Part shown: piece after piece, positions 1 to 64,000 of the stretch | How positions within the stretch are numbered: position 1 is the first letter of the stretch | Layout: each line of letters opens with the position of its first letter | Origin: a virus | Lineage: Duplodnaviria; Heunggongvirae; Uroviricota; Caudoviricetes | IMG/VR virus record: IMGVR_UViG_2850808358_000005 | Direction: 5' to 3' (one strand) | DNA: 64,000 bases | The notes under the pieces: generated by a model | Told to the model about the DNA's origin: nothing | Databases searched by the model: none | The model's input: the letters and a program-made list of their open reading frames with translations, nothing else | Program-made: the position numbers and the translations under genes

Positions 1-10175: not shown

Positions 10176-11371
10176 GACTCCACCGTTATAACGATATTTT
10201 CCGGGGTACAGGACGCAGATTCGTTGTATCTGATATCAATGTTTGATGACGACAAAGCCCCCGGGGATTTCCCAATCGTCAGCTCCTGAATATCGTAATA
10301 GCGTGCATTCCCGCCACTCACCACGCCAAGATTCGCCGGTGAGTAAATGCGACTTAAAAGGACCGAATCACCAATCGTCAGACTATTGATATAGTCGGAA
10401 ATAACCTGCTGGATCTGCTGCCCTATCTGTGAGGTATAACCCGTAAAAACTTTTAATTTAATCCGGGCATAAACAGGCACATCACTGGAACGCGAGAATT
10501 TGATTACATGGGGATTGCCGTATTTATCCGGAACCGTAACGGATGTTGTACCGTGAGTGGCTGTCCCCTGGCCTTTATTCCCTCTGATAGCCTGAGCAAT
10601 ATCCGTCACATCACCGCCATCCACAATTACAGCAACAGAGTGTGGCGGTAACCCGTTACCGTCCTCCGAACCAGTATCGTTTTCATAGAGTTTGTGGCGG
10701 GTTACACCGGCAACATTAGAAACAGCACCATCCAGTGCTTCAAATGGGGTTATTGATGGCAACGCAACACTTTGCGACTGGCGGATACGTAACTCAGCAT
10801 CAGTTTCTGCCGGAGAGCCAACAGTAGCCGCAGCAGGATTAATTACCGAAACCCAGCCACGGGTTGGCGTATTAATTTCAGTGATAGTTCCAGCCAGCGC
10901 CGCCACTGCACCACTGACGGAACATCTTGCGGTCGCCATCACTGTACCATCCACACCGACCACCACTGACGCAGGCAAACGCCATATCACATTATTACCA
11001 TCTTTCACGCTGCCATTAATGATGGTTGTTCCGGCTGTTCCTGTAAGAAGCAAATCAACCGTAGAGTTCGTCGCGCCTTTACGTGAAATACCATTTATTT
11101 TCACGTTACTGGTCAGTGCAGCCCCATAGCCGGTTGCCGGTGAAAAACAGTTGTAGACAGTTATAGCCATATTATTGGCATCATGAATCGCCAGCGCCAT
11201 CAGAGCCACCATCTGACCGTCTTTACTGTCCGGTTCGAGGTAGGCATCACTACCATAAATCTGCTGAAAATAGCTAATCAGGGTGCTGAGTATCGTCTGA
11301 TAATCAGGCGCACTGATCCCCTCCGCGGTTACCTTTGCAGATAAACCGAGAGAATCAAGGTTCAGAGCCAT
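10172..11371 (-). CDS. Baseplate J-like protein (Mu gp47-like)
   Basis: 399 aa, position and size in baseplate operon. Confidence 0.6.
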   Translation of the reverse strand: MALNLDSLGLSAKVTAEGISAPDYQTILSTLISYFQQIYGSDAYLEPDSKDGQMVALMALAIHDANNMAITVYNCFSPATGYGAALTSNVKINGISRKGATNSTVDLLLTGTAGTTIINGSVKDGNNVIWRLPASVVVGVDGTVMATARCSVSGAVAALAGTITEINTPTRGWVSVINPAAATVGSPAETDAELRIRQSQSVALPSITPFEALDGAVSNVAGVTRHKLYENDTGSEDGNGLPPHSVAVIVDGGDVTDIAQAIRGNKGQGTATHGTTSVTVPDKYGNPHVIKFSRSSDVPVYARIKLKVFTGYTSQIGQQIQQVISDYINSLTIGDSVLLSRIYSPANLGVVSGGNARYYDIQELTIGKSPGALSSSNIDIRYNESASCTPENIVITVES

Positions 11372-11724
11372 TACGCCTCCGATGTAACAGTCGTTATTCC
11401 ATAGAGAGTGTCGATTTCAGTGGAAAACCTGACACGTCGGGTCGTGGTATCCACCGTAGTATTGAAAGAGAGGATTGATTTAACGCCCCGCGTTTCGAGG
11501 ATGCGCTTACGGATCGCCAGGTTGTAGGTTTCCGGCTTCTGCTTACCGAGTACGGACTGGATCCACGGAGTCCCCTCGGTGGTGTCGAGAAACCATTGCC
11601 CATACCACAATTCGAATCGCGTTTTTACCGCCTGCGCCACGGCCTCCGGTGAGTTAATCAGCCAGGTGTCATCACCGCTGCCAAAGGTGTAATCGCCATC
11701 GGCGTCTTCACGTCTGTATCGCAT
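11371..11724 (-). CDS. Baseplate wedge protein (gp25/W-like)
   Basis: 117 aa, follows the baseplate spike gene. Confidence 0.55.
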   Translation of the reverse strand: MRYRREDADGDYTFGSGDDTWLINSPEAVAQAVKTRFELWYGQWFLDTTEGTPWIQSVLGKQKPETYNLAIRKRILETRGVKSILSFNTTVDTTTRRVRFSTEIDTLYGITTVTSEA

Positions 11725-12476
11725 CAGTTTACTCCGTCGGTATTGCTTCCACCGCGCTGAACACCACCATGAGTGTGCGTATCATCGATTGGCTTGCCGT
11801 TAGCCTTCACGCTACCCAAAAACTCAACAGCACCAGTGATTTTTGAAGCCACACCAGAAACAACAGACCCCACCATGCCACCCATCCAGGTTAACAGGCC
11901 ATGAATGGTTACTTTCTCAGAAAAATCAGCCAGAGGGGCAACCACATCAAGACCACCCGGAGCGACAATTTTAATTTTCCTGGTATCAGGATTAAGCTCA
12001 AAATAGGTACTGCCGTCGTCACTACGCAACTGTGTGGCACTGGTATTAATACCGCTAATCTTCCTCGCCTGCGACTGGGGACCTACAATACAAAACGCAT
12101 CCGATAAATCATGCATTCTGTCATCAACCGGCTCCTGTATCCCGCCACTCTGCCACCAGAAATCAATACAACGATCGGCAAAAACGACAAGACACTCATC
12201 CCCGGCTTTTACCGGAAAAGTCAACGTACAGCCTCCGCCGCGCGGGAATACCACTGGCACATCCACCAGCAAGGGTAATGTCGTCGACTGGTTGATTCCA
12301 TTTGAGTCTGGCTCATAGCCTTTAATCGCTGGTTGAACAACTACCGTTACCGTGTCCGGATCAAATGACTGGACGATGCCGGGCATAGAAACACGCAGCG
12401 CCGACATGACAGAGCCAGCAAGTCTTACATCGGCCTGTTCTTTGCTACCAAGTTGAGCGCTTAAAGAAACTGGCAT
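11724..12476 (-). CDS. Baseplate assembly/spike protein (gpV / Mu gp45-like)
   Basis: 250 aa, Gly-rich C-terminus, gene order. Confidence 0.55.
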   Translation of the reverse strand: MPVSLSAQLGSKEQADVRLAGSVMSALRVSMPGIVQSFDPDTVTVVVQPAIKGYEPDSNGINQSTTLPLLVDVPVVFPRGGGCTLTFPVKAGDECLVVFADRCIDFWWQSGGIQEPVDDRMHDLSDAFCIVGPQSQARKISGINTSATQLRSDDGSTYFELNPDTRKIKIVAPGGLDVVAPLADFSEKVTIHGLLTWMGGMVGSVVSGVASKITGAVEFLGSVKANGKPIDDTHTHGGVQRGGSNTDGVN

Positions 12477-12493
12477 TCATATGCCTCCAGAAA

Positions 12494-12526
12494 GCAAAAA
12501 ACCCACTCGAAGGCGGGTTTTATGTA
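12494..12526 (-). terminator. Rho-independent terminator after the secreted-protein moron
   Basis: Hairpin aacccac-tcgaa-ggcgggtt flanked by an A-run and T-run, between the 113-aa gene and the baseplate spike gene. Confidence 0.5.
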
Positions 12527-12584
12527 GCTAGTTTTCTTTCCATGGTGATAGAAGCAATTACCGTGAAAAGTTAATTTAGCGAAC

Positions 12585-12926
12585 TCATTTCTTATTTTCA
12601 GATAGCACCAATCTACATTCTTCTTTTTTTAGAATCGTAAGAGATTGGCCACTATCGGAAAAAGAATAACCGCACTCGAAAGCGAGTTGACGCAGAGCTA
12701 TTTCACCATAACTATCACCATGTTCTTTCATTAACTCATCACCAAAATCCGCCTCACGACCATTAGATACAGCGTCCATAGCCGCATTAGAAACAGCCCT
12801 ATTTGTGATCTCTCTCTTGATGATGTAGTTATCAGCCAGTGAGGTGTGCAGTCCAAAAAAATCATTCAGCGTTCCACCTACACAAATTGTTGGAGTCAAC
12901 ACTGCGAGAAGGAATATTTTCTTCAT
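12585..12926 (-). CDS. Small secreted protein of unknown function (moron)
   Basis: 113 aa, N-terminal signal peptide MKKIFLLAVLTPTICVGG, AT-rich, own terminator. Confidence 0.5.
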   Translation of the reverse strand: MKKIFLLAVLTPTICVGGTLNDFFGLHTSLADNYIIKREITNRAVSNAAMDAVSNGREADFGDELMKEHGDSYGEIALRQLAFECGYSFSDSGQSLTILKKEECRLVLSENKK

Positions 12927-12961
12927 TACAAATGTCTCTTATAGCTGATTTCTTAAAAAAA

Positions 12962-13216
12962 TTAATTACAGTACGTTGTGCCAGTATTGGTCGCCTGGCA
13001 TTCACGATGTACTGCACTCCCATTAATCGTTCCTGTGGTATACGTAGTACCTGTATTGGTTGTATAAGATTCTGTTTTAACTGTAGAACCACTACTGTCT
13101 GTACCAGTACAGTAAGTTGTTCCTGTATTTGAAGTGGTGCATGTTACCGCAGCCACAGAAGACAAAGTCACAAAATATACCAGTAATAAGATCCATTTAA
13201 GCATTTGGTACCCCAC
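12962..13216 (-). CDS. Small secreted Thr/Gly-rich repeat protein of unknown function
   Basis: 84 aa; signal peptide MLKWILLLVYFVTLSSVAA then three NTGTTY(C/T) repeats with Cys residues; AT-rich. Confidence 0.45.
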   Translation of the reverse strand: MGYQMLKWILLLVYFVTLSSVAAVTCTTSNTGTTYCTGTDSSGSTVKTESYTTNTGTTYTTGTINGSAVHRECQATNTGTTYCN

Positions 13217-14237
13217 TTATTTTCGCTATCGTATCAGGAGTGAGTAAACTTTTACTCCCTTTAGCCAGGCAAAGCAGGTCCATATACCACGCCTGCCCTC
13301 GGGTGTCGCCAGTATAATCAATGCTGCCCACAATGTAATCACCGTCAGTATTAATGCTGGCAGGCTGTGACATGCCTGGCAGACCGTTAACGTAGAGATT
13401 ACCGTCGCTTTCAGACTCATCCAGTCGTGCTGGCGATTTCGCTACCTGGTCATTACTCAAAGAGGCACGGTATACAGATGCCTGATCCAGACGAATAAGC
13501 CCACCGAGCTTAATATTTGGATTAATCAGACATCTGACATTTACGCCAGCTCCCATCGTCTGCTGTGGCATACTGATAAGCCCGGTGTTAGCATTCAACA
13601 CCGTAGCAACACCAATATATTTATCTTCAGGAACAATATTTACCAGATTATTTTCATACCACCAGTTAGCTTTACACTGCCCTGCGATATGATTCATCAA
13701 CCTTGATGTGTTTTGATAAACAACGCGACCTCGGGGAAATACCGTTTCAGGCATGTCAGGAACTGCACCGGATTCGATGCCATATGGTTCGAATGATTTC
13801 ATACCCAGACTGAAAAGATCGCTGTACTTCCAGCCAGCAGCCACTGTGGTTTTCACACTTGCGTTCAGGTGGCCTTCCCAGCTGTCAATACACTGCAACA
13901 TGATCCAACTGTCTGTGGCATTATCTTTACCAGTGACAGTAAAACGGATATCTCCATTGAATATCATACCAACGTTTTCATCAGGATAATTACCTGCTGC
14001 ATCCGGTTGCCCCTTGTATCCGGCAATAACCTGTATACGCGAAAACTCCTTCTGCATAATCCGGTTCTGAGTGGTAGGAGACAGGTTATAAACCTTAAAA
14101 TTTCCAACAAATCCATTAAATATGGTCGCAGGCATTTTCTGAATATTGAAAGTGACTTTAAGCTCAGAAATTTTTATCCCGTCGCCCTTATCATCAACAA
14201 GCAATAATTCAAAGTGACGCATCCAGTTTTTCGACAT
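13197..14237 (-). CDS. Baseplate hub-like tail protein
   Basis: 346 aa, gene order between tape measure and baseplate genes. Confidence 0.45.
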   Translation of the reverse strand: MSKNWMRHFELLLVDDKGDGIKISELKVTFNIQKMPATIFNGFVGNFKVYNLSPTTQNRIMQKEFSRIQVIAGYKGQPDAAGNYPDENVGMIFNGDIRFTVTGKDNATDSWIMLQCIDSWEGHLNASVKTTVAAGWKYSDLFSLGMKSFEPYGIESGAVPDMPETVFPRGRVVYQNTSRLMNHIAGQCKANWWYENNLVNIVPEDKYIGVATVLNANTGLISMPQQTMGAGVNVRCLINPNIKLGGLIRLDQASVYRASLSNDQVAKSPARLDESESDGNLYVNGLPGMSQPASINTDGDYIVGSIDYTGDTRGQAWYMDLLCLAKGSKSLLTPDTIAKISGVPNA

Positions 14238-14239
14238 TG

Positions 14240-14542
14240 TTACTCCGTGAAAACATAGAGGTGTGAGAGCGTTCCAAGATCGAATTGCGTCGGATTCTCC
14301 TGCCCTGCCACGTCGCAGAGCACCACCAGAGAAAAACCCAGATCCATATATCGATACTGTGCCAGCAGGTCAGCCCCCGTAATCATCGGTATACCTGATA
14401 TAATGGCGGAGCCATTGCTGTCAGCAAGATCCAGAACCCAGCACTCGCCTCGCCAGATGACAGACAGGTGATAAACCGAACCGTTAATTGTGGTGGCAAA
14501 AGTCTGATTGTCAGCAACCAGTGGGATTTCTACGGCTTTCAT
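14240..14542 (-). CDS. Phage tail protein (hypothetical)
   Basis: 100-aa ORF in tail operon. Confidence 0.4.
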   Translation of the reverse strand: MKAVEIPLVADNQTFATTINGSVYHLSVIWRGECWVLDLADSNGSAIISGIPMITGADLLAQYRYMDLGFSLVVLCDVAGQENPTQFDLGTLSHLYVFTE

Positions 14543-14545
14543 GAA

Positions 14546-15196
14546 TCACCTTCCCAGAAATAAATTGCTCAAATACCCATCAACAGTGGAGATACCTTCT
14601 TGCGCCATCTGTGGCAGCGATTTCAGAATGGAATTATTCGGCGGCACCGTTGTTTTGGTGCCTGTATTCTGCACAGCAGACGTTCCGACTCCCTCGGTCA
14701 TATTGTTTTTCGGGGCAACCCTGACTGACTGCGTGGAGGTAATAATTACTTCCCTGAGGGTAAGTGTCGCCAGAAGCACATTTTCACTACTCTTATCGGT
14801 CGTGACCTCCAGCGTTTTTATCAACATATTGTTGTAAATACGCTTGCCGGTTGTCACATCGAAAGGAATACGATTCCGCTGCAGGTTAAGCAGTTCCTGA
14901 TACAGTTCTTTCGGGCTCAGCCCCAGTAAACTGGTAGCAGTCAGGTTACTGGCAAAATCAAGCAGCGATCCGCCTCCGGAAAAACCGGTTTCCATCACAA
15001 CCTCAGAAGGGCGCCTGAATGCGTGTTCTGATATGTAACCAGCGCCCTCACCACTGGCACCAGCATTCGTGGGCTGTTCAACCGGATGTTCCGTAATTTC
15101 CAAGGCGTCAGTGTGCTTTTCGGTAATAACCACATCAGGAATAATGATTCCTATTGAGCGGGTTCGCTGCTGCAGTAAAACAGATAAAAAGTCCAT
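14546..15196 (-). CDS. Phage tail protein (DNA-circulation-like position)
   Basis: 216-aa ORF immediately downstream of tape measure. Confidence 0.4.
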   Translation of the reverse strand: MDFLSVLLQQRTRSIGIIIPDVVITEKHTDALEITEHPVEQPTNAGASGEGAGYISEHAFRRPSEVVMETGFSGGGSLLDFASNLTATSLLGLSPKELYQELLNLQRNRIPFDVTTGKRIYNNMLIKTLEVTTDKSSENVLLATLTLREVIITSTQSVRVAPKNNMTEGVGTSAVQNTGTKTTVPPNNSILKSLPQMAQEGISTVDGYLSNLFLGR

Positions 15197-17148
15197 TACG
15201 CAGGTCCTTTCAATTGCTGTACCGCCCTGGCATTTACAGCCCCCTGCTTGTCAGCGATCAGATTAGCCGCCTCCTGAGGGTTGTTAACTCCATGAACATT
15301 TATAACAGTCTGCTGGTTAAGGTTGCCAGCGGCGGCCTGATACGCCAGCGGGCTGTTCCAGTTTGAATAACCTTCTTTGCGCGCCATCGACTGCATCAAT
15401 GCTCCCATAGTCCGGGGATCTGTAAGATTCAATATTGCATTCGGTGATACTCCCATCCATTTCGCAACATCCTGTGCATACTTTTTCGGATCGTTGTTAT
15501 CACCTGCCGGGGCCCAGGTACTGACAATATCCTGAATAGTCTGTAATGCCCGTCCGGTTGTTTTCCCGGTAAAGTAACGCATGAGCTGGTTTTTCATCGC
15601 CTCCCAGCCCTCAAGAGCTGATTCGAAAAACCGGAACCCTTTACCGCTCACCGGGCGAATATTCCCTGGATTGTTATTCCGATCGGCTAAAGTACGCTTC
15701 GTAGACTGCGCATGTTGTTCCGGCTCAGCACCTGGAATATCTGACTGAATATTTGCGCCTTTTACGGTATGAGGATTACGACCAAAATCGGTATCAATGC
15801 CAAGCCAGCGCAATGAATCTCCAATATTTTGTTTCGTGTAATCCCAGGATGACTTCGCACTGGCACCAATATTTTCGCGATCAGAGTACAAATACGCAGC
15901 ATAAGCCATCCAGCCTTTTAACCACGGCGGGACCAGCAAACCTGATATTTTCCCGAAAGCCCCCAGAACCTTGGATACCCAGACACCCGCGATGAATGTA
16001 CCGAGGATTTCCAGTGCATTTTGCCAGCCGCCAACACCATCTTTTAGTTCCAGAAGGTGATCACGAAGCCAGGTGATCGCATCCTTCGCTTTATCTATTG
16101 CTGGTTGCCATTTTTCCCAGTCGATAAGACTGTTACCGCCTTCTTTCCATGTTTTGTAGTCTTCCCACAAGAGACCGAGAGCCACGATCAGACCGGTAAT
16201 CAGCCCTATAGGTGACATCCAGAAAGTAGAGTTAAGTATCCGCATGGCGACAACCAGACCGCCGATAACCTCTATCAGGGTTTTCGTTTCGGCATCCAGT
16301 TTCCCCCACCACTCGATGATATCTCCGACACCATCGACTATCCGGAATGCACCCCGCCCGACTATCTCACCCAGCCAGAGGATCCCCTTTATGACCTTTG
16401 TGATGGTGACTTCAATTTTGGGAAAATTTTCAATTATCTTTTTGCGCAGGTTATCAATCTGCCCCGCCAGTCCGTCCGCAAGATTCGATCCGATTTTGTC
16501 CCGCGCCATCCCGGCCATTTCACCGAGCGATTTCAGCGAGGTCATAAACCGGTTTGACGATAAGGCAGCCTGATCGGCATTAAATCCGATCGCTTTCACC
16601 ATTTCTGAATACTGAGCGCTGAACTGCCCCACTCCGCGACGCATAGCCATAAGGGTATTTTCGTCAATGCCCAGCATCTGCGCATACTGGTTAGCCCGGT
16701 AATACGGCATACCGCTGAGCTTCTGGCCTACACCAGTAAAAATAGCGGCCATGTCACGCATGTTACCGCTGGCATCACGGGTCTGTACGCCCAGGCGATT
16801 CAGAAAGCCTTCTGCACCGGGATTGTTACGAATAAACCGGGAGAAGCTTTCCAGAGAAGATCGCGCAGCGTCCACGCTGCCGCCAACCTGCGAAACCGCA
16901 TAGCCAATAGACTGAATTCCCTGGACTGTCGCGCCGGTGCGCTGTGACGCCCAGTAAAGATTATCCAGACCGGAGGCGATCTTAGCCGTGAAGGCCACCA
17001 CGGACAGCGCAGCTCCTTCAACAGCCAGCCCCATTTTGATGACATTTGCAGTTGTACCGGCGAGGACAGAACCGAACTTTTTCGCTCCTGCATCATCCAC
17101 ACTGAAGCCAAGCGAGACGAGGAAATCTTTAATAGTCTCGGCGTTCAT
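15196..17148 (-). CDS. Tail tape measure protein
   Basis: 650 aa, internal hydrophobic segment (LIEVIGGLVVAMRIL...IGLITGLIVALGLLW), C-terminal NNPGNIRP motif. Confidence 0.8.
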   Translation of the reverse strand: MNAETIKDFLVSLGFSVDDAGAKKFGSVLAGTTANVIKMGLAVEGAALSVVAFTAKIASGLDNLYWASQRTGATVQGIQSIGYAVSQVGGSVDAARSSLESFSRFIRNNPGAEGFLNRLGVQTRDASGNMRDMAAIFTGVGQKLSGMPYYRANQYAQMLGIDENTLMAMRRGVGQFSAQYSEMVKAIGFNADQAALSSNRFMTSLKSLGEMAGMARDKIGSNLADGLAGQIDNLRKKIIENFPKIEVTITKVIKGILWLGEIVGRGAFRIVDGVGDIIEWWGKLDAETKTLIEVIGGLVVAMRILNSTFWMSPIGLITGLIVALGLLWEDYKTWKEGGNSLIDWEKWQPAIDKAKDAITWLRDHLLELKDGVGGWQNALEILGTFIAGVWVSKVLGAFGKISGLLVPPWLKGWMAYAAYLYSDRENIGASAKSSWDYTKQNIGDSLRWLGIDTDFGRNPHTVKGANIQSDIPGAEPEQHAQSTKRTLADRNNNPGNIRPVSGKGFRFFESALEGWEAMKNQLMRYFTGKTTGRALQTIQDIVSTWAPAGDNNDPKKYAQDVAKWMGVSPNAILNLTDPRTMGALMQSMARKEGYSNWNSPLAYQAAAGNLNQQTVINVHGVNNPQEAANLIADKQGAVNARAVQQLKGPA

Positions 17149-17325
17149 TATCCTCTCTCCATTTTTCTACCCGGACATCGTTGTCCTCGCACATATCAAG
17201 GTAGTCATTAAGAAGCGCGATGCGACAGAGATCTACCGCACCACTGTTAAGATCTTTCTGGTCAATATGGAAGGCAAGCGCCGGACGAAGAATAAAATCT
17301 TCACCACCCGGCAGGCTATTGAAGG

Positions 17326-17778
17326 TTATTCCGCTGGCGGGATGGGCGTCTCTTTGGTAGGGTGTCCTTGCAAAAAATTTCCTAGCGAATCGGCGACCAC
17401 CCGCGCCACCAGCTGCAGCATGACCAGCAGGTCAATATCATCAAACATCAGTTCGCCCTGGGTAAATACCGGCACCCATCCGTCCATATGACGCCGCGAC
17501 ACCACCGCAAGACAGGGATGAATAATTGCACTGGTGTCATCTTCGGTCAGGGAAGACAGTTCCTCAGCGATACGCGGGAGCATGGTTTCAAACACCGGTT
17601 TTAACTGCTCGAATTTCACGGTGTCTATTTTGCCGTCAGCAGGCAAACGGGAGCGAATGCTCCCGAAATCTGACATCATTCCTGCCAGCACCGGCAGAAG
17701 TTTGCGGGTCACTTTCAGCTGGTCAAAAACGCTGAGTTTTGCCGCGCGATATTTCACGCCTTTGATTTCGAATTCCAT
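17326..17778 (-). CDS. Tail assembly chaperone (G-like); -1 frameshift extension continues to ~17149
   Basis: 150-aa ORF between tube and tape measure genes; the -1 frame stays open to the tape-measure start. Confidence 0.6.
   Translation of the reverse strand: MEFEIKGVKYRAAKLSVFDQLKVTRKLLPVLAGMMSDFGSIRSRLPADGKIDTVKFEQLKPVFETMLPRIAEELSSLTEDDTSAIIHPCLAVVSRRHMDGWVPVFTQGELMFDDIDLLVMLQLVARVVADSLGNFLQGHPTKETPIPPAE
17371..17377 (-). other. Candidate programmed -1 frameshift slippery heptamer T TTT TTG
   Basis: Heptamer lies near the 3' end of the chaperone ORF, in the zero frame AAT TTT TTG. Confidence 0.45.
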
Positions 17779-17781
17779 GTA

Positions 17782-18222
17782 TTAAAACTCCCCGAGAACC
17801 TGGTCAATCTTGCCGCAGTCAAGCACCCACGGCATCGTATTACCGGTTTTAGCGTTGGCGTTATCCGGTTGTTTCTGGAACGCAACACTGCGTGCCGTGA
17901 TGATGTCGCCGCTGACCTTGTTTCGGATCACAATAACGTTATTCCCCCATGTGGCAGAAGACTGGCTCTGTGCGTTATACGCCAGCGACAATTTTTTATT
18001 TGTCGGTGATGTCTTCAGAAGGTTAACGGTAATCGTCCCGCTTTTATCTGCATGGAGACTGTGCATCACTTCGCCATCAGCACCGATGGTCATGGTGTTT
18101 TTAGGACCGCCCATCGCAACCACAATCCCCTCTTCAGAACTTGCCGAACCGTACCCGAGGTCAATCGAACCGGTCGGCCCGGTCAGCGTCGCAGTGACAT
18201 CCATAAAAGAATAGGTAGACAT
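17782..18222 (-). CDS. Tail tube protein
   Basis: 146 aa, between sheath and chaperone. Confidence 0.6.
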   Translation of the reverse strand: MSTYSFMDVTATLTGPTGSIDLGYGSASSEEGIVVAMGGPKNTMTIGADGEVMHSLHADKSGTITVNLLKTSPTNKKLSLAYNAQSQSSATWGNNVIVIRNKVSGDIITARSVAFQKQPDNANAKTGNTMPWVLDCGKIDQVLGEF

Positions 18223-18232
18223 TCACTTCCCC

Positions 18233-19378
18233 TTAGCGAACAACGTTAATCTGTACGTCAGCGTAATGAACCGCGCCTGCAAGTTTTATTGCAGCCTGAA
18301 TCACCGGAGCCTTACGGGCTTCACGTTCTGATTGTGCCTGTTCATCCAGCGGCTGGGCGTATACGTAATAACCTTTGGGCAGCGTGTCACCTGATGACAA
18401 CTGACCAAGGTCGCCACCGTTCCATACGCCCGGAGCAATCAGTCCATTCTGAACGGCCTGATCCAGTGATTTTTCAACACTTGATAACAGTCGGGTAATA
18501 CCGGCTTCACTCTGGGGTACTTTCGTGGTGCTGGTATAAAGCAGGTTATAGAGGTTGGTCTGCACATAATTCTGTAACCAGTCCAGGCCGTGGCGTTCAT
18601 CAAAGAAATCGCCGTTAGCCATCACTCCCTGCTGGAGGATAGCCGTATCATTCTGGTAGTACACGAATACATTGCAGTTTTTTGCATCAAGTGCCGATGC
18701 CTGGCTGACTGTCAGTGTTTCATACCCGACACCCGGCTCCTGCTTAAACTTGAGCGTAATCGCGGTATTACTGCCATTGAAATTAACCGTGAATGCCCGG
18801 CCAAATGCAGATAACGCAGCGTATTTATTACCCGATGAATACTGAATAAAACTGCGTGAATATCCGGCGGTTTTCAGTTTTGATGCCAAATCATCGCTGG
18901 ATGCAGTCTGCAGGCATTTCTCATCGCTTGTCGTAATCGCCAGAATACGGCTTACAGAAGAGGATTCGATCGCCGCAGCCACTTTCAGCCAGTCTGCATC
19001 CGGAATATCTGCATCGTCTGCAATCCCCAGCCCATACCATGAAGTATAATCAAGCATGGCATTCACAGCCTGCTCCAGCGTCTCAGGCGTGGCCTGTTCG
19101 CTGTCTCCCTTCGTTTTCACCCAACGACCAACAAAAACCTCCTGAGGTTTCGGTGATTGTGAGAAAAACACCTGCGCAGCCTTATATTCTGGTGATTCCA
19201 CGCCAAAATCTTTTCCAATATCTTCCGCAGCAGAATAACGGCGAATGCGCTCACTTACCGGAATGATTGTGGACGGGCCGAGAATGAGTAATGCACCAAA
19301 ATTTCGCCCTGATGCTGCACGCGGCGACATGATCACATCAACATTAACAACGTTTGATACAGGCAAGCCCTGTGCCAT
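18233..19378 (-). CDS. Tail sheath protein
   Basis: 381 aa, upstream of the tube gene. Confidence 0.65.
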
Positions 19379-19381
19379 AGC

Positions 19382-19990
19382 TTAATCTCCGAAAAAGATG
19401 ACTGGTGCTTCCACCAGCGATTTAATACCGTACTCGCGCACAACCTTCCGGCGCAGACGCACCGTCATATCGTAGCGGCGGACCCATTGCTGATTAATAA
19501 GTTCAGGGAAGGGAGTCAGACCTGTGTAATCGCCAAGAGACAGCCCCAGCGCATTCAGTGCTGCATTGTTCTGCGGCACAGATATACCGTCACGAAACCG
19601 GGACGCATACACCATCCCCGCCGGACCATAAAACGAAGCCATACACTCAATCGTTTCATGCCGCCAGAGCTGAGAGCCATCATCGGTCTGTCTGGTGAAT
19701 GCCGGACTGTCATCACCTGACCATCCGATAACCCCAAACGCACACCAGCTCGTTTCAGCCGGTAGCAGTGGCGGCTGCTCTTTCTGCCAGCGCGGACGAA
19801 CCATCCCGGCAGACAGACCGGAAACGTTACGCATCCACTGGCTTAACAGCCTGTCGAGCGCTTCGTCATAATCCGGATCGCCACTGGTTGGTATCAGCCA
19901 TCCGCGCTCTGTGCTGGTGTTATTGCTCAACCGGAATTCCCCCATCAAACGGCAGCAACTCACAATGCGCCTGAACGAATCCGGCACCAT
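19382..19990 (-). CDS. Phage structural protein (head-tail region), hypothetical
   Basis: 202-aa ORF. Confidence 0.35.
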   Translation of the reverse strand: MVPDSFRRIVSCCRLMGEFRLSNNTSTERGWLIPTSGDPDYDEALDRLLSQWMRNVSGLSAGMVRPRWQKEQPPLLPAETSWCAFGVIGWSGDDSPAFTRQTDDGSQLWRHETIECMASFYGPAGMVYASRFRDGISVPQNNAALNALGLSLGDYTGLTPFPELINQQWVRRYDMTVRLRRKVVREYGIKSLVEAPVIFFGD

Positions 19991-20309
19991 ACGCTGTATA
20001 CGGGTCGACGAAAGTCACACGATAATCACGGCCCTGATACGTCACGATATCGGCATCACGGCCAGTCTGTCCCTGCGTCAGTCGCTCAGTCGTCACAATC
20101 AGAATTGCACCACTGATTACCTGCCCGGCCTGCATACGACGGTTTTCCAGAGAGCGATCAACAGTAACGACTCCGGCAAACTGCTTTTTAACTTCGCTGT
20201 CGCTGCCGATCCCATCCTCATCCACCGTTTGCACACGGCGTGTTACCCACAAATTGAAGTCGCAAAAATCGGGGTCAAAAAGCACATCTGTTACATCAAG
20301 AGTCGGCAT
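19920..20309 (-). CDS. Phage structural protein, hypothetical
   Basis: 129-aa ORF. Confidence 0.35.
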   Translation of the reverse strand: MPTLDVTDVLFDPDFCDFNLWVTRRVQTVDEDGIGSDSEVKKQFAGVVTVDRSLENRRMQAGQVISGAILIVTTERLTQGQTGRDADIVTYQGRDYRVTFVDPYTAYGAGFVQAHCELLPFDGGIPVEQ

Positions 20310-20850
20310 CTTTATCCCTCACAACATGGGTAATAGCTCTGCGATATTGCCCGGTGTCAATTAATGGTTTCGCCAGATCGGTTCCGGGAGATTCGCCAGC
20401 AGCGCGCCGGGCAAGTTCCAGTGTTGCCCCCTTGCGCCCCCGACGAGCCCGGGCTTCAACAGTGCTGTCAGCAAGCGGCGTAAAGCCGGTAATGGTCATG
20501 TAACGCCTGACGCCATTAGCGGCCAGCGTTCCGGCACGGTTGAGTGCGCGTTCTGCTCCCGCAGCATTACCATCAAGTGCAGCCTGCGCCGCGGCTTTGA
20601 GCTGCGGCACCGTCTGCTCTTCTGCCGATTTAACGCCGGGGACCAGGTGAGGTCGTGGCGGGATGTTCTGCTCTGGTGAGCCGTATTCGTTGAGGTAACC
20701 GATGCCCGCATTACCAAACGGAACATCATCCCGCCCGCTGTCTTCCGAAGGGATGCCGACCAGCACATCTTTTTTGGTTAACGACCTGAGCGCATCCAGA
20801 ATGGCCTTAGCGTTATCCACCCTCGTTGTTACACCGCTTTTGAAACTCAT
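20296..20850 (-). CDS. Phage structural protein, hypothetical
   Basis: 184-aa ORF. Confidence 0.35.
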
Positions 20851-31539: not shown

Positions 31540-32094
31540 TCAAAAAGCAATAACTTTTTTCTCTATACCAAAAGCCATAACCATTGGTTTGTACAAAATA
31601 AATTCTGCCACCTTTAGCCAATGCTCAATGCGTCTTTCACAGGTTCTTAAACTCCATTTCGGGTGTGCATCATTCAGCAGTTCAGCCATTTTGCGTTTGG
31701 TCATCCCCCGCCCCTCATACCGTTGCCGAAGGACGCTAATCAATCCTGGATGCTCTGCCAGCACCTCACTTATAACCCGATCAATACATAACGCCTCTGC
31801 ATCAGTACAATGCGCCAGCCAGCTCTTTTGCTTACCGTTAATCATATCCCGCAAAAAAGCCTCAAGTTCAGACTTGTTCAGACCTGCTTTTTTCATCCTC
31901 CGGAGCGCCTCGTTAATTGCCGTTTTTGTCAGCTTTTTAGAGGTCAACATCAGGTTAAACATATTCCCCGTCTTACCGCCACCAATATACGACCAGCGCC
32001 CCCACATACGTAGTTTTCCCTGAATCCAGACACTTTCCAGCGTGGTGAGACGAAGGTGTTCTCCGCTTTTTCCTGTATTCGTTGGGTAAATCAT
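31540..32094 (-). CDS. Putative late-gene antiterminator (Q-like) by position
   Basis: ORF immediately upstream of tRNAs and lysis genes and downstream of ybcN/ybcO-like genes; probable start MIYPTNTGK...; family not confirmed. Confidence 0.4.
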   Translation of the reverse strand: MIYPTNTGKSGEHLRLTTLESVWIQGKLRMWGRWSYIGGGKTGNMFNLMLTSKKLTKTAINEALRRMKKAGLNKSELEAFLRDMINGKQKSWLAHCTDAEALCIDRVISEVLAEHPGLISVLRQRYEGRGMTKRKMAELLNDAHPKWSLRTCERRIEHWLKVAEFILYKPMVMAFGIEKKVIAF

Positions 32095-32381
32095 AAATAT
32101 CCCTCCTTTCTCCAGATTTCTTGTGTGCGAAAAACACCTTCTGCATGCATCAGGCGTAATTCTTCTTTGGTGTAATCGCTGGTTTTTACCCGCCCGTCGA
32201 TTAAATCGTGGCACGAGCTACAGGCAATCGCTGCCTGCATATCGTGTGGCTTTATCGCTGTTCCGCACGTTCCCGCCAGTCGGTAATGCGCCAGCACAGA
32301 CGTTTCCGGATCGTGATTGCAGTAGCCAGGAATTCTGACGGTGCACATCTGCCCCCGCGCCGCTTTAAGTAAATCCACCAT
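32091..32381 (-). CDS. YbcO-like protein (DUF1364)
   Basis: 96 aa, Cys-rich (CTVRIPGYCNHDPETSVLAHYR...ACSSCHDLIDGR). Confidence 0.6.
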   Translation of the reverse strand: MVDLLKAARGQMCTVRIPGYCNHDPETSVLAHYRLAGTCGTAIKPHDMQAAIACSSCHDLIDGRVKTSDYTKEELRLMHAEGVFRTQEIWRKEGYL

Positions 32382-32980
32382 TACGCAAACTCCAGCAGCT
32401 GCGCGGCCACATTTTCGACTTGTTCCGGAGAGGAAAATTTACGGAACAGAATCCAGTTCCACAGCACATTCAGTACAGATTTATAAACCTGCTGAAACTC
32501 GGTTTCGTCCATATTCGCAAACGCGATAGATTTCGCCCGACACCCACGGCTACCGTCCGGATAAAAATGCTCGGTGTAAAATCCGGCCTGAATGGCTACC
32601 CACTCGCGGAAAGCCTCAAACGACTTTAGCAATGCCGTATCACGGGTTCTGCGTGTCGCAACTGTATTCAGATATTGCTCTACGGCTTCGCTCAGAGCTG
32701 GCGTATGTTCCCGACCTACTGATTCGCGCAGGTACTCAACGAAGCCTGAAACCAGTTTTTGTTCGCTAGGCGTGATCGCCCCTCCGACCGGAGTCCAGTA
32801 ATCGAACCCCAGTTGCAGGAGTTTGAAAAAACGCTTGTGGAATGCGTAGTTACGAACGCGCTTAAAATCAGCGTGTATCCACTCACCTGTTTTGATTTGA
32901 TGCAGAAAATCGCAACTCTCCGGCGTCGCCGGGAGAAGTAAACCAGAAGAAGTTTGTTTGACTAACTGTAAATGCACCAC
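32381..32980 (-). CDS. YbcN-like protein (DUF1367)
   Basis: 199 aa, nin-region position. Confidence 0.5.
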   Translation of the reverse strand: MVHLQLVKQTSSGLLLPATPESCDFLHQIKTGEWIHADFKRVRNYAFHKRFFKLLQLGFDYWTPVGGAITPSEQKLVSGFVEYLRESVGREHTPALSEAVEQYLNTVATRRTRDTALLKSFEAFREWVAIQAGFYTEHFYPDGSRGCRAKSIAFANMDETEFQQVYKSVLNVLWNWILFRKFSSPEQVENVAAQLLEFA

Positions 32981-33040
32981 TACTACCCTCGTAATGGTGC
33001 GACAGGTACCAGGTGTTCAGACTGGCGTTGCCAGTATAAT

Positions 33041-33235
33041 TTAGTCTTCTTTAATACAGAAGTGGCTTACAGAATCTGCGTGCGATTCTTTGCTGATTAG
33101 AATTGCATCAGGAGGTAATGGCGTTACGATAAACTCCCCATTTTCGAGCGTTATCACTTCGTAGTGACCTGGTAAAGAAAGCACAACAATCAATTCTTTA
33201 ACGTTCATAACAAAAAGCCTGTGAACTTTTAACAC
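33041..33235 (-). CDS. Hypothetical small phage protein
   Basis: 64-aa ORF. Confidence 0.3.
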   Translation of the reverse strand: MLKVHRLFVMNVKELIVVLSLPGHYEVITLENGEFIVTPLPPDAILISKESHADSVSHFCIKED

Positions 33236-33334
33236 TTCCCCTTAAGGGGTCCATCCCTCTTCTCCCTGCGCGCTACTTAAGTGTTTTTGATTCTATTCCT
33301 GCGCATTCTGAAAGTTCAAACGCGTTGAAAATCG

Positions 33335-33360
33335 CAACAAAAAACCCGCCGAAGCGGGTT
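33335..33360 (-). terminator. Rho-independent terminator downstream of hok
   Basis: acccgc-cgaa-gcgggt hairpin followed by a T-run on the minus strand. Confidence 0.6.
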
Positions 33361-33430
33361 AAGTGCGGGTGCGTTGAGGATGCCTGACACATCAGAGGTG
33401 GCGAGGGATTTCTCCCTCGCCTGGTCACTC

Positions 33431-33586
33431 TTACTTCCTGGATTCGTAGTCTACGAAGACAGCGACCTCCGTCTGGCCGGTTCGGATTCGTACCTCACAG
33501 AGGTCTTTCCTCGTTACCAGTGCCGTCACTATGACGGTTAAACAGATGACGATCAGGGCGATTAACATCGCCTTTTGCTGCTTCAT
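33431..33586 (-). CDS. hok: Hok/Gef-family type I toxin
   Basis: MKQQKAMLIALIVICLTVIVTALVTRKDLCEVRIRTGQTEVAVF... matches the Hok/Gef family; overlapping upstream frame (mok-like). Confidence 0.85.
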   Translation of the reverse strand: MKQQKAMLIALIVICLTVIVTALVTRKDLCEVRIRTGQTEVAVFVDYESRK

Positions 33587-33813
33587 AGCCTGCTTCTCCT
33601 TGCCTTTCGGCATGTAAGAGGCTAACCTACATGTGCAAAGCATGAAATTGGCCTCAGATTAATGTTAAGCGTCTTGCCGGACGCGTAATGTTAACTGGGG
33701 CTTTTCTCTATCTGCCTTTTGGTGTTCATGCCTGAAGCAGATAGCCTCAAGCACCCGCAGTCATTCTACTTACCTCGCCAATATGAAATCAATCAGAAAG
33801 GTGCCCCATAAAA

Positions 33814-34500
33814 TCACTCCTTCTCTTCTTTACCGTAGTGGAGTTGACCAATTTTGATAAGAGGGCGTCCCTGAGATTTGCGGTGTAGATTGGTATCGCG
33901 CAGAGAATACACACAGCCACAATATTCCTGCTGATAGAATTTTTCGCGCTTGCTGATTTCAATCATACGGGACGAGCCGCCCTGCTTGCGCCAGTTATAA
34001 TCCCAGTACACCATGCCCGGATAATGCGCGACGGCTCGCCGCCCACAGTCGTTAACCTGCTGCATATTTTTCCAGCGTGAAATGCCCAGTGAACTGCTGA
34101 TCACACTGAAACCATTTTCAGCGGCGTACAGCGCTGTCCGCTCAAAACGCATGTCAAAACACATGGTGCAACGGATCCCTCGTTCGGGCTCCCATTCCAT
34201 TCCTTTGGCTCGTTCAAACCAGTTGTCTGTGTCGTAATCAGCATCAATAAACGGCACGCCGTGTTGTTCAGCAAAGCGAATATTCTCATCCTTACGAATT
34301 AAATACTCTTTCTGAGGATGAATGTTCGGGTTGTAGAAAAAGATGGTGTAGTCGATTCCCGAGGCCTGAAGCGCCTCCATCACCTCACCGGAACATGGAG
34401 CACAGCAAGAGTGCAGTAGTAGTTTGTTTGCCCCGTTTGGGAGCTCCAATTTGGGCCGTTTGAAATCAGCAACTGTCATAAATATGTTTATTGGGGTCAT
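33814..34500 (-). CDS. DUF208 / QueH-like protein (epoxyqueuosine reductase family)
   Basis: 228 aa with [11 protein letters not shown] motif near the N-terminus and further conserved Cys (CTMCF, CGC). Confidence 0.6.
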
Positions 34501-34647
34501 AAAAATATCAAAGAGTGTAGCATTAGAACGGGGCTATCGGAAACAGATGTGTGACTGCTCCCCGCCCTTTCGGGCGGTCTCCTGATGATTTGAGGGTGCA
34601 GAAATCCCTCCGGTTAAGGATTAAATTTTTAACAGTGCTAAATTTAA

Positions 34648-35061
34648 TTATTCAGTTCTGGATTTTGTCGCCCTGCGTATCCGCGCTTTCGCGTTACGCT
34701 CAATCTGTATCAGCTTTTCTATATTTCTCCGCCTTTCCTGTTCCTCCTGGCGCAATAGCCTTACATCATCTGCCAGTCTGGTTTCTCTTTTTGCCACAGA
34801 GAGCATCCAGTCAAACGGCTCCACAACCGCACCGCAGATTTTACAGCGGACCTGACGCTCTTTTTCGTCAACCCGTACAGAGGCGTGATGGCAATATGGT
34901 CTTTCCGATGGCTCATAAAGAAAATTAACCTGATTACGAGGGTCATCCTCTTTTATCGGAAATAAAACGATATTGCTTAACTCATCTTCTGGTTTTATTT
35001 CCATGCTCCTCTCCTTTGATGCGAATGCCAGCGGTAATTGAAGCCTGATAGCTAATTTCAT
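34648..35061 (-). CDS. Hypothetical zinc-ribbon protein
   Basis: CHH...CKIC motif; probable start MEIKPED. Confidence 0.3.
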   Translation of the reverse strand: MKLAIRLQLPLAFASKERSMEIKPEDELSNIVLFPIKEDDPRNQVNFLYEPSERPYCHHASVRVDEKERQVRCKICGAVVEPFDWMLSVAKRETRLADDVRLLRQEEQERRRNIEKLIQIERNAKARIRRATKSRTE

Positions 35062-35484
35062 TCACAGTATCGCCTCCTGAAAATTACCCTGATAGAAAGC
35101 CAGTACACGCTGCATAGCTTCGCTCTTCCGGCACTCGCGATAGATTATATTCAGGCGCCTGTCGTAGCGGCGTATTTCTCCGTCAGGTAATGACCAGATA
35201 AGGTCCGGATCAACAACAACCGGTTTCCTCACCTTTACTCTCGAGAGTTTTTTGCGGGCGCTTTGCCAGTCCTTGCGAGCCTGTTCAGACGGGAATAAGC
35301 CGTAGCCAGAATTATATACATCACCACTTGCGACCAGTTCCATGCATAAGCGACCGACAGACGCACGACTGATACCTGTTTCATCTGACAACTGCCGAAT
35401 CGTGACCCGACCGTCCTGATGCACGAGTTCCACAATTCGCGTCTTCAGTTCTTCCCGCTGTTCGGGAGTAAAAGGTTTCGCCAT
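35062..35484 (-). CDS. Hypothetical HTH-containing phage protein
   Basis: 140-aa ORF. Confidence 0.3.
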   Translation of the reverse strand: MAKPFTPEQREELKTRIVELVHQDGRVTIRQLSDETGISRASVGRLCMELVASGDVYNSGYGLFPSEQARKDWQSARKKLSRVKVRKPVVVDPDLIWSLPDGEIRRYDRRLNIIYRECRKSEAMQRVLAFYQGNFQEAIL

Positions 35485-35498
35485 AAATCCTCCTGAAA

Positions 35499-36245
35499 CT
35501 ACTTAACAACCCTCGAATGGCTAACATTCGGACGCCAGCTCTCCCAGTTAAAATTCACCCAGCGCCCGCCGTTCATGACCATGCGATCCATCACCCGCTC
35601 GCCGAGCAATGTTTTCATCACCTCATAGTTCAGGTTTGTCAGCATCCCCACGCTGCGCATCGACGCTGTCCGGCGATCAACAATCTGGTGCAGCACCACC
35701 TGCTCGTTTTTCGTCTCGCGCTGAATGCCAATTTCATCAAGAACCAGCAGATCCACTTCGCACAGCTCCCGCAAAAATTTTTCGCCTGACTGCCCGTCGT
35801 CATAGCTGGCGTGCAGGGCGCTCATAACATCAGCCACGGTAACCACAATCACTGTCTGACCGTCTTTCAGCAGGCGATTCCCGATAGCTGCCGCTAAGTG
35901 ATTCTTCCCGGTACCAGGTTTTCCGCTGAACGCAAAATTTGTACACCCGGTCATCAGTTCATCGGCGATGGATTTCGCCTGGCTTAACGCGTATCGCTGG
36001 CCGTCGTTCTGCACCTGGTAATTCGCAAACGAGCATTTACGGTGCAACGGCTGGATGCCTGAGCGATTCAGAATTTTTTCCACCCGCAACTGGCGATTCA
36101 GGCGGTTGATCTCCTCGCTACGTTTCTGGCCTTCAGCAAGTTGCCACTCGCGCCACTCCGCTACCGTTCTGAATGGGGCGGTTACATGTGGCGGGGTCAG
36201 TCGGCGGATGCGTTCCAGAACGCCGCCTGTCGCAATATTTTTCAT
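35499..36245 (-). CDS. DnaC-like replication helicase loader (IstB-type ATPase)
   Basis: Walker A FSGKPGTGKNHLAAAIG, Walker B DLLVLDEIG. Confidence 0.85.
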   Translation of the reverse strand: MKNIATGGVLERIRRLTPPHVTAPFRTVAEWREWQLAEGQKRSEEINRLNRQLRVEKILNRSGIQPLHRKCSFANYQVQNDGQRYALSQAKSIADELMTGCTNFAFSGKPGTGKNHLAAAIGNRLLKDGQTVIVVTVADVMSALHASYDDGQSGEKFLRELCEVDLLVLDEIGIQRETKNEQVVLHQIVDRRTASMRSVGMLTNLNYEVMKTLLGERVMDRMVMNGGRWVNFNWESWRPNVSHSRVVK

Positions 36246-36251
36246 GGTCCG

Positions 36252-37034
36252 TTACCCCCTGAAGCCTGGCGGGATCGCACTGTCCGGCAACGAGACGGTG
36301 TTAACCTGTCGGAGCAACGTCTCAGGCCGAACACCTTTCGGCGCGAACAGGCCCTGGTATTCATTGGCGATGCTGTGTCGAATCACCTGCTCAGGTGTAA
36401 AACCCTGCTGACGGAATTTTTCCAGTTCCCGTATCGCCCCGTTAGCGCCCTGCTCCGTTCGAATCGGTTTTCGCAATGCCTGTCTGAACCGGACCCACTC
36501 ATGCCAGAGTGTTTCCGGCAACCAATCGGGCAGCTCAATAGCCTCCGGCTCGAATTTTTTAGACGCTCGTTTTTGGCGAGGGGGATTTAGGGGGAGATCA
36601 GTATTTAGATCTTCCTCTTCCTCTGGTAACGCTTTTTGATCCGTTTGTGTAACGCTGGCAGCGTTACCTTTTCGTTTCAGTTCGCGTATTTTTGTTACTC
36701 GCTCGTTTGTAACCGCCCGTTTTTTAGAGCTTTTTCCGTTATGACGTTCAAAGTTAGGTAGAGAAAGCCCACCGTCATTTTCGACCAGCCATCCAACCTG
36801 AATTAACGCATCAGCAAAACCAGACATAAAAGTGATGCGATCTATTGCACTTTTTGTAACGCCGCGAGCGTTACAATCTGCATTACCGTCTATCATTTGT
36901 TGATCCGCCCATGCCCAGAAGCGAATAACCTTCCCTAATGCGGCATCTGGATCAATATTCAGAATCTCAGCAAGCCTGAATATTTCCGGCTTATCCGGCG
37001 TAATAACCTCGAGCTTTATCCAGTTTGAAGCCAT
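36252..37034 (-). CDS. Replication initiation protein (O/YdaU-like)
   Basis: 260 aa, upstream of the DnaC-like gene. Confidence 0.55.
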   Translation of the reverse strand: MASNWIKLEVITPDKPEIFRLAEILNIDPDAALGKVIRFWAWADQQMIDGNADCNARGVTKSAIDRITFMSGFADALIQVGWLVENDGGLSLPNFERHNGKSSKKRAVTNERVTKIRELKRKGNAASVTQTDQKALPEEEEDLNTDLPLNPPRQKRASKKFEPEAIELPDWLPETLWHEWVRFRQALRKPIRTEQGANGAIRELEKFRQQGFTPEQVIRHSIANEYQGLFAPKGVRPETLLRQVNTVSLPDSAIPPGFRG

Positions 37035-37111
37035 TTGTTTTCACCTTGTAACGCTCGCAGCGTTACATTTAACTGATACCGAACAAAACAATCCGGCACG
37101 ATTAATTTCAA

Positions 37112-37534
37112 TCAATGCACTACGACAGAATCGCCGGGCGACCCACCACCGCTGAAATGTGCTTTCCGGTAAACGGCCTGGACAGCATCATCATGCGCAT
37201 CAATTGCCGTACTCAACGCTTCCTGCGCCGCCAGTAATGCACGGCGTTCCAGGGTATCGAAGATACAGAGTCGGTGACGCAGCTCACGCGGAAGAATTGC
37301 CAGAACCGCAGGGATCAGTTTCTGAATTTTTTCCCTTTGCGCTTTCGTTTCACCTTTCAACCAACGGTGATAGATATTCTGCTGATTGTTCCAGTCCTTG
37401 CCTGGTACCAGAGACAATTCGCCGCCCCCCTGCCGCAGATATTCTTCAGTAATTGCGTTAGCGACCCACGCCTGCCCTTTTTCGGCTGCCAGGGCTAACA
37501 ACACTGATTCGATGTGCTCATGCCTGATTTTCAT
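37112..37534 (-). CDS. YdaT-like regulator (CII-like position)
   Basis: 140 aa directly downstream of the cro-like gene. Confidence 0.5.
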   Translation of the reverse strand: MKIRHEHIESVLLALAAEKGQAWVANAITEEYLRQGGGELSLVPGKDWNNQQNIYHRWLKGETKAQREKIQKLIPAVLAILPRELRHRLCIFDTLERRALLAAQEALSTAIDAHDDAVQAVYRKAHFSGGGSPGDSVVVH

Positions 37535-37793
37535 GAATCATCCCCCGTGAATTTTGTGTGCTAGCCTTACATCCAACAGGTAAACCGTCGGTTGGGTTGG
37601 GGTACAAATCTGGCCGCAACTCATGAGGAGTAACCCCAGTTGCAAGGTAAATTTGGCGAACTCGTTCTCCTGTCGGCACTCGACCATGGTATTCATTTAC
37701 CCATTTGTGTATTTGGGACGGCCAGGCCCCTATTGCGCGCCCTAACGGGCGAATACCACCAGCAATCTTTATTGCTTTATCCAAAGCAGTCAT
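37518..37793 (-). CDS. Cro/YdaS-like HTH regulator
   Basis: Probable start MTALDKAIKIAGG...; divergent from the repressor. Confidence 0.6.
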   Translation of the reverse strand: MTALDKAIKIAGGIRPLGRAIGAWPSQIHKWVNEYHGRVPTGERVRQIYLATGVTPHELRPDLYPNPTDGLPVGCKASTQNSRGMIHENQA

Positions 37794-37897
37794 ACAATCC
37801 TCCACTTCAATCAAACACAACAATTGTTCACTTAAAAAGAACATAAGTCAACACCCTGAGAAATTGTTAGTGTTCACTGAACGGTTATAATTGCCAA

Positions 37898-38287
37898 ATG
37901 GACATGAGAAAAAAGCAATACGACACCCCGCTGGCAGAAAGGTTAGATACGATCTCGCAACAGCATCACTTAAGCGGTTCAGATTTAGCGCGTATCGCTG
38001 GTGTAGGTCGCTCATCAGTTAACGCATGGAAAAAAAGAGGAACAATCAGTAAAGATTCCGCGGCAAAAATTGCAGAAGCTACAAACGTATCCCTTTCCTG
38101 GTTGCTGACAGGAAAAGAAGATAGCAATAGAGAGACACTTGATGATGATGAGAAAGCCCTGCTTGATGTTTACAGAAATCTGCCACCTGTAGAACGCAGA
38201 AATATGCTTGCAGCTTTTCAAATGCGACTTCAAAAACTGACTGAATTTTATTCAGAATACGTTGACCCAGCAACGCGTCAAAAATAA
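37898..38287 (+). CDS. Prophage repressor (XRE-family HTH, CI/RacR-like)
   Basis: 129 aa, N-terminal HTH (SGSDLARIAGVGRSSVNAWKK), divergent from cro-like; TGTTCAC direct repeats in the intergenic operator region. Confidence 0.7.
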   Translation: MDMRKKQYDTPLAERLDTISQQHHLSGSDLARIAGVGRSSVNAWKKRGTISKDSAAKIAEATNVSLSWLLTGKEDSNRETLDDDEKALLDVYRNLPPVERRNMLAAFQMRLQKLTEFYSEYVDPATRQK

Positions 38288-38309
38288 TTCTTTATTTTAC
38301 AAAACAATA

Positions 38310-38331
38310 CCGCCGAAAGGCGGTTTTTTTT
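38310..38331 (+). terminator. Rho-independent terminator after the repressor gene
   Basis: ccgcc-gaaa-ggcgg followed by tttttttt. Confidence 0.7.
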
Positions 38332-38454
38332 GCCTTTTATGAATTCATAATGTTGACATATGTTCATTTAAAGAGAACAATGTATTCCATCAAAGCACAA
38401 CGGTGCGACAGGTTTTAGTTCCGCCACCCGGCGTTAAGGGGAAATGAGGTCAGC

Positions 38455-38610
38455 ATGGATACTATCGATCTTGGCAACAACGAATCCCTGGTGTGTGGCG
38501 TGTTTCCCAACCAGGACGGCACGTTCACCGCGATGACGTATACCAAAAGCAAAACGTTTAAAACCGAATCTGGCGCGCGTCGCTGGCTGGAAAGAAACTC
38601 AGGTGAGTAA
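38455..38610 (+). CDS. Small early protein (YdfA/YdaF-like)
   Basis: 51 aa MDTIDLGNNESLVCGVFPNQDGTFTAMTYTKSKTFKTESGARRWLERNSGE, RBS GAGG upstream; not in ORF track (<60 aa). Confidence 0.55.
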   Translation: MDTIDLGNNESLVCGVFPNQDGTFTAMTYTKSKTFKTESGARRWLERNSGE

Positions 38611-38611
38611 T

Positions 38612-38740
38612 ATGGATTTCGACACAATCATGAAAAAGGCTTACGAAGAATACTTCGAAGGCCTTGCCGAAGGCGAAGAAGCTCTCAGCTTCAGTGAGTT
38701 TAAACAGGCGCTTTCCAGTTCGGCAAAATCTAACGGCTGA
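38612..38740 (+). CDS. Small early protein (YdfB-like)
   Basis: 42 aa MDFDTIMKKAYEEYFEGLAEGEEALSFSEFKQALSSSAKSNG, translationally coupled. Confidence 0.45.
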   Translation: MDFDTIMKKAYEEYFEGLAEGEEALSFSEFKQALSSSAKSNG

Positions 38741-38769
38741 TAAGCGAAACAGCACCGCGAGGAATCGGT

Positions 38770-38988
38770 ATGCAGAAACGTGACCCCGTCATCATCGCGC
38801 CAGACTATACCGATGATGAACTTTATGAGTGGATGCACCAGAAAATTCAGGCTGCGCAGGACCTGAAGTGGGCCAATGAAGCCCGGGCTAAGGAGGCCGA
38901 AAATCTGTCCGCTCAGGAGCAGGATATCACCAGGCTGGAAAAAGCAGCGGCATTAAGCATTGCCAGAATGATTACATACCAGCGTTAA
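38770..38988 (+). CDS. Small early protein (YdfC-like)
   Basis: 72-aa ORF. Confidence 0.45.
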   Translation: MQKRDPVIIAPDYTDDELYEWMHQKIQAAQDLKWANEARAKEAENLSAQEQDITRLEKAAALSIARMITYQR

Positions 38989-39106
38989 TGGCTAACCAAC
39001 GAAGCCAAGGTTGGTAATTAAGGAGTTCTCCACGGGTGAGGTGGAGTGCGTGCGCCGGACACGGGTGAGTATCCGGCATGTTCTTTAAAAATCTGAATAC
39101 CTTGAC

Positions 39107-39577
39107 TCAAAAATCATTATTGAAATTGTAGTCCATGAGATACTCATTTTTACAGGAGGGACATTGAGTTTTCGTATATTTATCGCCTTCCTCGATAGGG
39201 AAAGGTTGCAATATAGATATTGCTCTCTTCGCAAAACATTCTGGACAAAAATACATGGTAATCTTGCCAGAGCTAGTATTGCACTGTCTGGCATACACAA
39301 TCGTTCCAGTAATCAATTGGCGAGGTTCGCAGTCTTCACTTTGGAACTTAAACTTTTCTATCTCCGTGAGTTTTGCTTTGAGCGCAGCCTCATTGCTTTT
39401 AGAGATTGTCAGCTCATCAATGAGAGACAAATATTCAAGCTGAATGCTTGACAACTTAGAGTTTATTTCAGACACAGCGCGATCAACCTCAGCCTGAGTT
39501 TTTGCTTCATTGAATAATTTTAACATTGATGCAGTCTCTTTGAGAGCTGACATCGCTAATGATAGATCAAACATCAC
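39107..39577 (-). CDS. Coiled-coil + C4 zinc-ribbon protein of unknown function
   Basis: 156 aa; N-terminal heptad-rich region, C-terminal CPEC...CPSC; AT-rich; antisense to early operon. Confidence 0.5.
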   Translation of the reverse strand: MMFDLSLAMSALKETASMLKLFNEAKTQAEVDRAVSEINSKLSSIQLEYLSLIDELTISKSNEAALKAKLTEIEKFKFQSEDCEPRQLITGTIVYARQCNTSSGKITMYFCPECFAKRAISILQPFPIEEGDKYTKTQCPSCKNEYLMDYNFNNDF

Positions 39578-39877
39578 TTGCTCACTCTTCTTATTGTTGG
39601 GGTATTCAGATTATACAAATTTCTTGTTGTTGGGGAATAACAGGAACCACCTCGCCTGACGTGGTTAAAAGCAGGCACACAACACGAAAGCGCACGGCGA
39701 GGTAGCTGGTCATAGATAGCCTGTCGTTAAATTTTCGCCGACCGTGCGCTTCCGGTTGTGGCAATCCGCGAAATGGCGCGGCGGTAAGTATGGCGGGGTT
39801 TCTCCGTTCCTCGCAAATGTCCACCGGGTTGTCAGGTTGACCATACGATTAAGTGACAACCCGCCACAACATCTCCA

Positions 39878-39936
39878 GATTGAGTTGTTGGCGATGAAAC
39901 TTTTGGCGGCATCAGTTTTGCTCTGCCGCCCTTTTT
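39878..39936 (+). ncRNA. DicF-like sRNA candidate
   Basis: ...TTGGCGGCATCAGTTTTGCTCTGCCGCCCTTTTT terminator-type 3' end resembling DicF as recalled, downstream of ydfABC-like genes. Confidence 0.4.
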
Positions 39937-40338
39937 AAAGTGAATTTTGTGATGCGGTGAATGCGGCTGAGCGCACGCGGAACAGTTAAAACAGTAAGGA
40001 AAATCCCTTATTCCGGCGTTAATTGTTAACTGGTTAACGTCACCTGGAGGCACCAGGCACCGCATCAACAAAATTTATTTAATTAATTATGCGCGAATTA
40101 ACCGTTATTCGTGCAGGGGATTTCCACACCTGAAATCCGCCGCTCTTTAACAATATGAACCGGGCTGTCACGTAAACCACAATTCGGGGTGCCGCCGAAT
40201 GCCCTGATATATCCGCAGAACCGGAACGCAGGGTCGGGATGTGACTTTTTGAACAAACCAAACTGGCGGCTTCCGCCACTTGCGAGAAAACTAAATTCAG
40301 ACTAAATTATAACTCCCAATGAAAAAAGGAACACCCAT

Positions 40339-40572
40339 ATGAAAATAGAAACTATCAGCTACATCAAGAAAAACGCAGCCTCACTGGACCTGGCGGAACC
40401 CATTCTTGTCACGCAGAATGGTGTTCCTGCATACGTAATTGAATCCTATGAGCAGCAACAGGAACGCGAGAACGCTATTGCGTTACTGAAACTTCTCACT
40501 ATTTCAGAAAACGACAAGTCTGAAGGTCGCGTGTTTTCAAAAGCACAGTTGCTGGATAGCTTTAACAACTAA
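40339..40572 (+). CDS. Phd/YefM-family antitoxin
   Basis: 77 aa, MKIETISYIKKNAASLDLAEPILVTQNGVPAYVIESYEQ pattern; sigma70-like promoter TTGCGA-17-TAAATT upstream. Confidence 0.65.
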   Translation: MKIETISYIKKNAASLDLAEPILVTQNGVPAYVIESYEQQQERENAIALLKLLTISENDKSEGRVFSKAQLLDSFNN

Positions 40573-40580
40573 GGTTAACT

Positions 40581-40901
40581 ATGCAGGTTGAATACACACT
40601 TACCGCCAGAACAAGCCTTGAGCAAATTGCCGACCATCTCCGGAGTAACGACATTGACCCACGCCCTGTAATAGCAGAAATTCTTGAGCGATTTGAAACA
40701 AGAGTTACTGCATTCCCGTCCGGATGTCAGTTATGCCCGGAGTTGCTCAAGCTTGGCGTGGCTAAATACAGAGAGTGCAACACACCAGAAGGCTACAGAG
40801 TGCTGTACTCTGTCGAGGAGGATATTATCACTGCACACGTGATTCTTTCCCAACGTCAGGATATTAAACAGTTACTGTTCAGACGATTGATCAGAGTTTA
40901 G
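40581..40901 (+). CDS. ParE/RelE-superfamily toxin
   Basis: 106 aa, starts 8 bp after the antitoxin; YRVLYSVEEDIITAHVIL beta-strand pattern. Confidence 0.6.
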   Translation: MQVEYTLTARTSLEQIADHLRSNDIDPRPVIAEILERFETRVTAFPSGCQLCPELLKLGVAKYRECNTPEGYRVLYSVEEDIITAHVILSQRQDIKQLLFRRLIRV

Positions 40902-40920
40902 CAATTACACATTTAGTAGC

Positions 40921-40950
40921 GCCCCTGTCCCCACCAGTTCAGGGGTTTTT
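40921..40950 (+). terminator. Rho-independent terminator after the TA pair
   Basis: cccctg ... cagggg hairpin followed by ttttt. Confidence 0.5.
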
Positions 40951-41220
40951 GCTTTCTGATATCCGGGATATTGACAAAGCAACCTGCATTGTTGCAAGAT
41001 GATCGCACTAGAAACAGTTAAGCGGTCATCCGCACCCGATAGCCTTGCGGCTTTTTTATGCCTGAAATACGGCACATCCGTACAAAGATCGGGTGGAGAG
41101 GCGTAATACAATACCCGTAAGGGGAATATGCCCGGAGCTTCTTAACTGGCTCTAGTTGACACCCGATCACCAGCTACTAACTGGTAATCGCAGACTAAAA
41201 CAGTTAAGGAGGCCACTAAA

Positions 41221-41775
41221 ATGGCTACTATCCCTGCCCTTTCTCACCCTGACGTAACCATCGAAAATGGTCGCGCTGTCACTACGTCTGTTGCTATTGC
41301 GGAGTTCTTCGGCAAACGCCACGAACGTGTGCTGGATAAAATTCGCAATTTAGACTGCTCATCAAATTTTAACGAACACAATTTTGTGTCGGTCACCTAC
41401 ACCGACACCAAAGGCGAAAAACGCCCAATGTACCAAATCACCAAAAACGGCTTCGTTTTCCTGGTGATGGGCTTCACTGGCAAAAAAGCCGCCGCATTCA
41501 AAGAAGCCTACATTGCTGAGTTCGACCGCATGGAGGCCGAACTGCGCCAGAATAATACCCTGCCCGCTGACAAAATTATCCCGGGAGATGGCCGTACTCT
41601 CGTTGTTCACTTCGACGAACACGGCAACATCAGATTCACCGAAACCGTTCCTGACGGTGCAATGGTCTGTACCCTGGATACTTTCCAGTTTTATCTGGAA
41701 AAACAGGGGTGGGCTCTTGTAAACCGGAGCGCAATTAAAAACATGACCGTAGAGCAGTTGCTTTCCTTAAAATAA
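41221..41775 (+). CDS. Rha-family phage regulatory protein
   Basis: N-terminal ...TSVAIAEFFGKRHERVLDKIRNL... Rha domain. Confidence 0.7.
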   Translation: MATIPALSHPDVTIENGRAVTTSVAIAEFFGKRHERVLDKIRNLDCSSNFNEHNFVSVTYTDTKGEKRPMYQITKNGFVFLVMGFTGKKAAAFKEAYIAEFDRMEAELRQNNTLPADKIIPGDGRTLVVHFDEHGNIRFTETVPDGAMVCTLDTFQFYLEKQGWALVNRSAIKNMTVEQLLSLK

Positions 41776-41785
41776 AAATGGAGCT

Positions 41786-42073
41786 ATGGATATGAACCCC
41801 ATGCTTGATTATTGTTTTACACCTGCCCTCAGGCAGACCATCAGTCATACCGGGATTAAAAAATGGCTGTGGAGAATCAGAAAAATTCTCCAGCAAAAAG
41901 GTGACCCGGATTTAATACAATGTGATTACCATCTCTGCAATAAACAGTTTTTACCTGAAAAAGCTTTTACTGGCGAGCTTATTTATATGCATGGAAACAT
42001 GATTGCCAGAAAGAAACGAAAATATTGCAGTGCAGCTTGTGCCGAAAAAGACAAGATGGCACACGAACTTTAA
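41786..42073 (+). CDS. Hypothetical Cys-rich protein
   Basis: 95-aa ORF. Confidence 0.3.
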   Translation: MDMNPMLDYCFTPALRQTISHTGIKKWLWRIRKILQQKGDPDLIQCDYHLCNKQFLPEKAFTGELIYMHGNMIARKKRKYCSAACAEKDKMAHEL

Positions 42074-42099
42074 TTAACTGAATATTCGAAACTGAATTT

Positions 42100-42444
42100 A
42101 TGCCAGCAATGGCAGGGATTCACTCAACCTTAAAAAAGGAAACAGCAATGAGCATTATTGAATGTGAAATTGAACTTGATGTTATTAACGATTCTCTCGC
42201 CGAATTTAAATGTGGGAATACATTACATAGTTTCATTCAGATTTCCCAAAAAGAAAACGTCACGGTAATTATTGATGACGGTTACGTTCTGGGAACATTT
42301 GATTGTTGTGTATGTGCCATTAAAGAAATTGCATTACTCACAGCTCGCATTGAAGAGGCTGACAAGAAATACGGTATCAGTTATCAACGACTGAAAGAAC
42401 TCTCTCATATCGCATCATCAGTTCGTTTCTTTTATGCAATCTGA
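42100..42444 (+). CDS. Hypothetical protein
   Basis: 114-aa ORF, probable start MSIIECEIELD. Confidence 0.3.
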   Translation: MPAMAGIHSTLKKETAMSIIECEIELDVINDSLAEFKCGNTLHSFIQISQKENVTVIIDDGYVLGTFDCCVCAIKEIALLTARIEEADKKYGISYQRLKELSHIASSVRFFYAI

Positions 42445-42467
42445 ATATGAGTTGAGGTTAAAAAACA

Positions 42468-44336
42468 ATGAGCACCGATAAACAAGTTTACCCACTGTAT
42501 TACGAAGCAAAAAATGACAAAGTAAGAAAACGCCTCGGTATTAAAGGCGGTTTTTACTGGGCTGAAGCGAAAAAATTATCCATTGCCATCTCCCGTGGTG
42601 CTGTTGCGATTGACGATGCTGGCTACGATGAAGATGACTTTAAAAAACCTGTTCGCGTCAATTTGCCCGTTGTTGATGACCTCCCACCAGAAGGCGTGTT
42701 TGATACGGAATTCTGCAACCGTTACGAAAAAGGCGGGGAAGATGGCATCACAATGGTATTTATCGCATCTTCTCCCTCTGTTCAGGACAAACCAGCCAGC
42801 ACTGACAATACCAACGTCAACGGCGAAGACATGACAGAAATTGAGGAGAACATGCTCCTGCCAGTTTCCGGTCAGGAACTGCCCATTCGTTGGCTTGCGC
42901 AACACGGCAGCGAAAAACCGGTAACGCACGTTTCACGCGACGAACTCCAGGCATTACACATTGCTCGGGATGAAGAACTACCGGCTGTTACTGCTCTGGC
43001 TGTTTCGCATAAAACCAGTCTGCTCGACCCGCTGGAGATTCGCGACCTCCACAAACTCGTGCGTGATACTGACAAAGTTTTCCCTAATCCTGGCAATTCA
43101 AATCTGGGACTGATGACTGCTTTTTTCGAAGCATATCTGGATGCCAACTACACCGATCGCGGTCTGCTGACAAAAGAGTGGATGAAAGGAAATCGTGTTT
43201 CGCGTATCACTCGCACGGCTTCCGGTGCTAATGCTGGCGGCGGGAACCTCACCGATCGCGGCGAAGGTTTCGTTCACGATCTGACGTCACTGGCGCGCGA
43301 CGTAGCCACTGGCGTACTGGCTCGTTCAATGGACGTGGACATTTATAACCTTCATCCGGCACACGCTAAACGTGTCGAGGAAATTATCGCTGAAAATAAA
43401 CCGCCCTTTTCTGTTTTCCGCGACAAATTCATCACCATGCCTGGCGGGATGGATTATTCCCGCGCCATCGTGGTTGCGTCAGTGAAAGAAGCACCGATTG
43501 GTATCGAGGTCATCCCCGCGCACGTCACTGAATATCTGAACAAGGTACTGACTGAAACCGATCATGCCAACCCTGATCCGGAAATCGTGGATATTGCCTG
43601 CGGTCGCTCCTCTGCCCCGATGCCGCAACGTGTAACAGAAGAAGGAAAACAGGATGCAACTGAACATCATCAGGACACGCAGCCGCTGGATGCTCAGTCA
43701 CAGGTAAATGCTGTTGATGCGAAATATCAGAAACTGCGGACAGAACTCCATGAAGCCCGGAAAAACATTCCGCCCAAAAATCCTGTCGATGCAGACAAAT
43801 TACTGGCTGCCTCTCGCGGAGAATTTGTTGAAGGGATTAGCGACCCGAATGATTCGAAATGGATTCCCGGTCATCATATCTCCTCAAATGAAGTCAAAAA
43901 AACGGAAAATGAAGTGCGACAGACTGAAGATAAACAGCACCAGAACAGCGAACCGGAGGAGGGAACACCCTGCAATCTGACTGGCGAGGATAACTGCCCT
44001 GACTGTGGCGCGGTGATGGGAGACGCAACTTATCAGGAAACTTTTGACGAAAAAAAACCAGATGAAGCACAGGAAGAAGAGCCGAAGAAAACGGAAAAAG
44101 CTGATGATTTGTTACCGGAGAACGCTGGCAGCGATCAGCATAATGATAGCAATAATGAAACTGGCGAAGATGAACTCAACTGGAAAAGACAGGTGTTGAT
44201 TGCGGCGGTTTACGGTTTATGTGCGAATCCTGCGTGCATAGCCTATGCGCCTGCAATCCCTGACATCGCAATGATGATTGCCAACAAGCTTGAAAATTTT
44301 GGAGTGACCAGTGATGAGCGCTTACCCGATTTTTGA
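42468..44336 (+). CDS. Large early-left protein; possible RecE N-terminal-region homologue (unverified)
   Basis: 622 aa, acidic low-complexity C-terminal third, in the Rac recE position. Confidence 0.35.
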
Positions 44337-44610
44337 TCGTATTGAAGAAATGGCATGGGCTCGTCACTACCAGCAGATCGTTCGTGAAGAAAAAGAAACG
44401 GAACTGGCGGACGACCTGGAAAAAGGTCTGCCTCAGCACCTGTTTGAATCGCTCTGCATCGACCATTTGCAACGCCACGGTGCCAATAAACAGGCAATCA
44501 GCCACGCATTTGATGATGATGTTGAGTTTCAGGAGCGCATGGCAGAACACATCCGGTACATGGCTGAAACCATTGCCCACCACCAGGTTGATATTGATTT
44601 GGAGGACTAA
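44311..44610 (+). CDS. Hypothetical protein
   Basis: 99-aa ORF, probable start [15 protein letters not shown]. Confidence 0.3.
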
Positions 44611-45019
44611 AATCTATGGCGCTTTTTCAACGAGCAATAAACACACAGGCCTATCTAAAAGCAGGAATTATGGGGTTTGCTGGCGACGGCAAAACCTACA
44701 CAGCAAGCGAACTGGCTATTGGTCTGGTAATGCTTATGCGGCAACGGGGAATTGAAGCTGGTAACCGCCCGGTAATGTTTCTGGACACAGAAACAGGCTC
44801 TGACTGGGTTAAACCCCGCTTTGATGCGGAAAATATCGAATTATTTACGGCAAAAACCCGCTCGTTTGTTGATCTGCTTGAAGCCATTAATGAAGCGGAA
44901 AGCAGCGGTTCCGTAATGATCATCGACTCCATCAGTCACTTCTGGACCGGATTATGCGACGAGTATGCCAGACGCCGAAACCGTAAACGAGGACTGGAAT
45001 TTTCAGACTGGGCGTGGCT

Positions 45020-46284
45020 TGAGGTGTACTGGCAATAGCGGACACTACCATTTGTTCTTTTTTTAAGCAGCCATCTGATGATATTTTTCCCTGAAGGCTG
45101 CCGGGGAGATATTCCCCAGACGAGAGTGACGACGCTGACGATTGTAGAAAATCTCAATGTATTCCCGTATTACTGAGATGGCTTCATCCCGGTTATTAAA
45201 ACGATAGTGGCTCAGGCTCTCATTTTTCAGCGTTCCCCAGAAGCTTTCCATCGGAGCGTTGTCGTAACAGTTACCTTTACGCGACATTGATGTTTTCAGA
45301 CCAAACTGCTCCTGTATGACCCGGTAATCGTATGCGCAGTACTGTGAACCTCGATCAGAGTGGTGGATTAGCCCGGCAGGTGGGCGCTGGCTCCTGAGCG
45401 CCATAAACAGGGCTTTACCTGTCAGCTCTTTTGTCATGCGCTCTCCCATGGCGTAGCCGACAATTTCGCACGTATAAACATCTTTGATGCCAGCGAGGTA
45501 CAACCATCCCTCCTGTGTGGCAACATACGTCAGGTCCGCCACCCAGACCTGATTTGGTGCTGTAGGAGCGAACGTCTGGTTCAGCAGATTTGGCGCAACT
45601 GGCAGATTGTGGTTCGGGTTCGTAGTCGCTCTGAACTTGCGTTTCTGCTTACAGCGTAGCCTTAGCTCCTTACGAAGACGTGCCAGTCGGTCACGACCAA
45701 CGATGATGCCATTCTCTGCCAGCTCCGTCTGGAGCCGCCGGGTTCCATATGTTTCGCGAGTGCGGATATGTGCCACCTTAATCTCCAGTTTTAGCCGCTC
45801 ATCACTTTGTTTTCTGTCTGAGGGTTCATGCTGTACCCAGTTGTAATAACCGCTCCTGGATACACCAAATACCTGACACATAGCTTCAATGGGAAATTGT
45901 TGTCGCCATTGTTCGATTAACGCGTATTTTTCAGCGACTCCTGTGCAAAATACGCTGTTGCTTTTTTTTAATATATCTCGCTCAAGGCGAGCTTCATTTA
46001 ACGCCTTACGCAGTTGCAGAATTTCAGATTCCAGTTCAGCCACCGTGCGGGAACCAGGAGTACCGAGCCCTTTTCTGGCGGCGGTAACCCATTGTCCTAA
46101 AGTGCCTTCAGGAAGGGATAATCGGGAAGCGCCTTCACTGATCGAAAGTTGATTTTCAAGAACCGTTCTGACAGCTTCGGCTTTGAACTCTTTAGAGTAA
46201 CGTTGGGTTTTTCTGCTCATTATTAGCTCCTTCTGATGCCATTCTATTTCAGGAAGGAGTGTCCGTTAAACTCAGGCTACCTCA
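45020..46284 (-). mobile_element. IS600 copy 3, 1265 bp, TSD GCT
   Basis: Ends as other copies; GCT at 45017..45019 and 46285..46287; one extra A in the slippery run. Confidence 0.9.
45063..46220 (-). CDS. IS600 fused OrfAB transposase (in-frame fusion)
   Basis: 385-aa continuous ORF; A8 (45962..45969) versus A7 in the other four copies. Confidence 0.8.
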   Translation of the reverse strand: MSRKTQRYSKEFKAEAVRTVLENQLSISEGASRLSLPEGTLGQWVTAARKGLGTPGSRTVAELESEILQLRKALNEARLERDILKKSNSVFCTGVAEKYALIEQWRQQFPIEAMCQVFGVSRSGYYNWVQHEPSDRKQSDERLKLEIKVAHIRTRETYGTRRLQTELAENGIIVGRDRLARLRKELRLRCKQKRKFRATTNPNHNLPVAPNLLNQTFAPTAPNQVWVADLTYVATQEGWLYLAGIKDVYTCEIVGYAMGERMTKELTGKALFMALRSQRPPAGLIHHSDRGSQYCAYDYRVIQEQFGLKTSMSRKGNCYDNAPMESFWGTLKNESLSHYRFNNRDEAISVIREYIEIFYNRQRRHSRLGNISPAAFREKYHQMAA

Positions 46285-47020
46285 GCTCAAACAGGAGTGG
46301 CGACGCTTTACCGATCGATTTGTTAACAGTCAGGCGCACATTATTATGTGCGGGCGTGCAGGATATGAGTATGACTTTTTCGAAGGTGATGATGGCAAAC
46401 GCCAGTTGGCAAAAACCGGTATAAAAATGAAAGCAGAAACAGAAACCGGTTATGAACCCTCCATCCTGATCCAGATGGAGAAGCAAATGAACATAGAAAC
46501 CGGTCAGGTGTGGCGCACCGCCAGAATACTAAAAGATCGCTCCACCCGTATTGATGGACAGGTATTTTCAAACCCAACATTTAAAAACTTTCTTCCTCAT
46601 ATCGAGTTTCTTAACCTGGGAGGTGAACACCTCGGCATCGATACCTCACGGGATAACAGTGAATTATTTGCCAACGACGGTACACCGACATGGCTAAAAG
46701 AAAAGCGTGCAAAAGAAATCGCACTTGATGAAATTATCGAGTTGCTCAACAAGCACCATGGGGGCACCAGTAACGACGCCAAACGCGCAAAAGCTGATTT
46801 GCTGGAAAAAACATTCACCTCCCGCTCATGGGAAAGAATCAAAGGTATGGACTGGCCGACAATCAAAGCTGGTCGTAATGCACTATGGATTGAACTGGAA
46901 GGCGTTGAATATGCATTCCCGGATCCACAAACACAAAACGAAACGCAACAAGCAGGATACGATGAGAATATTCCGGTGTAAAACCAAGTGCATTTTTGGA
47001 AAATATTAATGGAGGTGTTC

Positions 47021-47185
47021 ATGTATAAAATTACAGCCACTATTGAAAAGGAAGGTGGTTCTCCTGCCAGCTGGACAAGATACTCAAAGACAAAACTAAC
47101 GAAATCAGAATGCGAAAAAAATGCTCTCAGGGGAAAAAGAAGCAGGCGCTTCCAGAGAGCAGAAAGTAAAACTGATAAATTTTAA
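47021..47185 (+). CDS. Hypothetical small protein
   Basis: GGAGG RBS before MYKITATIEKEGG... Confidence 0.3.
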   Translation: MYKITATIEKEGGSPASWTRYSKTKLTKSECEKNALRGKRSRRFQRAESKTDKF

Positions 47186-47316
47186 TTGCGAGAAACTTCA
47201 GTCCTCGTGAATTTCATTATATCCAGATTAGAACTTCATAGCTGATTATTAAAAATCAACCACACCCGCCAGTATTCTGTATATTTACTGGCGGTCATAT
47301 CGTGAGAGGTATGGCA

Positions 47317-47598
47317 ATGAATCTTGTGACACTCAAAACGTGGGGAAAACTCAGATATCCGGATAACCCACCATCAATATCAACGCTGAGACGATGGGCA
47401 AGGAATGGAAACATTTATCCTGCACCTGAACTACACGGGAGGAGTTACAGGGTGGTTCCGGAGGCTTTCTATATCAACCCAAATAAGGTTGATACCGATA
47501 TAACACACCATCAGCCTAATGGGCGACAAGGGAGAGACAGTCCGTTAATGGAGAAGTTAAAACATGCAGCGGAAAAAATACGATCCCAATTTGCCTAG
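47317..47598 (+). CDS. xis: Excisionase
   Basis: MNLVTLKTWGKLRYPDNPPSISTLRRWARNGNIYPAPE... Xis-like, overlaps int start. Confidence 0.7.
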   Translation: MNLVTLKTWGKLRYPDNPPSISTLRRWARNGNIYPAPELHGRSYRVVPEAFYINPNKVDTDITHHQPNGRQGRDSPLMEKLKHAAEKIRSQFA

Positions 47599-48640
47599 AA
47601 ACTTAACATATCGAAGGAGAGACAAAGCATATTACTGGCGCAACCCTCTGACGAAAGAAGAATTTACACTAGGTAAAATTTCAAGAAGAGATGCAGTAAC
47701 GCAGGCAATTGAAGCAAATCATTATATATACAAAAACTACTCTCCCGCTGCCTTAATTGAAAAACTTAAAGGGTTCGACTCATTTACTATGGCAGACTGG
47801 ATTGAACGTTACAAAACGATTCTTATAAGGAGAAAAGTGTCCAGAAATACTTATAAAATTCGGGCAAATCAACTGGAGACAATAAAAGAAAAATTGGGAG
47901 AGATTTTACTGACAGAAATAACCACTCGCCATATTGCCGAGTTTCTTGATTTGTGGATTGAAGGAGGGAAAAACACAATGGCAGGATCAATGCGTTCTGT
48001 GTTGTCTGATATGTTTCGCGAGGCCATTGTTGAAGGACGTATATCTCAAAATCCAGTCACGCCAACAAGAGCACCGAAAATAGTAGTTACAAGAGAACGA
48101 CTGAAACTAAAGACATACAACTGCATCAGGGAGGCAGCAGATCAACTTCCGGCATGGTTCCCATTAGCTATGGATTTAGCCCTTGTAACAGGACAACGTC
48201 GCGAAGACATAACGAATATGCGGTTCAGTGATATTTATGATGATCGTCTCCACGTCAGGCAAATTAAGACAGGAATGATGATTGCTATCCCCCTGTCACT
48301 CAGCCTTCCTGTCGCTGGTCTACGGCTTGGTACAGTAGTTGAACGATGCCGCCTGGTAAGCCGGGGAGATTATCTAATCAGTGCCGGGATTAGAAAAAAC
48401 AGCCCTGACGGCAGCATTCACCCGGATGGCCTGACAAAAAAATTTGTCGCAGCCAGAAAATTCACAGGTATCCAGTTCAGTGAAAACCCACCAACTTTTC
48501 ACGAGATCAGAAGCCTGGCTGGACGATTGTACAAAGAAACATGTGGAGAAGAATTTGCTCAGCGTCTACTTGGCCACACATCGGAGAAGACAACAAAAAT
48601 GTATCTTGATGAGAGAGAAAAAACGTACTTACTGCTCTGA
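47564..48640 (+). CDS. int: Tyrosine integrase (lambda Int family)
   Basis: 358 aa; C-terminal catalytic region ...[11 protein letters not shown]...[15 protein letters not shown]. Confidence 0.9.
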
Positions 48641-48687
48641 TTTTAACGTAAATGGATTGTTAAATGTATTTTGGTTGTGATATAACC

Positions 48688-48788
48688 AAAAAGACCGGAA
48701 TACAGAAATTCGAGTAAATTTCGGGGAATTTCGGGGGAGACATTTGCAACTAATTGATTTCAAATGCAATTAAAAAAAGACCGAATAC
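48688..48788. repeat. Candidate att core repeats AAAAAGACCG(G)AATAC
   Basis: Motif at 48688..48703 and 48774..48788; degenerate copy at 793..807 at the start of the first ipaH repeat. Confidence 0.35.
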
Positions 48789-49242
48789 GATTCCTGTTTT
48801 CGTCAACAAACAATAAAACCCTTTAAAATTAATGCGTTGAATAAATTTACGTTCATCTTTTAATCCCTGGCACGTACCATTGCATATTAATACATTCAAC
48901 CAGTTACCATTTTTTTCGAGTTTTTTAGAGAAATTTTCGGGAATATTTCAGGTCAATCCATGCAGACGCAAGCAATTCCTGTATTGAATAATTCCGTAGC
49001 AATTATGTAAAATCATCTCCGGCTGATTTTCATTCAAACTCGCGCTATCGAACATCCATCAGCCAGCCGTGGCACGTTCTTGCATACGACGTGCTACGGT
49101 TTCCTTTACGATTTGGGGTTGCGACTTTACCTCTATTGATAATGCATTCCGGCAGAACGTTCAAATATGAAGTACGATGTTTAACTAACCGAAAAACAAG
49201 AACAATACGGTGCAAGCAAGCTATTCACAGTTAACTGAAACA

Positions 49243-49259
49243 GTATCGTTTTTTTACAG
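49243..49259 (+). promoter_or_regulatory. MxiE box, second copy
   Basis: GTATCGTTTTTTTACAG identical to the first copy. Confidence 0.8.
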
Positions 49260-49378
49260 CCAATTTTGTTTGTCCTTTTATAATAAAAAAGTTATGAAGT
49301 TCATTTCATGGAATGAACTTCATAAAAACTCCTACTTATTTCTTTTAACAAAGCCATTTGTCCATCGGCTTTAACTGA

Positions 49379-51094
49379 ATGTCCATCATGTTACCGATAA
49401 ATAATAACTTTTCATTGTCCCAAAATTCTTTTTATAACACTATTTCCGGTACATATGCTGATTACTTTTCAGCATGGGATAAATGGGAAAAACAAGCGCT
49501 CCCCGGTGAAAATCGGAATGAAGCGGTCTCCCTACTTAAAGAATGTCTCATCAATCAGTTCAGTGAGCTTCAACTGAATCGTTTAAATCTGTCCTCGCTA
49601 CCTGACAACTTACCACCTCAAATCACTGTTCTGGAAATTACTCAGAATGCCCTAATATCATTACCAGAATTGCCAGCATCGCTGGAATACCTTGACGCCT
49701 GTGACAATCACCTGTCAACACTTCCTGAATTACCCGCATCTCTGAAACATCTTGATGTAGATAACAACCAACTAACCATGCTTCCTGAATTGCCTGCATT
49801 GCTGGAATATATTAATGCAGATAACAATCAGCTAACCATGCTTCCTGAATTACCTACATCGCTGGAAGTGCTCTCAGTAAGAAATAACCAGCTGACATTT
49901 CTCCCTGAGTTACCTGAATCACTGGAAGCGCTCGATGTAAGTACTAATCTTCTGGAAAGCCTACCAGCCGTACCTGTAAGAAATCATCACTCAGAGGAAA
50001 CCGAGATATTTTTCCGGTGCCGCGAGAATCGCATCACACACATTCCGGAAAATATACTTAGCCTTGATCCGACCTGCACTATCATCCTCGAAGACAATCC
50101 TCTGTCCTCACGGATCAGGGAGTCTCTGTCGCAACAAACCGCCCAACCGGACTACCACGGCCCACGGATTTACTTCTCCATGAGTGACGGACAACAGAAT
50201 ACACTCCATCGCCCCCTGGCTGATGCCGTGACAGCATGGTTCCCGGAAAACAAACAATCTGATGTATCACAGATATGGCATGCTTTTGAACATGAAGAGC
50301 ACGCCAACACCTTTTCCGCGTTCCTTGACCGCCTTTCCGATACCGTCTCTGCACGCAATACCTCCGGATTCCGTGAACAGGTCGCTGCATGGCTGGAAAA
50401 ACTCAGTGCCTCTGCGGAGCTTCGACAGCAGTCTTTCGCTGTTGCTGCTGATGCCACTGAGAGCTGTGAGGACCGTGTCGCGCTCACATGGAACAATCTC
50501 CGGAAAACCCTCCTGGTCCATCAGGCATCTGAAGGCCTTTTCGATAATGATACCGGCGCTCTGCTCTCCCTGGGCAGGGAAATGTTCCGCCTCGAAATTC
50601 TGGAGGACATTGCCCGGGATAAAGTCAGAACTCTCCATTTTGTGGATGAGATAGAAGTCTACCTGGCCTTCCAGACCATGCTCGCAGAGAAACTTCAGCT
50701 CTCCACTGCCGTGAAGGAAATGCGTTTCTATGGCGTGTCGGGAGTGACAGCAAATGACCTCCGCACTGCCGAAGCCATGGTCAGAAGCCGTGAAGAGAAT
50801 GAATTTACGGACTGGTTCTCCCTCTGGGGACCATGGCATGCTGTACTGAAGCGTACGGAAGCTGACCGCTGGGCGCTGGCAGAAGAGCAGAAATATGAGA
50901 TGCTGGAGAATGAGTACCCTCAGAGGGTGGCTGACCGGCTGAAAGCATCAGGTCTGAGCGGTGATGCGGATGCGGAGAGGGAAGCCGGTGCACAGGTGAT
51001 GCGTGAGACTGAACAGCAGATTTACCGTCAGCTGACTGACGAGGTACTGGCCCTGCGATTGCCTGAAAACGGCTCACAACTGCACCATTCATAA
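49379..51094 (+). CDS. ipaH: IpaH-family type III effector, second identical copy
   Basis: 571-aa product identical to 1400..3115. Confidence 0.95.
   Translation: MSIMLPINNNFSLSQNSFYNTISGTYADYFSAWDKWEKQALPGENRNEAVSLLKECLINQFSELQLNRLNLSSLPDNLPPQITVLEITQNALISLPELPASLEYLDACDNHLSTLPELPASLKHLDVDNNQLTMLPELPALLEYINADNNQLTMLPELPTSLEVLSVRNNQLTFLPELPESLEALDVSTNLLESLPAVPVRNHHSEETEIFFRCRENRITHIPENILSLDPTCTIILEDNPLSSRIRESLSQQTAQPDYHGPRIYFSMSDGQQNTLHRPLADAVTAWFPENKQSDVSQIWHAFEHEEHANTFSAFLDRLSDTVSARNTSGFREQVAAWLEKLSASAELRQQSFAVAADATESCEDRVALTWNNLRKTLLVHQASEGLFDNDTGALLSLGREMFRLEILEDIARDKVRTLHFVDEIEVYLAFQTMLAEKLQLSTAVKEMRFYGVSGVTANDLRTAEAMVRSREENEFTDWFSLWGPWHAVLKRTEADRWALAEEQKYEMLENEYPQRVADRLKASGLSGDADAEREAGAQVMRETEQQIYRQLTDEVLALRLPENGSQLHHS
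49600..49969 (+). repeat. LRR-encoding tandem DNA repeats in the second ipaH
   Basis: Same as first copy. Confidence 0.7.
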
Positions 51095-51602
51095 TCACAT
51101 CGCATAAACCACAGACCGGACTGACTCCGGAAAAACAGAGGCCCGCCCCCGGGCCTCCCCGGATTCATCCGTTTCCCTGTTCAGCCTGACAGCACGCCCC
51201 GGCGGCCGGATGACAGACTCCGCTTCGGTAAGCAAAGCGGTCTTCTGTGATTCCGCCAGTTGCGGCTTATTCATTACTCAACGTCAAACGCCCGAATTGA
51301 AGCCAAATCATCCAGACTGCTCAGCTCCTCTTTCATCTCCCGCTGACGGCGATAAATCTCATCGTTGCGATCGACCTGCGCCTGCACCATTGCTGCCGCC
51401 AGTTCTTCCAGTTCCGGCATCGACAGTTTCACCTGCTGATTATCGGCATCGCTCCACGCCATATGCGTTTGTGCTGTGACAGATTTTGCCAGCATGACTA
51501 CCGGGGACAGGCGGCCCAGTGAGTCGGGGCCAGCATTCTGAGGTAGCCTGAGTTTAACGGACACTCCTTCCTGAAATAGAATGGCATCAGAAGGAGCTAA
51601 TA

Positions 51603-51905
51603 ATGAGCAGAAAAACCCAACGTTACTCTAAAGAGTTCAAAGCCGAAGCTGTCAGAACGGTTCCTGAAAATCAACTTTCGATCAGTGAAGGCGCTTCCCG
51701 ATTATCCCTTCCTGAAGGCACTTTAGGACAATGGGTTACCGCCGCCAGAAAAGGGCTCGGTACTCCTGGTTCCCGCACGGTGGCTGAACTGGAATCTGAA
51801 ATTCTGCAACTGCGTAAGGCGTTAAATGAAGCTCGCCTTGAGCGAGATATATTAAAAAAAGCAACAGCGTATTTTGCACAGGAGTCGCTGAAAAATACGC
51901 GTTAA
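51603..51905 (+). CDS. IS600 OrfA
   Basis: 100 aa (one substitution RTVPENQ). Confidence 0.9.
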   Translation: MSRKTQRYSKEFKAEAVRTVPENQLSISEGASRLSLPEGTLGQWVTAARKGLGTPGSRTVAELESEILQLRKALNEARLERDILKKATAYFAQESLKNTR

Positions 51906-51940
51906 TCGAACAATGGCGACAACAATTTCCCATTGAAGCG

Positions 51941-52759
51941 ATGTGTCAGGTATTTGGTGTATCCAGGAGCGGTTATTACAACCGGGTACAGCATGAACCC
52001 TCAGACAGAAAACAAAGTGATGAGCGGCTAAAACTGGAGATTAAGGTGGCACATATCCGCACTCGCGAAACATATGGAACCCGGCGGCTCCAGACGGAGC
52101 TGGCAGAGAATGGCATCATCGTTGGTCGTGACCGACTGGCACGTCTTCGTAAGGAGCTAAGGCTACGCTGTAAGCAGAAACGCAAGTTCAGAGCGACTAC
52201 GAACCCGAACCACAATCTGCCAGTTGCGCCAAATCTGCTGAACCAGACGTTCGCTCCTACAGCACCAAATCAGGTCTGGGTGGCGGACCTGACGTATGTT
52301 GCCACACAGGAGGGATGGTTGTACCTCGCTGGCATCAAAGATGTTTATACGTGCGAAATTGTCGGCTACGCCATGGGAGAGCGCATGACAAAAGAGCTGA
52401 CAGGTAAAGCCCTGTTTATGGCGCTCAGGAGCCAGCGCCCACCTGCCGGGCTAATCCACCACTCTGATCGAGGTTCACAGTACTGCGCATACGATTACCG
52501 GGTCATACAGGAGCAGTTTGGTCTGAAAACATCAATGTCGCGTAAAGGTAACTGTTACGACAACGCTCCGATGGAAAGCTTCTGGGGAACGCTGAAAAAT
52601 GAGAGCCTGAGCCACTATCGTTTTAATAACCGGGATGAAGCCATCTCAGTAATACGGGAATACATTGAGATTTTCTACAATCGTCAGCGTCGTCACTCTC
52701 GTCTGGGGAATATCTCCCCGGCAGCCTTCAGGGAAAAATATCATCAGATGGCTGCTTAA
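51941..52759 (+). CDS. IS600 OrfB transposase
   Basis: 272 aa. Confidence 0.9.
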   Translation: MCQVFGVSRSGYYNRVQHEPSDRKQSDERLKLEIKVAHIRTRETYGTRRLQTELAENGIIVGRDRLARLRKELRLRCKQKRKFRATTNPNHNLPVAPNLLNQTFAPTAPNQVWVADLTYVATQEGWLYLAGIKDVYTCEIVGYAMGERMTKELTGKALFMALRSQRPPAGLIHHSDRGSQYCAYDYRVIQEQFGLKTSMSRKGNCYDNAPMESFWGTLKNESLSHYRFNNRDEAISVIREYIEIFYNRQRRHSRLGNISPAAFREKYHQMAA

Positions 52760-53114
52760 AAAAAGAACAAATGGTAGTGTCCGCTATTGCCAGTACACCT
52801 CATTCCAGACACGACCGTTCCATTCAAACGTGAACGGCTTCGCCTCCTGTTCTGTGCGCCATGCTTCAATTTCCTGACGTCTGGCCTCTCTGGCCGCTTC
52901 CAGCATTTCTGGTGTCACAGTGAATGGGGCTATCTCACCCCATTTGCCACTTTGCAGTTCCTGCCAGATTTGCTGACCCGTCGGTGCGACATCATCAGCG
53001 GTGGCTGTGTAGGGGACTGCCTGGTCTCTGTCGTCAAAAAAAACGTCACAGTCTACTGCGCCACTTTCGGTATAACGGGGATTAATGATTTTTTTAATTT
53101 CCACGGTGCATTCC

Positions 53115-54113
53115 TCACGATGTGCGAATAAAAAGCCCGGGCATTGCGCCAGAGACATGTGCATCCGGCACCCCGGACAGGGCGCAATATGACCCCGGTA
53201 ATGAATGCTCTGAACATCCCGTAATGAAAAATTGTGGGGATGCTATATACGTTCCGGTGGGAGTACTGGGCACTGAAATCCCCACCGGTCCCAGTCGTGA
53301 GCCTCTGTATGACAGCCCCCTGACAAGTCTGATGACTTTATCACCGTCAGCTTCTCCCTGGTACGCAGCAATAATCAGCCCGCCAATGTCAGGGTCTCCC
53401 CATCTGTTGCGGACAGAGCTCGCCACGATTCTGTAAATAATATCTTCTGTGGTTATATTTATTTTCACCCAGTCAGTCTGGATATGGGCCAGTAGCAGTA
53501 GCGGGTGTGATAAATGGGGCCGTTAATGCCGTAAAAAGTAAGGGATTTGGCTCTGTACCGCGGTTCTATTGTCTCAGGGTGTGCATCAGTCCACCGGATG
53601 CTGAGCACCCCTTCAAACCGTGTGTCGGGTATGATGCCCTGGCGGCCAGCAACGGAATACTCACCTGGCAGCGCATTCCTTACCCAGGCCAGGAAATCAC
53701 TCTTAGTGTCAAAACGGATAACATCTTCAGGCAGAAAAGCACACCCAAAGCCGAATGCGCCGGGTATCGCCAGACGGCCTTTTGTCCGGTCGTAAATGTC
53801 GCTCTGTGCTTCCATCGTGGCCGCACTTTTCAGCCCCAGATTATCCCGGGACTTCTGTTGTGCCTTTTCGCCTGCTGCTGCGATTTCAGACAGATGGTTA
53901 GCCGTTTTCAGAGTGCCGGTCAGCGCAGCATCAATGTCATTTTTGGCCTGTTCTGCTGCGCGGGCATAACCTGCGGCTGCCTGTGCACGCTGACCGGATA
54001 AGACGGCGTTTTTCCCCGTGCTTTTCACGTCTTCCGCTGTGGCCTTTCTGTTCTCAGCTGTGACGGTTGCATCCTGTCGGGCTTTCTCCGCAAAACGTTG
54101 TGCATCATCACGG
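53115..54113 (-). pseudogene. Side tail-fibre gene fragment, 5'-truncated by IS600 copy 5, internal stop
   Basis: ORFs 53465..54145 and 53115..53468 share ...AAAGYARAAEQAKNDIDAALTGTLKT... with 5495..6400. Confidence 0.6.
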
Positions 54114-54156
54114 TGAGGTGTACTGGCAATAGCGGACACTACCATTTGTTCTTTTT

Positions 54157-54975
54157 TTAAGCAGCCATCTGATGATATTTTTCCCTGAAGGCTGCCGGGG
54201 AGATATTCCCCAGACGAGAGTGACGACGCTGACGATTGTAGAAAATCTCAATGTATTCCCGTATTACTGAGATGGCTTCATCCCGGTTATTAAAACGATA
54301 GTGGCTCAGGCTCTCATTTTTCAGCGTTCCCCAGAAGCTTTCCATCGGAGCGTTGTCGTAACAGTTACCTTTACGCGACATTGATGTTTTCAGACCAAAC
54401 TGCTCCTGTATGACCCGGTAATCGTATGCGCAGTACTGTGAACCTCGATCAGAGTGGTGGATTAGCCCGGCAGGTGGGCGCTGGCTCCTGAGCGCCATAA
54501 ACAGGGCTTTACCTGTCAGCTCTTTTGTCATGCGCTCTCCCATGGCGTAGCCGACAATTTCGCACGTATAAACATCTTTGATGCCAGCGAGGTACAACCA
54601 TCCCTCCTGTGTGGCAACATACGTCAGGTCCGCCACCCAGACCTGATTTGGTGCTGTAGGAGCGAACGTCTGGTTCAGCAGATTTGGCGCAACTGGCAGA
54701 TTGTGGTTCGGGTTCGTAGTCGCTCTGAACTTGCGTTTCTGCTTACAGCGTAGCCTTAGCTCCTTACGAAGACGTGCCAGTCGGTCACGACCAACGATGA
54801 TGCCATTCTCTGCCAGCTCCGTCTGGAGCCGCCGGGTTCCATATGTTTCGCGAGTGCGGATATGTGCCACCTTAATCTCCTGTTTTAGCCGCTCATCACT
54901 TTGTTTTCTGTCTGAGGGTTCATGCTGTACCCGGTTGTAATAACCGCTCCTGGATACACCAAATACCTGACACAT
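54157..54975 (-). CDS. IS600 OrfB transposase
   Basis: 272 aa (ERLKQEIKV variant). Confidence 0.9.
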   Translation of the reverse strand: MCQVFGVSRSGYYNRVQHEPSDRKQSDERLKQEIKVAHIRTRETYGTRRLQTELAENGIIVGRDRLARLRKELRLRCKQKRKFRATTNPNHNLPVAPNLLNQTFAPTAPNQVWVADLTYVATQEGWLYLAGIKDVYTCEIVGYAMGERMTKELTGKALFMALRSQRPPAGLIHHSDRGSQYCAYDYRVIQEQFGLKTSMSRKGNCYDNAPMESFWGTLKNESLSHYRFNNRDEAISVIREYIEIFYNRQRRHSRLGNISPAAFREKYHQMAA

Positions 54976-55010
54976 CGCTTCAATGGGAAATTGTTGTCGC
55001 CATTGTTCGA

Positions 55011-55313
55011 TTAACGCGTATTTTTCAGCGACTCCTGTGCAAAATACGCTGTTGCTTTTTTTAATATATCTCGCTCAAGGCGAGCTTCATTTAACGCCTT
55101 ACGCAGTTGCAGAATTTCAGATTCCAGTTCAGCCACCGTGCGGGAACCAGGAGTACCGAGCCCTTTTCTGGCGGCGGTAACCCATTGTCCTAAAGTGCCT
55201 TCAGGAAGGGATAATCGGGAAGCGCCTTCACTGATCGAAAGTTGATTTTCAAGAACCGTTCTGACAGCTTCGGCTTTGAACTCTTTAGAGTAACGTTGGG
55301 TTTTTCTGCTCAT
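55011..55313 (-). CDS. IS600 OrfA
   Basis: 100 aa. Confidence 0.9.
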   Translation of the reverse strand: MSRKTQRYSKEFKAEAVRTVLENQLSISEGASRLSLPEGTLGQWVTAARKGLGTPGSRTVAELESEILQLRKALNEARLERDILKKATAYFAQESLKNTR

Positions 55314-55377
55314 TATTAGCTCCTTCTGATGCCATTCTATTTCAGGAAGGAGTGTCCGTTAAACTCAGGCTACCTCA

Positions 55378-56045
55378 GTGTCATTTTGCGCGGCTGCCAG
55401 TGTATTGAGCAAATTACCAACACCAGAAAAATAAGGCGAATAAGTGCTTTCTGCCGCCTTTAACTCTCCTGGAGTTGCCTGCAATTCATCAGCATTTTTC
55501 TGTTTCTCTACAACATTACGAGCCATCATGCCAAAGCCAAACGGCCCGGCAACGCCCATAACCGCAAGTTTTGTCCCCCACGATACGGTGGTTTTAAACA
55601 GGTTGTTTAATCTCGAAGTGGTCGTCCGTAGCGTAGAATTGATCTGCTTGTAAGTTTTCAGCGTCTGTTTGGCGTTTTTCCCCAGCCCGCTGAGGTACTT
55701 ATCAAACATCGTTTCGCCGCGACCTTTATAGTTGCTCACCAGCGAATCAGGTGTTTTCCCGCTGCCAACAAAGCGCCATTTTTCATCCCTTAAACGTCCA
55801 TCAGTGGAAGCAGCCAGAACTGGCGCGGGTGAAGATGGTTTCCTGGGAGCCTGATTGGCTTCTCCGCCTGTGGTTGTCTGCCAAGAGCCACCTCCCGGAC
55901 CGGTATTTGAAGGTATTTTAAGCGGCGTACCGGCAGGGCCAATCATCAGTCCGTTGCGATACTTTTCAAATATCGCCTCAAGCCGCCTGAGGTGTTCTTC
56001 ATTAACATCCAGCGTCAGAACTGGCATCTGGTTACCAGCCATCAC
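55378..56045 (-). pseudogene. Tape measure gene, N-terminal fragment (prophage 2) truncated by IS600
   Basis: 226-aa ORF whose 3' end runs into the IS terminus; position after the chaperone genes. Confidence 0.55.
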
Positions 56046-56735
56046 AATACTCCTGCGGGATTTTTGAATTTGAGCAGCTCACGAAACTGAGCTGCTGTTT
56101 TTACATTTAGGCCGGAATCTGCACAGATGTCTCTGAATCCGGCTCCGGCTGAGTAGTCGAGGATGTCGCTGATGACGTGTTCGCCGTCGCGCCAGAACTG
56201 GCGGCTGATTTCAATGTCGGCAATGAAGCGATCCATTCCGTAAGATTCAATAACGAGCATTGAGTGCTCCATACTCCATTGACCACATCCATAGTCCCCT
56301 TCGCCTGCTCCGGTGAATTTATCGACGAGACGCATGTAAAAAAATGAGCTCACCCGCCACTTCATCCAAATCAATGATTTCACGCTCCAGCGCCATATCG
56401 AGAGGGATTGTGTCGTAGCCTTTACCCTCCACTGGGTAAACAAGGTTTGCCAGGCGAATGACCTCATTAACAAGTGTATTACGGACCCCTTTATCACCTT
56501 CCCAGATATTAGAATCACGCGAGATCCGCTCCAGCATCAAAAAAGCGATACGCGGACCCGCAACGACGCCAAGACCTTCTGAAAAAATGGCAGAAAAAGT
56601 TTTACTCAGAATGAAGAAATGCTCTTTAAACACCTCTTTGCTGATCGGCGTGGCATGGATCCAGCCATTACCCTTTTCTGTCCGGACAGGAATAATCAGG
56701 TTTAAATTTCGCGCGATTTTCATACCAGATCCCAC
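56042..56735 (-). CDS. Tail assembly chaperone pair (G-like 56319..56735; -1 frame extension 56042..56518)
   Basis: Two overlapping ORFs in frames 0 and -1 between the tube and tape-measure genes. Confidence 0.55.
56337..56344 (-). other. Candidate programmed -1 frameshift slippery site TTTTTTTA
   Basis: Located at the end of the G-like ORF where the -1 ORF continues (...SSFFYMRLVDKF...). Confidence 0.45.
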
Positions 56736-57163
56736 ATTTCAGAGTTGATGTAATACGTACCAGTAATGGTGATGGCCACACCCGGCTCGCCCCCGGCGAA
56801 GGTCATATCCTGCACGTTGGTGATCGCCGTGTTATAGATATCGAAGTCACCGAACACCGTGCTGTCGCTATACACTTTTGCGTCGCCGATCGTGGCATTC
56901 TTTTTCCATTGCGCCTTGAATTGTTTTCCCAGCGCCTGGCTACGCAGCAGATGAACACGCGCCTGTAAAATCATGTATGGCTGCGGCGACTGCACGGCTC
57001 CCGTCATAGCGGGTAAAAACTCCGTGATATTGCCCTGAAAGGACAATTCGACGCCTTCTTTTGCCAGAAATGAGGCGGACACATTCAGTTCAGAATGGGA
57101 GGTGAATTTAACGCTGGCGCGAACCCGGTTAAGGGTGCCAACGGGGATCATTGGATTAGGCAC
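56720..57163 (-). CDS. Tail tube protein (prophage 2)
   Basis: 147 aa between sheath and chaperone genes. Confidence 0.5.
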   Translation of the reverse strand: MPNPMIPVGTLNRVRASVKFTSHSELNVSASFLAKEGVELSFQGNITEFLPAMTGAVQSPQPYMILQARVHLLRSQALGKQFKAQWKKNATIGDAKVYSDSTVFGDFDIYNTAITNVQDMTFAGGEPGVAITITGTYYINSEMWDLV

Positions 57164-57174
57164 GGTTCAGTCCC

Positions 57175-58239
57175 TCACGAAAGCTGCATTGTCACATTGA
57201 TGTTAAAAATGATTTCGACAAATCCGCGCATCGGCGTATAGGAGGCCGAAAGGCCTGCATAACGCCCGATACCGTAATCATTGGGATTAGTGTTGATATA
57301 CTGGCGGAAAGGCACTGCATCGACGACAGGCTGACCGTTGACCAGGCCGTAAGATACGCCCGTATTGAACACCGCCTGTGCGACCTGCTGTAGACGGTCG
57401 ATCCCGTCCTGGTTGTAGTAAAGCGGGTTAATTGAGTTATTGCTGCCGTTGATCACCGTGTTGGCGAGCTGCATATCGACATTAATCTGCACCCAGTCCA
57501 CGGAATACCAGTACGTCATATCGTTACCGTCACTGGTAACGCCTTTCACCAGAATCGTGTTGGAAATTCCCCCTCAGCCCCCGTGTCGACGTAGTTAATA
57601 TTCTGCTTCGTCATCGTGACCAGAATTGAATTTTTGCCCGTGTGGGCGTTTACCGCCTGTAGATAGCGAAATGCCATCGGCGGCACCTTGTTGATTTCTG
57701 AAGGTGATGCGGAAACATAGTTCCACATTACGGCTGCTGCCGCGTTTGTCGCCGGGTACGTATCATCCGCCGTTGCAATAACCGACTTAATACCGGCATA
57801 AGGCGAAACGTAATTCGTGTCGTCCGGCGTTTTCGTCAGCACGAAGAAATACTGCATCGCTTCGTTGGCGGTGTGGAGTTTTGCCAGACTGATAAACTCT
57901 GCGTCACCATCCCACGGCTGCGGCACCAGATACGCATAAAAACGCAGGAGCGGATCTTCCATATAAGCTTTCAGTGCAGCGATTTCCTTACTGACTCCAC
58001 CTTTCTGTACTCCCAGCTCCAGCAGGTAAATCCCAACTGAATTTCCCTGGGCAAAAAAACGTGTTTACTGCCGTCACCAGATTTTCACTGCCAACAATGG
58101 AAAACTGCCCCAGTGTCACTGGCGAACCGGAAAGCTGAGAATCAGCAATCGTCCAGGTCAGTGTTTTTTCATCCGTGACGGTAGCAGTATATTCGCCATT
58201 CCACGCGTCGGGCGAACACCCGGAAACAACAATTTTCAC
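57175..58239 (-). pseudogene. Tail sheath gene, fragmented by frameshifts/stop
   Basis: Three consecutive ORF fragments (57988..58239, 57546..57962, 57175..57549) in different frames. Confidence 0.5.
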
Positions 58240-58511
58240 CTCAGAACTGTTTTCGCGTCGGATGTTGCTCCTTCCGGAAGCGTCATCGTAACGGTGACGT
58301 TTGCCGCAGATTTTCCTGCAGCAGCCGCCGACAACGCAGCAATCGGATTTCTTACCAGATCGTTAATATCCTGATTACGGGTGAGTAATACAGGCTTTCC
58401 CGGCTCATGAGTCGTGGAGCCAAACGAGAGAACAGCAGACATCTGCTGCAAATTCGAGGGAATGGCCCCGATGGTCTGGGACACATTCACCGTGACGATA
58501 TTAAACCCCAT
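58236..58511 (-). CDS. Phage structural protein, hypothetical
   Basis: 91-aa ORF. Confidence 0.3.
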   Translation of the reverse strand: MGFNIVTVNVSQTIGAIPSNLQQMSAVLSFGSTTHEPGKPVLLTRNQDINDLVRNPIAALSAAAAGKSAANVTVTMTLPEGATSDAKTVLR

Positions 58512-59455
58512 TATTTAACCTCATATTTACAAATGACTTTTTCAATCAACTGCCGGGATATTTCCCGGGCGGTGCTCTGGTAGTAATTCACGTCAAAATC
58601 GACAATCTTTTTCTTCGCCAGAGCGTTGATTTCAACCTGTCCCGACTTTGCGTCCTGAACCACCGGAATATTGGTTACACCAAACTTTTCCTCCTCCAGC
58701 GCCCTGTTCACCACCGAGTCGACAAGATCCAGCGCCATTTTATTGCTGAATCCATAAAGCGTCAGGCGAACCGAATCCTGGACGAGCTGGAATCGCTCAC
58801 CACCGAAAACAACGGGAGCCACCTGCAATGGAATACTGTTGCGAACATCCACCGCGATATACGGAGGGCGAAGGTTCTGCGGTACCAGGTAAGACGGATA
58901 CACGGTCGCGGCATCTTTCATTTGCAGCCAGATCGGGATGCTGTTGGATATGATCTGCTCGTCGCTGATATCCTCCTCGCAGTCGATAATCTGGGAACGC
59001 ATGGTTGGCAAAATCGCCATGCCGCGATAATGAAAAATACCCGACTGCTGATAGCGGCTCTCCATTCGAGAAAAAGCGAACTGGACGCCGCCGTACTCAC
59101 CGAGATAGATCGCATCGGGATTTTCCACATTAAAATCATCAACCTGCTGAACAGGCGTGAAAATAATGTTGTTCACATCCTTCGAGACAGACTCGTCCTG
59201 AATCGCAATAATCTGACGATGCAGGCTGCCTTTGATTTTCAGACGAGTTGGTGACTCAATATTCAGACGACACAGTTCATCGCAACTGATGATTTCCGCA
59301 TTAACCCAATAGACAAAGCCATCCAGCGGCAGAACCTGCCGGACATAGAGCCTGAACGTGATTTCCTGGTCTGACGAGATGGTTTCAACTGCGGATTTAA
59401 GAACGGACGAGAGCTGCGAACTGTGCTGTTCGGCTAATTCTTCAAGACTCGGCAT
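58511..59455 (-). CDS. Phage structural protein (neck/tail region), hypothetical
   Basis: 314-aa ORF. Confidence 0.35.
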   Translation of the reverse strand: MPSLEELAEQHSSQLSSVLKSAVETISSDQEITFRLYVRQVLPLDGFVYWVNAEIISCDELCRLNIESPTRLKIKGSLHRQIIAIQDESVSKDVNNIIFTPVQQVDDFNVENPDAIYLGEYGGVQFAFSRMESRYQQSGIFHYRGMAILPTMRSQIIDCEEDISDEQIISNSIPIWLQMKDAATVYPSYLVPQNLRPPYIAVDVRNSIPLQVAPVVFGGERFQLVQDSVRLTLYGFSNKMALDLVDSVVNRALEEEKFGVTNIPVVQDAKSGQVEINALAKKKIVDFDVNYYQSTAREISRQLIEKVICKYEVK

Positions 59456-59897
59456 TGTTATCTATCCACGCTATAAAGCTGCCCTTAAACAGGCCGCCAT
59501 CTATGAATGACGGGCGCCGCTCCCCGGTATATTTGTCCTTAAGCCTTGAGTTAACACCCTGTAACGCAGCCTGGGTTGGGACCTGATTTCCGTTGATCGT
59601 CATTCCGGCCATTTCTTCGGTTTCAAGAAATATATGGAAAATCTTCCCGGTCCCTTCCAGAAAATGCTCGCCAGGTAGCGGAGCCTTATACTTGAAGTGA
59701 TTGACCAACTGGTACGCCAGTTCAGTACCTGCCTCCTGGATAATCTCGTCCTTATGCATTTCCCAGAAGTGCGTAAAAATTTCGTATCGCTCCTCGAGGT
59801 CACAGGCCACGTCAAACGTGGTTTTTCCCAGTTCGTCGCCGTAGTCATACGGCTGGTCGATAACCCCAAAACAAAGTTTCATGGCGTGTAACCCCAT
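59442..59897 (-). CDS. Phage structural protein, hypothetical
   Basis: 151-aa ORF. Confidence 0.3.
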   Translation of the reverse strand: MGLHAMKLCFGVIDQPYDYGDELGKTTFDVACDLEERYEIFTHFWEMHKDEIIQEAGTELAYQLVNHFKYKAPLPGEHFLEGTGKIFHIFLETEEMAGMTINGNQVPTQAALQGVNSRLKDKYTGERRPSFIDGGLFKGSFIAWIDNNAES

Positions 59898-60319
59898 ACC
59901 GTGCCCATCTGCATCAGCACCGCAACAACCTGTCGTCCATACGGATCCTGTAACATCTGCAAATCCAGCAAAGACAGATTACTCAGCGCGTCGCTGATGG
60001 TGATCGAACCAGATGTCCCCTGGTCTGCTGCCGCGCTGACAAGCCCGGTAGCCAGTTTCCCAAGGTTGAGTTTTTTTCTCAGGTCGGCAAACCGCGAGCC
60101 GGGAGCGAAATTCAGGAGAAATGAGGCGGCAGCGTTATAAACCGTTCGCACATAGATGATGGGTAAACGCTCCAGCCCCTGATCGTGAGGGATTAGCTCC
60201 ATAGCAGACTGAAAGCAACATTCCAGCGTCGGATCATCGTCAGCAATAGCGTGAACCGATACTTTCATGTCGTCACGAACAAAGCGAATAAATCCCTCCA
60301 GTGACGGACGCAAGGTCAT
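59879..60319 (-). CDS. Phage head-tail protein, hypothetical
   Basis: 146-aa ORF. Confidence 0.3.
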   Translation of the reverse strand: MTLRPSLEGFIRFVRDDMKVSVHAIADDDPTLECCFQSAMELIPHDQGLERLPIIYVRTVYNAAASFLLNFAPGSRFADLRKKLNLGKLATGLVSAAADQGTSGSITISDALSNLSLLDLQMLQDPYGRQVVAVLMQMGTVWGYTP

Positions 60320-60603
60320 TATTTTTTAACCTTAATATTTCGCTTTGTGCTGGGCGGATTTTCCTGTTCAGTGTTAATCGCTTCCCCGGTGATTTCCATT
60401 TCAATACCACCCGGTTGAGGTTTTTCGCCACTTTGAATCACTGCCTGATCCACTGCGTTATTCAGCGATACGGCGCTGGCTGCAAGAATTTCTTCTGACA
60501 GGGATTCCAGATTTTCCGTTTTCTGCTCCGCGCAATCCTCAATGCGACCGACGCTCACAGGTTTATCGATGGAATAGCAGATACCGGAAAAATTCTTGTC
60601 CAC
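60319..60603 (-). CDS. Phage head-tail protein, hypothetical
   Basis: 94-aa ORF. Confidence 0.3.
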   Translation of the reverse strand: MDKNFSGICYSIDKPVSVGRIEDCAEQKTENLESLSEEILAASAVSLNNAVDQAVIQSGEKPQPGGIEMEITGEAINTEQENPPSTKRNIKVKK

Positions 60604-60630
60604 CTTGTCACAACGCTGGAATCCGTAAGG

Positions 60631-60816
60631 CTAATGCTGTCGGATGATGTGGTCGATAATATCGGACTGATTTTCGATCATATGCTGACGTCCGGACGGA
60701 ATTGTCACACCGAACGACTGCGTTTTTTCGGGGAGTTTGTAGTTGAACGTGTGCGGCTGACGTGAGCAGTTAGCGATGTAGAGCTTCATAAATTTTTCCC
60801 ACAAAAAAGGGAGCAT
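60631..60816 (-). CDS. Small phage protein, hypothetical
   Basis: 61-aa ORF. Confidence 0.25.
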   Translation of the reverse strand: MLPFLWEKFMKLYIANCSRQPHTFNYKLPEKTQSFGVTIPSGRQHMIENQSDIIDHIIRQH

Positions 60817-60845
60817 TTAGCTCCCCGCGTTATCAGATTGAACGT

Positions 60846-61874
60846 TTATGCGTATTTGGCAGACAACAGGGTGATCCCCTCAGGGCGGAAGTTCCAGCCC
60901 GGCGTCGCGCGCATGGTATACAACGTGGTCAGGCCGCCATCCGGCATAGGGGACGGGATTTCCGTCGGCGCTGCCATATCACAGAACATCACGTTGACGG
61001 CCTGCTGGTTAGGTACCAGCGGGGAGAAAATATTGGTGTTAATGGTGTGACGCGCTTCCGGAACCTCAATCGTCGGGTTCGTAACGATGATCAGGTCATT
61101 ACCACCAGCGCCTTTACCGATCAGCGTGTCGTCCTGGCAGAACATGATGTCGTCGCCTGTCGCCTTATCGGCGACGTCTTTAACCATCGTTCCCACCGTT
61201 CCGGTACCACCACCAGGACGCTGGTAACTGGTCAGCTCAACAATTCCTGTCCACTCCAGCGCCTTCATGAATCGCTGTGGGCTCAGAATAACAGTCGTTA
61301 ATGGCTGCCCCAGCAGCAACATGCGGGTTTTCTGGTCAGCAATCAGGCCAAGCATAAATTTAGCCATCTCGCCGGAATCCCAGGTGGTGTACGAATCGTT
61401 ACCTTTGCTGTCGTTGCCCAGATTCAGCGTCACTGCGTTCGGTGAGTTGGTGATCCCCTCGTTATTAGCTGCATTCACGCCATACAGCAGCATATTACGC
61501 AACATTTGAGCGTGTCCCTGACGGTTAGCCAGGCGCAGGCCTTCAATCAGAGAATAGCCCCAGCGATCTGCTGCATCAGTATCGAGATAGCTGTATTGCG
61601 AGCGGGAAGAAATTCGGTAAGTCATCATTCCGTCATAGCCGCCAGAGATACTGGAAGACGGTAACTGACCCGGCAGAGACTGGCTGACCTGCGCCTGCGA
61701 GGTCATGCGCAGATATTTCTGATAGACCATCAAATCACTGGAACTGATTTTTACCGCTGGAGCACCACCGGCCAGGACTTCAAACGCCCCGGAAGCCATG
61801 CTCTGTTGCACGATCATTTCCGGCAGCACCATTGACGGCGACACAATAGTAGTCGCAGGAGTAAATGCGCTCAT
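60846..61874 (-). CDS. Major capsid protein (prophage 2)
   Basis: 342 aa; largest head ORF, downstream of the decoration/scaffold-like gene. Confidence 0.55.
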   Translation of the reverse strand: MSAFTPATTIVSPSMVLPEMIVQQSMASGAFEVLAGGAPAVKISSSDLMVYQKYLRMTSQAQVSQSLPGQLPSSSISGGYDGMMTYRISSRSQYSYLDTDAADRWGYSLIEGLRLANRQGHAQMLRNMLLYGVNAANNEGITNSPNAVTLNLGNDSKGNDSYTTWDSGEMAKFMLGLIADQKTRMLLLGQPLTTVILSPQRFMKALEWTGIVELTSYQRPGGGTGTVGTMVKDVADKATGDDIMFCQDDTLIGKGAGGNDLIIVTNPTIEVPEARHTINTNIFSPLVPNQQAVNVMFCDMAAPTEIPSPMPDGGLTTLYTMRATPGWNFRPEGITLLSAKYA

Positions 61875-62469
61875 TAATTAATATCCCCTTAAATTAAAAA
61901 CAGGCCGCACGGTTTGCCGATTTCCCAGACAACGTTACCACCATCCTCTTTTTTCACCGTCAGGTTTCCGTCAACTGAAACCATCAGCAGCTTAATATCC
62001 ACTTTCGGATTAGCGCCGGGTGATCCCGAATAAACATCAACCATGTTTTTCGTCAGATCCCACACAAAACCACTGGCAGCAACGGTGTTATTTCCATCAG
62101 CCAGCGCAACAACTTCTGCACTGACAGGGAGAGGAATGCGGGCACCTGAGCCAACGCGGTAATAGTGAACAAAGCCACCCGCGAGATATAACGGCACCGG
62201 ATTATCCGGCGTGGTAATGCCATGAAATGCCTGATTAAAGACAGTAAAGGCGTTACAGGCGTCCTTCGTGGCTTGTTTAATTACCGCGCCGTTAACGCTG
62301 TCTTTCGCGGGGGCAATGCACTCCATAACTCCAACGCCACCCCATACCGGTTCAGTGATTTTGCTGTCCAGTCGACCGGAGCAAAGTTGCAGACGAATTG
62401 CCGGATCATCCTGCGCATCCCCCTGCATCAGCCCACGGGATTCGACGTTAAAAAGGCCACCAAATGCTC

Positions 62470-64000: not shown

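Follow-up and report, generated by a model that had tools for sequence, protein, structure and literature searches.

The HK97 protein gp15, a product of the tail operon, prevents the DNA of phages of its own type from entering the cell, and the Bor and Lom proteins of lambda are envelope proteins of the lysogenic-conversion type. In T4, Spackle (Sp) is a small, helical, Sec-exported and disulfide-containing protein which inhibits the tail-spike lysozyme in the periplasm. Llp of T5 and Cor of phi80 and N15 are small receptor-blocking lipoproteins whose genes lie in or next to the tail genes and which exclude phages at the cell surface. The late genes of lambdoid phages are read by an antiterminated polymerase. 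The moron concept and the description of HK97 gp15 reportedly go back to work of Juhala and Hendrix in 2000 and of Cumby in 2012. Prophage hotspots of anti-phage genes, those of P2 among them, are an established pattern (PMC9122126; bioRxiv 10.1101/2022.05.12.491691).

The locus described here is a slot in a prophage baseplate operon, flanked by the hub and spike genes and occupied by two genes that we designate T and B. As it stands, the feature is of an ordinary kind, accessory cargo of a prophage, with a tidy pattern among relatives and two members that are uncharacterised; its points of interest, all modest, are the rule that an exported protein opens the slot, the hairpin-repeat protein T, which annotation misses, and a candidate defence hotspot lying within the baseplate operon. 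A search of the literature on the T motif, SEN34 and baseplate morons returned nothing relevant, and a description of this hotspot was not found in the papers searched.

The window, by which we mean the whole 64,000-nt stretch of DNA that was analysed (IMG/VR record IMGVR_UViG_2850808358_000005), carries a defective E. coli/Shigella prophage inserted at the ybhA/mod locus. The prophage contains a lambdoid early region, a tRNA cluster and a holin-lysozyme-Rz cassette, the latter separate from the hub-spike slot, and its late/tail module is related to Salmonella phage SEN34 (Brunovirus). Judged by gene order, a DUF1133 gene occupies the position where Q normally stands, and an ipaH effector gene adjoins the tail-fibre genes. 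IS600, at ~8600-9883, interrupts the DUF2612 wedge gene, and in a genome whose T/B locus has the identical DNA sequence PGAP lists several prophage genes as frameshifted or truncated; in a prophage damaged in this way the current function of T and B is uncertain. The tail operon is read on the minus strand in the order tape measure, Dit-like protein, plug, hub, T, B, spike, sheath-initiator/wedge protein and Baseplate_J:

15196-17148, minus strand: tape measure
14546-15196, minus strand: Dit-like protein
14240-14542, minus strand: plug of the Pam3_gp18 type
13197-14237, minus strand: baseplate hub, 346 aa, left flank of the slot (PF22759 E217_GP41, 3.4e-07; phrog_196 'baseplate hub', 7e-79)
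12962-13204, minus strand: gene T, 80-aa precursor starting at the ATG at 13204 (homologues, codon-position variability and an AF2 model)
12585-12926, minus strand: gene B, 113-aa precursor (phrog_13007, family alignment and an AF2 model)
11724-12476, minus strand: membrane-puncturing spike, 250 aa, right flank of the slot (PF18352 N-terminal domain, 1.3e-44, and PF18946 GpV Apex motif)
11371-11724, minus strand: sheath-initiator/wedge protein (phrog_120; PF10934 in homologues)
10172-11371, minus strand: Baseplate_J

The tape measure carries a lytic transglycosylase domain, and the spike gene has its own GGAGG ribosome-binding site, read from the sequence 3' of the terminator described below. 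An earlier note on this DNA had placed two AT-rich ORFs between hub-like and spike genes, as is indeed observed: PF22759/phrog_196 and PF18352 identify the two flanks, and GC is 0.38-0.41 across the T/B interval compared with ~0.45-0.53 on either side. A plus-strand ORF of 97 aa (12839-13132) and nested minus-strand ORFs in the same interval were set aside as shadows of T and B, either antisense or out of frame.

A comparison with E. coli CFS3292 (L002) and scans for terminators and promoters yielded the following features:

12520-13257, minus strand: exchanged cargo segment of ~738 bp, made up of a variant hub 3' end, T and B (pairwise blastn against L002, E. coli CFS3292)
12498-12521, minus strand: intrinsic-terminator-like hairpin, AAAACCCGCC-TTCGAG-TGGGTTTT followed by a T-run (terminator scan)
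13311-13339, minus strand: sigma-70-like match, ATTACA-17-TATACT, a weak candidate and the sole match upstream of T (promoter scan)

Homology to CFS3292 on the hub side, at 99.5% nucleotide identity, ends at 13258, ~20 codons before the hub stop, and returns with 95% nucleotide identity in the spike at 12519, the 5' edge of the terminator, indicating that the exchanged segment extends from 12520 to 13257. The last ~20 hub codons (13197-13257) fall inside this segment, which has a GC content of 0.39 against 0.49 in its flanks. At the same place CFS3292 carries a 111-aa exported protein, belonging to family A as described below, and a DUF4282 membrane protein; near-identical hub and spike genes there enclose a non-homologous first gene, and T and B are both missing. 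In the distantly related Providencia phage PSTCR3 the hub stop overlaps the spike start with no gene between them, and in Burkholderia phage Magia a single reverse-strand gene stands alone between hub and spike. The different cargo of CFS3292 and the abutting genes of PSTCR3 bear out the proposal of the earlier note that the two genes are accessory and not part of the virion.

The terminator hairpin has a 9-bp stem, lies 22 nt upstream of the spike ATG and is present in both the MFE and the centroid RNA fold, with a fold energy that is unexceptional against shuffled sequences (z = -1.45). Among relatives, a terminator of the form ACCCGCC-loop-GGCGGG-T-run is found at most ~50 nt from the spike start in 42/46 loci with any cargo; of the remaining four, L029 is without a terminator, a canonical one is missing from L043 and L045, and L009 is not clear-cut. 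Retention of the terminator irrespective of cargo suggests that it is a feature of the slot, not one of a T/B cassette. A terminator does follow the two genes, at 12498-12521, as had been claimed, but it appears to be slot-wide and not their own.

Neither inspection by eye nor the scan revealed a convincing cassette promoter in the 55 nt upstream of T. The weak sigma-70-like match lies within the hub coding sequence, its -10 element overlapping the conserved hub DYTGD codons, and the scan returned 2 sites compared with 5.4 +/- 2.0 expected from shuffles. With an overlap of 8 nt between its ATG and the hub stop (ATGCTTAA), T is translationally coupled to the hub gene; in other loci, family A overlaps the hub stop as ATGA. 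A promoter of their own, such as a classical moron has, was not found for the two genes, and together with the hub coupling this means that expression could be purely late.

The ORF first listed for T comprises 84 aa (12962-13216) and starts at a GTG at 13216. T homologues start at the internal ATG at 13204, giving 80 aa, and are 77-80 aa long in Yokenella, Cronobacter, Trabulsiella, Hafnia and metagenomes, with the exception of two metagenome sequences, both divergent, that have 91 and 70 aa. The earlier size of 113 aa for B is retained, while that of 84 aa for T is not. Differences per codon position 1/2/3 are 0.37/0.27/0.70 in pairwise comparison of seven loci, a coding signature indicating that T is a real gene. 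T is kept as an ORF of 77-80 aa in 21 places, consisting of the window, three members of the 46-locus set used below, three further contigs and 14 IMG/VR loci, some of which are the same prophage in different assemblies. PGAP left T unannotated in identical DNA, from which it follows that annotation-based surveys of prophage cargo overlook T, and the exact 80-aa sequence is absent from a collection of 15 billion proteins, in which partial Shigella boydii entries only are present. Two further features were located within the gene:

13148-13204, minus strand: predicted Sec signal peptide of T, 19 aa, with cleavage between SVAA and VTC (n/h/c-region and -3/-1 heuristic)
12967-12988, 13036-13057 and 13108-13129, minus strand: three copies of a 22-nt unit (repeat search)

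Signal peptides were judged throughout by a home-made n/h/c-region and -3/-1 rule, not by SignalP, and this heuristic is satisfied by all 13 aligned T-family members. Mature T would be a Thr/Gly-rich protein of 61 aa, 66% of them Thr, Ser, Gly or Asn, with four Cys forming two C-x9-C pairs that are nearly invariant in the family. The pairs are of the disulfide type and T is probably a Sec-exported periplasmic protein, as read from these sequence features. The 22-nt copies are spaced by 69 and 72 nt, a period of 23-24 codons, and encode the three NTGTTY(C/T) hairpin motifs of T, which are conserved across the family; the repeats and the several Cys had both been pointed out before, and the count of four now applies to the mature protein. 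In the AF2 model (pLDDT 84) a separate signal helix (residues 2-17) is followed by a six-strand beta meander. Searches of T against Pfam and NCBIfam gave no match, PADLOC only a chance-level Cas5d (E = 0.048), PHROG nothing convincing (best E-value 0.052), and a profile search of PDB sequences chance-level matches only (E >= 0.66). A relation of T to family A was considered and rejected, as the alignment covers the signal peptides alone.

B residues 1-113 match positions 1-116 of the 116 in phrog_13007 (E = 1.9e-38), and an exhaustive profile search of 1.84 billion representatives identified ~16 true B-family clusters. Cleavage of B is predicted after an 18-aa signal peptide, between VGG and TLNDFF, again by the heuristic and not by SignalP, and all 21 B-family sequences satisfy the same rule; the claim of the earlier note that both proteins have signal peptides is consistent with Sec-type export of each. 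Mature B is an acidic protein of 95 aa with a pI of 4.9, and G70, C85 and C104 are invariant in the family alignment, from which features B is probably Sec-exported, disulfide-bonded and periplasmic. Structure prediction, proposed earlier as a check, gave confident AF2 models for both proteins, beta for T (84) and helical for B (86.9), the latter a helical bundle with a pLDDT of ~97 in the core. No match to B was obtained in Pfam, NCBIfam or PADLOC, nothing by profile search of the PDB, and nothing below E = 1 when its fold was compared with BFVD; T, too, resembles no fold in the PDB or BFVD. Both T and B lack matches in 50,697 phage records (megablast, tblastn), and the two families are uncharacterised. 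The lipobox pattern [LVI][ASTVI][GAS]C is absent from both: the signal peptide of T ends in ...SSVAA before VTC, and B reads ...TPTIC-VGG, in which positions -3 to -1 of the sole N-terminal Cys are P-T-I and the Cys itself is lost in homologues.

The exact B sequence is widespread in contigs of E. coli O28ac and Shigella boydii. Relative to strain BCE049 (97.7% nucleotide identity), pN/pS is 0.83 for T (5 nonsynonymous, 2 synonymous changes) and 0.43 for B (3 nonsynonymous, 2 synonymous), compared with 0.05-0.14 for the structural genes. The higher values fit faster-evolving accessory genes, with counts that are very small and below what a test would require.

The slot was followed in relatives by fetching 50 loci via the hub protein, one genome per species, of which 46 were usable in that both the hub end and the spike start could be located; the translated slots were then searched with HMMs. 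Hub and spike are separated by 346 to 2824 bp, and the slot is lower in GC than its flanks in every locus read. An exported protein opens the slot in 46/46 loci. In 39/46 this is an intact family A protein (phrog_3443, 7e-48; ~111-117 aa, with a signal peptide and a QCG...YDC motif), two of these being fusions of a lipoprotein, X, to A. T is first in 4/46 (the window, L003, L005 and L008), lipoprotein X fused to another domain in 2/46, and a different exported protein accompanied by family A remnants in 1/46. A profile search of family A against PDB sequences gave chance-level matches only (E >= 0.66).

T lies directly after the hub in 21/21 places, in none of which is an intact family A gene found beside it. 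A C-terminal remnant of family A is present just after T in L008 (profile positions 88-111) and L075 (88-110), and similar remnants occur in L002 and L041. T is thus a rarer alternative to family A, the usual slot opener. B is present in 7/46 loci and is never first, following A in five and T in two. Among the additional T loci, B is found in L058, L068-70, L073, L074 and L077, and T occurs without B in L003, L008, L061, L063, L071, L072, L075, L076 and L078-L081. The partners of T vary from none, as in L003, L071, L076 and L081 where T is the sole cargo, to B, family C or toxin-antitoxin-like genes, and in L063 T is found with an unrelated two-gene module. The two genes therefore assort independently across ~60 related SEN34-like prophages, indicating independent modules and not a two-gene system; the idea of the earlier note that they form one two-gene moron does not hold, as T and B occur apart and B follows family A in five loci.

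Family C, found in some T loci, consists of exported proteins of 120-136 aa, and a distant relation to A is plausible but modest (hhalign probability 80%, E = 1.4e-5, a value inflated by the signal peptide). Lipoprotein X is fused to A in L018 and L022, to B in P0037 and to other domains in L017 and L026, suggesting that the modules act at the periplasm-facing membrane surface. Most occurrences of the B and T families are in prophages whose hosts are Enterobacterales from the environment, plants or insects, namely Pantoea, Rahnella, Rosenbergiella, Hafnia, Trabulsiella and Yokenella. The slot also holds homologues of PD-Lambda-1 in L039 (E = 1.4e-82) and, by homology of 408/409-aa proteins in the clustering of cargo, in L049, a membrane-anchored Mrr-type nuclease in L021, Phd/Doc in L010 and a P22 antirepressor-like protein in L008, and DUF4282 is among the cargo elsewhere. 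The PD-Lambda-1, nuclease and Phd/Doc genes mark the slot as an accessory hotspot and a candidate defence hotspot.

Combined, these results make us confident that T and B are exported accessory cargo in a hotspot and not virion parts. Presence of T in 4/46 and of B in 7/46 loci is not the constancy with the hub-spike module shown by a baseplate protein of E217/Pam3/SEN34-type tails; both genes come and go among close relatives between conserved neighbours, and their base composition is unlike that of the surrounding phage genes. Family, PHROG and structure searches revealed no resemblance of either to known virion proteins, in agreement with the earlier note.

What T and B do is a more tentative matter. 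Superinfection exclusion at the level of the envelope is our leading guess, one held with clearly less than even confidence. The envelope location predicted from heuristic signal peptides and conserved Cys pairs is that of an exclusion protein such as Sp, Imm, gp15, Ltp or Cor/Llp; homology, in sequence or fold, to a characterised exclusion protein was not found, nor was any likeness to known exclusion proteins or lysozyme inhibitors, T4 Spackle included. The proposed mechanism starts from a lineage-wide accessory slot that extends from the hub 3' end to the conserved terminator just upstream of the spike and in which T and B are two independent single-gene modules. Coupling to the hub implies that the late operon mRNA, at the least, is a source of T. 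To go by gene order, a Q-type antiterminated polymerase probably transcribes this operon. Such a polymerase would ignore the terminator, which would then have an effect only on polymerase without antitermination, namely in the lysogen, and its retention suggests that in the repressed prophage the slot receives some transcription, which has to end ahead of the spike gene. T and B would most likely act in the periplasm, shielding the lysogen or the infected cell, where the incoming tail tip (the spike, or the tape measure with its transglycosylase domain) might be hindered as it penetrates the envelope. Taken as a whole, the account of the slot, T and B, a blend of our confidence in cargo and our tentative view of exclusion, is about evenly balanced.

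The exported first gene kept in every slot-bearing member could also point to a role in the phage cycle and not in protection of the lysogen. A broader idea, doubtful at present though more than idle, is that B and the exported slot openers A, C, T and the lipoprotein-X fusions constitute an unrecognised, diversifying class of periplasmic factors directed against the contractile-tail penetration machinery, acting either in exclusion universal to the lineage or as a required infection or egress factor; T and B would then be new folds, and the terminator and family A remnants would be anchors of cassette exchange.

Among the alternatives to exclusion, the one that survives best, which we consider unlikely, is that T, B and A are periplasmic factors of the late lytic cycle, made only with the tail proteins and acting on the envelope of the producing cell; they might, for example, keep phages from re-adsorbing to or superinfecting a cell that is dying, modulate lysis, or shield progeny from cell debris. 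The overlap of the T start with the hub stop, the ATGA overlap of family A elsewhere and the failure to find a cargo promoter are what such a factor would show, an exported first gene in 46/46 slots fits a function the phage itself needs, and the three minimal slots (L029, L043 and L045) consist of family A with no terminator. However, a terminator in 42/46 loci is hard to explain if lysogens transcribe nothing there, typical prophage-expressed defence genes share the slot, PSTCR3 does without any such gene, and the lysis cassette lies elsewhere in the prophage. Somewhat less probable again is a factor of lysogenic conversion or host fitness unrelated to phages, which would alter the envelope of the Shigella/EIEC carrier, its tolerance of stress or its dealings with the host, in the manner of lambda Bor and Lom. 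Export is predicted for both T and B, an ipaH effector gene resides in the same prophage, many E. coli O28ac and Shigella boydii contigs carry exact B, and T and B are intact within a decaying prophage; a pathogen-specific role is nevertheless made unlikely by the environmental, plant and insect association of most family members, and no similarity of T or B to known virulence factors was found.

The remaining two readings are both very improbable, and a share of the probability goes to no named function. Virion or assembly components, seated in or on the hub-spike complex, with a hydrophobic N-terminus that would insert into the membrane as a helix during infection, would suit the location between hub and spike, the translational coupling to the hub and the constant presence of some first gene, but not a non-homologous first gene between near-identical hub and spike genes with a T-A alignment confined to signal peptides, the empty position in PSTCR3, the conserved cleavage-site motifs and paired Cys typical of periplasmic proteins, the AT-rich, foreign composition of T and B, or the lipoprotein fusions of A and B. 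A secreted, bacteriocin-like disulfide toxin (T) with a periplasmic immunity protein (B) would accord with a small, exported, Cys-containing T beside a small, predicted periplasmic helical B, the two being adjacent or one gene apart in the window, L005/L074, L058, L073 and L077, but T occurs without B in many loci (L003, L008, L061, L063 and others), B follows family A in the absence of T in five, the T leader is Sec and not of the bacteriocin export type, and the searches linked neither protein to a known bacteriocin or immunity protein.

Returning to exclusion as the preferred reading, block of entry from the periplasm by T, B or A would make these new, very small exclusion proteins without known relatives. 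Such a block would also mark a site for defence and accessory genes in the baseplate operon of a lineage widespread in Enterobacterales.

Compared with the described systems, T and B resemble the late-operon morons (lambda bor and lom, HK97 gp15) in their insertion between otherwise adjacent structural genes, a base composition unlike that of their neighbours, a terminator downstream and products predicted for the envelope. They differ from classical morons in that no promoter of their own was detected, the first gene is coupled to the hub and the terminator is that of the slot, not of the cassette, and they share no sequence or fold relation with gp15, Bor or Lom; phrog_13007, to which B belongs, and phrog_3443 of family A are both PHROGs of unknown function. 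The slot is like the P2 hotspots in being a fixed site between conserved phage genes with variable cargo in homologous prophages, cargo which includes the PD-Lambda-1 defence family and nuclease or toxin-antitoxin modules, but here the lineage is SEN34-like and the site is inside the baseplate operon, and a small exported protein that always opens the slot is a feature not described for P2 hotspots. Like Llp and Cor, T and B are predicted small envelope proteins encoded among tail genes; unlike them, they are without a lipobox, and only some of their relatives are lipoprotein fusions. With T4 Spackle they share the small, disulfide-containing type with predicted Sec export, and the transglycosylase domain of the prophage tape measure could be an analogous target.

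Gene T, encoding an 80-aa predicted exported protein in the accessory-gene slot between the baseplate hub and spike genes, is a real small gene overlooked by annotation. This conserved gene, present in the window, L001 and L067, was left unannotated by PGAP in DNA identical or 97%-identical to that of the window. The exact T protein was not found in a collection of 15 billion proteins, in which only partial Shigella boydii entries were detected.

Window 12962-13204 (minus strand): gene T
L001 9097-9339: gene T
L067: gene T

In related loci, a lipoprotein domain, X, consisting of a lipobox followed by ...KSLIDWSGE...YHEYG..., is placed N-terminally and fused to family A (exported protein, phrog_3443), to family B (that of the 113-aa predicted exported protein of the window) or to other C-terminal domains. 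The slot families are thus tied to one another by modular architecture.

L018 5099-5989: X fusion
L022 5075-5941: X fusion
L017 5068-6207: X fusion
L026 5086-6210: X fusion
Protein P0037: X fusion (X-B)

C-terminal family A remnants of ~25 codons each recur 3' of the first slot gene in four loci, with starts that all fall within profile positions 86-93. As sequences, these remnants look like recombination scars or cassette-exchange anchors.

L002 ~4412-4500: family A remnant
L008 5278-5394: family A remnant
L041 ~4887-5100: family A remnant
L075 ~3735-3810: family A remnant

In other genera, the hub-spike slot carries defence-type cargo or, in one locus, a P22 antirepressor-like gene.

L039 5498-6724: PD-Lambda-1 homologue (E = 1e-82)
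L049 3407-4636: PD-Lambda-1 homologue, by homology to L039
L021 5480-6328: Mrr-type nuclease, transmembrane
L010 5429-6270: Phd/Doc toxin-antitoxin pair
L008 6593-7552: P22 antirepressor-like gene

Elsewhere in the window, a tRNA cluster is positioned with the Q-position gene on one side and the lysis cassette on the other, and small RNAs are detected by Rfam matches above the gathering score.

31040-31350: four tRNA genes, for Gly-TCC, Thr-TGT and Arg-TCT, the fourth having a CAT anticodon (Ile in the RefSeq annotation)
47027-47206: RalA antitoxin sRNA
33581-33756: sok antitoxin, adjoining hokD
1089-1271 and 49068-49250: CssrB (Shigella sRNA), two copies
41087-41176: sRNA-Xcc1

Annotation of the matching RefSeq genome places ipaH, which encodes a T3SS effector E3 ligase, past the tail-fibre genes. 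By position, a 571-aa ORF beyond the tail-fibre genes of the window is the candidate counterpart of ipaH, which points to Shigella/EIEC as host.

1400-3115 (plus strand): 571-aa ORF

A complete baseplate is beyond the capacity of this prophage, because the DUF2612/wedge gene, downstream of Baseplate_J, is split by IS600 and its contiguous remainder comprises the N-terminal 102 aa only.

8600-9883 (with 9867-10175): IS600 copy (IS3-family) in the DUF2612/wedge gene

The spike protein (11724-12476) matches PF18352, the phi92 gp138 N-terminal domain family.

Follow-up and report, generated by a model that had tools for sequence, protein, structure and literature searches.

The paradigm for this class of locus is hok/sok (parB) of plasmid R1, in which the hok mRNA is processed exonucleolytically at its 3' end, the antisense RNA Sok has a short half-life, and the duplex of the two RNAs is cleaved by RNase III (PMC9841398). 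The closest experimentally tested relative of the locus described here is hokW-sokW of Sakai prophage 5 of E. coli O157 (Sp5; Stx2 phage VT2-Sakai, NC_000902 57501..57713; Takada et al. 2021, PMC8621323), an experimentally established pair of a toxin and an RNA antitoxin with its own promoter. HokW of Sp5 is toxic when expressed and is neutralised by sokW; mutation of the sokW -10 abolishes the antitoxin activity and lets the toxicity show, and growth is restored when sokW is provided in trans. The dependence on RNase III and Hfq is partial. After RecA-dependent induction sokW vanishes and HokW appears, and phage release is halved in the absence of the locus (PMC8621323). Of 45 diverse Hok homologues that were assayed, 42 were toxic (bioRxiv 10.1101/2025.08.07.668861), and hok was found to be enriched in prophages in a recent survey.

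On the minus strand of the window (the whole stretch of viral DNA that was analysed, 64,000 nucleotides), positions 33336-33792 very probably hold an intact type I toxin-antitoxin module, hok/mok/sok, which belongs to the prophage hokW/hokD subgroup and works by the canonical R1-type mechanism (probability roughly 0.9). The kind of element is already known. Each of the RNA control elements of the R1 paradigm has a counterpart here: promoter, 5' tac box, anti-SD box, mok SD and start, dcb, 3' fbi box and terminator. The open reading frame, its PF01848 match, the terminator, the promoter and the RF01794 match together place the reality of a Hok/Gef locus far beyond chance. The original prediction of a Hok/Gef-type type I toxin locus within a prophage is thus supported, with refinements that concern the mok frame, the coordinates of Sok and the strand of the Rfam match.

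Hok toxin and the mok frame

The coding features all lie on the minus strand:

33431..33586, minus strand: hok coding sequence, 51 aa (PF01848 HOK_GEF; SD AGGAG at 33600-33596)
33641..33655, minus strand: mok SD GAGG (33655-33652) and mok AUG (33643-33641), read from the sequence and aligned with R1-type GAGGC...ATG
33431..33643, minus strand: mok frame, 70 aa, in-frame with hok (open reading frame list)
33445..33448, minus strand: Tyr47 codon UAC followed by G, a candidate TadA A-to-I site (Tyr to Cys), from conservation and homologous position

The 51-aa toxin of the Hok family that had been predicted is present as the frame running from ATG 33586 to 33431 (-), with the sequence MKQQKAMLIALIVICLTVIVTALVTRKDLCEVRIRTGQTEVAVFVDYESRK. 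It matches PF01848 HOK_GEF with an E-value of 4.3e-23 and 81 bits (cut-off 22), covering the whole 42-position profile, and scores 55 bits with the NCBIfam 'Hok family toxin' subfamily model, under that model's cut-off of 73. The protein is 100% identical to RefSeq WP_014532198.1 (HokD).

Upstream, GAGG is followed after 8 nt by ATG 33643, which opens a 70-aa frame that continues through hok. This start aligns with the R1-type and Sp5 mok starts, and counterparts occur in phage records under the labels MokW or mok. The overlapping upstream reading frame seen earlier is therefore there (ATG 33643, 70 aa), but it is an in-frame N-terminal extension of hok and not a second frame. In 35 of 48 unique relatives mok is likewise in-frame and 70 aa long; its frame relative to hok varies among relatives.

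The hexamer TACGAA at Tyr47 is invariant (27/27 homologues). The homologous Cys in HokC, HokD and HokE has been described as 'RNA-editing-coded', arising from TadA A-to-I editing of the mRNA (PMC12214031), and by analogy Tyr47 is probably recoded here at some level (Y47C).

The predicted mok-hok mRNA

The features of the transcript and its promoter are as follows, in 5' to 3' order:

33763..33792, minus strand: hok (mok-hok) promoter, -35 TTGATT at 33792-33787, 18-nt spacer, -10 TAGAAT at 33768-33763 (promoter scan, 9/12 matches)
33336..33756, minus strand: predicted full-length mok-hok mRNA, ~421 nt (first RF01794 position to terminator T-run)
33745..33756, minus strand: tac box, 5' GGGUGCUUGAGG (partner 33379-33367 in the MFE fold; almost unchanged across 27 homologues)
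33697..33702, minus strand: ucb or anti-SD box AGCCCC (A55 G56 C57 C58 C59 invariant; partner of the mok SD in the closed form)
33614..33622, minus strand: dcb-like box GCCUCUUAC, complement of the mok SD, overlapping the sok promoter spacer (invariant TAGCCTCTTAC block)
33400..33421, minus strand: 3' UTR hairpin (MFE fold; consensus helix at columns 363-370/382-394 with compensatory pairs)
33367..33379, minus strand: fbi box CCUCAACGCACCC, the tac complement (duplexfold and covariation)
33336..33360, minus strand: hok intrinsic terminator (terminator scan: 7-bp stem, 5 GC pairs, T-run)

The -10 of the promoter and the GGGTGC start that follows it are kept in phage Rac and in Sp5. As had been proposed, the locus has its own terminator, which lies at 33360..33343 (-) followed by a T-run and is the sole terminator found in 33200-33900. 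The length of the predicted mRNA matches the ~355-397 nt inferred for homologues. The 421-nt transcript has an MFE of -179.4 kcal/mol (z -8.7 against shuffles) and closes 5' to 3'; the tac/fbi duplex is worth -22.6 kcal/mol by duplexfold, against -14.6 +/- 2.3 for shuffled 5' ends. When homologues from Escherichia, Kluyvera, Photorhabdus, Pantoea, Erwinia and Kalamiella were compared, the best partner of the 5' end fell 45-56 nt past the stop codon in all but two of the distinct-sequence homologues tested. The two exceptions are the R1-type plasmid and one hokC-type copy, in which the optimal duplex differs.

Whole transcripts of 27 homologues, from more than six genera, were aligned and folded with RNAalifold with no structural guidance. 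Unaided, the program recovered a 5'/3' closing helix, the 5' hairpin, an SD-sequestering hairpin, a helix between dcb and the stop codon, and a helix burying the hok start region, with compensatory change at 21 of 71 pairs. The closing helix and three other helices are backed by compensatory changes among the 27 homologues; pair 4:429 of the closing helix, for example, is U-A in 15, C-G in 8 and U-G in 3. The mok SD is held against the anti-SD box in a conserved hairpin that also shows compensatory pairs. The dcb-like box carries GCCUC, and in the full-length consensus fold CCUCUUAC pairs with GUAAGAG at the hok stop codon. These predicted helices correspond to tac/fbi, ucb (anti-SD) and dcb of the R1 model, from which the definition of dcb is also taken, and the R1 counterpart of the 3' UTR hairpin is the 3'-terminal stem of the processed mRNA (PMC9841398).

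The consequences of losing the 3' end were modelled. Forcing the tac/ucb stem of the 'open' form to pair cost 13.2 kcal/mol in the full-length RNA versus 2.2 kcal/mol after removal of the 3' end, and the unpaired probability of the mok AUG rose from 0.08 to 0.29-0.57 upon 3' truncation. Folded without constraints, the 3'-truncated RNA has an MFE structure with a local 5' hairpin in place of the open tac/ucb form. This hairpin resembles the 'metastable' structure of R1; the order of these states is beyond what thermodynamic folding alone can give. The shift in energy on truncation is as predicted by the model of processing-triggered refolding and serves as a thermodynamic plausibility check on that model, with the refolding itself still a prediction.

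Two sub-threshold Rfam matches fall on the 3' UTR. isrK, an sRNA of the Salmonella Gifsy-1 prophage, matches at 33339-33420 (-) with 31 bits (gathering 50), taking in the 3' UTR hairpin and the terminator, and rsmX matches with 25 bits, also below its gathering cut-off. Both look like a generic two-hairpin similarity; the isrK match may alternatively reflect distant homology.

The candidate Sok antisense RNA and its predicted promoter

Two features were placed on the opposite strand:

33600..33628, plus strand: sok promoter, -35 TTGCCT at 33600-33605, 17-nt spacer, -10 TAACCT at 33623-33628 (positional homology to R1-type TTGCGC-17-TATCCT)
33635..33709, plus strand: candidate Sok RNA, ~70-75 nt, with approximate, inferred ends (fold and alignment with R1-type)

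The sok promoter was not called by a generic promoter scan because its -10, TAACCT, fits the consensus at only three of six positions; both hexamers are identical in Sp5 sokW. The candidate RNA is laid out as a single-stranded tail of ~15 nt (33635-33649), a hairpin (33650-33702) and a U-rich 3' end that runs to ~33709. The segment 33630-33715 (+) folds with -32.7 kcal/mol (z -5.5), and the 75-nt candidate, folded by itself, likewise gives tail, hairpin and U-run. As in R1, the tail is exactly complementary to the region around the mok start codon. At the level of sequence, then, the putative Sok has what is expected of a cis-antisense Sok: its own promoter, a tail that covers the mok start, and a hairpin of the terminator type. 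The original prediction had placed such an RNA on the plus strand around 33590..33800. The strand holds, and the interval is narrowed to the promoter at 33600-33628 and a candidate RNA at ~33635-33709, but 33710-33800 is occupied by the hok 5' leader and the hok promoter.

Variability of the Sok recognition tail

Among 48 unique phage-borne relatives, no other 20-nt stretch of the transcript varies as much as the segment from the mok SD to the sok -10 (33651-33630), which holds the Sok tail and the mok start. Its variability is 0.92 bit, versus 0.17 at four-fold sites of hok and 0.54 in an unpaired loop. The segment occurs as discrete alleles, and it differed in every pair of copies from the same genome in the 11 genomes examined. 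The notion that cis-antisense pairs are specific is already accepted for type I systems. A tentative reading, which we consider possible but somewhat doubtful, is that this ~20-nt segment is under diversifying selection and that prophage hok/sok loci carry mutually non-cross-reacting 'specificity alleles', the allele in the window being distinct from that of Sp5 sokW; relaxed constraint, or recombination between alleles, would be another source of the same variability. If specificity alleles exist, each prophage of a poly-lysogen would keep private control of its toxin. In any case, related copies are seen to differ in the recognition segment, a point that is relevant to cross-talk in strains with multiple copies.

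Prophage context

Reading along the minus strand, the locus is preceded by a repressor gene (37898-38287, itself on the plus strand), a cII-like gene, an O-like initiator, a DnaC-like loader, DUF977, a zinc-ribbon open reading frame and QueH, and is followed by a 64-aa phage open reading frame, DUF1367, DUF1364, the Q antiterminator, four tRNA genes, endolysin and Rz. hok/sok thus sits at the nin-region position of a lambdoid (Rac-like) prophage. Its placement between nin-like genes, as first described, is right as to position, but the neighbours are not lambda nin genes proper. hok is co-oriented with the early-right operon, and the terminator scan found no terminator between QueH and hok.

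Several other features of the window were recorded. The prophage QueH (epoxyqueuosine reductase; 33814-34500 (-), PF02677, E 2e-65) lies directly upstream of hok, and the four phage tRNA genes (Gly-TCC, Thr-TGT, Arg-TCT and Met-CAT) lie at 31040-31350, so that one prophage carries both tRNA-modification and tRNA cargo. Just past the hok terminator is a promoter-like TTGAAC-18-TAGAAT at 33290-33319 (-). The 64-aa open reading frame, 33041-33235 (-), belongs to phrog_34610, a phage family of unknown function, and occupies the place that 'rem' has in phage Rac. A full-length match of 198 bits at 47027-47206 (-), about 13 kb away from hok/sok, identifies RalA, the sRNA that acts as antitoxin in the type I system RalR/RalA of the Rac prophage, and hence a second type I antitoxin in the window. 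The sRNA-Xcc1 family matches at 41087-41176 (+) with 67 bits (gathering 53). IS-like repeats are frequent in the 64-kb window: a repeat of 2.77 kb, whose copies are 99.9% identical, is found at 792-3558 and 48771-51538 and carries two identical CssrB matches, and an element of ~1264 bp, presumably an insertion sequence, is present in five copies (4150-5413, 8606-9869, 45020-46288, 51539-52802 and 54114-55377). The density of these repeats, together with the matches to CssrB and CssrC, points to Shigella.

Proposed mechanism and biological role

The scheme proposed for this locus is that of R1. A sigma-70 promoter would drive a mok-hok mRNA of ~420 nt, the 5' tac of which would pair with the 3' fbi. 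In this closed form the upstream anti-SD box would hold the mok ribosome-binding site, so that the RNA would be neither translated nor bound by Sok. Slow trimming from the 3' end would remove fbi, upon which tac would capture the anti-SD box and the mok start would be exposed. Where Sok is present, its single-stranded tail would pair over the mok start codon and the duplex would be destroyed (by RNase III in R1); where Sok has been lost through decay (it is unstable in R1), mok would be translated and hok with it by coupling. The 51-aa Hok would then insert into the inner membrane and the cell would be killed or lysed. The sequence and structure elements on which this scheme draws, and their conservation, are those set out above; 3' processing, Sok instability, RNase III cleavage and toxicity would apply here by analogy with R1 and Sp5.

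The role of the module is probably linked to the prophage: either addiction, by killing cells that lose the element, or, as in Sp5, production of Hok upon induction to speed lysis and phage release. As regards addiction, chromosomal hokA, hokB and hokC are mentioned, as work cited in bioRxiv 10.1101/2025.08.07.668861, as having mediated no post-segregational killing. As regards induction, one may speculate that read-through from the induced early operon enters hok in the sense direction and runs head-on into the convergent sok promoter, which could suppress sok; if true, this would be a simple coupling of Hok release to induction.

An anti-phage role has been considered in place of these, in which a functional module would serve mainly in abortive infection or superinfection exclusion and not in addiction or lysis timing. 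Defence cargo is frequent in prophages, and R1 hok/sok on a high-copy plasmid is cited in PMC8621323 as having lowered T4 plating; yet the closest tested relative, that of Sp5, promoted phage release instead of blocking phage (PMC8621323), and we regard defence as an unlikely main role. Decay is more improbable still. The locus would then be a non-functional hok remnant, like K-12 hokA, hokC, hokD and hokE, which are disrupted by IS elements or rearrangement, and would be kept by hitch-hiking with the prophage. The K-12 chromosomal hok loci have been reported as inactivated (PMC12214031; bioRxiv 10.1101/2025.08.07.668861), the window abounds in the IS-like repeats described above, and one related copy in another genome (L046) is frame-disrupted. 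However, no IS element, frameshift or deletion was found inside 33336-33792, every element from promoter to terminator, like both sok hexamers, is in place and in the same order as in the functional Sp5 locus, and the pairing of all helices is kept in the window copy. An intact module with a prophage-linked role is the preferred reading.

Strand of the RF01794 match

A covariance-model search for hok/sok, proposed earlier as a check, does give a strong match, but on the hok-sense strand and not on the antisense strand. RF01794, which Rfam names 'sok antitoxin (CssrC)', matches at 33756..33581 (-) over its full model length with 117 bits (gathering 59) and an E-value of 5.5e-26. Its first position is 7 nt past the hok -10 and its last positions are the hok SD and AUG. 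CssrC, the namesake of RF01794, was seen as an RNA of ~340 nt on Northern blots of S. flexneri and is co-oriented with its neighbours (PMC3071730). Such a length suits a hok mRNA and not Sok; RF01794 therefore marks the hok-sense leader, and the antitoxin has to be sought on the opposite strand within that leader. That the locus is instead an sRNA gene (CssrC) on the minus strand next to a small open reading frame, with no plus-strand antitoxin, is hardly credible, for although the match does lie on the minus strand and CssrC was described as an sRNA with the same orientation as its neighbours, the model begins where hok transcription starts and extends to the hok SD and AUG, the ~340 nt fit hok mRNA and not Sok, the antitoxin of the near-identical Sp5 sequence is made from a separate promoter within this region and toxicity appears when this antitoxin is lost, and the plus strand has conserved promoter hexamers and a terminator-type hairpin.

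The main use of the analysis of this hok/mok/sok module is correct annotation, with little beyond. The antitoxin RNA and the mRNA control elements, which annotation pipelines leave unmarked, are now given coordinates, and users of RF01794 are warned that its matches mark the hok-sense leader, with Sok on the opposite strand.

Comparison with known systems

Of 5426 complete E. coli genomes, 4715 contain DNA homologous to the locus, the median being two copies per genome; it also occurs in 102 phage records, where it is labelled MokW, hok/mok or gef. No match to the locus of at least 99% was found in complete E. coli genomes, phage records or viral contigs, the best being ~97-98% at the DNA level. 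PGAP annotates such copies as 'hokD' in prophages of E. coli and Shigella; the one in NZ_CP065615 has an identical Hok and ~97% identical DNA (97.3% by blastn, 97.9% by megablast). From such 97% relatives the window copy differs in its terminator and in the hairpin after the stop codon, which is shorter here. Gene order is shared with E. coli FDAARGOS_943 (WP_014532198.1), which has QueH, hok, the small open reading frame, DUF1367, DUF1364 and DUF1133, and with Escherichia phage Rac (MN652886), where the locus is annotated hok/mok and is followed by the small open reading frame, DUF1367 (irsA), DUF1364 (ybcO) and Q. K-12 hokD of the Qin prophage is described as being without canonical components owing to rearrangement (PMC12214031), whereas the window copy is complete.

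With hokW-sokW of Sp5 the locus shares Hok at 50 of 51 aa and 92.7% DNA identity over 423 nt, the same in-frame 70-aa mok, identical sok hexamers, tac and fbi, and the same extended Sok hairpin. The Sok tail and mok start differ as alleles (CCAATTTCATGCTTTGCAC against CTCAATCCATGCTGAACAC), as do residue 50 (R against E) and the terminator. The position differs too: the Sp5 locus is near the right prophage end among ea/ant-like genes, whereas that of the window is between QueH and DUF1367, upstream of Q. hokW was absent from VT2-Sakai 1-26000, where a nin-region position would be expected, and was found at 57501-57713. At the right prophage end Sp5 hokW is on the minus strand (L006 31502-31714), and once the prophage has excised and circularised it would be located beyond att, on the downstream side of the leftward early operon. 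Transcription reading through into hokW in the sense direction might thus be confined to the excised form of Sp5, which could bear on its unexplained RecA-dependent activation.

For R1, the reference was a plasmid locus found by protein search, the Hok of which is 100% identical to the R1 Hok sequence used as the query. A distant DNA search of the plasmid collection gave only short segments against R1-type (IncF) loci and no full-length alignments, and R1 Hok is only 44% identical to that of the window. The mok start, in-frame here, is out of frame with hok in the R1-type locus (+1 in this alignment). R1 Sok is ~64 nt long; the candidate Sok of the window, ~73 nt, has an apical extension of ~17-19 nt in its hairpin relative to R1. 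The loop of the 5' hairpin is shorter than in R1, and the tac/fbi helix has one additional pair and a U-A where R1 has C-G. The two loci nevertheless share one architecture, with promoter, tac, ucb, mok SD, dcb, hok, fbi and terminator in the same order, the sok promoter at the same position with the same spacing, and the Sok tail lying over the mok AUG in both.

Follow-up and report, generated by a model that had tools for sequence, protein, structure and literature searches.

A predicted QueH-type epoxyqueuosine reductase encoded by lambdoid prophages of Escherichia coli and Shigella

Genes and features of the queH locus

The window analysed here, a 64,000-nucleotide stretch of Caudoviricetes DNA taken as a whole (IMG/VR record IMGVR_UViG_2850808358_000005), closely resembles the prophage found between ybhA and pgl in NZ_CP065613.1. 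That prophage encodes an integrase, RecE/Gam, cI/Cro-like proteins, YdaT/U/V, DUF977, QueH and HokD, together with DUF1367, YbcO, a DUF1133 Q-like protein, tRNAs, lysis, head and tail proteins and an IpaH effector. The gene under study, queH, is the longest ORF at 33814..34500 on the minus strand (stop codon at 33814-33816); it is intact, matches the Pfam QueH family and encodes 228 aa counted from the first ATG. The replication module lies on one side of it and hok/sok on the other, and a tRNA cluster follows 2.5 kb further on.

The replication module ends with a DUF977 (YdaW-like) gene (35062..35484, minus strand; Pfam DUF977, E=1.1e-32). The upstream neighbour of queH is a small zinc-ribbon-like ORF (34648..35061, minus strand), whose weak match to Zn_Ribbon_TF falls below the Pfam cutoff and which was found in only some queH phages, a subset of the IMG/VR contexts. 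Directly downstream of queH lies the hok/mok reading frame of a HokD-type toxin (33431..33643, minus strand; Pfam HOK_GEF, E=9.8e-23), annotated as hokD by PGAP in a near-identical record, together with the sok antisense RNA of this hok/sok type I toxin-antitoxin locus (33581..33756, minus strand; Rfam RF01794, 117 bits against a gathering score of 59). The tRNA cluster (31040..31350, minus strand; ARAGORN and Rfam tRNA) comprises four tRNAs, Met/Ile2(CAT), Arg(TCT), Thr(TGT) and Gly(TCC). An earlier note on this DNA had described queH as prophage-encoded, next to hok and upstream of the tRNA cluster. All three descriptions hold: queH is flanked by phage genes for replication, antitermination, lysis and structural proteins and by genes of the nin type, the Hok/Gef and sok matches adjoin it, and the tRNAs follow it on the same strand, so that it is upstream of them in transcription order.

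The first phage tRNA (31274-31350, minus strand) was called tRNA-Met(CAT) by ARAGORN and tRNA-Ile, for the identical gene, by PGAP; this would fit an Ile2 tRNA modified with lysidine, a type also present in the tRNA clusters of other lambdoid phages. Between the lysis and terminase genes, on the opposite strand, a gene for a DedA/VTT-domain membrane protein (28581-29093, plus strand) appears to be cargo.

The window prophage is more decayed than the NZ_CP065613.1 copy, from which it differs by IS3-family insertions of about 1.26 kb and by rearrangements. Such insertions were found at 4149-5414, 8605-9870 and 45019-46285, with further ORFs at 51941-52759 and 54157-54975; they encode IS3-family transposases (rve domain; ORFs of 272 aa and one of 385 aa). 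Because they interrupt the tail and early-left regions, this copy of the prophage is probably defective, with queH still intact. The window also contains Shigella-type sRNAs (CssrB and sok/CssrC) and two ipaH genes, pointing to a Shigella-like host.

Several other features of the element were recorded. A duplicated unit (1089-3115 and 49068-51094) consists of the sRNA CssrB (Rfam RF02799, 151.6 bits each) followed by a gene for an IpaH-type E3 ubiquitin ligase (LRR_TTSS and NEL domains, 571 aa); its presence on each side of the prophage region suggests a duplication or an IS-mediated rearrangement. The RalA antitoxin sRNA (47027-47206, minus strand; Rfam RF02694, 198.5 bits) adjoins the integrase gene (47564-48640) and marks a second type I toxin-antitoxin locus, of the Rac-prophage type, in the same element as queH. 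Finally, a match to sRNA-Xcc1 (41087-41176, plus strand; Rfam, 67.4 bits against a gathering score of 53) was found shortly ahead of a gene for a Rha-family regulator (41221-41775), in an early-left part that differs from the reference prophage.

The queH product is a QueH-family protein

The earlier note had reported a 228-aa protein carrying an HSCCAPCS motif, and both were recovered, the motif spanning residues 30-37 of the ORF. The true start of queH is, however, probably the second ATG (M8, position 34479), which would yield a protein of 221 aa. We favour M8 because PGAP starts queH there in the near-identical record, because chromosomal QueH orthologues begin at the position aligned with it, and because the seven codons ahead of it differ freely among phage copies whereas the remaining protein is almost invariant. 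No obvious Shine-Dalgarno sequence was seen ahead of either ATG upon inspection of the sequence.

A DUF208/QueH identity had been proposed in the earlier note, to be given up if a profile search returned no DUF208 match. The search returned a match to Pfam PF02677 (QueH, formerly DUF208) that covers positions 1-174 of the 175 in the profile (E=1.9e-65; 220.6 bits, the cutoff being 23.5), far beyond chance, and the proposed identity therefore stands. It agrees with the comparison with proteins of solved structure, as phmmer against the PDB retrieved the QueH of Thermotoga maritima (7lc5; E=5e-22 over 175 residues). RefSeq/PGAP names the exact protein 'epoxyqueuosine reductase QueH' in about a thousand complete genomes. 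An NCBIfam scan of the protein gave no match in the copy searched, though PGAP uses that name, and PHROGs assigns it to phrog_3217, which is listed as 'unknown function'.

To describe conservation we used a panel of 63 full-length QueH members (33-78% identity) drawn from a library clustered at 50%. The phage protein keeps 20 of the 20 positions conserved in at least 90% of this panel, among them C32, C33, C36, C111 and C114; it also keeps C194 and C196, which are conserved in 49-52 of the 63 members. All seven metal-ligand cysteines are thus present. In the same order, the aligned T. maritima residues are C9, C10, D13, C87, C90, C169 and C171, a set which we take to be the metal site of that enzyme. 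Phage QueH has Cys36 where the T. maritima protein has Asp13, and the solved T. maritima active site is consequently not identical to that of phage QueH. A cysteine occupies this position in 58 of the 63 members, CCAPC being the family norm (58/63). Furthermore, 110 alignment columns are invariant between phage QueH and 34 enterobacterial homologues; retention of such family-invariant residues was taken as an indirect sign that the substrate site is unchanged.

The AlphaFold2 model of the 221-aa form (pLDDT 75.6, pTM 0.78) leads to the same family. When it was compared with the PDB using Foldseek, the best five matches were all T. maritima QueH (TM-score normalized to the target 0.84, rmsd 2.7 Å, 180 columns), including, according to the entry titles, a C9S mutant, a D13N mutant and a complex with queuosine; the two mutants indicate that these residues have been functionally probed. 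The PP-loop-type enzymes TilS, TtuA and LarE come next, trailing by about seven orders of magnitude in E-value.

Phage QueH and T. maritima QueH (7LC5/7LC7) are therefore alike in their full-length match to PF02677, predicted fold, CC..C/CxxC/CxC cysteines and length. They differ in that the phage copy is carried by a lambdoid phage or prophage in a QueG-bearing host, has Cys36 for Asp13 and ends in a C-terminal tail beyond the alignment. This tail, basic and of about 25 residues, is also found in enterobacterial chromosomal QueH copies. Judged by sequence and predicted fold, the gene product is a genuine and well conserved QueH-family protein, an ordinary rather than a novel enzyme.

Candidate substrates

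The earlier note had considered that the protein might modify host or phage tRNA, that it might have been recruited for a different redox reaction, or that it might take part in deazaguanine modification of phage DNA. Queuosine is found only in tRNAs with a GUN anticodon, that is tRNA-Asp, -Asn, -His and -Tyr. None of the tRNAs of the window cluster (CAT, TCT, TGT, TCC) has such an anticodon, and none with one was found near queH in 45 related phage loci. Phage tRNAs were therefore rejected as QueH substrates, while modification of host tRNA is the best-supported function.

Recruitment for another reaction, for example to reduce a 7-deazaguanine derivative in phage DNA or another epoxide or nucleoside substrate, has a precedent, as some phages are known to modify their DNA with enzymes of the queuosine pathway (PMC6884629). 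Both that system, in which DpdA acts with FolE, QueD, QueE and QueC, and the present one involve queuosine-pathway enzymes carried by phages. Yet the same 2019 study, which surveyed viruses for genes of the queuosine pathway, detected no homologues of QueA, QueG or QueH in those analysed, and DNA modification requires a DpdA/TGT-type transglycosylase and preQ0 synthesis genes (PMC6884629), while QueH acts after insertion into tRNA. No TGT/DpdA, QueC/D/E or FolE was annotated in the near-identical prophage or found among the window-specific ORFs scanned with Pfam. With its partner genes lacking where checked, a DNA-modification role for QueH was set aside. Nor does the protein itself look redirected: it is as conserved as chromosomal QueH, to which it is 79-92% identical, it has evolved no faster than the chromosomal copies have among themselves, and all conserved family positions are kept. 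A defence-system role was likewise dropped, as PADLOC returned no match for QueH or for the small ORFs at 34648-35061 and 33041-33235, and only weak ones, below significance, for the DUF977 protein. Altogether we regard recruitment of QueH for another reaction as extremely improbable.

Distribution and the mobile cassette

At 95-100% nucleotide identity, queH was detected in 995 of 5426 complete E. coli genomes (~18%), and in 985 of these 995 the match covers at least 80% of the gene. The contexts inspected comprise an O157:H7 prophage, a 94-kb plasmid-like element, the isolated phage HannyBb, in which queH is annotated as 'hypothetical', and the best 80 of the 188 IMG/VR contigs matched (80/80). 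In every one of them queH occupies a single phage slot, where the replication module ends on one side (with DUF977, in some cases DUF1627 or a Zn-ribbon ORF) and hok/sok or other cargo lies on the other; the DUF977-type end precedes queH in nearly all contexts. Downstream of the slot lies either of two nin/Q modules. In the O157:H7 prophage (NZ_CP062774.1), a cytosine methyltransferase and an NgoMIV-family restriction endonuclease (9872-11882 of the locus) are found at the hok/sok position after queH, which shows the slot to be a general cargo hotspot.

Comparison of the window by blastn with the O157:H7 prophage, the plasmid-like element and HannyBb delimited the shared DNA. Homology begins at 34550 in all three cases and ends between 33808 and 33341, defining a minimal shared segment, or cassette, at 33808..34550 (minus strand) that consists of a 50-nt leader with its promoter-like motif and the gene. 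In other words, the shared DNA begins 50 nt upstream of the first ATG and ends shortly past the queH stop codon, and the neighbours otherwise differ. A GC-rich hairpin (34561-34583; CCGCCC-GAAA-GGGCGG) lies immediately outside the upstream edge of this segment, with a second hairpin ahead of it at about 34590-34610. On the queH strand, no T-run accompanies either of them. The hairpin at 34561-34583 was accordingly rejected both as a queH-strand terminator and as part of the cassette; the pair could mark a recombination junction or act as an opposite-strand terminator.

The arrangement recalls the morons, or lysogenic-conversion cargo, of lambdoid phages, with which it has in common a host-derived gene between conserved modules and a slot that holds other cargo in relatives; its promoter-like element may be a further likeness. 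Like a moron, queH is inserted between phage modules and is present or absent among otherwise related phages, reaching the ~18% of E. coli genomes mentioned above. Unlike for a moron, no terminator of its own was found, and its expression in lysogens is only predicted.

Chromosomal relatives, origin and selection

The closest relatives of phage QueH outside Escherichia and Shigella are the QueH proteins of Enterobacter, Scandinavium and Kluyvera (87-92% identity), followed by those of Erwinia, Pantoea, Serratia, Pectobacterium, Providencia, Proteus and Photorhabdus (79-87%). The loci of these relatives were classified by ORF listing and Pfam scans of the neighbouring genes, and the chromosomal contexts differ between genera. 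Non-phage contexts include purL-queH-glrK in Erwinia and tmcA..queH..purC in Providencia, while the neighbours of queH in Enterobacter and Kluyvera are LysR, oxidase, glycosidase and DHDPS genes. The closest non-phage relative (92%), from Enterobacter hormaechei (CP170191.1, 3283-3885 of the locus), adjoins a short ORF of the phage-integrase family; chromosomal copies in Enterobacteriaceae may thus lie on small islands and move horizontally.

Strong purifying selection acts on phage queH: comparison of the phage copies with one another gives a dN/dS of 0.04-0.08 at a dS of up to 0.29, and dN between phage QueH and Erwinia QueH (0.09) is lower than that between chromosomal orthologues of different genera (0.14-0.19). 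These values give no sign of relaxed or redirected selection, and the phage copy behaves like a normal QueH.

They also bear on whether queH could be a neutral hitchhiker, a host gene recently captured without benefit and spread by the adjacent, addictive hok/sok. Several features of the locus favour such a view: hok/sok adjoins queH in most contexts, the hosts already possess queG, and cargo is known to accumulate in the slot, with a restriction-modification system there in O157:H7. However, a dS of up to 0.29 among phage copies is divergence enough for decay to show, had there been any, and at that divergence the low dN/dS is accompanied by retention of the reading frame and of all conserved residues. 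Moreover, queH occurs both with and without hok, is carried by ~18% of the complete E. coli genomes and was matched in 188 viral contigs, which also argues against a passive passenger. We consider neutral hitchhiking very unlikely. The picture that we prefer is one in which a lambdoid phage lineage would have taken queH from an Enterobacterales chromosome, apparently with a native leader of about 50 nt, and in which the gene would since have travelled with phages as accessory cargo, placed in the variable slot that separates the replication module from hok/sok.

A promoter-like motif upstream of queH

Within the leader, an extended -10-like motif, TGCTACACT, can be read from the sequence at 34514..34522 (minus strand), 43 nt upstream of the M8 start, with a weak -35-like TTCCGA 17 nt further up (34537-34542, minus strand). 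Of 82 species-representative loci, 10 have exact TGCTACANT at -40 to -44, against a background expectation of 0.0004 per 120 nt. Chromosomal copies from Enterobacter, Scandinavium, Kluyvera and Erwinia, with upstream DNA that is unrelated apart from this, are among these loci, and looser TGnTAnnnT variants occur at -42 to -49 in about ten further loci. The form TGCTACA(C/A)T, 40-44 nt upstream of the queH start, was observed in both phage and chromosomal copies (loci L008, L019-L022 and L012-L014, the last three being the O157:H7 prophage, the plasmid-like element and HannyBb). It may represent an extended -10 promoter typical of the family; a regulatory site is another possibility.

As the motif is common to phage and chromosomal copies, queH was probably captured with its native promoter, the extended -10-like element of the leader, and, if so, its expression could be independent of the phage programme. 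A generic sigma-70 scan flagged no promoter upstream of queH on the queH strand, TGCTACACT included, and no terminator-like site was found in the scan between the queH stop codon and the hok/sok locus. Consequently, we infer phage-independent expression from this one conserved motif.

A second mode of expression follows from the position of the gene. Located on the same strand as, and between, the replication genes and the Q-like antiterminator, queH must be transcribed on induction. A genuine QueH might then serve the phage itself, being expressed mainly after induction within the early-right operon, raising queuosine levels and tuning the translation of phage genes during lytic growth. A 2026 preprint lends this idea some weight, reporting that phage infection raises queuosine through up-regulation of queG in Shewanella and treating the conversion of epoxyqueuosine (oQ) to queuosine (Q) as a regulated step (10.64898/2026.03.05.709803). 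Codon usage speaks against it: the NAT codon fraction of the prophage genes (0.54-0.57) shows no excess over that of the flanking host genes (0.56). The corresponding proposal of codon adaptation, in which phage genes would be rich in NAT codons, was rejected for that reason. In addition, queH is intact in an IS-disrupted prophage that is probably no longer capable of lytic growth, and the promoter-like motif common to the chromosomal copies points to expression independent of the phage. A mainly lytic role is, in our opinion, unlikely. Rather, queH would probably be expressed from its own promoter in the lysogen, with the early-right transcript contributing on induction.

Coexistence with QueG and proposed role

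To our knowledge, E. coli does not synthesize cobalamin de novo. The earlier note had stated that QueG, rather than QueH, is the enzyme of E. coli and Shigella, which the genome data corroborate: queG is present in 5426 of 5426 complete E. coli genomes by presence count. Every queH carrier among them therefore has two non-homologous enzymes for one step. QueG is described as cobalamin-dependent (PMC4646009) and QueH as a cobamide-independent alternative (PMC6461909).

QueG (YjeS) of E. coli and prophage QueH are both iron-sulfur enzymes, with the same predicted reaction on the same host tRNAs. They share no homology, prophage QueH is predicted to have no cobalamin requirement, and the two genes differ in status, queG being core (5426/5426) and queH accessory and phage-borne (995/5426). 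A comparable pair is known from Staphylococcus aureus, which carries both QueG and QueH, a situation interpreted as tuning to cofactor availability (PMC13443448). Two non-homologous reductases serve one step in one genome in both species; in S. aureus, though, both are described as cellular genes, whereas in E. coli a mobile phage brings in the second enzyme, whose presence varies between strains.

On these grounds we consider it likely that an ordinary QueH captured by phages gives lysogens a cobalamin-independent conversion of epoxyqueuosine to queuosine on host tRNAs. The iron-sulfur enzyme would convert oQ34 to Q34 in host tRNA-Asp, -Asn, -His and -Tyr without cobalamin. Since the hosts all have the cobalamin-dependent QueG, and E. 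coli is not known to make the cofactor de novo, prophage queH would most likely free the last queuosine step from external B12. We thus infer that the prophage enzyme is active, that it is expressed in the lysogen and that B12 independence is its benefit.

Implications for phage and host biology

The protein itself is a standard QueH whose annotation already exists in RefSeq; what is new is the mobile phage setting of a known enzyme family. With ordinary enzymology and a RefSeq name already given, the novelty is only modest. Targeted full-text searches found no description of a phage-borne QueH. A small but concrete practical gain is that phrog_3217 can now be annotated as QueH.

We tentatively put forward a broader possibility, namely that lambdoid prophages of E. 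coli and Shigella are vectors of cobalamin-independent queuosine maturation and that lysogens, unlike non-lysogens, keep mature queuosine-modified tRNA without B12. If true, the relevant conditions could include B12-poor or cobamide-analogue-rich gut niches, the intracellular life of Shigella, and loss of the B12 transporter BtuB. Insertion of queuosine (tgt) is linked to VirF-dependent virulence in Shigella (PMC1950534). The prophage would then encode a conversion trait acting through tRNA modification, with possible effects on virulence or stress. Should prophage QueH be active in lysogens, it would clearly exemplify the carriage by a phage of an enzyme for a late step of tRNA modification, and roughly one E. 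coli/Shigella strain in five would be set apart from the rest by the B12 dependence of its last queuosine step. Current work on queuosine in virulence, biofilm formation and stress takes no account of such a difference in the tRNA epitranscriptome, variable between strains and transmitted by phages.

Follow-up and report, generated by a model that had tools for sequence, protein, structure and literature searches.

Within the window, as we call the whole 64-kb stretch of viral DNA analysed here, ydfA-, ydfB- and ydfC-like genes are followed by an opposite-strand gene, a conserved non-coding leader, a shortened DicF-like head, a folded spacer and a toxin–antitoxin (TA) pair with its own leader and terminator (Table 1). 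The segment 39580–40920 is 100% identical to the chromosome of E. coli VL40 (NZ_CM177011.1), and the locus lies in a Qin/Rac-type lambdoid prophage. In the PGAP annotation of the VL40 prophage, the replication module leads through YdaS/YdaT-type genes to a DicA-like repressor. Then come ydfA, ydfB, ydfC and the opposite-strand hypothetical gene, followed by the Phd/YefM antitoxin and the RelE/ParE toxin and, beyond them, by rha, ydaE, recE, gam, xis and int. The same annotation has zero RNA genes between ydfC and the antitoxin.

Table 1. Features of the locus, in window coordinates
Feature	Position	Strand	Basis
ydfA-, ydfB-, ydfC-like genes	38455..38988	+	start of early-left dicBF-type operon; names from PGAP, NZ_CM177011.1
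Hypothetical gene, 156 aa, between ydfC and DicF region	39107..39577	-	ORF list; PGAP "hypothetical"
Non-coding leader, two modules (39643-39765, 39766-39880)	39643..39880	+	alignments A1, A2, A4
Shortened DicF-like head	39895..39936	+	5' tail, hairpin and U tract; intrinsic-terminator shape
STnc100-like structured spacer, closing stem around four hairpins	39943..40075	+	Rfam, MFE, consensus fold
Leader travelling with the TA cassette	40076..40338	+	about 90% conserved in every TA-bearing locus, Salmonella included
Antitoxin, PfiA-like, Phd/YefM family	40339..40572	+	PF02604; PfiA 9w3a_E; phrog_2268
Toxin, PfiT-like, ParE/RelE superfamily	40581..40901	+	PF05016; PfiT 9w3a_A
Intrinsic terminator closing the TA module	40922..40950	+	CCCCUG..CAGGGG then U5; -15.9 kcal/mol, z=-2.33

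The initial annotation had placed ydfA/B/C-like genes upstream and had noted that dicB is absent, and both statements hold. The three genes bear these names in the identical VL40 record, the ydfC-like product matches phrog_1744 (E=8.8e-37), and tblastn searches of the entire window found no homologue of dicB, ydfD or kilR (best E=0.29). Unlike the window, the loci of ETEC1746 and A34 keep kilR further downstream. The 156-aa minus-strand product matches phrog_1244, a family of unknown function (E=1.7e-35), while the Pfam search and PADLOC returned no match for it; its slot is occupied by sieB in Rac, L003, lambda and P22. Of 5426 complete E. coli genomes, 4719 have a dicF region homologous to window positions 39584–40079.

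RNA elements between ydfC and the toxin–antitoxin cassette

The leader is homologous to the untranslated region between ydfC and dicF of K-12, and its structure is conserved. The first module contains a long-range helix that is 96% paired across the aligned sequences, with both sides changed at three pairs, and in the second the helix GGGTTGTCA/TGACAACCC is 95% paired, with both sides changed at two. Slid-register controls gave far lower pairing than the actual helices of the leader modules and of the spacer. Homologues of the second module occur in P1, cdtI and one Actinobacillus phage, and the leader's initial 37 nt are found again at a module boundary in lambda and P22.

The terminator-ended, DicF-like element of the initial annotation is present, in reduced form. 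It stands where DicF is expected, after ydfABC and the leader, and has a GGCGG...CCGCCC hairpin followed by a U tract (alignments A1 and A2; fold). The 7-bp GC-rich stem GGCGGCA/UGCCGCC at 39905–39930 encloses a 12-nt loop, UCAGUUUUGCUC; the U5 tract occupies 39932–39936, and the predicted folding energy is -13.7 kcal/mol. The resemblance to DicF itself is partial. At the curated (gathering) threshold of the Rfam DicF model (RF00039), 48 bits, the window has no match; in a permissive search of 1.8 kb (39500–41300), positions 39895–39931 scored 27.9 bits (E=0.0017), compared with 76.7 bits for K-12 DicF. Two gaps interrupt the alignment, one of 4 nt close to the 5' end and one of 11 nt in the loop: K-12 reads CAGUUUU-ACUCCGUGACU-GCUCUGCCGCC and the window CAGUUUU-GCUCUGCCGCC, so that ACUCCGUGACU corresponds to the 11 missing nucleotides.

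According to published work (PMC5069750), DicF base-pairs through its 3' part with the ribosome-binding site of ftsZ and through its 5' end with xylR; full ftsZ repression needs a second pairing block just upstream of the ribosome-binding site, as the DicF23 mutant indicates. The xylR-pairing end, UUUCUGGUGAC in K-12, is replaced by GGCGAUGAAACU in the window, and the block corresponding to the second ftsZ-pairing region is out of register. Could the short head nevertheless be a working trans-acting sRNA, either a weakened ftsZ repressor or one with a new seed, rather than a mere terminator? Two of the at least eight head types found at this position, DicF and KilS, are verified Hfq-associated sRNAs, the identical short head occurs in three independent records, and its loop CAUCAGUUUUGCUCUG can pair with ftsZ positions -13 to +3. 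In a loop-only test, this pairing reached -11.7 kcal/mol compared with -18.8 kcal/mol for K-12 DicF, values matched by 15% and 7% of shuffles, respectively, so that neither stands clearly above shuffled sequence. Co-folding, which like the loop-only test is only suggestive, gave binding energies of -5.1 and -9.3 kcal/mol, and the predicted pairing of the head uses its U tail. Duplex energies computed for whole molecules mostly reflected an unrealistic melting of the terminator hairpin; they did not discriminate and were discarded. The variant is also rare: its exact sequence was found in one of the 5426 complete E. coli genomes, that of VL40. It is not confined to VL40, since two IMG/VR records (L136 and L138) carry the identical head. 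With a score well under the Rfam cut-off and the block upstream of the ribosome-binding site out of register, we regard a trans-acting head as doubtful. The models indicate that the head is probably weakened as an ftsZ regulator and may retain some function. It is a truncated DicF-family variant below threshold and, because 11 nt of the ftsZ-pairing region have been lost, perhaps little more than a terminator.

The remainder of the region up to the antitoxin had been described as an ORF-less stretch that may hold an RNA or regulatory structure. With respect to coding capacity, this applies to ATG starts: the longest ATG-initiated frame on the plus strand between 39932 and 40338 has 22 codons, as stated, while longer GTG- or TTG-started frames exist (38 aa on the plus strand and 52–79 aa on the minus strand), all of them mechanical calls and none annotated. 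A structured RNA is indeed present, limited to the initial ~140 nt, and what remains (~260 nt) is part of the TA cassette. The 10-bp inverted repeat already noticed in the initial annotation (tgatgcggtg at 39950–39959 and caccgcatca at 40058–40067) turned out to form the core of a longer stem of 17 bp, interrupted by a single bulge (39943–39959 paired with 40058–40075), which closes the multi-hairpin domain of ~130 nt. The segment 39880–40075 has a minimum free energy of -66.6 kcal/mol (z=-3.39). The Rfam STnc100 model (RF02076) matches 39933–40102 with 38.9 bits (E=1.7e-6), below its curated cut-off of 47 bits, and the closing helix of the model coincides with the inverted repeat. Matches in four related loci are likewise sub-threshold (33.9–38.5 bits; 34.4 for the K-12 dicF–dicB spacer).

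The window spacer aligns with the K-12 dicF–dicB spacer (646–791 in the numbering of the K-12 locus, L006). There the closing stem comprises 18 bp, including two G-U pairs (646–663 with 774–791), and lacks the bulged A seen in the window. The spacer is not special to the present locus: it also lies between dicF and dicB in K-12 and between kilS and kilR in Rac. With a 29-nt spacer pattern, we gathered 120 viral contigs. The consensus fold of the 52 distinct variants retains all helices, with 31 pairs. Variation in the closing stem is of the wobble type (CG 44, UG 7 and CU 1 at one pair; GC 35 and GU 17 at another), and in hairpin 3 two pairs are changed on both sides, that is, in a compensatory manner. 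Although always present, the middle hairpin is hypervariable, in length as well as in sequence; mean pairwise identity among the variants is 0.52 in this part and 0.92 in the 3' part. Since 29 nt of the spacer were fixed by the search pattern and most copies are closely related, its covariation is limited.

In K-12, the 72-nt end of DicF is made by RNase III (PMC5069750; PMC9438474). Counted from the annotated dicF start, this end falls at L006 position 654 (dicF+19, past the terminator), which is inside the 5' arm of the K-12 closing stem, and the cleavage would thus take place in that stem. RNase III would cut read-through transcripts in K-12 19 nt past the terminator, detaching the small RNA from the mRNA that follows it, and the 17-bp closing stem of the window may serve as a corresponding site.

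Two other readings of the spacer deserve consideration. According to the first, the conserved flanks are recombination linkers inherited from a recent ancestor, have no RNA function, and owe their structure to chance. They do coincide with the points at which modules are swapped, the leader's opening 37 nt sit at a module boundary in lambda and P22 as well, and most copies are near-identical, leaving covariation sparse. However, such changes as do occur keep the pairing, by wobble only in the closing stem and by compensation in hairpin 3 and both leader modules, in contrast to what was seen in the slid-register controls. Given also the z-score of the fold and the published RNase III processing at the corresponding place in K-12, we consider this reading unlikely.

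The second holds that the STnc100-like domain is cut free and persists as an independent regulatory sRNA, stable like STnc100 and PasD, rather than being a processing site alone. Architecture and sequence blocks are shared with STnc100, and both STnc100 and PasD, which come from the late region of prophages, have been detected as sRNAs. Cuts in both arms of the closing stem would free a compact folded RNA, in which the hypervariable middle hairpin behaves as a seed might. On the other hand, the STnc100 score is sub-threshold in five out of five loci tested, and the papers examined (PMC5069750 and PMC9438474 among them) describe no sRNA between dicF and dicB in K-12. The 3' terminator hairpin of canonical STnc100 copies, which end in GCCCCUC..GAGGGGC and a run of U's, is also missing: the window spacer continues into the TA leader, and related spacers elsewhere run into the ribosome-binding site of dicB or kilR. 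A released sRNA is thus a tentative alternative to a processing site, which we prefer.

The toxin–antitoxin cassette

The two genes following the spacer had been read as a Phd/YefM-like antitoxin and a ParE/RelE-like toxin, and profile searches agree. The antitoxin passes the PF02604 (PhdYeFM) cut-off narrowly (30.1 bits; cut-off 29.8) and also matches the antitoxin family phrog_2268, and the toxin exceeds that of PF05016 (ParE_toxin) with 32.9 bits (cut-off 23). The only solved relatives of the pair are PfiA and PfiT. The match to PfiA (9w3a_E) covers residues 1–67 (67 aa; E=7.9e-22) and retains T5, S7 and K10, with R11 changed to K, and that to PfiT (9w3a_A) covers residues 3–102 at ~30% identity (E=8e-8). 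The toxin gene starts 8 nt past the antitoxin stop codon in the same orientation. Fifty homologues of the toxin in Enterobacteriaceae are named RelE/ParE toxin; PADLOC did not match either TA protein, and no INPHARED phage gave a DNA match to the cassette. Among the 5426 complete E. coli genomes the cassette occurs in seven, always at the position of the dicB slot. Relatives with 60–65% identity are found on conjugative plasmids next to traI, where a close one is a stand-alone pair.

Homology with dicB-type loci ends near 40080. Judging from sequence conservation, the ~260 nt from 40076 to 40338 are the cassette's own leader, because they are ~90% conserved in all TA-bearing loci. A possible remnant of the dicB 5' end at 40085–40112 was dismissed, as 8–36% of shuffles equalled its local alignment with K-12. 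The leader contains a palindrome (ATTCGG..CCGAAT, 40182–40200), a hairpin (40264–40278), the element AATTC-N5-AAATT (40294–40308) and an AAGGA ribosome-binding site. Five hairpins are predicted, with almost no covariation and z-scores of -1.77 on the plus strand and 0.03 on the minus strand.

For the regulation of the pair, the Pf4 prophage offers a precedent. There, pfiA and pfiT are 9 bp apart, transcription starts 127 bp upstream of pfiA, and the PfiAT complex binds AATTC-N5-GAATT over the -35 box together with AATTCGG repeats (PMC7264888; PMC13048266). PfiT is toxic, and its overexpression leads to filamentous growth and lysis. In the window, similar AATTC/AATTCGG-type repeats lie ~35–155 bp upstream of the antitoxin ATG. 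By analogy, the antitoxin–toxin complex would repress its own promoter through these repeats, and on loss of the antitoxin the free toxin would arrest or kill the cell; such action would stabilize the prophage or tune its induction.

The "good sigma70-like promoter" that the initial annotation placed before the pair found no support: a scan upstream of the antitoxin detected no site scoring at least 9/12, and the best candidate by eye, TTGCGA (40280–40285) and TAAATT (40303) separated by 17 bp, scores 8/12, albeit with conservation among homologues. This outcome leaves room for a promoterless pair that depends on early-left read-through during induction or superinfection, its growth arrest functionally replacing DicB or Kil. 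The slot normally carries host-toxic division inhibitors, and the phenotype of PfiT overexpression would fit such a role. Yet pfiAT is transcribed from its own promoter, whose -35 box is overlapped by an operator, and the repeats upstream of the window ATG resemble that operator. Moreover, the same 260-nt leader behind five heads, combined with a terminator of its own, is a typical moron layout, and a close relative occurs as a stand-alone pair on conjugative plasmids. For these reasons we find dependence on read-through improbable and favor autonomous expression from a promoter within the leader, for which the 8/12 site is a candidate.

Mosaicism and relation to known systems

Comparison of ~120 viral contigs reveals at least eight head types at the DicF position between the same conserved flanks. 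They share a GGCGG...CCGCCCUUUUU scaffold, and include canonical DicF, the K-12 sRNA KilS, verified by Northern blotting in the kilR 5' UTR (PMC8175672), and a tRNA-like gene. The last of these, in strain A34, is called by the Rfam tRNA model (44.2 bits), while ARAGORN found no tRNA there or in the window region. The gene after the spacer varies as well, being dicB in most loci and kilR, rha or the TA pair in others. The TA cassette follows five different heads: canonical DicF (L135, L137), a KilS-type head (L003, L139), another head type in Salmonella (L127), the tRNA-like gene (A34) and the short head (the window, L136, L138). Because the TA pair elsewhere follows canonical DicF, with four other heads making up the five, its association with a degenerate DicF in the window is coincidental mosaicism and not a functional replacement. 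The locus is a mosaic variant of the known dicBF/kilS–kilR operon, made of known kinds of parts by ordinary phage gene shuffling.

The best explanation, to which we assign a probability of about 0.7, is that the region represents a mosaic counterpart of ydfABC-dicF-dicB, the early-left operon, in a lambdoid prophage of the Qin/Rac type. Homologies, conserved structures, module boundaries and combinatorial shuffling are shown by the comparisons, whereas RNase III cleavage of this copy, the location of the promoter, the activity of the toxin and any regulation by the head are inferred. Along the transcript, the conserved structured leader would be followed by the DicF-family head, which without 11 loop bases would now act mainly as a Rho-independent terminator hairpin. 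The STnc100-like spacer would follow, with its closing stem as the putative RNase III site. In place of dicB or kilR there would be an autonomous TA 'moron', consisting of the ~260-nt leader, antitoxin, toxin and their own terminator.

A broader proposal, based on sequence comparison, is that lambdoid and P1-like phages may have, at the DicF position, a general cassette for exchangeable small RNAs; we put it forward as speculative, thinking it less probable than its negation. A pseudoknot-bearing leader and an STnc100-like domain cut by RNase III would form a fixed processing scaffold, into which DicF, KilS, at least five uncharacterized hairpins or the tRNA-like gene could be fitted as interchangeable heads. 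The scaffold would gate a slot reserved for host-toxic genes such as dicB, kilR and the ParE-like toxin. In that case, DicF and KilS would count as alleles of a single locus, and STnc100/PasD would be a mobile processing domain instead of ordinary base-pairing sRNAs.

Taken by itself, the locus is a rare mosaic of limited import; its use is that of a natural experiment. Terminator and folded spacer persist here despite the loss of both the DicF seed and the gene for a division inhibitor, which speaks for an independent function of the scaffold, for example in termination, processing or insulation. The comparison also joins three separately named RNAs, DicF, KilS and STnc100/PasD, in one architectural family, and places a PfiAT-type pair, known from a filamentous phage of Pseudomonas, in enterobacterial lambdoid prophages.

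The closest known system is the dicBF operon of Qin (ydfABC-dicF-dicB-ydfD), which has the same upstream genes, a leader of ~240 nt, the terminator scaffold and a spacer with a long closing stem. The window differs in the head, which lacks the 11 loop bases and has a different 5' end, in the additional minus-strand gene after ydfC, and in the replacement of dicB and ydfD by the TA cassette followed by an sRNA-Xcc1/rha module. KilS/kilR of Rac (b4833; PMC8175672) likewise combines a DicF-type terminator (GGCGGCAUCAG...CUGAUGUCCGCCCUUUUU) with the same spacer, and a KilS-type head also precedes the TA cassette in ETEC1746. In contrast to the window, the Rac locus has a different loop sequence, a shorter leader and the division inhibitor gene kilR downstream.

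The spacer and STnc100 (RF02076)/PasD share the type of closing stem (GYRUGGUG/CACCRYRC) and the GUGAAU junction, a small 5' hairpin, a variable middle and the hairpin CCNGGAGGCACCNGG. Apart from its sub-threshold score, the window spacer is distinguished by its location in an early-left operon rather than in the late region; unlike STnc100, it is part of an operon, comes immediately behind another terminator and has none of its own. Finally, the TA pair differs from PfiAT of the filamentous prophage Pf4 of Pseudomonas aeruginosa (PDB 9w3a) in belonging to an E. coli lambdoid prophage, in the ~30% identity of the toxin and in having a putative operator and promoter. The two pairs are nevertheless alike in the N-terminal DNA-binding domain of the antitoxin, with T5, S7 and K10, in a toxin of the same superfamily that aligns nearly end to end, and in being prophage-borne, with a gap of 8–9 nt between the genes and AATTC-type repeats upstream.

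Alternative RNA elements at the DicF position

The annotated small RNA KilS of the K-12 Rac prophage ends in a DicF-type terminator, and is followed there by the same STnc100-like spacer as in the window and then by kilR. On this pattern the two small RNAs, DicF and KilS, seem to be allelic forms of a single locus. DicF is not mentioned in the paper that named KilS. A tRNA-like gene in E. coli A34 occupies the exact DicF position: the leader 5′ of it is the same, as are the terminator tail and the spacer 3′ of it. ARAGORN made no call for this gene.

RNA features and small or uncharacterized genes of the window and related loci
Feature	Location	Strand	Basis or remark
KilS	K-12 Rac locus (L140), 2406-2503		annotated sRNA
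tRNA-like gene	E. coli A34 locus (L002), 4240-4317		PGAP 'tRNA-OTHER'; Rfam tRNA, 44.2 bits
Gene of unknown function, 156 aa	window, 39107-39577	-	phrog_1244
Leader module 1	window, 39643-39765		three structural features
Leader module 2	window, 39766-39880; locus L141, 1488-1625		homology and helix pairing
14-codon ATG ORF, MRELTVIRAGDFHT	window, 40089-40133		within the toxin-antitoxin leader
sRNA-Xcc1 (RF02221)	window, 41087-41176		Rfam, 67.4 bits, above cut-off
rha	window, 41221-41775
CssrB, two copies	window, 1089-1271; 49068-49250		Rfam curated threshold; identical scores
RalA (antitoxin of RalR)	window, 47027-47206		Rfam curated threshold
sok	window, 33581-33756		Rfam curated threshold
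Four consecutive tRNAs	window, 31043-31350		Rfam curated threshold

Structure and distribution of the leader modules

Module 1 contains an invariant ACCAC/GUGGU hairpin, whose CCUG loop can pair with a downstream CAGG to form a predicted pseudoknot; Rac-type copies have CCCGG/CCGGG instead. Its long-range helix is 96% paired, with both sides changed in three pairs. The first 37 nt of the module are also carried, at ~90% identity, by P22, where they adjoin the annotated sieB promoter, and by lambda, in the sieB–ral interval.

Module 2, which matches no Rfam family, has homologues in phage P1, phage cdtI and an Actinobacillus phage. Pairing of its helix GGGUUGUCA/UGACAACCC is kept through compensatory changes. 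The P1 copy lies 3′ of dmt; a terminator comes next, with tRNA-Asn and tRNA-Thr genes some 500 nt beyond.

Neighboring genes and related arrangements

The 156-aa gene is located where Rac, lambda and P22 have sieB and, judged by eye, is AT-rich compared with its flanks. Its product carries a CxxC...CxxC motif at its tail and faintly matches the ECs_2282 zinc-binding proteins. The 14-codon ORF in the leader of the toxin-antitoxin genes has no obvious ribosome-binding site; none of the six homologous leaders interrupts its frame, even though the encoded amino acids vary.

The sRNA-Xcc1 match lies immediately upstream of rha. ETEC1746, which also carries the toxin-antitoxin cassette, has the same arrangement; in A34 the slot is taken by isrK and the C4 antisense RNA. 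In several contexts, canonical STnc100 (loci L144-L222) is found ~65 nt 3′ of an intrinsic terminator ending UUUUUUUUAAAUG, and this end resembles the CCGCCCUUUUUAAAGUG junction 3′ of DicF.

Follow-up and report, generated by a model that had tools for sequence, protein, structure and literature searches.

A nuclease-less RecE-family gene, gam and an IS600-split RecA-fold ATPase gene in a putative recombination module of a Shigella boydii prophage

Results

Genes at the locus

Three genes on the plus strand make up the region studied here, which lies within a 64,000-nucleotide stretch of viral DNA (the window). The first, at 42468..44336, encodes a RecE-family protein of 622 aa that is devoid of a nuclease domain and consists of the RecE N-terminal region (aa 1-567) and a family-specific C-terminal tail of 55 aa. 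It is followed by gam (44314..44610), encoding a lambda-type RecBCD inhibitor of 98 aa, and then by an ATPase gene in two parts (44616..45019 and 46288..46981) separated by an IS600 element.

The gam gene had been overlooked in an earlier note on this DNA. Its reading frame opens at a GTG at 44311, and the start chosen by PGAP in the related locus L004 maps to 44314, so that gam and the end of the RecE-like gene share 23-26 nt. The product matches the Gam profile PF06064 over positions 1-97 of 98 (E 8.1e-56) and phrog_259 (E 5.5e-54), and the DNA from 44356 to 44612 is 87% identical to lambda gam.

Downstream of the ATPase gene (46988..48640, plus strand) we found a DUF1187 gene (46988-47185), an excisionase gene (47302-47598) and an integrase gene (47564-48640), with Pfam matches to PF06688 (E 6.9e-18) and PF07825 (E 8e-14). 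The same downstream gene order is present in the related loci L004, L005 and L010. This DUF1187-excisionase-integrase arrangement indicates that the region is the distal end of a prophage early-left operon.

The IS600 insertion

The 5' part of the ATPase gene comprises codons 1-134 plus 2 nt and contains both the Walker A (GDGKT) and Walker B (MIIDS) motifs. The former, GFAGDGKTYTA when written in full, sits in the interrupted ORF 44616-45038, whose truncated product of 140 aa has been recorded in S. boydii only. The 3' part encodes the remainder of the RecA core and a C-terminal helical domain, up to the stop codon. Between them, on the minus strand, is an IS600 element of the IS3 family (45020..46284, 1265 bp) with inverted ends TGAGGTGTACTGGCA.../...ACTCAGGCTACCTCA and a transposase ORF at 45063-46220 (minus strand), which a database match identified as an IS600 family transposase. 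The element is flanked by a target-site duplication, GCT at 45017..45019 on the left and at 46285..46287 on the right, where the intact allele has a single GCT. The earlier note had claimed that the third IS600 copy splits the ATPase and that the frame could be restored, and this was confirmed exactly: in-silico excision of the element and one GCT gave an ORF of 364 codons that agrees with the intact E. coli FDAARGOS_943 gene at 1098 of 1098 nt. A duplication of 3 bp also means that the frame is restored when both GCT copies are kept.

Five IS600 copies are present in the window, starting at 4150, 8606, 45020, 51539 and 54114, and the copy splitting the ATPase gene is the third in order. The other four are 1264 bp long with 0-2 mismatches between them. 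The copy at 45020 has an extra base in the slippery A run (A8 versus A7; T8 versus T7), and as a result OrfA and OrfB are fused into an ORF of 385 aa; this run length could be real or could be a homopolymer sequencing error. The typical ends, the 3-bp duplication and the multiple near-identical copies are as seen for other Shigella IS600 insertions, whereas the standard element has about 1264 bp and a slippery A run, in contrast to the already fused frames of this copy. Since the five copies differ by only 0-2 mismatches and one indel, the expansion of IS600 is recent. Judging from the sequence, the ATPase gene was split after codon 134 by a very recent transposition into the GCT site, with gam and the RecE-like gene remaining open.

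The restored ATPase

A domain could be assigned to the restored ATPase, which matches AAA_24 (PF13479) over residues 14-187 with 52.5 bits against a cutoff of 27. It also matches the Sak4-like phrog_124 (aa 9-167, E 1e-8), and PHROG 1366, which is listed as "unknown function". The AlphaFold2 model of the 364-aa protein (pLDDT 82.7) presents a RecA/Rad51 core fold with Walker A and B motifs and a helical domain at about aa 233-340. Its best structural matches are RecA, RAD51 paralogs, UvsX, DMC1 and Sak4, all strand-exchange or annealing proteins, and among its matches in BFVD are proteins named as RecA-like recombinases. Helicase accessory domains were absent from the Pfam results. The family is conserved at 60-87% identity across gamma- and beta-proteobacteria. 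AAA_24 is itself a broad family, and among distant phage relatives the annotations include DNA helicase, DarB-like antirestriction protein and ATP-binding protein.

The comparison with Sak4, a RecA-core annealing protein known from HK620 and staphylococcal phages (PDB 8rc5), gave a mixed picture. Sak4 proteins have about 220-245 aa and are without the C-terminal helical domain found here; a size below 290 aa and the absence of any extra domain have been given as limits for Sak4 by Lopes et al. 2010 (PMC2896510), and the restored ATPase, with 364 aa and its additional helical domain, falls outside them. Direct comparison with HK620 Sak4 was not significant either by BLASTP (E 0.11) or by hhalign (probability 0.5%). 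Adjacency to an SSB gene is a hallmark of Sak4 (PMC5928155); the window module contains no SSB gene, and no cognate SSB gene adjoins the ATPase gene in L004 or in Cronobacter phage phiES15, but in the Achromobacter prophages L012 and L013 an SSB gene immediately follows the ATPase gene and overlaps it.

In phiES15 the gp08-gp07 pair is a gam-ATPase pair occupying the same place before xis-int, and the two ATPases share 84.7% identity along the full length. Unlike in the window, that ATPase is intact and no RecE-like gene is found upstream of gam. The phage is inducible, its gene order is kil-gam-ATPase, and no other annealing protein was seen in the stretch examined.

The RecE-like protein and its relatives

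The earlier note had likened the 622-aa ORF to the N-terminal region of RecE and had seen no nuclease motifs in it, and both observations were borne out. Pfam PF06630 (Exonuc_VIII) matches residues 52-189 (E 1.1e-36; 127 bits, cutoff 25), PHROG 607 is matched from profile position 1 to 622 of 883 (E 5.8e-243), and 884-aa RecE proteins carrying PF06630 and PF12684 are 82-84% identical to residues 1-567, that is 91% of the protein. The nuclease domain PF12684 gave no match in the Pfam search at E <= 0.1, and a search of the PDB returned nothing at E <= 1, although the structure of the RecE nuclease is solved (3H4R). In the alignment the protein diverges from the long RecE forms at about aa 567 into its unrelated tail. 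The boundary of the RecE nuclease domain has been placed at residue 564 (PMC11611040), and we count this agreement as support for the short form being a real gene. An AlphaFold2 run on the 622-aa protein from a 20-sequence alignment gave an unusable model (pLDDT 29.7, pTM 0.21).

With RecE of the Rac prophage (exodeoxyribonuclease VIII), the 622-aa protein therefore shares homology over residues 1-567, PF06630 and also the operon slot, after kil/ydaE/racC-like genes and before DUF1187-xis-int. It differs by the absence of the PD-(D/E)XK domain (PF12684; residues 564-866), the sole part of RecE with known activity, and by the presence of a tail that RecE does not have. The genes that follow also differ, being gam and the AAA_24 ATPase here and recT after RecE, as in L010.

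The tail (aa 568-622; 44169..44333, plus strand) takes the place of the nuclease domain and is a two-helix element with the motif AAxxGxCANP, a family feature defined in the present analysis, and an acidic tip ...DERLPDF. The same unique tail is found on short forms of 646-683 aa from E. coli, Shigella, E. albertii and inducible Stx phages. It is recognisable, always at the extreme C-terminus, in 22 of the 83 long representatives of 50%-identity clusters, with an overall identity of just 20-35%, and when the window tail is aligned with these 22 divergent members the residues A, A, G, C, N and P are invariant. Of the 23 tails, 21 match phrog_26058, an unannotated PHROG family. Compared pairwise, the short forms give dN/dS values of 0.24-0.30 overall, or 0.13-0.32 for the tail alone, and the reading frame is still open over 620-680 codons at dS reaching about 1.2-1.4. 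The spread of the short forms, the conservation of the tail and the low dN/dS at high dS argue that this architecture is old and under selection, and does not reflect a recent loss. By these comparisons, the 622-aa protein is a member of a widespread nuclease-less RecE family and not a fresh truncation. Of the two descriptions offered by the earlier note, a truncated or a repurposed RecE, the former is not supported, nor is the idea of a decayed RecE at this locus, and "repurposed" is the better word.

Nuclease-less "RecE-2" proteins similar to this one have been described from lambdoid Rec modules (Genome Res 2025, PMC12315714). The 622-aa protein fits the characterisation given in that paper: a RecE-related N-region, no nuclease fold and a lambdoid early-left operon. 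In the alignment, gp06 of Stx phage 75/02 (682 aa) is 54% identical over residues 1-612 and has the tail in common. YdfE-like proteins, also RecE-related, nuclease-less and encoded in the early-left operon, group with these relatives.

Within the tail, the acidic tip (D/S)DE-x-(L/I/M)-P-(D/N)-F is confined to the E. coli/Shigella clade and is absent from Stx-phage and distant members; it resembles the C-terminal tail of SSB. Pfam and PDB searches with tail sequences and a tail profile gave nothing meaningful. In a large protein database the tail profile retrieved only 20 short fragments or split ORFs and no independent stand-alone domain family; one match was a 54-aa ORF after a 638-aa YdfE_N/YdfE_C protein in Enterobacter. 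When 28 long representatives without a recognised C-terminal domain were sampled in Pfam, they had mostly PF06630 alone or nothing, and one long representative in the sample, P0242 (703 aa), is a RecE-N::RecT fusion.

Two origins or uses of the tail were considered and rejected. Derivation from lambda DNA upstream of gam (GamL/kil) was rejected, as blastn similarity to lambda does not begin before position 44356, within gam, and a tblastn search of lambda with the tail gave no match. The overlap with gam, constant in the short forms of E. coli-type phages, prompted the idea of a Gam-docking element. This was rejected as a general explanation, given seven distant tail-bearing loci with no gam, annealing protein or nuclease recognised downstream.

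The window allele

The exact 622-aa sequence is already on record for Shigella boydii, and only two members carry this allele. It is set apart from the other forms, including the RecE-2 and gp06 relatives, by a private 72-bp (24-aa) deletion with its junction at 43648..43656 (plus strand), a 9-bp sequence that in relatives is repeated at both ends of the segment. In the blastn comparison, L004 is longer by 72 bases, with query positions 1249-1257 appearing in two alignments; the peptide DDEEKPQPSCAMADEQATAETVEP is missing from the window allele and present in all other aligned forms. The deletion is in frame and within an acidic low-complexity linker. In addition, a CxxC...CPDC element kept in other forms is without its first CxxC in the 646-aa subgroup to which the window allele belongs. 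The deletion and the lost CxxC suggest that some local degeneration of the window allele is possible.

Discussion

Taken as a whole, these findings are probably best explained by a Rec module of three genes that closes the early-left operon of a Shigella boydii prophage of the Rac-like lambdoid type. Gam blocks host RecBCD, and would do so here, while the ATPase would be the annealing recombinase; the RecE-like protein, intact and selected, may have an accessory or scaffold role at DNA ends and not a catalytic one. With the ATPase split, the module would be without its recombinase. The position is occupied by four alternatives: the RecE N-region with the PDDEXK nuclease, followed by RecT; the RecE N-region with a DEDDh exonuclease; a short RecE-N form followed by Gam-Bet-Exo; and a short RecE-N form followed by Gam and the ATPase, as in the window. 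This type of module probably originated through mosaic exchange at the boundary of the RecE domains, around aa 567. Compared with lambda Red (gam-bet-exo), Gam leads the recombinase genes in both, but Bet and Exo are replaced here by one RecA-fold ATPase and the window module encodes no exonuclease. The label of a decayed module, given in the earlier note, is only partly right, since inactivation is confined to the ATPase gene among the three and the RecE-like gene is no fresh truncation.

The ATPase would be an ATP-dependent recombinase that anneals single strands, a longer relative of Sak4 acting on SSB-coated ssDNA. The other reading, that it is a helicase or loader, a DarB-like anti-restriction protein or a defence or counter-defence NTPase, and that its neighbourhood with gam is coincidental mosaicism, seems to us rather doubtful. 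It could draw on the annotations of the distant phage relatives, on the uninformative PHROG 1366 listing and on the non-significant comparison with HK620 Sak4. However, the top structural matches are strand-exchange and annealing proteins, helicase accessory domains were not found, and the ATPase fills the slot that Bet-Exo or RecT occupies in sister prophages; no other candidate recombinase follows gam in phiES15, and the SSB gene overlap in the Achromobacter prophages also speaks for a recombinase.

For the RecE-like gene, the view taken in the earlier note and by PGAP is that of a pseudogene, a RecE that has lost its C-terminal nuclease domain and is decaying alongside the IS-hit ATPase. 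The orthologous E. coli ORF is labelled "incomplete; missing C-terminus" by PGAP, the surrounding prophage is IS-ridden and rearranged, and the private deletion and the missing CxxC knuckle would fit. Nevertheless we find this very unlikely, as the deletion keeps the frame and falls in a low-complexity linker, the frame has stayed open at high dS, dN/dS is low even in the part that is not RecE, the tail is conserved at the C-terminus of divergent representatives, and functional Stx phages carry the short form. For the short RecE family as a whole, sequence comparison appears already to have largely refuted it. A stronger possibility, though still not the one we favour, is that the short protein stands outside the recombination machinery and acts autonomously in the early operon, for instance in host takeover or anti-defence, sharing only ancestry with the RecE N-region. 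In prophages of Citrobacter, Lelliottia, Buttiauxella and Cedecea the tail-bearing gene has only small ORFs, xis and int after it, and this lone occurrence in distant relatives weakens the idea of a dedicated recombination accessory. Moreover, the N-region is found joined to either of two unrelated exonuclease domains, or to none, suggesting a self-contained module. On the other side, the nuclease domain alone can substitute genetically for RecE, yet PMC11611040 credits full-length RecE with enhancing linear-linear recombination (Fu et al. 2012), which implies that the N-region does affect recombination, and in E. coli-type phages the RecE-like gene is translationally overlapped with gam; both favour a role within the Rec module.

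A bolder combination of these ideas is unlikely in our estimation. Here the nuclease-less RecE-N proteins would have a selected phage function of their own, acting at DNA ends as a hub for the recruitment of SSB-binding host enzymes or the phage annealing protein, and the ATPases of 364-365 aa would form a new, longer class of recombinase replacing Bet-Exo. Such a hub role would explain both the boost to linear-linear recombination by full-length RecE and the pairing of the N-region with PDDEXK, DEDDh or no nuclease at all.

For the Shigella boydii genome, the locus is one more case of IS600-driven prophage decay. Annotation pipelines flag short RecE-family genes as pseudogenes, and the conservation described above points instead to a real family with its own C-terminal signature, which bears on the long-open role of the 560-residue N-terminal region of RecE. 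The RecA-fold ATPase of about 364-365 aa is highly conserved and holds the recombinase slot in lambdoid as well as other proteobacterial prophages; recombineering might gain from it a new tool for annealing or strand exchange. Public databases already contain the proteins, the IS and the gene order, and an intact allele of the ATPase is readily available.

Gene order and state of the locus

The window is from the chromosome of Shigella boydii, the only species for which the identical 622-aa RecE-like protein and the IS-truncated 140-aa fragment of the ATPase are on record. The locus closes the early-left operon of a lambdoid prophage of Rac-like type, at its distal end. Along the plus strand, a truncated Rha regulator (41221-41775), a YdaE-like ORF (41786-42073) and a phrog_2434 ORF (42100-42444) precede the RecE-like gene (42468-44336; PF06630, PHROG 607), which is followed by gam (44314-44610), an AAA_24 ATPase gene split into 44616-45019 and 46288-46981 by a copy of IS600 (45020-46284), a DUF1187 gene (46988-47185), the excisionase (47302-47598) and the integrase (47564-48640), with ipaH lying beyond the integrase (49379-51094). 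The gam gene, between the RecE-like ORF and the ATPase, had been missed in the earlier note; it matches PF06064 (E 8.1e-56) and has 87% nucleotide identity to lambda gam. The reading frame is open in gam and in the RecE-like gene and interrupted in the ATPase gene.

The earlier note had taken these genes for a decayed recombination module. Its observations held, and its interpretation did so in part: the likeness to RecE, the absence of the nuclease and the splitting of the ATPase by IS600 were all borne out, and decay is an apt description of the prophage and of the ATPase, but not of the RecE-like gene as a class, given the evidence of selection and a conserved tail. Every component already has a database entry under a generic name, and the phenomena themselves are known, namely Rec modules of mosaic structure, RecE relatives without a nuclease, ATPases like Sak4 and insertions of IS600. 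The present analysis adds that the tail motif is now defined, that there is evidence for selection acting on the short RecE family, and that a case can be made for a class of long RecA-fold recombinases.

A RecE N-terminal region with three continuations

The 622-aa protein matches Exonuc_VIII (PF06630, E 1.1e-36) and profile positions 1-622 of 883 in PHROG 607. In alignments with 884-aa RecE proteins, which carry PF06630 and the PD-(D/E)XK domain PF12684, it showed 82-84% identity over 91% of its length. It has no nuclease domain, as neither PF12684 nor any PDB entry at E <= 1 was matched. When the window protein was aligned with its long and short relatives, near-identity extended until about residue 567 and was followed by three mutually unrelated continuations: a PD-(D/E)XK domain in forms of 884-1048 aa, a DEDDh 3'-5' exonuclease domain (PF16473) in forms of about 800-814 aa, and a tail of 52-55 aa in the window protein and in forms of 646-683 aa (here called short forms). 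This break lies where published work has the RecE nuclease domain begin, the domain spanning residues 564-866 (PMC11611040).

Each of these forms has its own genomic partners at the same position in otherwise syntenic prophages. RecT follows the PD-(D/E)XK form, and xis-int directly follows the DEDDh form. After the short form come either Gam, Bet (PF03837) and YqaJ/Exo or Gam with the AAA_24 ATPase, the latter set occurring in ten E. coli genomes as well as in the window. The pattern is one of classic lambdoid mosaicism in which the point of exchange is a domain boundary, and the DEDDh form fits the occurrence of DnaQ-like nucleases in Rec modules (PMC12315714). Another route to loss of the nuclease domain is found outside the window in a 703-aa cluster representative (P0242), in which the RecE N-terminal domain is fused straight to a RecT domain (PF03837, aa 528-678).

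Selection on the short form and its tail

The suggestion that the 622-aa protein might be a truncated RecE was not supported by comparison within the short-form family. Among five genes (the window, two E. coli, E. albertii and Stx phage 75/02), pairwise dN/dS was 0.24-0.30 for the whole gene and 0.13-0.32 for the tail only, with dS up to 1.2-1.4; by these ratios the short form is under purifying selection. The tail is also kept in divergent relatives. A HMMER scan of 1.84 billion cluster representatives returned only 222 relatives, and the 83 representatives of at least 450 aa were classified with phmmer seeds, giving 22 with the tail, 19 with PDDEXK, 14 with DEDDh and 28 with none of these three. 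Overall identity of tail-class members to the window protein is often just 20-35%; nevertheless the tail forms the extreme C-terminus throughout the class, with consensus LTYxQQLTIAALQGLCANPA...DDIPxMA and an invariant core A-A-x-x-G-x-C-x-N-P. No counterpart of the tail was found in Pfam or PDB. PGAP labels the E. coli ortholog a pseudogene with "missing C-terminus", which on these data we consider mistaken for the short-form family. RecE-related proteins without the nuclease fold are mentioned as "RecE-2" in a 2025 survey of lambdoid Rec modules (PMC12315714). At an Enterobacter asburiae locus (L021, 2056-4165), a 638-aa protein annotated with the Pfam families YdfE_N and YdfE_C is followed by a 54-aa ORF with the tail motif, and this suggests that distant short forms may correspond to the family of YdfE from prophage Qin.

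The window allele has peculiarities of its own. It lacks 24 residues, DDEEKPQPSCAMADEQATAETVEP, that every relative has; the missing segment amounts to 72 bp, in frame, in an acidic linker, and is bounded by a 9-bp repeat at 43648-43656. In the window and the 646-aa subgroup, CNLT replaces the first CxxC of a CxxC-x7-8-CPDC element present in the other forms. That element is zinc-ribbon-like, and its site in the window is at about 43890-43940 (aa 498-515).

Candidate role of the RecE-like protein

In the literature the RecE nuclease domain alone is genetically sufficient, the N-terminal region has no assigned function, and full-length RecE is reported to make linear-linear recombination more efficient (PMC11611040). 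Structure prediction for the 622-aa protein gave an unusable model (pLDDT 29.7). A tail acting as a Gam- or Exo-specific adaptor was considered and rejected, because at seven distant loci (in Citrobacter, Lelliottia, Buttiauxella and Cedecea) the tail-bearing protein is followed by small ORFs, xis and int, and neither gam nor a gene for an annealing protein or a nuclease could be recognised downstream of it. Members of the E. coli/Shigella/E. albertii clade share a conserved acidic tip at the end of the tail, (D/S)DE(R/H/Y)(L/I/M)P(D/N)F, encoded in the window by the last 13 codons (44295-44333); it is lacking in the Stx-phage and distant members. The SSB C-terminal tail DDDIPF recruits many genome-maintenance proteins. 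The acidic tip resembles this tail and also that of the HK620 SSB, NDYPPF, which is required by Sak4 (PMC5928155), and we take both resemblances as leads only. Our best guess, held with low confidence, is that the RecE-like protein serves as a non-catalytic scaffold, with either DNA ends or host factors as its site of action.

The restored ATPase as a candidate recombinase

The earlier note had described the ATPase as cleanly split by IS600, with the frame restored on excision, and this proved correct. The 1265-bp element is flanked on either side by GCT, its ends match those of the other four copies in the window, and removing it with one GCT yields a 364-codon ORF. In E. coli FDAARGOS_943 the gene is intact, has one GCT at the junction and is identical to this ORF at 1098/1098 nt, and therefore the insertion is precise, very recent and without later decay. 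The IS600 copies of the window are 0-2 substitutions apart, which agrees with the recent spread of IS elements that is typical of Shigella genomes. The copy in the ATPase gene has T8 (A8 on the transposase strand) at about 45955-45963 where the other four have T7. As a consequence OrfA and OrfB share a single frame of 385 aa (45063-46220, minus strand), which mimics the programmed -1 frameshift product; the transposase may be constitutively fused, or the homopolymer may have been misread in sequencing.

The restored protein matches AAA_24 (52.5 bits against a threshold of 27) and PHROG 1366, of unknown function (E 1.1e-79), with a weaker match to the Sak4-like PHROG 124 (E 1e-8). The family is about 365 aa long and strikingly well conserved: members from Enterobacterales, Pseudomonas, Achromobacter and other beta-proteobacteria are 60-87% identical, and invariant residues reach about position 343. 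In an AlphaFold2 model (pLDDT 82.7) a core of RecA type (aa 15-230) is joined to a C-terminal helical domain (aa 233-340). The matches among viral structures are proteins with AAA domains, and several of these bear the name RecA-like recombinase. The inducible Cronobacter phage phiES15 has the gene order kil-gam-ATPase (366 aa)-hyp-methylase-xis-int, and the ATPase is the sole candidate recombinase there. In Achromobacter prophages an SSB gene lies directly 3' of the ATPase gene, an adjacency that is a signature of Sak4 (PMC5928155). However, at 364 aa the ATPase exceeds the <290-aa criterion for Sak4 (PMC2896510), and no significant similarity to HK620 Sak4 was found (BLASTP E 0.11; hhalign likewise); we therefore describe it as related to Sak4 and not as a member. 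It is a RecA-fold protein, probably one for ATP-dependent annealing or recombination, and to a role other than that of a recombinase we would allow about a quarter of the probability.

Rearrangements in the surrounding prophage

The prophage around the module is rearranged relative to that of E. coli FDAARGOS_943. Rha (41221-41775) lacks its first ~100 residues (184 aa versus 283 aa in relatives) as a result of a 1.1-kb replacement (40073-41220). This segment takes the place of 327 bp and contains two small ORFs (40339-40572 and 40581-40901) that by eye resemble an antitoxin of the Phd/YefM type and a toxin of the RelE/ParE type. Upstream of it, an insertion of about 1.07 kb (38835-39900) carries an ORF for 156 aa on the minus strand (39107-39577), whose product is coiled-coil-like in its N-terminal half and has CxxC...CxxC motifs. 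The prophage is bracketed by a direct repeat of about 5 kb (792-6005 and 48771-53981), about 48 kb apart, each copy carrying a 571-aa ipaH (1400-3115 and 49379-51094); the copies are 99.9% identical over 2.77 kb, with IS600 at different points in each.

Follow-up and report, generated by a model that had tools for sequence, protein, structure and literature searches.

The stretch of DNA analysed here (64,000 nt, referred to below as the window) corresponds to positions 1,100,325-1,164,324 of CP026877.1, from S. boydii ATCC 35964 (assembly GCA_002950035.1, which also holds the plasmid CP026876.1); two loci of that record, of 7158 nt and 6423 nt, match the window at 100%. The window contains five copies of IS600, which were located with a 21-nt probe ending in the A tract between orfA and orfB (no matches in shuffled sequences), by repeat analysis and by direct comparison. 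Four of the copies are 1264 nt long and have seven A residues in the tract (A7), and copy 3 (c3), at 1265 nt, has eight (A8). The set includes two inverted pairs. On re-reading the sequence, we found the coordinates, the copy count (five, four of them A7), the run lengths and the 385-aa open reading frame (ORF) given by the original prediction to be correct; these and the other features discussed below are collected in Table 1.

Table 1. Features of the window that bear on IS600 copy 3, with positions counted from the first nucleotide of the window.
Feature	Position	Strand	Remarks
IS600 copy 1 (c1)	4150..5413	minus	A7 at 5092-5098; target duplication CTC
IS600 copy 2 (c2)	8606..9869	plus	A7 at 8921-8927; target duplication GAG; 445T (W128) in common with copy 3
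IS600 copy 3 (c3)	45020..46284	minus	1265 bp, complete; differs from c1 by the extra A and two SNPs only
IS600 copy 4 (c4)	51539..52802	plus	A7 at 51854-51860; target duplication TTC; OrfA L21P
IS600 copy 5 (c5)	54114..55377	minus	A7 at 55056-55062; no target duplication (CGG/GTG); OrfB L32Q
5' part of prophage AAA-family ATPase gene	44616..45019	plus	split by copy 3; downstream of recE and gam
Target-site duplication GCT, first copy	45017..45019		flanks copy 3
Continuous orfAB, 385 aa	45063..46220	minus	HTH_Tnp_1 (3-75), leucine-zipper region, HTH_21 (140-196), rve DDE core (220-318)
Predicted frameshift-stimulating hairpin	45919..45959	minus	3' of the tract; strong stem pairs 45947-45955 with 45922-45930
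UGA stop after a -1 slip on A8	45931..45933	minus	third-frame translation; would end a 96-aa OrfA-like product (86 aa + KQQRILHRSR)
A8 tract of copy 3	45962..45969	minus	A_AAA_AAA slippery heptamer plus one additional A; A7 in the other four copies
Promoter-like site TTAACG-17-TAGAAT	46241..46269	minus	within the left inverted repeat; the ATG at 46220 lies downstream; 9/12 consensus match only
Target-site duplication GCT, second copy	46285..46287		flanks copy 3; 3 bp
3' part of AAA-family ATPase gene	46288..46981	plus	split by copy 3

The gene interrupted by copy 3 belongs to the early region of a lambdoid prophage, where it adjoins recE and gam. Removal in silico of the element together with one GCT yields an intact AAA-family ATPase ORF of 365 aa, and in E. 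coli relatives with 99.4-99.7% identical flanks the site is empty and the gene uninterrupted. The insertion junction is matched at 100% in three short-read assemblies, the contigs of which end 27-53 nt inside the IS; SRR6049580, SRR1811640 and GCA_003572525.1 are the data sets with this junction. Copy 3 is oriented antisense to the prophage early genes, so that external transcription is unlikely to drive it.

Within copy 3, a single frame is read on the minus strand from 46220 to 45063, across a tract that appears in plus-strand terms as T8 (45962-45969) and whose minus-strand A residues run from 45969 to 45962 in the context ...GATATATT-AAAAAAAA-GCAACAGCG. The encoded transposase has the arrangement that the IS3 family requires, with an N-terminal HTH, a leucine-zipper region and a C-terminal DDE (rve) core, as its Pfam matches show (HTH_Tnp_1, 1.9e-23; HTH_21, 2.6e-13; rve, 5.9e-26). 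The terminal inverted repeats are imperfect, approximately 27 bp long and of the form 5'-TGAGGT...ACCTCA-3', with TG...CA ends as in the IS3 family; the two ends, TGAGGTAGCC... and ...GTACACCTCA, match at about 18-19 of 27 positions when compared by eye. Matching elements in RefSeq records of E. coli and Shigella are annotated as 'IS3-like element IS600 family transposase', and a 385-aa protein identical to that of copy 3 is already present, unremarked, at NCBI under the same name (WP_134796079.1). The family trait of an orfB in the -1 frame, reached by programmed frameshifting, is present in the four A7 copies but absent from copy 3, which has one frame. By every structural test except that of two out-of-frame ORFs, copy 3 is IS600 (IS3 family, IS3 group), and a fusion of frames by a 1-nt change leaves it within both the IS3 family and IS600.

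The five copies are otherwise closely similar. With the tract normalised, only five positions vary among them, and copy 3 is approximately 99.7-99.8% identical in nucleotide sequence to the others. Besides the extra A, it is distinguished from c1 by 402 G>T, a synonymous change unique to c3 within the window, and by 445 C>T (R128W), which it shares with c2. Counted along copy 3 itself, the tract occupies positions 316-323 and the 402T marker falls at 403. In the A7 copies, OrfA is 100 aa long, and the orfB frame counted from its first ATG is 272 aa.

Sharma et al. 2014 (PMC4066793 supplement) include the A_AAA_AAA motif of IS600 among true -1 frameshift sites and tabulate product sizes of 100 and 385 aa for it; in their cluster A_AAA_AAA_1, to which IS600 (insM' in E. 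coli K-12) belongs, a stem-loop stimulates frameshifting. In the orfA frame the heptamer forms codons 85-86, and a -1 slip on A7 gives ...L84-K85-K86-S87-N88-S89..., which is also what zero-frame reading of A8 gives (...DILKK-SNSVF...). Judged by this agreement in sequence, the copy 3 ORF encodes the authentic transframe OrfAB, the same protein as that made by frameshifting in wild-type IS600. The earlier claim that the extra A fuses the two frames is thereby borne out, as the A8 ORF equals the -1 slip product and the sizes match the tabulated 100 and 385 aa.

A fused frame need not mean that OrfAB is the sole product. The stretch 3' of the tract is predicted to fold into a hairpin (z = -1.9 over 106 nt), and the spacer between the in-frame heptamer and the strong stem is 7 nt in A8 versus 6 nt in A7. 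Because both heptamer and hairpin are intact in the A8 allele, a -1 slip should still occur there, and would yield a 96-aa truncated OrfA-like protein, with translation stopping after ten codons in the third frame. Zero-frame reading of this allele no longer gives the 100-aa OrfA; nevertheless, A8 is near the length at which RNA-polymerase slippage becomes productive in some bacteria, so some A7 transcripts may arise and true OrfA may be partly regenerated. The term 'constitutively fused', used in the original prediction, is apt in that there is one frame, but not if taken to mean OrfAB only, given the 96-aa product that is expected.

All of this depends on the extra A being genuine, and the alternative already raised in the original prediction is a homopolymer error, in which the locus would truly be A7 and the additional base would come from long-read consensus calling. 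Indel errors are typical of runs of 7-8 A, and the source is a finished long-contig assembly, presumably made with long-read technology, from a series that, going by the accession range, seems to include another A8-bearing record (NZ_CP027351.1). To set against this, an exact look-up of the 385-aa protein placed it at three sites in CP026877.1, namely the window locus, L003 (which has its own target duplication, TCC) and L004, and A8 was confirmed in the DNA at all three. The gene calls of the collection split OrfA from OrfB for A7 copies, so that a 385-aa call reflects contiguous DNA. These three A8 copies lie in different contexts and do not differ at any of their 1265 nt, 402T and 445T included.

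For a wider comparison, 208 distinct IS600 copies were gathered from the window, finished genomes, plasmids, proviruses and metagenomes, and scored at positions 299, 402 and 445 and for tract length. In the order 299/tract/402/445, the haplotypes were C/A7/G/T (179 copies), C/A7/G/C (16), C/A7/T/C (2), C/A8/G/T (5), T/A8/G/C (3) and C/A8/T/T (3). The pair 402T+445T is confined to the three A8 copies of the source genome and is seen in 0/197 A7 copies. Similarly, 299T (L79F) is confined to three A8 copies in IMG/VR proviruses from two genomes (again 0/197 A7 copies), a linkage that is not an ascertainment effect, since position 299 was left out of the A7 scan pattern. The protein of this independent 299T lineage recurs across several S. 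boydii submissions (6 contigs, with accessions of four different prefixes), and two of its sub-variants stand on one contig of 4,932,934 bp. One A8-lineage copy carries S288P, a change that, reading the conserved HHSDRG motif, we take to adjoin a catalytic Asp.

Two apparently convenient markers of A8 had to be rejected. Position 402T alone is not private to A8, as it occurs with A7 on an R128 background in S. boydii CP026845.1 (L112, L114). The presence of a 385-aa IS600 protein in databases does not prove A8 either, because NCBI models A7 copies with ribosomal slippage; conceptual proteins from A7 copies read DIFKKSNS and true A8 ORFs read DILKKSNS, and residue 84 (F vs L) can be used to separate true fusions from modelled ones. 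One further A8 copy of the source chromosome (P0018) has the R128 background, which calls for another mutation, a recombination event or an error in that copy.

As a gauge of assembly quality, 23 kb of the window were compared with a 99.75%-identical prophage of E. coli FDAARGOS_944, and no A/T-run indels were seen over that length. The four single-base indels found all fall in G/C runs and lend some colour to the error reading; three lie between genes and the fourth disrupts a reading frame of E. coli FDAARGOS_944, leaving no coding frameshift in the 23 kb attributable to the window. Isolated single A8 copies on unrelated haplotypes, and the lack of A8 among 35 metagenome and 42 reference-genome matches, likewise speak for error. 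However, random consensus error cannot account for a tract length that, at multiple loci and across multiple assemblies, segregates with markers approximately 17 and 80 nt away; a SNP some 80 nt distant cannot cause such an error in the tract. In the assembled sequences compared, the linkage of A8 to its haplotypes and the identity of copies across loci thus largely dispose of the error reading, to which we attach very little credence, and the A8 allele is very probably genuine and heritable.

The allele is nevertheless rare. A look through other genomes, which the original prediction had suggested, did find A8 in E. coli records, plasmids and IMG/VR proviruses: it accounts for 3 exact matches among 1333 full-length matches in finished E. 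coli records and for 3/262 in PLSDB plasmids, and in IMG/VR proviruses there are 3 A8 copies versus more than 120 with A7. Exact-pattern scans returned no A8 in metagenome contigs (versus 35 A7) or in species-representative genomes (versus 42 A7). Look-up of the OrfA and OrfB variants of the other window copies led mainly to other genomes, and its counts are lower bounds, the index having missed the window's own copy 5. At least five distinct haplotypes bear A8, and two of these are multi-copy in S. boydii; the number of haplotypes indicates that A8 arises recurrently. The A6 allele, which is inactivating in that no OrfAB is possible, was found in 6 E. coli records versus 3 for A8 and in at least 12 plasmids versus 3; with A6 at least as common as A8, there is no sign of A8 enrichment, and on these tract counts both look like the expected slippage products of a 7-A run. 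In every genome seen, A8 copies are a minority, and in related genomes A7 haplotypes, too, are present as several identical copies.

Taken together, we think it probable, though well short of assured, that copy 3 is a genuine heritable A7-to-A8 mutant that makes mainly OrfAB, has spread within its chromosome and acts mostly in cis. Copy 3 would have arisen by replication slippage that added one A to an A7 tract. In wild-type IS600, most ribosomes stop after the 100-aa OrfA and a minority, helped by the hairpin, slip by -1 to make the 385-aa OrfAB; in A8, the extra A replaces that ribosomal slip at the level of DNA. With orfA and orfB in one frame, ordinary translation would give OrfAB as the main product, and the fraction of ribosomes slipping into the third frame would make the 96-aa protein, such that the ratio of OrfAB to OrfA would be inverted rather than OrfA simply lost. 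Once it had gained A8, the copy 3 lineage gave rise to two or more additional identical copies on its own chromosome. Its transposase would act mostly on the copy that encodes it, with faster self-copying of the A8 lineage and at most a modest boost to A7 copies.

In the IS3 family, programmed frameshifting is considered the chief brake on transposition. Reviews state that how often frameshifting occurs determines how often elements of this family transpose, and in IS3 and ISSau2 both OrfA and OrfB act as inhibitors of transposition. That fused-frame mutants of the family make full-length transposase, as the original prediction stated, agrees with engineered ISSau2 and IS2; in the A6G to A7G fusion of IS2, OrfAB is the principal product and an OrfA-sized protein is still made by frameshifting (PMC3219604). 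A hard-wired fused IS1 in the chromosome made >700-fold more transposase and raised its own transposition up to 900-fold (PMC12903888). By analogy with these systems, the A8 allele should overproduce transposase when set beside its A7 siblings, and the copying that results should be chiefly its own. All three c3-haplotype loci lie within 214 kb of the 5.13-Mb chromosome, for which three random points would have a chance of approximately 0.005, and this clustering suggests local hopping from one active donor. Because A8 is a minority in each genome seen and A7 haplotypes are also multi-copy, the three copies alone do not demonstrate hyperactivity, which for the A8 copy we infer from the analogy. 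Gene conversion, instead of transposition, could also have spread A8. Our search of the literature found no publication linking IS600 with OrfAB or describing natural fused alleles.

A more cautious reading accepts the allele as real but regards it as inconsequential: the promoter of copy 3 would be weak and possibly silenced, and its extra copies would owe their existence to transposase supplied by A7 elements or to gene conversion. The promoter-like site of copy 3 (Table 1) is an imperfect match to the consensus, such sites are no more numerous than expected from shuffling, and the antisense orientation within the prophage early region points the same way. A8 lineages have remained low-copy while A7 haplotypes multiply too, dead A6 alleles are equally or more common, and the S288P copy fits decay better than selection for activity. 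Against these points stand the IS3-family and IS1 elements that have been tested, in which the frameshift level decides the transposition level and a lone fused copy in the chromosome, driven by its native promoter, was strongly activated; furthermore, there are two separate A8 lineages, each at three or more loci, and the c3-lineage copies are clustered as described above. We regard an inconsequential A8 as rather unlikely, though as an alternative to be taken seriously.

At the other extreme, the A8 copy might flood the cell with OrfAB, mobilise the A7 copies and drive the IS600 expansion and rearrangement of the strain, a strong form of the action in trans on the other copies that the original prediction put forward as a possibility. 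Five copies in 64 kb, one lacking a target duplication, and two inverted pairs indicate much IS600 activity and recombination here; in addition, OrfAB supplied in trans works in laboratory assays of other IS3-family members, and a fused chromosomal IS1 did raise the transposition of a distant copy. However, IS911 transposase is approximately 200-fold more active in cis (PMC5009743), and the fused chromosomal IS1 raised the transposition of a distant copy only 21-fold (PMC12903888), compared with the 900-fold for its own. The slippery site and hairpin, which are the pausing signals thought to underlie cis preference, are kept in A8. Moreover, related genomes are dense in IS600 with only A7 copies sampled, and in the E. 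coli records that have an A8 copy the IS600 counts are not unusual (22 and 10 places). Given the strong cis preference in the IS3 family, any trans activation of the A7 copies is probably minor, and a trans-acting driver of the strain's IS600 expansion seems to us highly improbable. We retain the reading of a mainly cis-acting, self-copying A8 mutant.

Genome decay in Shigella is characterised by IS expansion. A natural brake-free allele that lasts and spreads would illustrate the ease with which the brake can fail, one slippage event in a 7-A run being enough. IS600 is among the five elements expanded in all Shigella species (PMC7373316). The A8 lineage, being marked and trackable, would also allow one to measure in a real genome how far a transposase acts in cis or in trans; if the allele is inert, it would be a routine polymorphism only. 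In annotation pipelines, A8 copies receive the label of an ordinary transposase gene and consequently go unnoticed. One might go further and suppose that the all-A tract (A7 rather than A6G) serves as a mutational switch, replication slippage turning copies time and again, and heritably, to a de-repressed A8, with self-favouring sub-lineages seeding IS600 bursts in Shigella and changes such as L79F and S288P later taming them, an idea that we consider quite doubtful. It draws on just two small multi-copy lineages.

Compared with known elements, copy 3 has the same ends, 3-bp target duplication and domains as IS600 (1264 bp, with orfA and orfB joined by -1 frameshifting), and differs from it in its length of 1265 bp and in having OrfAB in a single frame. 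Long A tracts between orfA and orfB are found also in IS1447 (A9) and in other IS elements with A8/A9 runs (Baranov 2005). In IS1447-type elements, however, the DNA is out of frame and slippage makes the fusion, whereas in copy 3 the DNA is in frame and slippage or frameshifting would break it. The nearest parallels are engineered: the IS2 (A6G to A7G) and ISSau2 (A6G to A6G2) fusions have, like A8, one base added at the slippery motif, and in IS1Efs the run was rewritten so that OrfAB is the main product, the outcome also expected for A8. Those constructs were made in the laboratory, often on a plasmid with a strong promoter, whereas A8 is natural, chromosomal and under its own promoter, and has persisted and multiplied in a wild genome. 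The A8 of copy 3 is the natural counterpart of the laboratory IS2, ISSau2 and IS1 fusions, a small change to a well-known element.

All three identical copies of the A8 IS600 allele, in which eight A residues at the frameshift site fuse orfA and orfB into a 385-aa OrfAB ORF, fall inside 214 kb, or 4.2%, of the 5.13-Mb S. boydii chromosome CP026877.1 (see the table below), which suggests that copies of the c3 lineage moved by local hopping. The copy at L004 lacks a target duplication (flanks TGG/GTC). An additional A8 copy, represented by protein P0018 and having the R128 background, belongs to the same chromosome. Only the pair 402T+445T, not 402T alone, is exclusive to A8; in another S. boydii genome (CP026845.1, loci L112 and L114) 402T occurs with A7 in an R128 background, and 402T is therefore older than, or independent of, the A8 change.

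A second A8 lineage has the R128 background and carries 299T (L79F, within the leucine-zipper region) in every copy. One of its sub-variants has S288P, which by our reading of the sequence adjoins a catalytic Asp, and a different sub-variant carries L21P within the HTH. Six contigs, all named S. boydii, encode the base protein of this lineage.

IS600 alleles with six A residues (A6) are unable to make OrfAB. Six finished E. coli records carry such alleles, as do at least 12 plasmids, many of which belong to one accession series of Shigella plasmids (matches H101, H102 and H113-H124 underlie these observations). Two of the E. coli records, those of the near-identical O145:H28 strains RM12581 and RM13514 (H101 and H102), have A6 at the same position, and the allele of these strains is therefore inherited.

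The 385-aa IS600 proteins recorded at NCBI from A7 copies (P0002-P0004 and P0010-P0015) read ...DIFKKSNS, as against ...DILKKSNS in true fused ORFs and in the real frameshift product. F84 appears to arise because the annotation pipeline models the slip one codon early in A7 copies, and its presence in A7-derived database proteins is a small systematic annotation error; the two readings provide a usable signature separating true fusions from A7-derived proteins. An exact IS600 A7 match was also seen in the Streptomyces sp. UG1 assembly (L070, NZ_JBNGGG010000135.1), on a 1380-nt contig with coverage 1.3; it is almost certainly enterobacterial contamination.

Coordinates of the IS600 lineages and of repeats and tRNA genes in the window
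Feature	Position	Strand	Description
Identical A8 copies	CP026877.1 ~1,145,344 (window c3); ~1,313,804 (L003); ~1,357,914 (L004)
Second A8 IS600 lineage	L120 6134-7398; L121 8968-10232; L122 7086-8350		IMG/VR proviruses
Duplicated prophage segment	window 792-6005 and 48771-53981		~4 kb, two copies, 97-99.9% identity
Two inverted IS600 pairs	c1/c2, window 4150-9869; c4/c5, window 51539-55377
Prophage tRNA cluster	window 31040-31350	-	four genes: Gly-tcc, Thr-tgt, Arg-tct, CAT-anticodon tRNA

Within the window, c1 is inserted in one copy of the duplicated prophage segment and c4 in the other, as separate IS600 insertions; the few differences between the segments include C4/C5 run-length changes (3166/51146 and 4067/53316). 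The inverted pairs, which enclose 3186 nt (c1/c2) and 1311 nt (c4/c5), form composite-transposon-like or invertible arrangements. Because c5 lacks a target duplication (flanks CGG/GTG), IS-IS recombination is suggested there. The CAT-anticodon tRNA of the prophage cluster is called Met by ARAGORN and Ile in the annotation of a close E. coli relative.

E. coli FDAARGOS_944 has a prophage that is 99.75% identical; relative to it, the window shows single-base differences in G/C-run length at 20437, 21466, 28481 and 30622. Three of the four fall within GC-rich hairpins between genes, and at these the window is shorter by one G; at 20437 the ORF is intact in the window, and its FDAARGOS_944 counterpart is annotated as frameshifted.

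Follow-up and report, generated by a model that had tools for sequence, protein, structure and literature searches.

A repeated motif beside a lambda-type integrase gene as part of a predicted 27-bp att core at the sdsR 3′ end, with a conserved copy in the phage arm

The short motif that recurs downstream of the integrase gene in the analyzed window (the whole 64,000-nt stretch of viral DNA) is most probably the int-proximal half of a 27-bp att core. This core would be located at the 3′ end of the small RNA gene sdsR (ryeB), in the pphA–yebY interval, and would serve as the integration site of a family of lambda-like phages; we estimate the probability of this reading at about 0.88.

String searches of the window returned both motif copies predicted within 100 bp downstream of int, AAAAAGACCGGAATAC at 48688-48703 and AAAAAGACCGAATAC at 48774-48788, along with a degenerate third copy of 17 nt, AAAAAGAGACCGAACAC, at 793-809. 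Self-BLAST delimited a large direct repeat with 99.9% identity (792-3558 and 48771-51538). The second motif copy sits 3 nt inside the repeat start at 48771 and, as had been proposed, marks the beginning of the second ipaH repeat. The degenerate copy had also been correctly located at the start of the first repeat beside pphA (prpA), with its end misplaced at 807, as the quoted 17-nt string ends at 809. An ungapped 15-mer search allowing up to 3 mismatches gave 4 matches versus 1.9 expected, which is not significant; the 48688 copy was missed by this search because of a 1-nt indel. Gapped local alignment of the 27-bp core with the 130-bp int-side arm yielded a score of 26, reached by 2 of 5000 dinucleotide shuffles, and both the 48688 copy and the core copy are conserved in distant relatives. 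The shuffles and the conservation together exclude a chance match, and the motif repeat is real.

The core was delimited by aligning the empty host site, the two junctions of the window (J1 and J2, Table 1), both prophage ends in E. coli lysogens (on the pphA side and on the int side), and the genome record of a phage. The shared sequence is TAAAAA[G/A]AGACCGAA[C/T]ACGATTCCTGT, present at 792-818 and 48771-48797. The original prediction had equated the motif with the att core; the motif does belong to the core, which extends from 15 nt to 27 bp once attB, J1, J2 and the int-side junction are set against one another in a four-way comparison. Two core positions are polymorphic in this comparison, with the phage-type A and T both at J2 and at the int-side junction; the T at the second position recurs in each of the ~70 int-side junctions examined. 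On this alignment, J1 is identified as the host–phage junction beside pphA, and J2 as an attP-configured phage–phage junction between two different tandem prophages. An identical J2 layout is found in the phage record PP818812 and likewise in E. coli 6817. Since the host-type and phage-type bases stay with their own arms and the next difference, the first to the right of the core, is at 819, strand exchange most likely falls within 808-818 (ACGATTCCTGT, which contains the 7-nt hairpin loop), just to the right of the motif, an interval set by the two polymorphic positions. We infer that GATTCCT, flanked by two inverted core-type half-sites, is the overlap region; its 7-bp geometry is as expected.

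Table 1. Features of the att region, the integrase module and the neighboring cargo, in window coordinates.
Feature	Position	Strand	Basis or remarks
pphA (prpA), host flank	1..658	-	frameshifted pseudogene; matched by 5426/5426 complete E. coli genomes
Host ryeA promoter (-10 region) and first ~40 nt of RyeA	741..791	+	inferred; one base differs from the BL21 empty site
J1, att core: pphA flank / core / ipaH-side arm	792..818	.	host-type G798 and C807; four-way comparison
Prophage 1	792..48770	.	self-BLAST, ORF list, phage tRNAs; three copies of a 1264-bp insertion sequence
Predicted distal-arm repeat ATTTTCGGG, prophage 1	954..962	+	motif scan; same element at 48933-48941
CssrB sRNA, cargo beside att	1089..1271	-	Rfam RF02799, 151.6 bits (gathering score 76)
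ipaH copy 1, prophage 1 cargo	1400..3115	+	571 aa, NEL E3 ligase
xis, excisionase	47302..47598	+	Pfam Exc 8e-14; annotated excisionase in E. coli lysogens
Lambda-type tyrosine integrase, prophage 1	47564..48640	+	358 aa, intact
Upstream core half-site copy AAAAAGACCGGAATAC	48688..48703	+	conserved internal element of the int-proximal arm
Three predicted tandem arm-type repeats	48706..48735	+	10-11 bp period; motif scan
Predicted arm repeat AAATTCGAG	48706-14	+	motif scan
Predicted arm repeat AATTTCGGG	48717-25	+	motif scan
Predicted arm repeat AATTTCGGG	48727-35	+	motif scan
Candidate IHF site AATCAATTAGTTG	48747..48759	-	exact match to WATCAANNNNTTR; between arm repeats and core
J2, att core: prophage 1 int-side arm / core / prophage 2 ipaH-side arm	48771..48797	.	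phage-type A48777 and T48786
Prophage 2	48798..64000	.	runs past the window end; resembles prophage 1 over the first ~5 kb only
Predicted distal-arm repeat ATTTTCGGG, prophage 2	48933..48941	+	motif scan; ~140 bp into the other arm
CssrB second copy	49068-49250		
ipaH copy 2, prophage 2 cargo	49379..51094	+	571 aa; Pfam NEL, LRR_TTSS, LRR_4

The host left flank (1-791) has matches in all 5426 complete E. coli genomes, the prophage-free ones matching window positions 1..823. The motif had been expected in the unoccupied E. coli locus and is present there. Because the empty sites match up to 823 and the phage repeat starts at 792, host and phage sequences overlap over 792-818(823). Base-by-base comparison and translation against E. 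coli BL21 attribute the pphA frameshift to an extra T at 345 (+1). The ryeA promoter was positioned using the promoter-mutation primers published in PMC6610125.

At the empty BL21 site (L001), Rfam places SdsR_RyeB on the minus strand (2292-2391, 114 bits) and SraC_RyeA on the plus strand (2288-2432, 175 bits), the latter model starting at the core. The core corresponds to L001 2291-2317; it overlaps the last ~23-27 bp of SdsR/RyeB and lies also inside the antisense RyeA gene. Within the empty site, it spans the 7-nt loop of the SdsR terminator and the 3′ half of its stem (GUGUUCGGUC followed by the U-run, minus strand), and the motif is the reverse complement of this stem half and U-run. The whole attB hairpin forms a perfect inverted repeat, GACCGAAYAC-GATTCCT-GTATTCGGTC, and folding of the attB terminator, GACCGAACAC-GATTCCT-GTATTCGGTC, gave an 11-bp stem with a 7-nt loop at -15.8 kcal/mol. 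When Rfam was run on the window at the gathering threshold, neither SdsR nor RyeA was matched, as only the terminator segment is present; below the gathering score, J2 showed only the RyeA 1-40 and SdsR 60-100 segments. As a side remark, the original prediction did not recognize the site as the sdsR/ryeB terminator.

The int-side arm is carried by 228 E. coli genomes, with no match to it in the 5198 prophage-free E. coli genomes. In single lysogens, the match ends at window position 48802 and is followed by the sdsR body and yebY. There, the int-side arm and the sdsR body make up a perfect SdsR terminator in which the phage half-site pairs with the host half, and the int-side junction of the E. 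coli lysogen L003 folds identically to attB (-15.8 kcal/mol). Two IMG/VR loci whose integrase is 100% identical and whose arm sequence equals that of the window (L067 and L069) both join the sdsR body. The minus strands of J1 and J2 fold no better than shuffled sequences, i.e., neither carries a hybrid terminator. Terminator rebuilding is thus an observation made in relatives, the far junction of the array falling outside the 64-kb window. We propose that the phages insert into the sdsR 3′ end via the 27-bp core, the int-side arm restoring the SdsR terminator. The right end of the array would then consist of the int arm followed by TAAAAAAAGACCGAATACGATTCCTGT and ATTCGGTCCAGGG... (the sdsR body) and yebY, and J2 would have arisen when the second phage integrated into a junction of the resident prophage.

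The regulatory consequences can be gauged from published work on the locus, which places the ryeA promoter at the pphA side, attributes most pphA transcription to read-through starting at the sdsR promoter, and describes the sdsR terminator as leaky (PMC6610125). Because of this arrangement, insertion would be expected to separate ryeA from its own promoter and to deprive pphA of sdsR read-through transcription. The locus would in this way be rewired, keeping the SdsR terminator while losing the RyeA promoter and the main transcription of pphA, a gene that has decayed here.

The recombination machinery encoded next to the site is predicted to be of the lambda (heterobivalent) type, as indicated by the catalytic residues, the arm-binding domain, the repeats in both arms, the inverted half-sites and xis. 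The integrase shares 39-41% identity with lambda and HK022 Int, and its residues R212, K235, H313, R316, H338 and Y347 align with all six catalytic residues of lambda Int. Pfam assigned the domains Arm-DNA-bind_1 (PF09003, residues 4-61, 28.0 bits with a cut-off of 22), Phage_int_M and Phage_integrase (PF00589, 59.7 bits with a cut-off of 27.1). The xis gene overlaps the int start. Downstream of the int stop codon, the order of elements is upstream motif copy, three tandem repeats, IHF match, core. In the alignment of relatives' arms, the repeats covary within each phage, reading CGAG, CGGA, CGTG, CGAT or CGGAC, each three times, as expected for arm-type sites co-evolving with the integrase; we regard them as predicted sites. 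The match to the IHF consensus at 48747-48759 is the only one in 48640-48960, which by itself is weak evidence, and its ATTGATT is kept in many relatives. The integrase would work like lambda Int, with the N-terminal domain binding the distal repeat as well as the tandem triplet of AATTTCGGG-type repeats, IHF bending the arm, and the catalytic domain cutting at the edges of GATTCCT.

To place this system in its family, one genome per species was scanned with an alignment of integrase relatives. The scan recovered 49 integrase loci with 34-93% identity, found in genera including Shigella, Escherichia, Salmonella, Citrobacter, Pseudescherichia, Buttiauxella, Serratia, Yersinia, Rahnella, Rouxiella, Brenneria, Enterobacter, Leclercia, Kluyvera and Pantoea. 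The sdsR body directly follows the same core in 36 of the 45 loci examined, and the arm layout is the same. Exceptions with another target are L097 from Serratia rubidaea and L111 and L112 from Pantoea; L097 adjoins a downstream ORF that we take to be katG, judging by its N-terminal sequence. In three further loci (L094, L095 and L116), the same core is followed by non-sdsR sequence containing arm-type repeats, and these are probably phage–phage (tandem) junctions.

The motif copy at 48688 lies 86 bp from the core copy. The segment between them is phage-specific, contains both the arm repeats and the IHF-like match, and has no match to the host flank or to the other phage arm. The copy and its 86-bp segment were found together in single lysogens, in the phage genome record, in a Salmonella relative, in relatives whose integrase identity is only 60-75%, and in ~70 IMG/VR loci. 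In almost every family member with an integrase identity of ~60% or more, the copy immediately precedes the first arm repeat on its 5′ side, and in Serratia, Yersinia and Rahnella it starts right at the int stop codon. Going by this sequence context, the 48688 copy is to be seen as an element of the int-proximal arm and not as a junction.

Column variability was counted among 44 distinct E. coli-level variants. Only 3 of the 16 columns of the upstream copy were variable, next to 4/27 in the core, 8/34 in the arm repeats, 21/33 in the spacer and 20/49 between the int stop and the motif; across Enterobacterales, the upstream copy is as conserved as the core. Some phages hint that it follows the core in sequence. 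Serratia fonticola carries GACCGAGTA in both places, and two phages with a different att site have core-like sequence at the upstream position (L097, p=0.011; L112, p=0.022); of the loci compared, L098, L097 and L112 speak for covariation with the core, and L111 and the ~50%-identity clade against it. No core similarity was detected at this position in L111, which also uses a different att site, and in E. coli core variants with GACCGAGTAC the upstream copy is without a corresponding change. Among other candidate features considered for this region, a terminator was rejected after both strands were folded, with no hairpin plus U-run and no hit in a terminator scan, and a long inverted repeat, TGTATTTTGGTT / GACCGGAATACA (z = -1.7), was set aside as not conserved in relatives.

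We tentatively hypothesize that the 48688 copy is a candidate accessory site for the core-binding domain of the integrase, located at the outer edge of the int-proximal arm. It is possible, though far from assured, that such a "pseudo-core" is a previously undescribed hallmark of a large sdsR-targeting family across Enterobacterales, changing with the core. If true, it might have a part in starting or controlling the assembly of the intasome, lambda attP being without such an element.

The main alternative, which we consider rather unlikely, is that an old core duplication left the upstream copy behind as a relic without function, kept by ancestry or gene conversion. In the ~50%-identity clade, the copy is reduced to AGACAGGATAT while the same core is still used, so the upstream copy cannot be generally required for recombination. 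Two natural variants also point to a relic: in L011, the two copies have recombined with the loss of exactly 86 bp, including the arm repeats and the IHF-like site, and in L013 the two copies have become identical. A relic would, however, hardly be expected to equal the core and arm repeats in conservation, far above the spacer (3/16 versus 21/33 variable columns), to hold a fixed position beside the arm repeats across genera, to have core-like counterparts in the different-att phages L097 and L112, or to follow the core variant in Serratia fonticola.

An improbable alternative is a role of the upstream copy at the level of RNA or transcription, either as a back-up terminator for sdsR read-through antisense into int or as the start of a phage-promoted transcript replacing RyeA. 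The leakiness of the sdsR terminator (PMC6610125) would suit the former, and lysogeny by the Salmonella phage W104, as described in papers citing the original work, changes the 5′ part of RyeA and the amounts of both RNAs (PMC7380047, PMC3333887). Just 5′ of the copy there is a TGnTATAAC sequence (48676-48684), and TGTG(G/A)TATAA with a TTGTTA-like hexamer is a conserved feature of the clade comprising Escherichia, Salmonella and Citrobacter. Nevertheless, neither strand of the upstream copy is predicted to form a hairpin or terminator, and TTGTTA-N18-TATAAC, with a -10 element lacking the final T, is not called by a consensus promoter scan. Moreover, in Serratia, Yersinia and Rahnella the motif abuts the int stop, leaving no room for a promoter, and yet it is conserved.

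The direct repeat extends, interrupted by 1264-bp insertion sequences, to 6005 in the first unit and 53981 in the second (97% identity), where it ends. Beyond these positions, self-BLAST found no homology between the prophages except the insertion-sequence copies. By this comparison, the two prophages are different phages of one integration family, of which prophage 1 is probably defective, and may be immobile, given its three insertion sequences. Of the 228 E. coli carriers, 20 have two int-arm copies, and E. coli 6817 shows the same attP-like junction. A single prophage duplicated by unequal homologous recombination, with the motif merely marking the edge of the duplicate, would account for the 97-99.9% identity of the first ~5 kb, but we regard it as very improbable: past 6005/53981 only insertion sequences are common to the units, the repeat boundary is the exact left edge of the core shared with empty sites, and J2 has the exact attP configuration of the phage record. 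The original prediction of tandem prophages beside prpA/pphA is therefore retained as to the array, while its attL / hybrid att / attL′ scheme is not, the 48688 copy being neither a third att nor a junction. That all three copies are att cores, with the 48688 copy a scar of further integration or of a deleted third prophage, is scarcely credible: the copy does resemble the core far above chance and lies only 86 bp from the true junction, but the copy and its 86 bp recur in single lysogens, the phage record, ~70 IMG/VR loci and other genera to ~60% identity, the segment is apparently functional arm sequence, neither host nor distal-arm DNA, and the 5198 prophage-free E. coli genomes have no match to it.

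Integration of two phages at one core explains why two ipaH effector prophages adjoin each other beside pphA in a genome of Shigella type. The second ipaH copy is a full-length match to PDB 3cvr_A, and the first is near-identical (within the 99.9% repeat). In the same phage family, the cargo beside att is ipaH in Shigella, nleC in E. coli and possibly ail in Yersinia, and the sdsR site may be seen as a shared entry point for secretion-system effectors. The exact prophage boundaries should be useful for annotation and for the design of attP/attB PCR.

With lambda, the system shares the arm-binding domain and catalytic residues of Int (39% identity), an xis gene overlapping int, and an int gene ending beside att. 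The three tandem repeats with ~10-bp phasing and the IHF consensus resemble H′-P′1-P′2-P′3, the order as a whole being like C′-H′-P′1-P′2-P′3-int, and a repeat is likewise located ~140 bp out in the other arm. The target differs, being an sRNA terminator hairpin rather than the gal–bio intergenic site, and the attB half-sites here form a perfect 10-bp inverted repeat. Furthermore, the core half-site recurs here in direct orientation on the far side of the arm repeats, whereas no direct core copy was found in the lambda P′ arm.

Phages and islands that insert at the 3′ ends of tRNA, tmRNA or sRNA genes and bring a replacement 3′ end are well known, e.g., P4 at leuX, P22 at thrW and Sf6 at argW. 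As in these elements, the core is part of a stable RNA's 3′ stem-loop, and the phage arm would restore the gene end so that the RNA is kept. The present target differs in being an Hfq-type sRNA with an overlapping antisense gene; SdsR would be restored and RyeA cut off from its promoter, and the downstream pphA would lose its read-through transcription.

The closest known system is phage W104 of Salmonella Typhimurium DT104, whose att is, according to papers citing the original description, the last 23 bp of ryeB, an insertion hot spot, and whose integration alters RyeA and RyeB levels (Balbontin 2008 via PMC7380047, PMC3333887). As far as these descriptions go, the host locus is the same, with the ryeB end inside ryeA, and the phage splits ryeA and supplies a new ryeB 3′ end; the 23 bp of W104, known here from the citing papers, compare with a 27-bp shared core in our analysis. 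Core and arm layout are shared by a Salmonella relative whose integrase is 72-75% identical. The present case differs from W104 in its Shigella-type host, its ipaH and CssrB cargo and the presence of two different tandem prophages. In Yersinia enterocolitica, the ail prophage vB_Yen_24-YE00064 has a 27-bp att beside a YebY-family gene, in a report that makes no link to sdsR (PMC12653942). We liken the two by this description, the 27-bp att beside yebY being the same and the cargo different (ail versus ipaH). The Yersinia relatives L093, L094 and L122, with 63% integrase identity, carry the same core and the same upstream copy.

Together, integration at the ryeB 3′ end has been known since 2008, and our results leave the current understanding of it unchanged. 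The conserved pseudo-core in the arm is the only point that is possibly new with respect to these systems.

Each of the two tandem prophages encodes a 571-aa IpaH protein with a full-length match (1269 bits) to PDB 3cvr_A, which we take to be IpaH3; IpaH1.4 and IpaH2.5 gave weaker matches. In both prophages, the small RNA CssrB is flanked by att on one side and by ipaH on the other, so that this 'chromosome-encoded Shigella sRNA' is phage cargo, present in duplicate. In E. coli 6817 (locus L128, NZ_CP075003.1), the cargo position just beyond att is occupied by the type III effector gene nleC (3571-4557), and an attP-like tandem junction is also present in this genome. Within the same phage family, the same position holds nleC in E. 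coli, whereas Shigella-type prophages carry ipaH there.

Other prophage contents were also annotated. The 1264-bp repeat, inserted three times in prophage 1 and twice in prophage 2, contains a 100-aa and a 272-aa ORF in each copy and is an IS3-family-like insertion sequence, presumably IS600. The RalA antitoxin sRNA lies just upstream of the excisionase and integrase genes (xis and int); the ralR toxin gene, recT, and recE are annotated at this position in E. coli relatives, and RalA and ralR together form a type I toxin-antitoxin pair located at this end of the prophage. Four clustered tRNA genes (Gly-TCC, Thr-TGT, Arg-TCT, and Met-CAT), a sok antitoxin RNA, and a match to sRNA-Xcc1 were additionally located in prophage 1.

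Features of the prophage pair and its flank, in window coordinates
Feature	Coordinates	Strand	Remark
pphA	1-658		extra T at 345
ipaH	1400-3115; 49379-51094
CssrB sRNA	1089-1271; 49068-49250	-	Rfam, 151.6 bits
1264-bp repeat, five copies	4150-5413; 8606-9869; 45020-46285; 51538-52802; 54114-55378		99.7-99.9% identity
tRNA cluster	31040-31350	-	prophage 1
sok	33581-33756	-	prophage 1
sRNA-Xcc1 match	41087-41176	+	prophage 1
RalA antitoxin sRNA	47027-47206	-	Rfam, 198.5 bits
TTGTTA	48659-48664		18 nt upstream of TATAAC hexamer in TGATATAAC
TGATATAAC	48676-48684		extended -10-like element

In the flank, pphA is a pseudogene, in which a 1-bp insertion relative to E. coli BL21 results in two ORFs. 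The pseudogene adjoins the prophage that separates pphA from the sdsR promoter, its normal transcription source.

The int-side arm contains promoter-like sequence. TTGTTA and TGATATAAC are both situated between the int stop codon and the upstream copy of the att core half-site, and, judged by sequence, could constitute a phage promoter from which, in lysogens, transcription would run across att into the body of the antisense sRNA RyeA; a consensus promoter scan made no call at 48659-48684. Relatives from Escherichia, Salmonella, and Citrobacter with 65-75% integrase identity show strong conservation of the sequence TGTGGTATAA. In one relative (L011, IMGVR_UViG_2728369554_000022), the int-side junction reads ...GATATAACCAAAAAAGACCGAATACGATTCCTGTATTCGG..., the ~86 bp that separate the upstream copy from the core copy having been precisely deleted, presumably by slippage or by recombination involving both direct copies. 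Arm repeats and IHF-like site are both lost with this segment; a prophage of this type should be locked in place.

Among the relatives, PP818812.1 ('Actinobacillus phage vB_Apl-pPE4') encodes an integrase 97.5% identical to that of the window and has the enterobacterial sdsR terminator as its attP core. The record names Actinobacillus pleuropneumoniae as the host. This assignment looks doubtful; the phage may be one of E. coli or Shigella. At 47-60% integrase identity, the three arm repeats are kept with different chromosomal sites in Serratia rubidaea NCTC12971 (L097), where the ORF adjoining att downstream is, going by its N-terminal sequence, presumably katG, and in two Pantoea loci (L111 and L112). 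Within the integrase family, these three represent naturally occurring changes of att specificity, and would help to map the specificity determinants.
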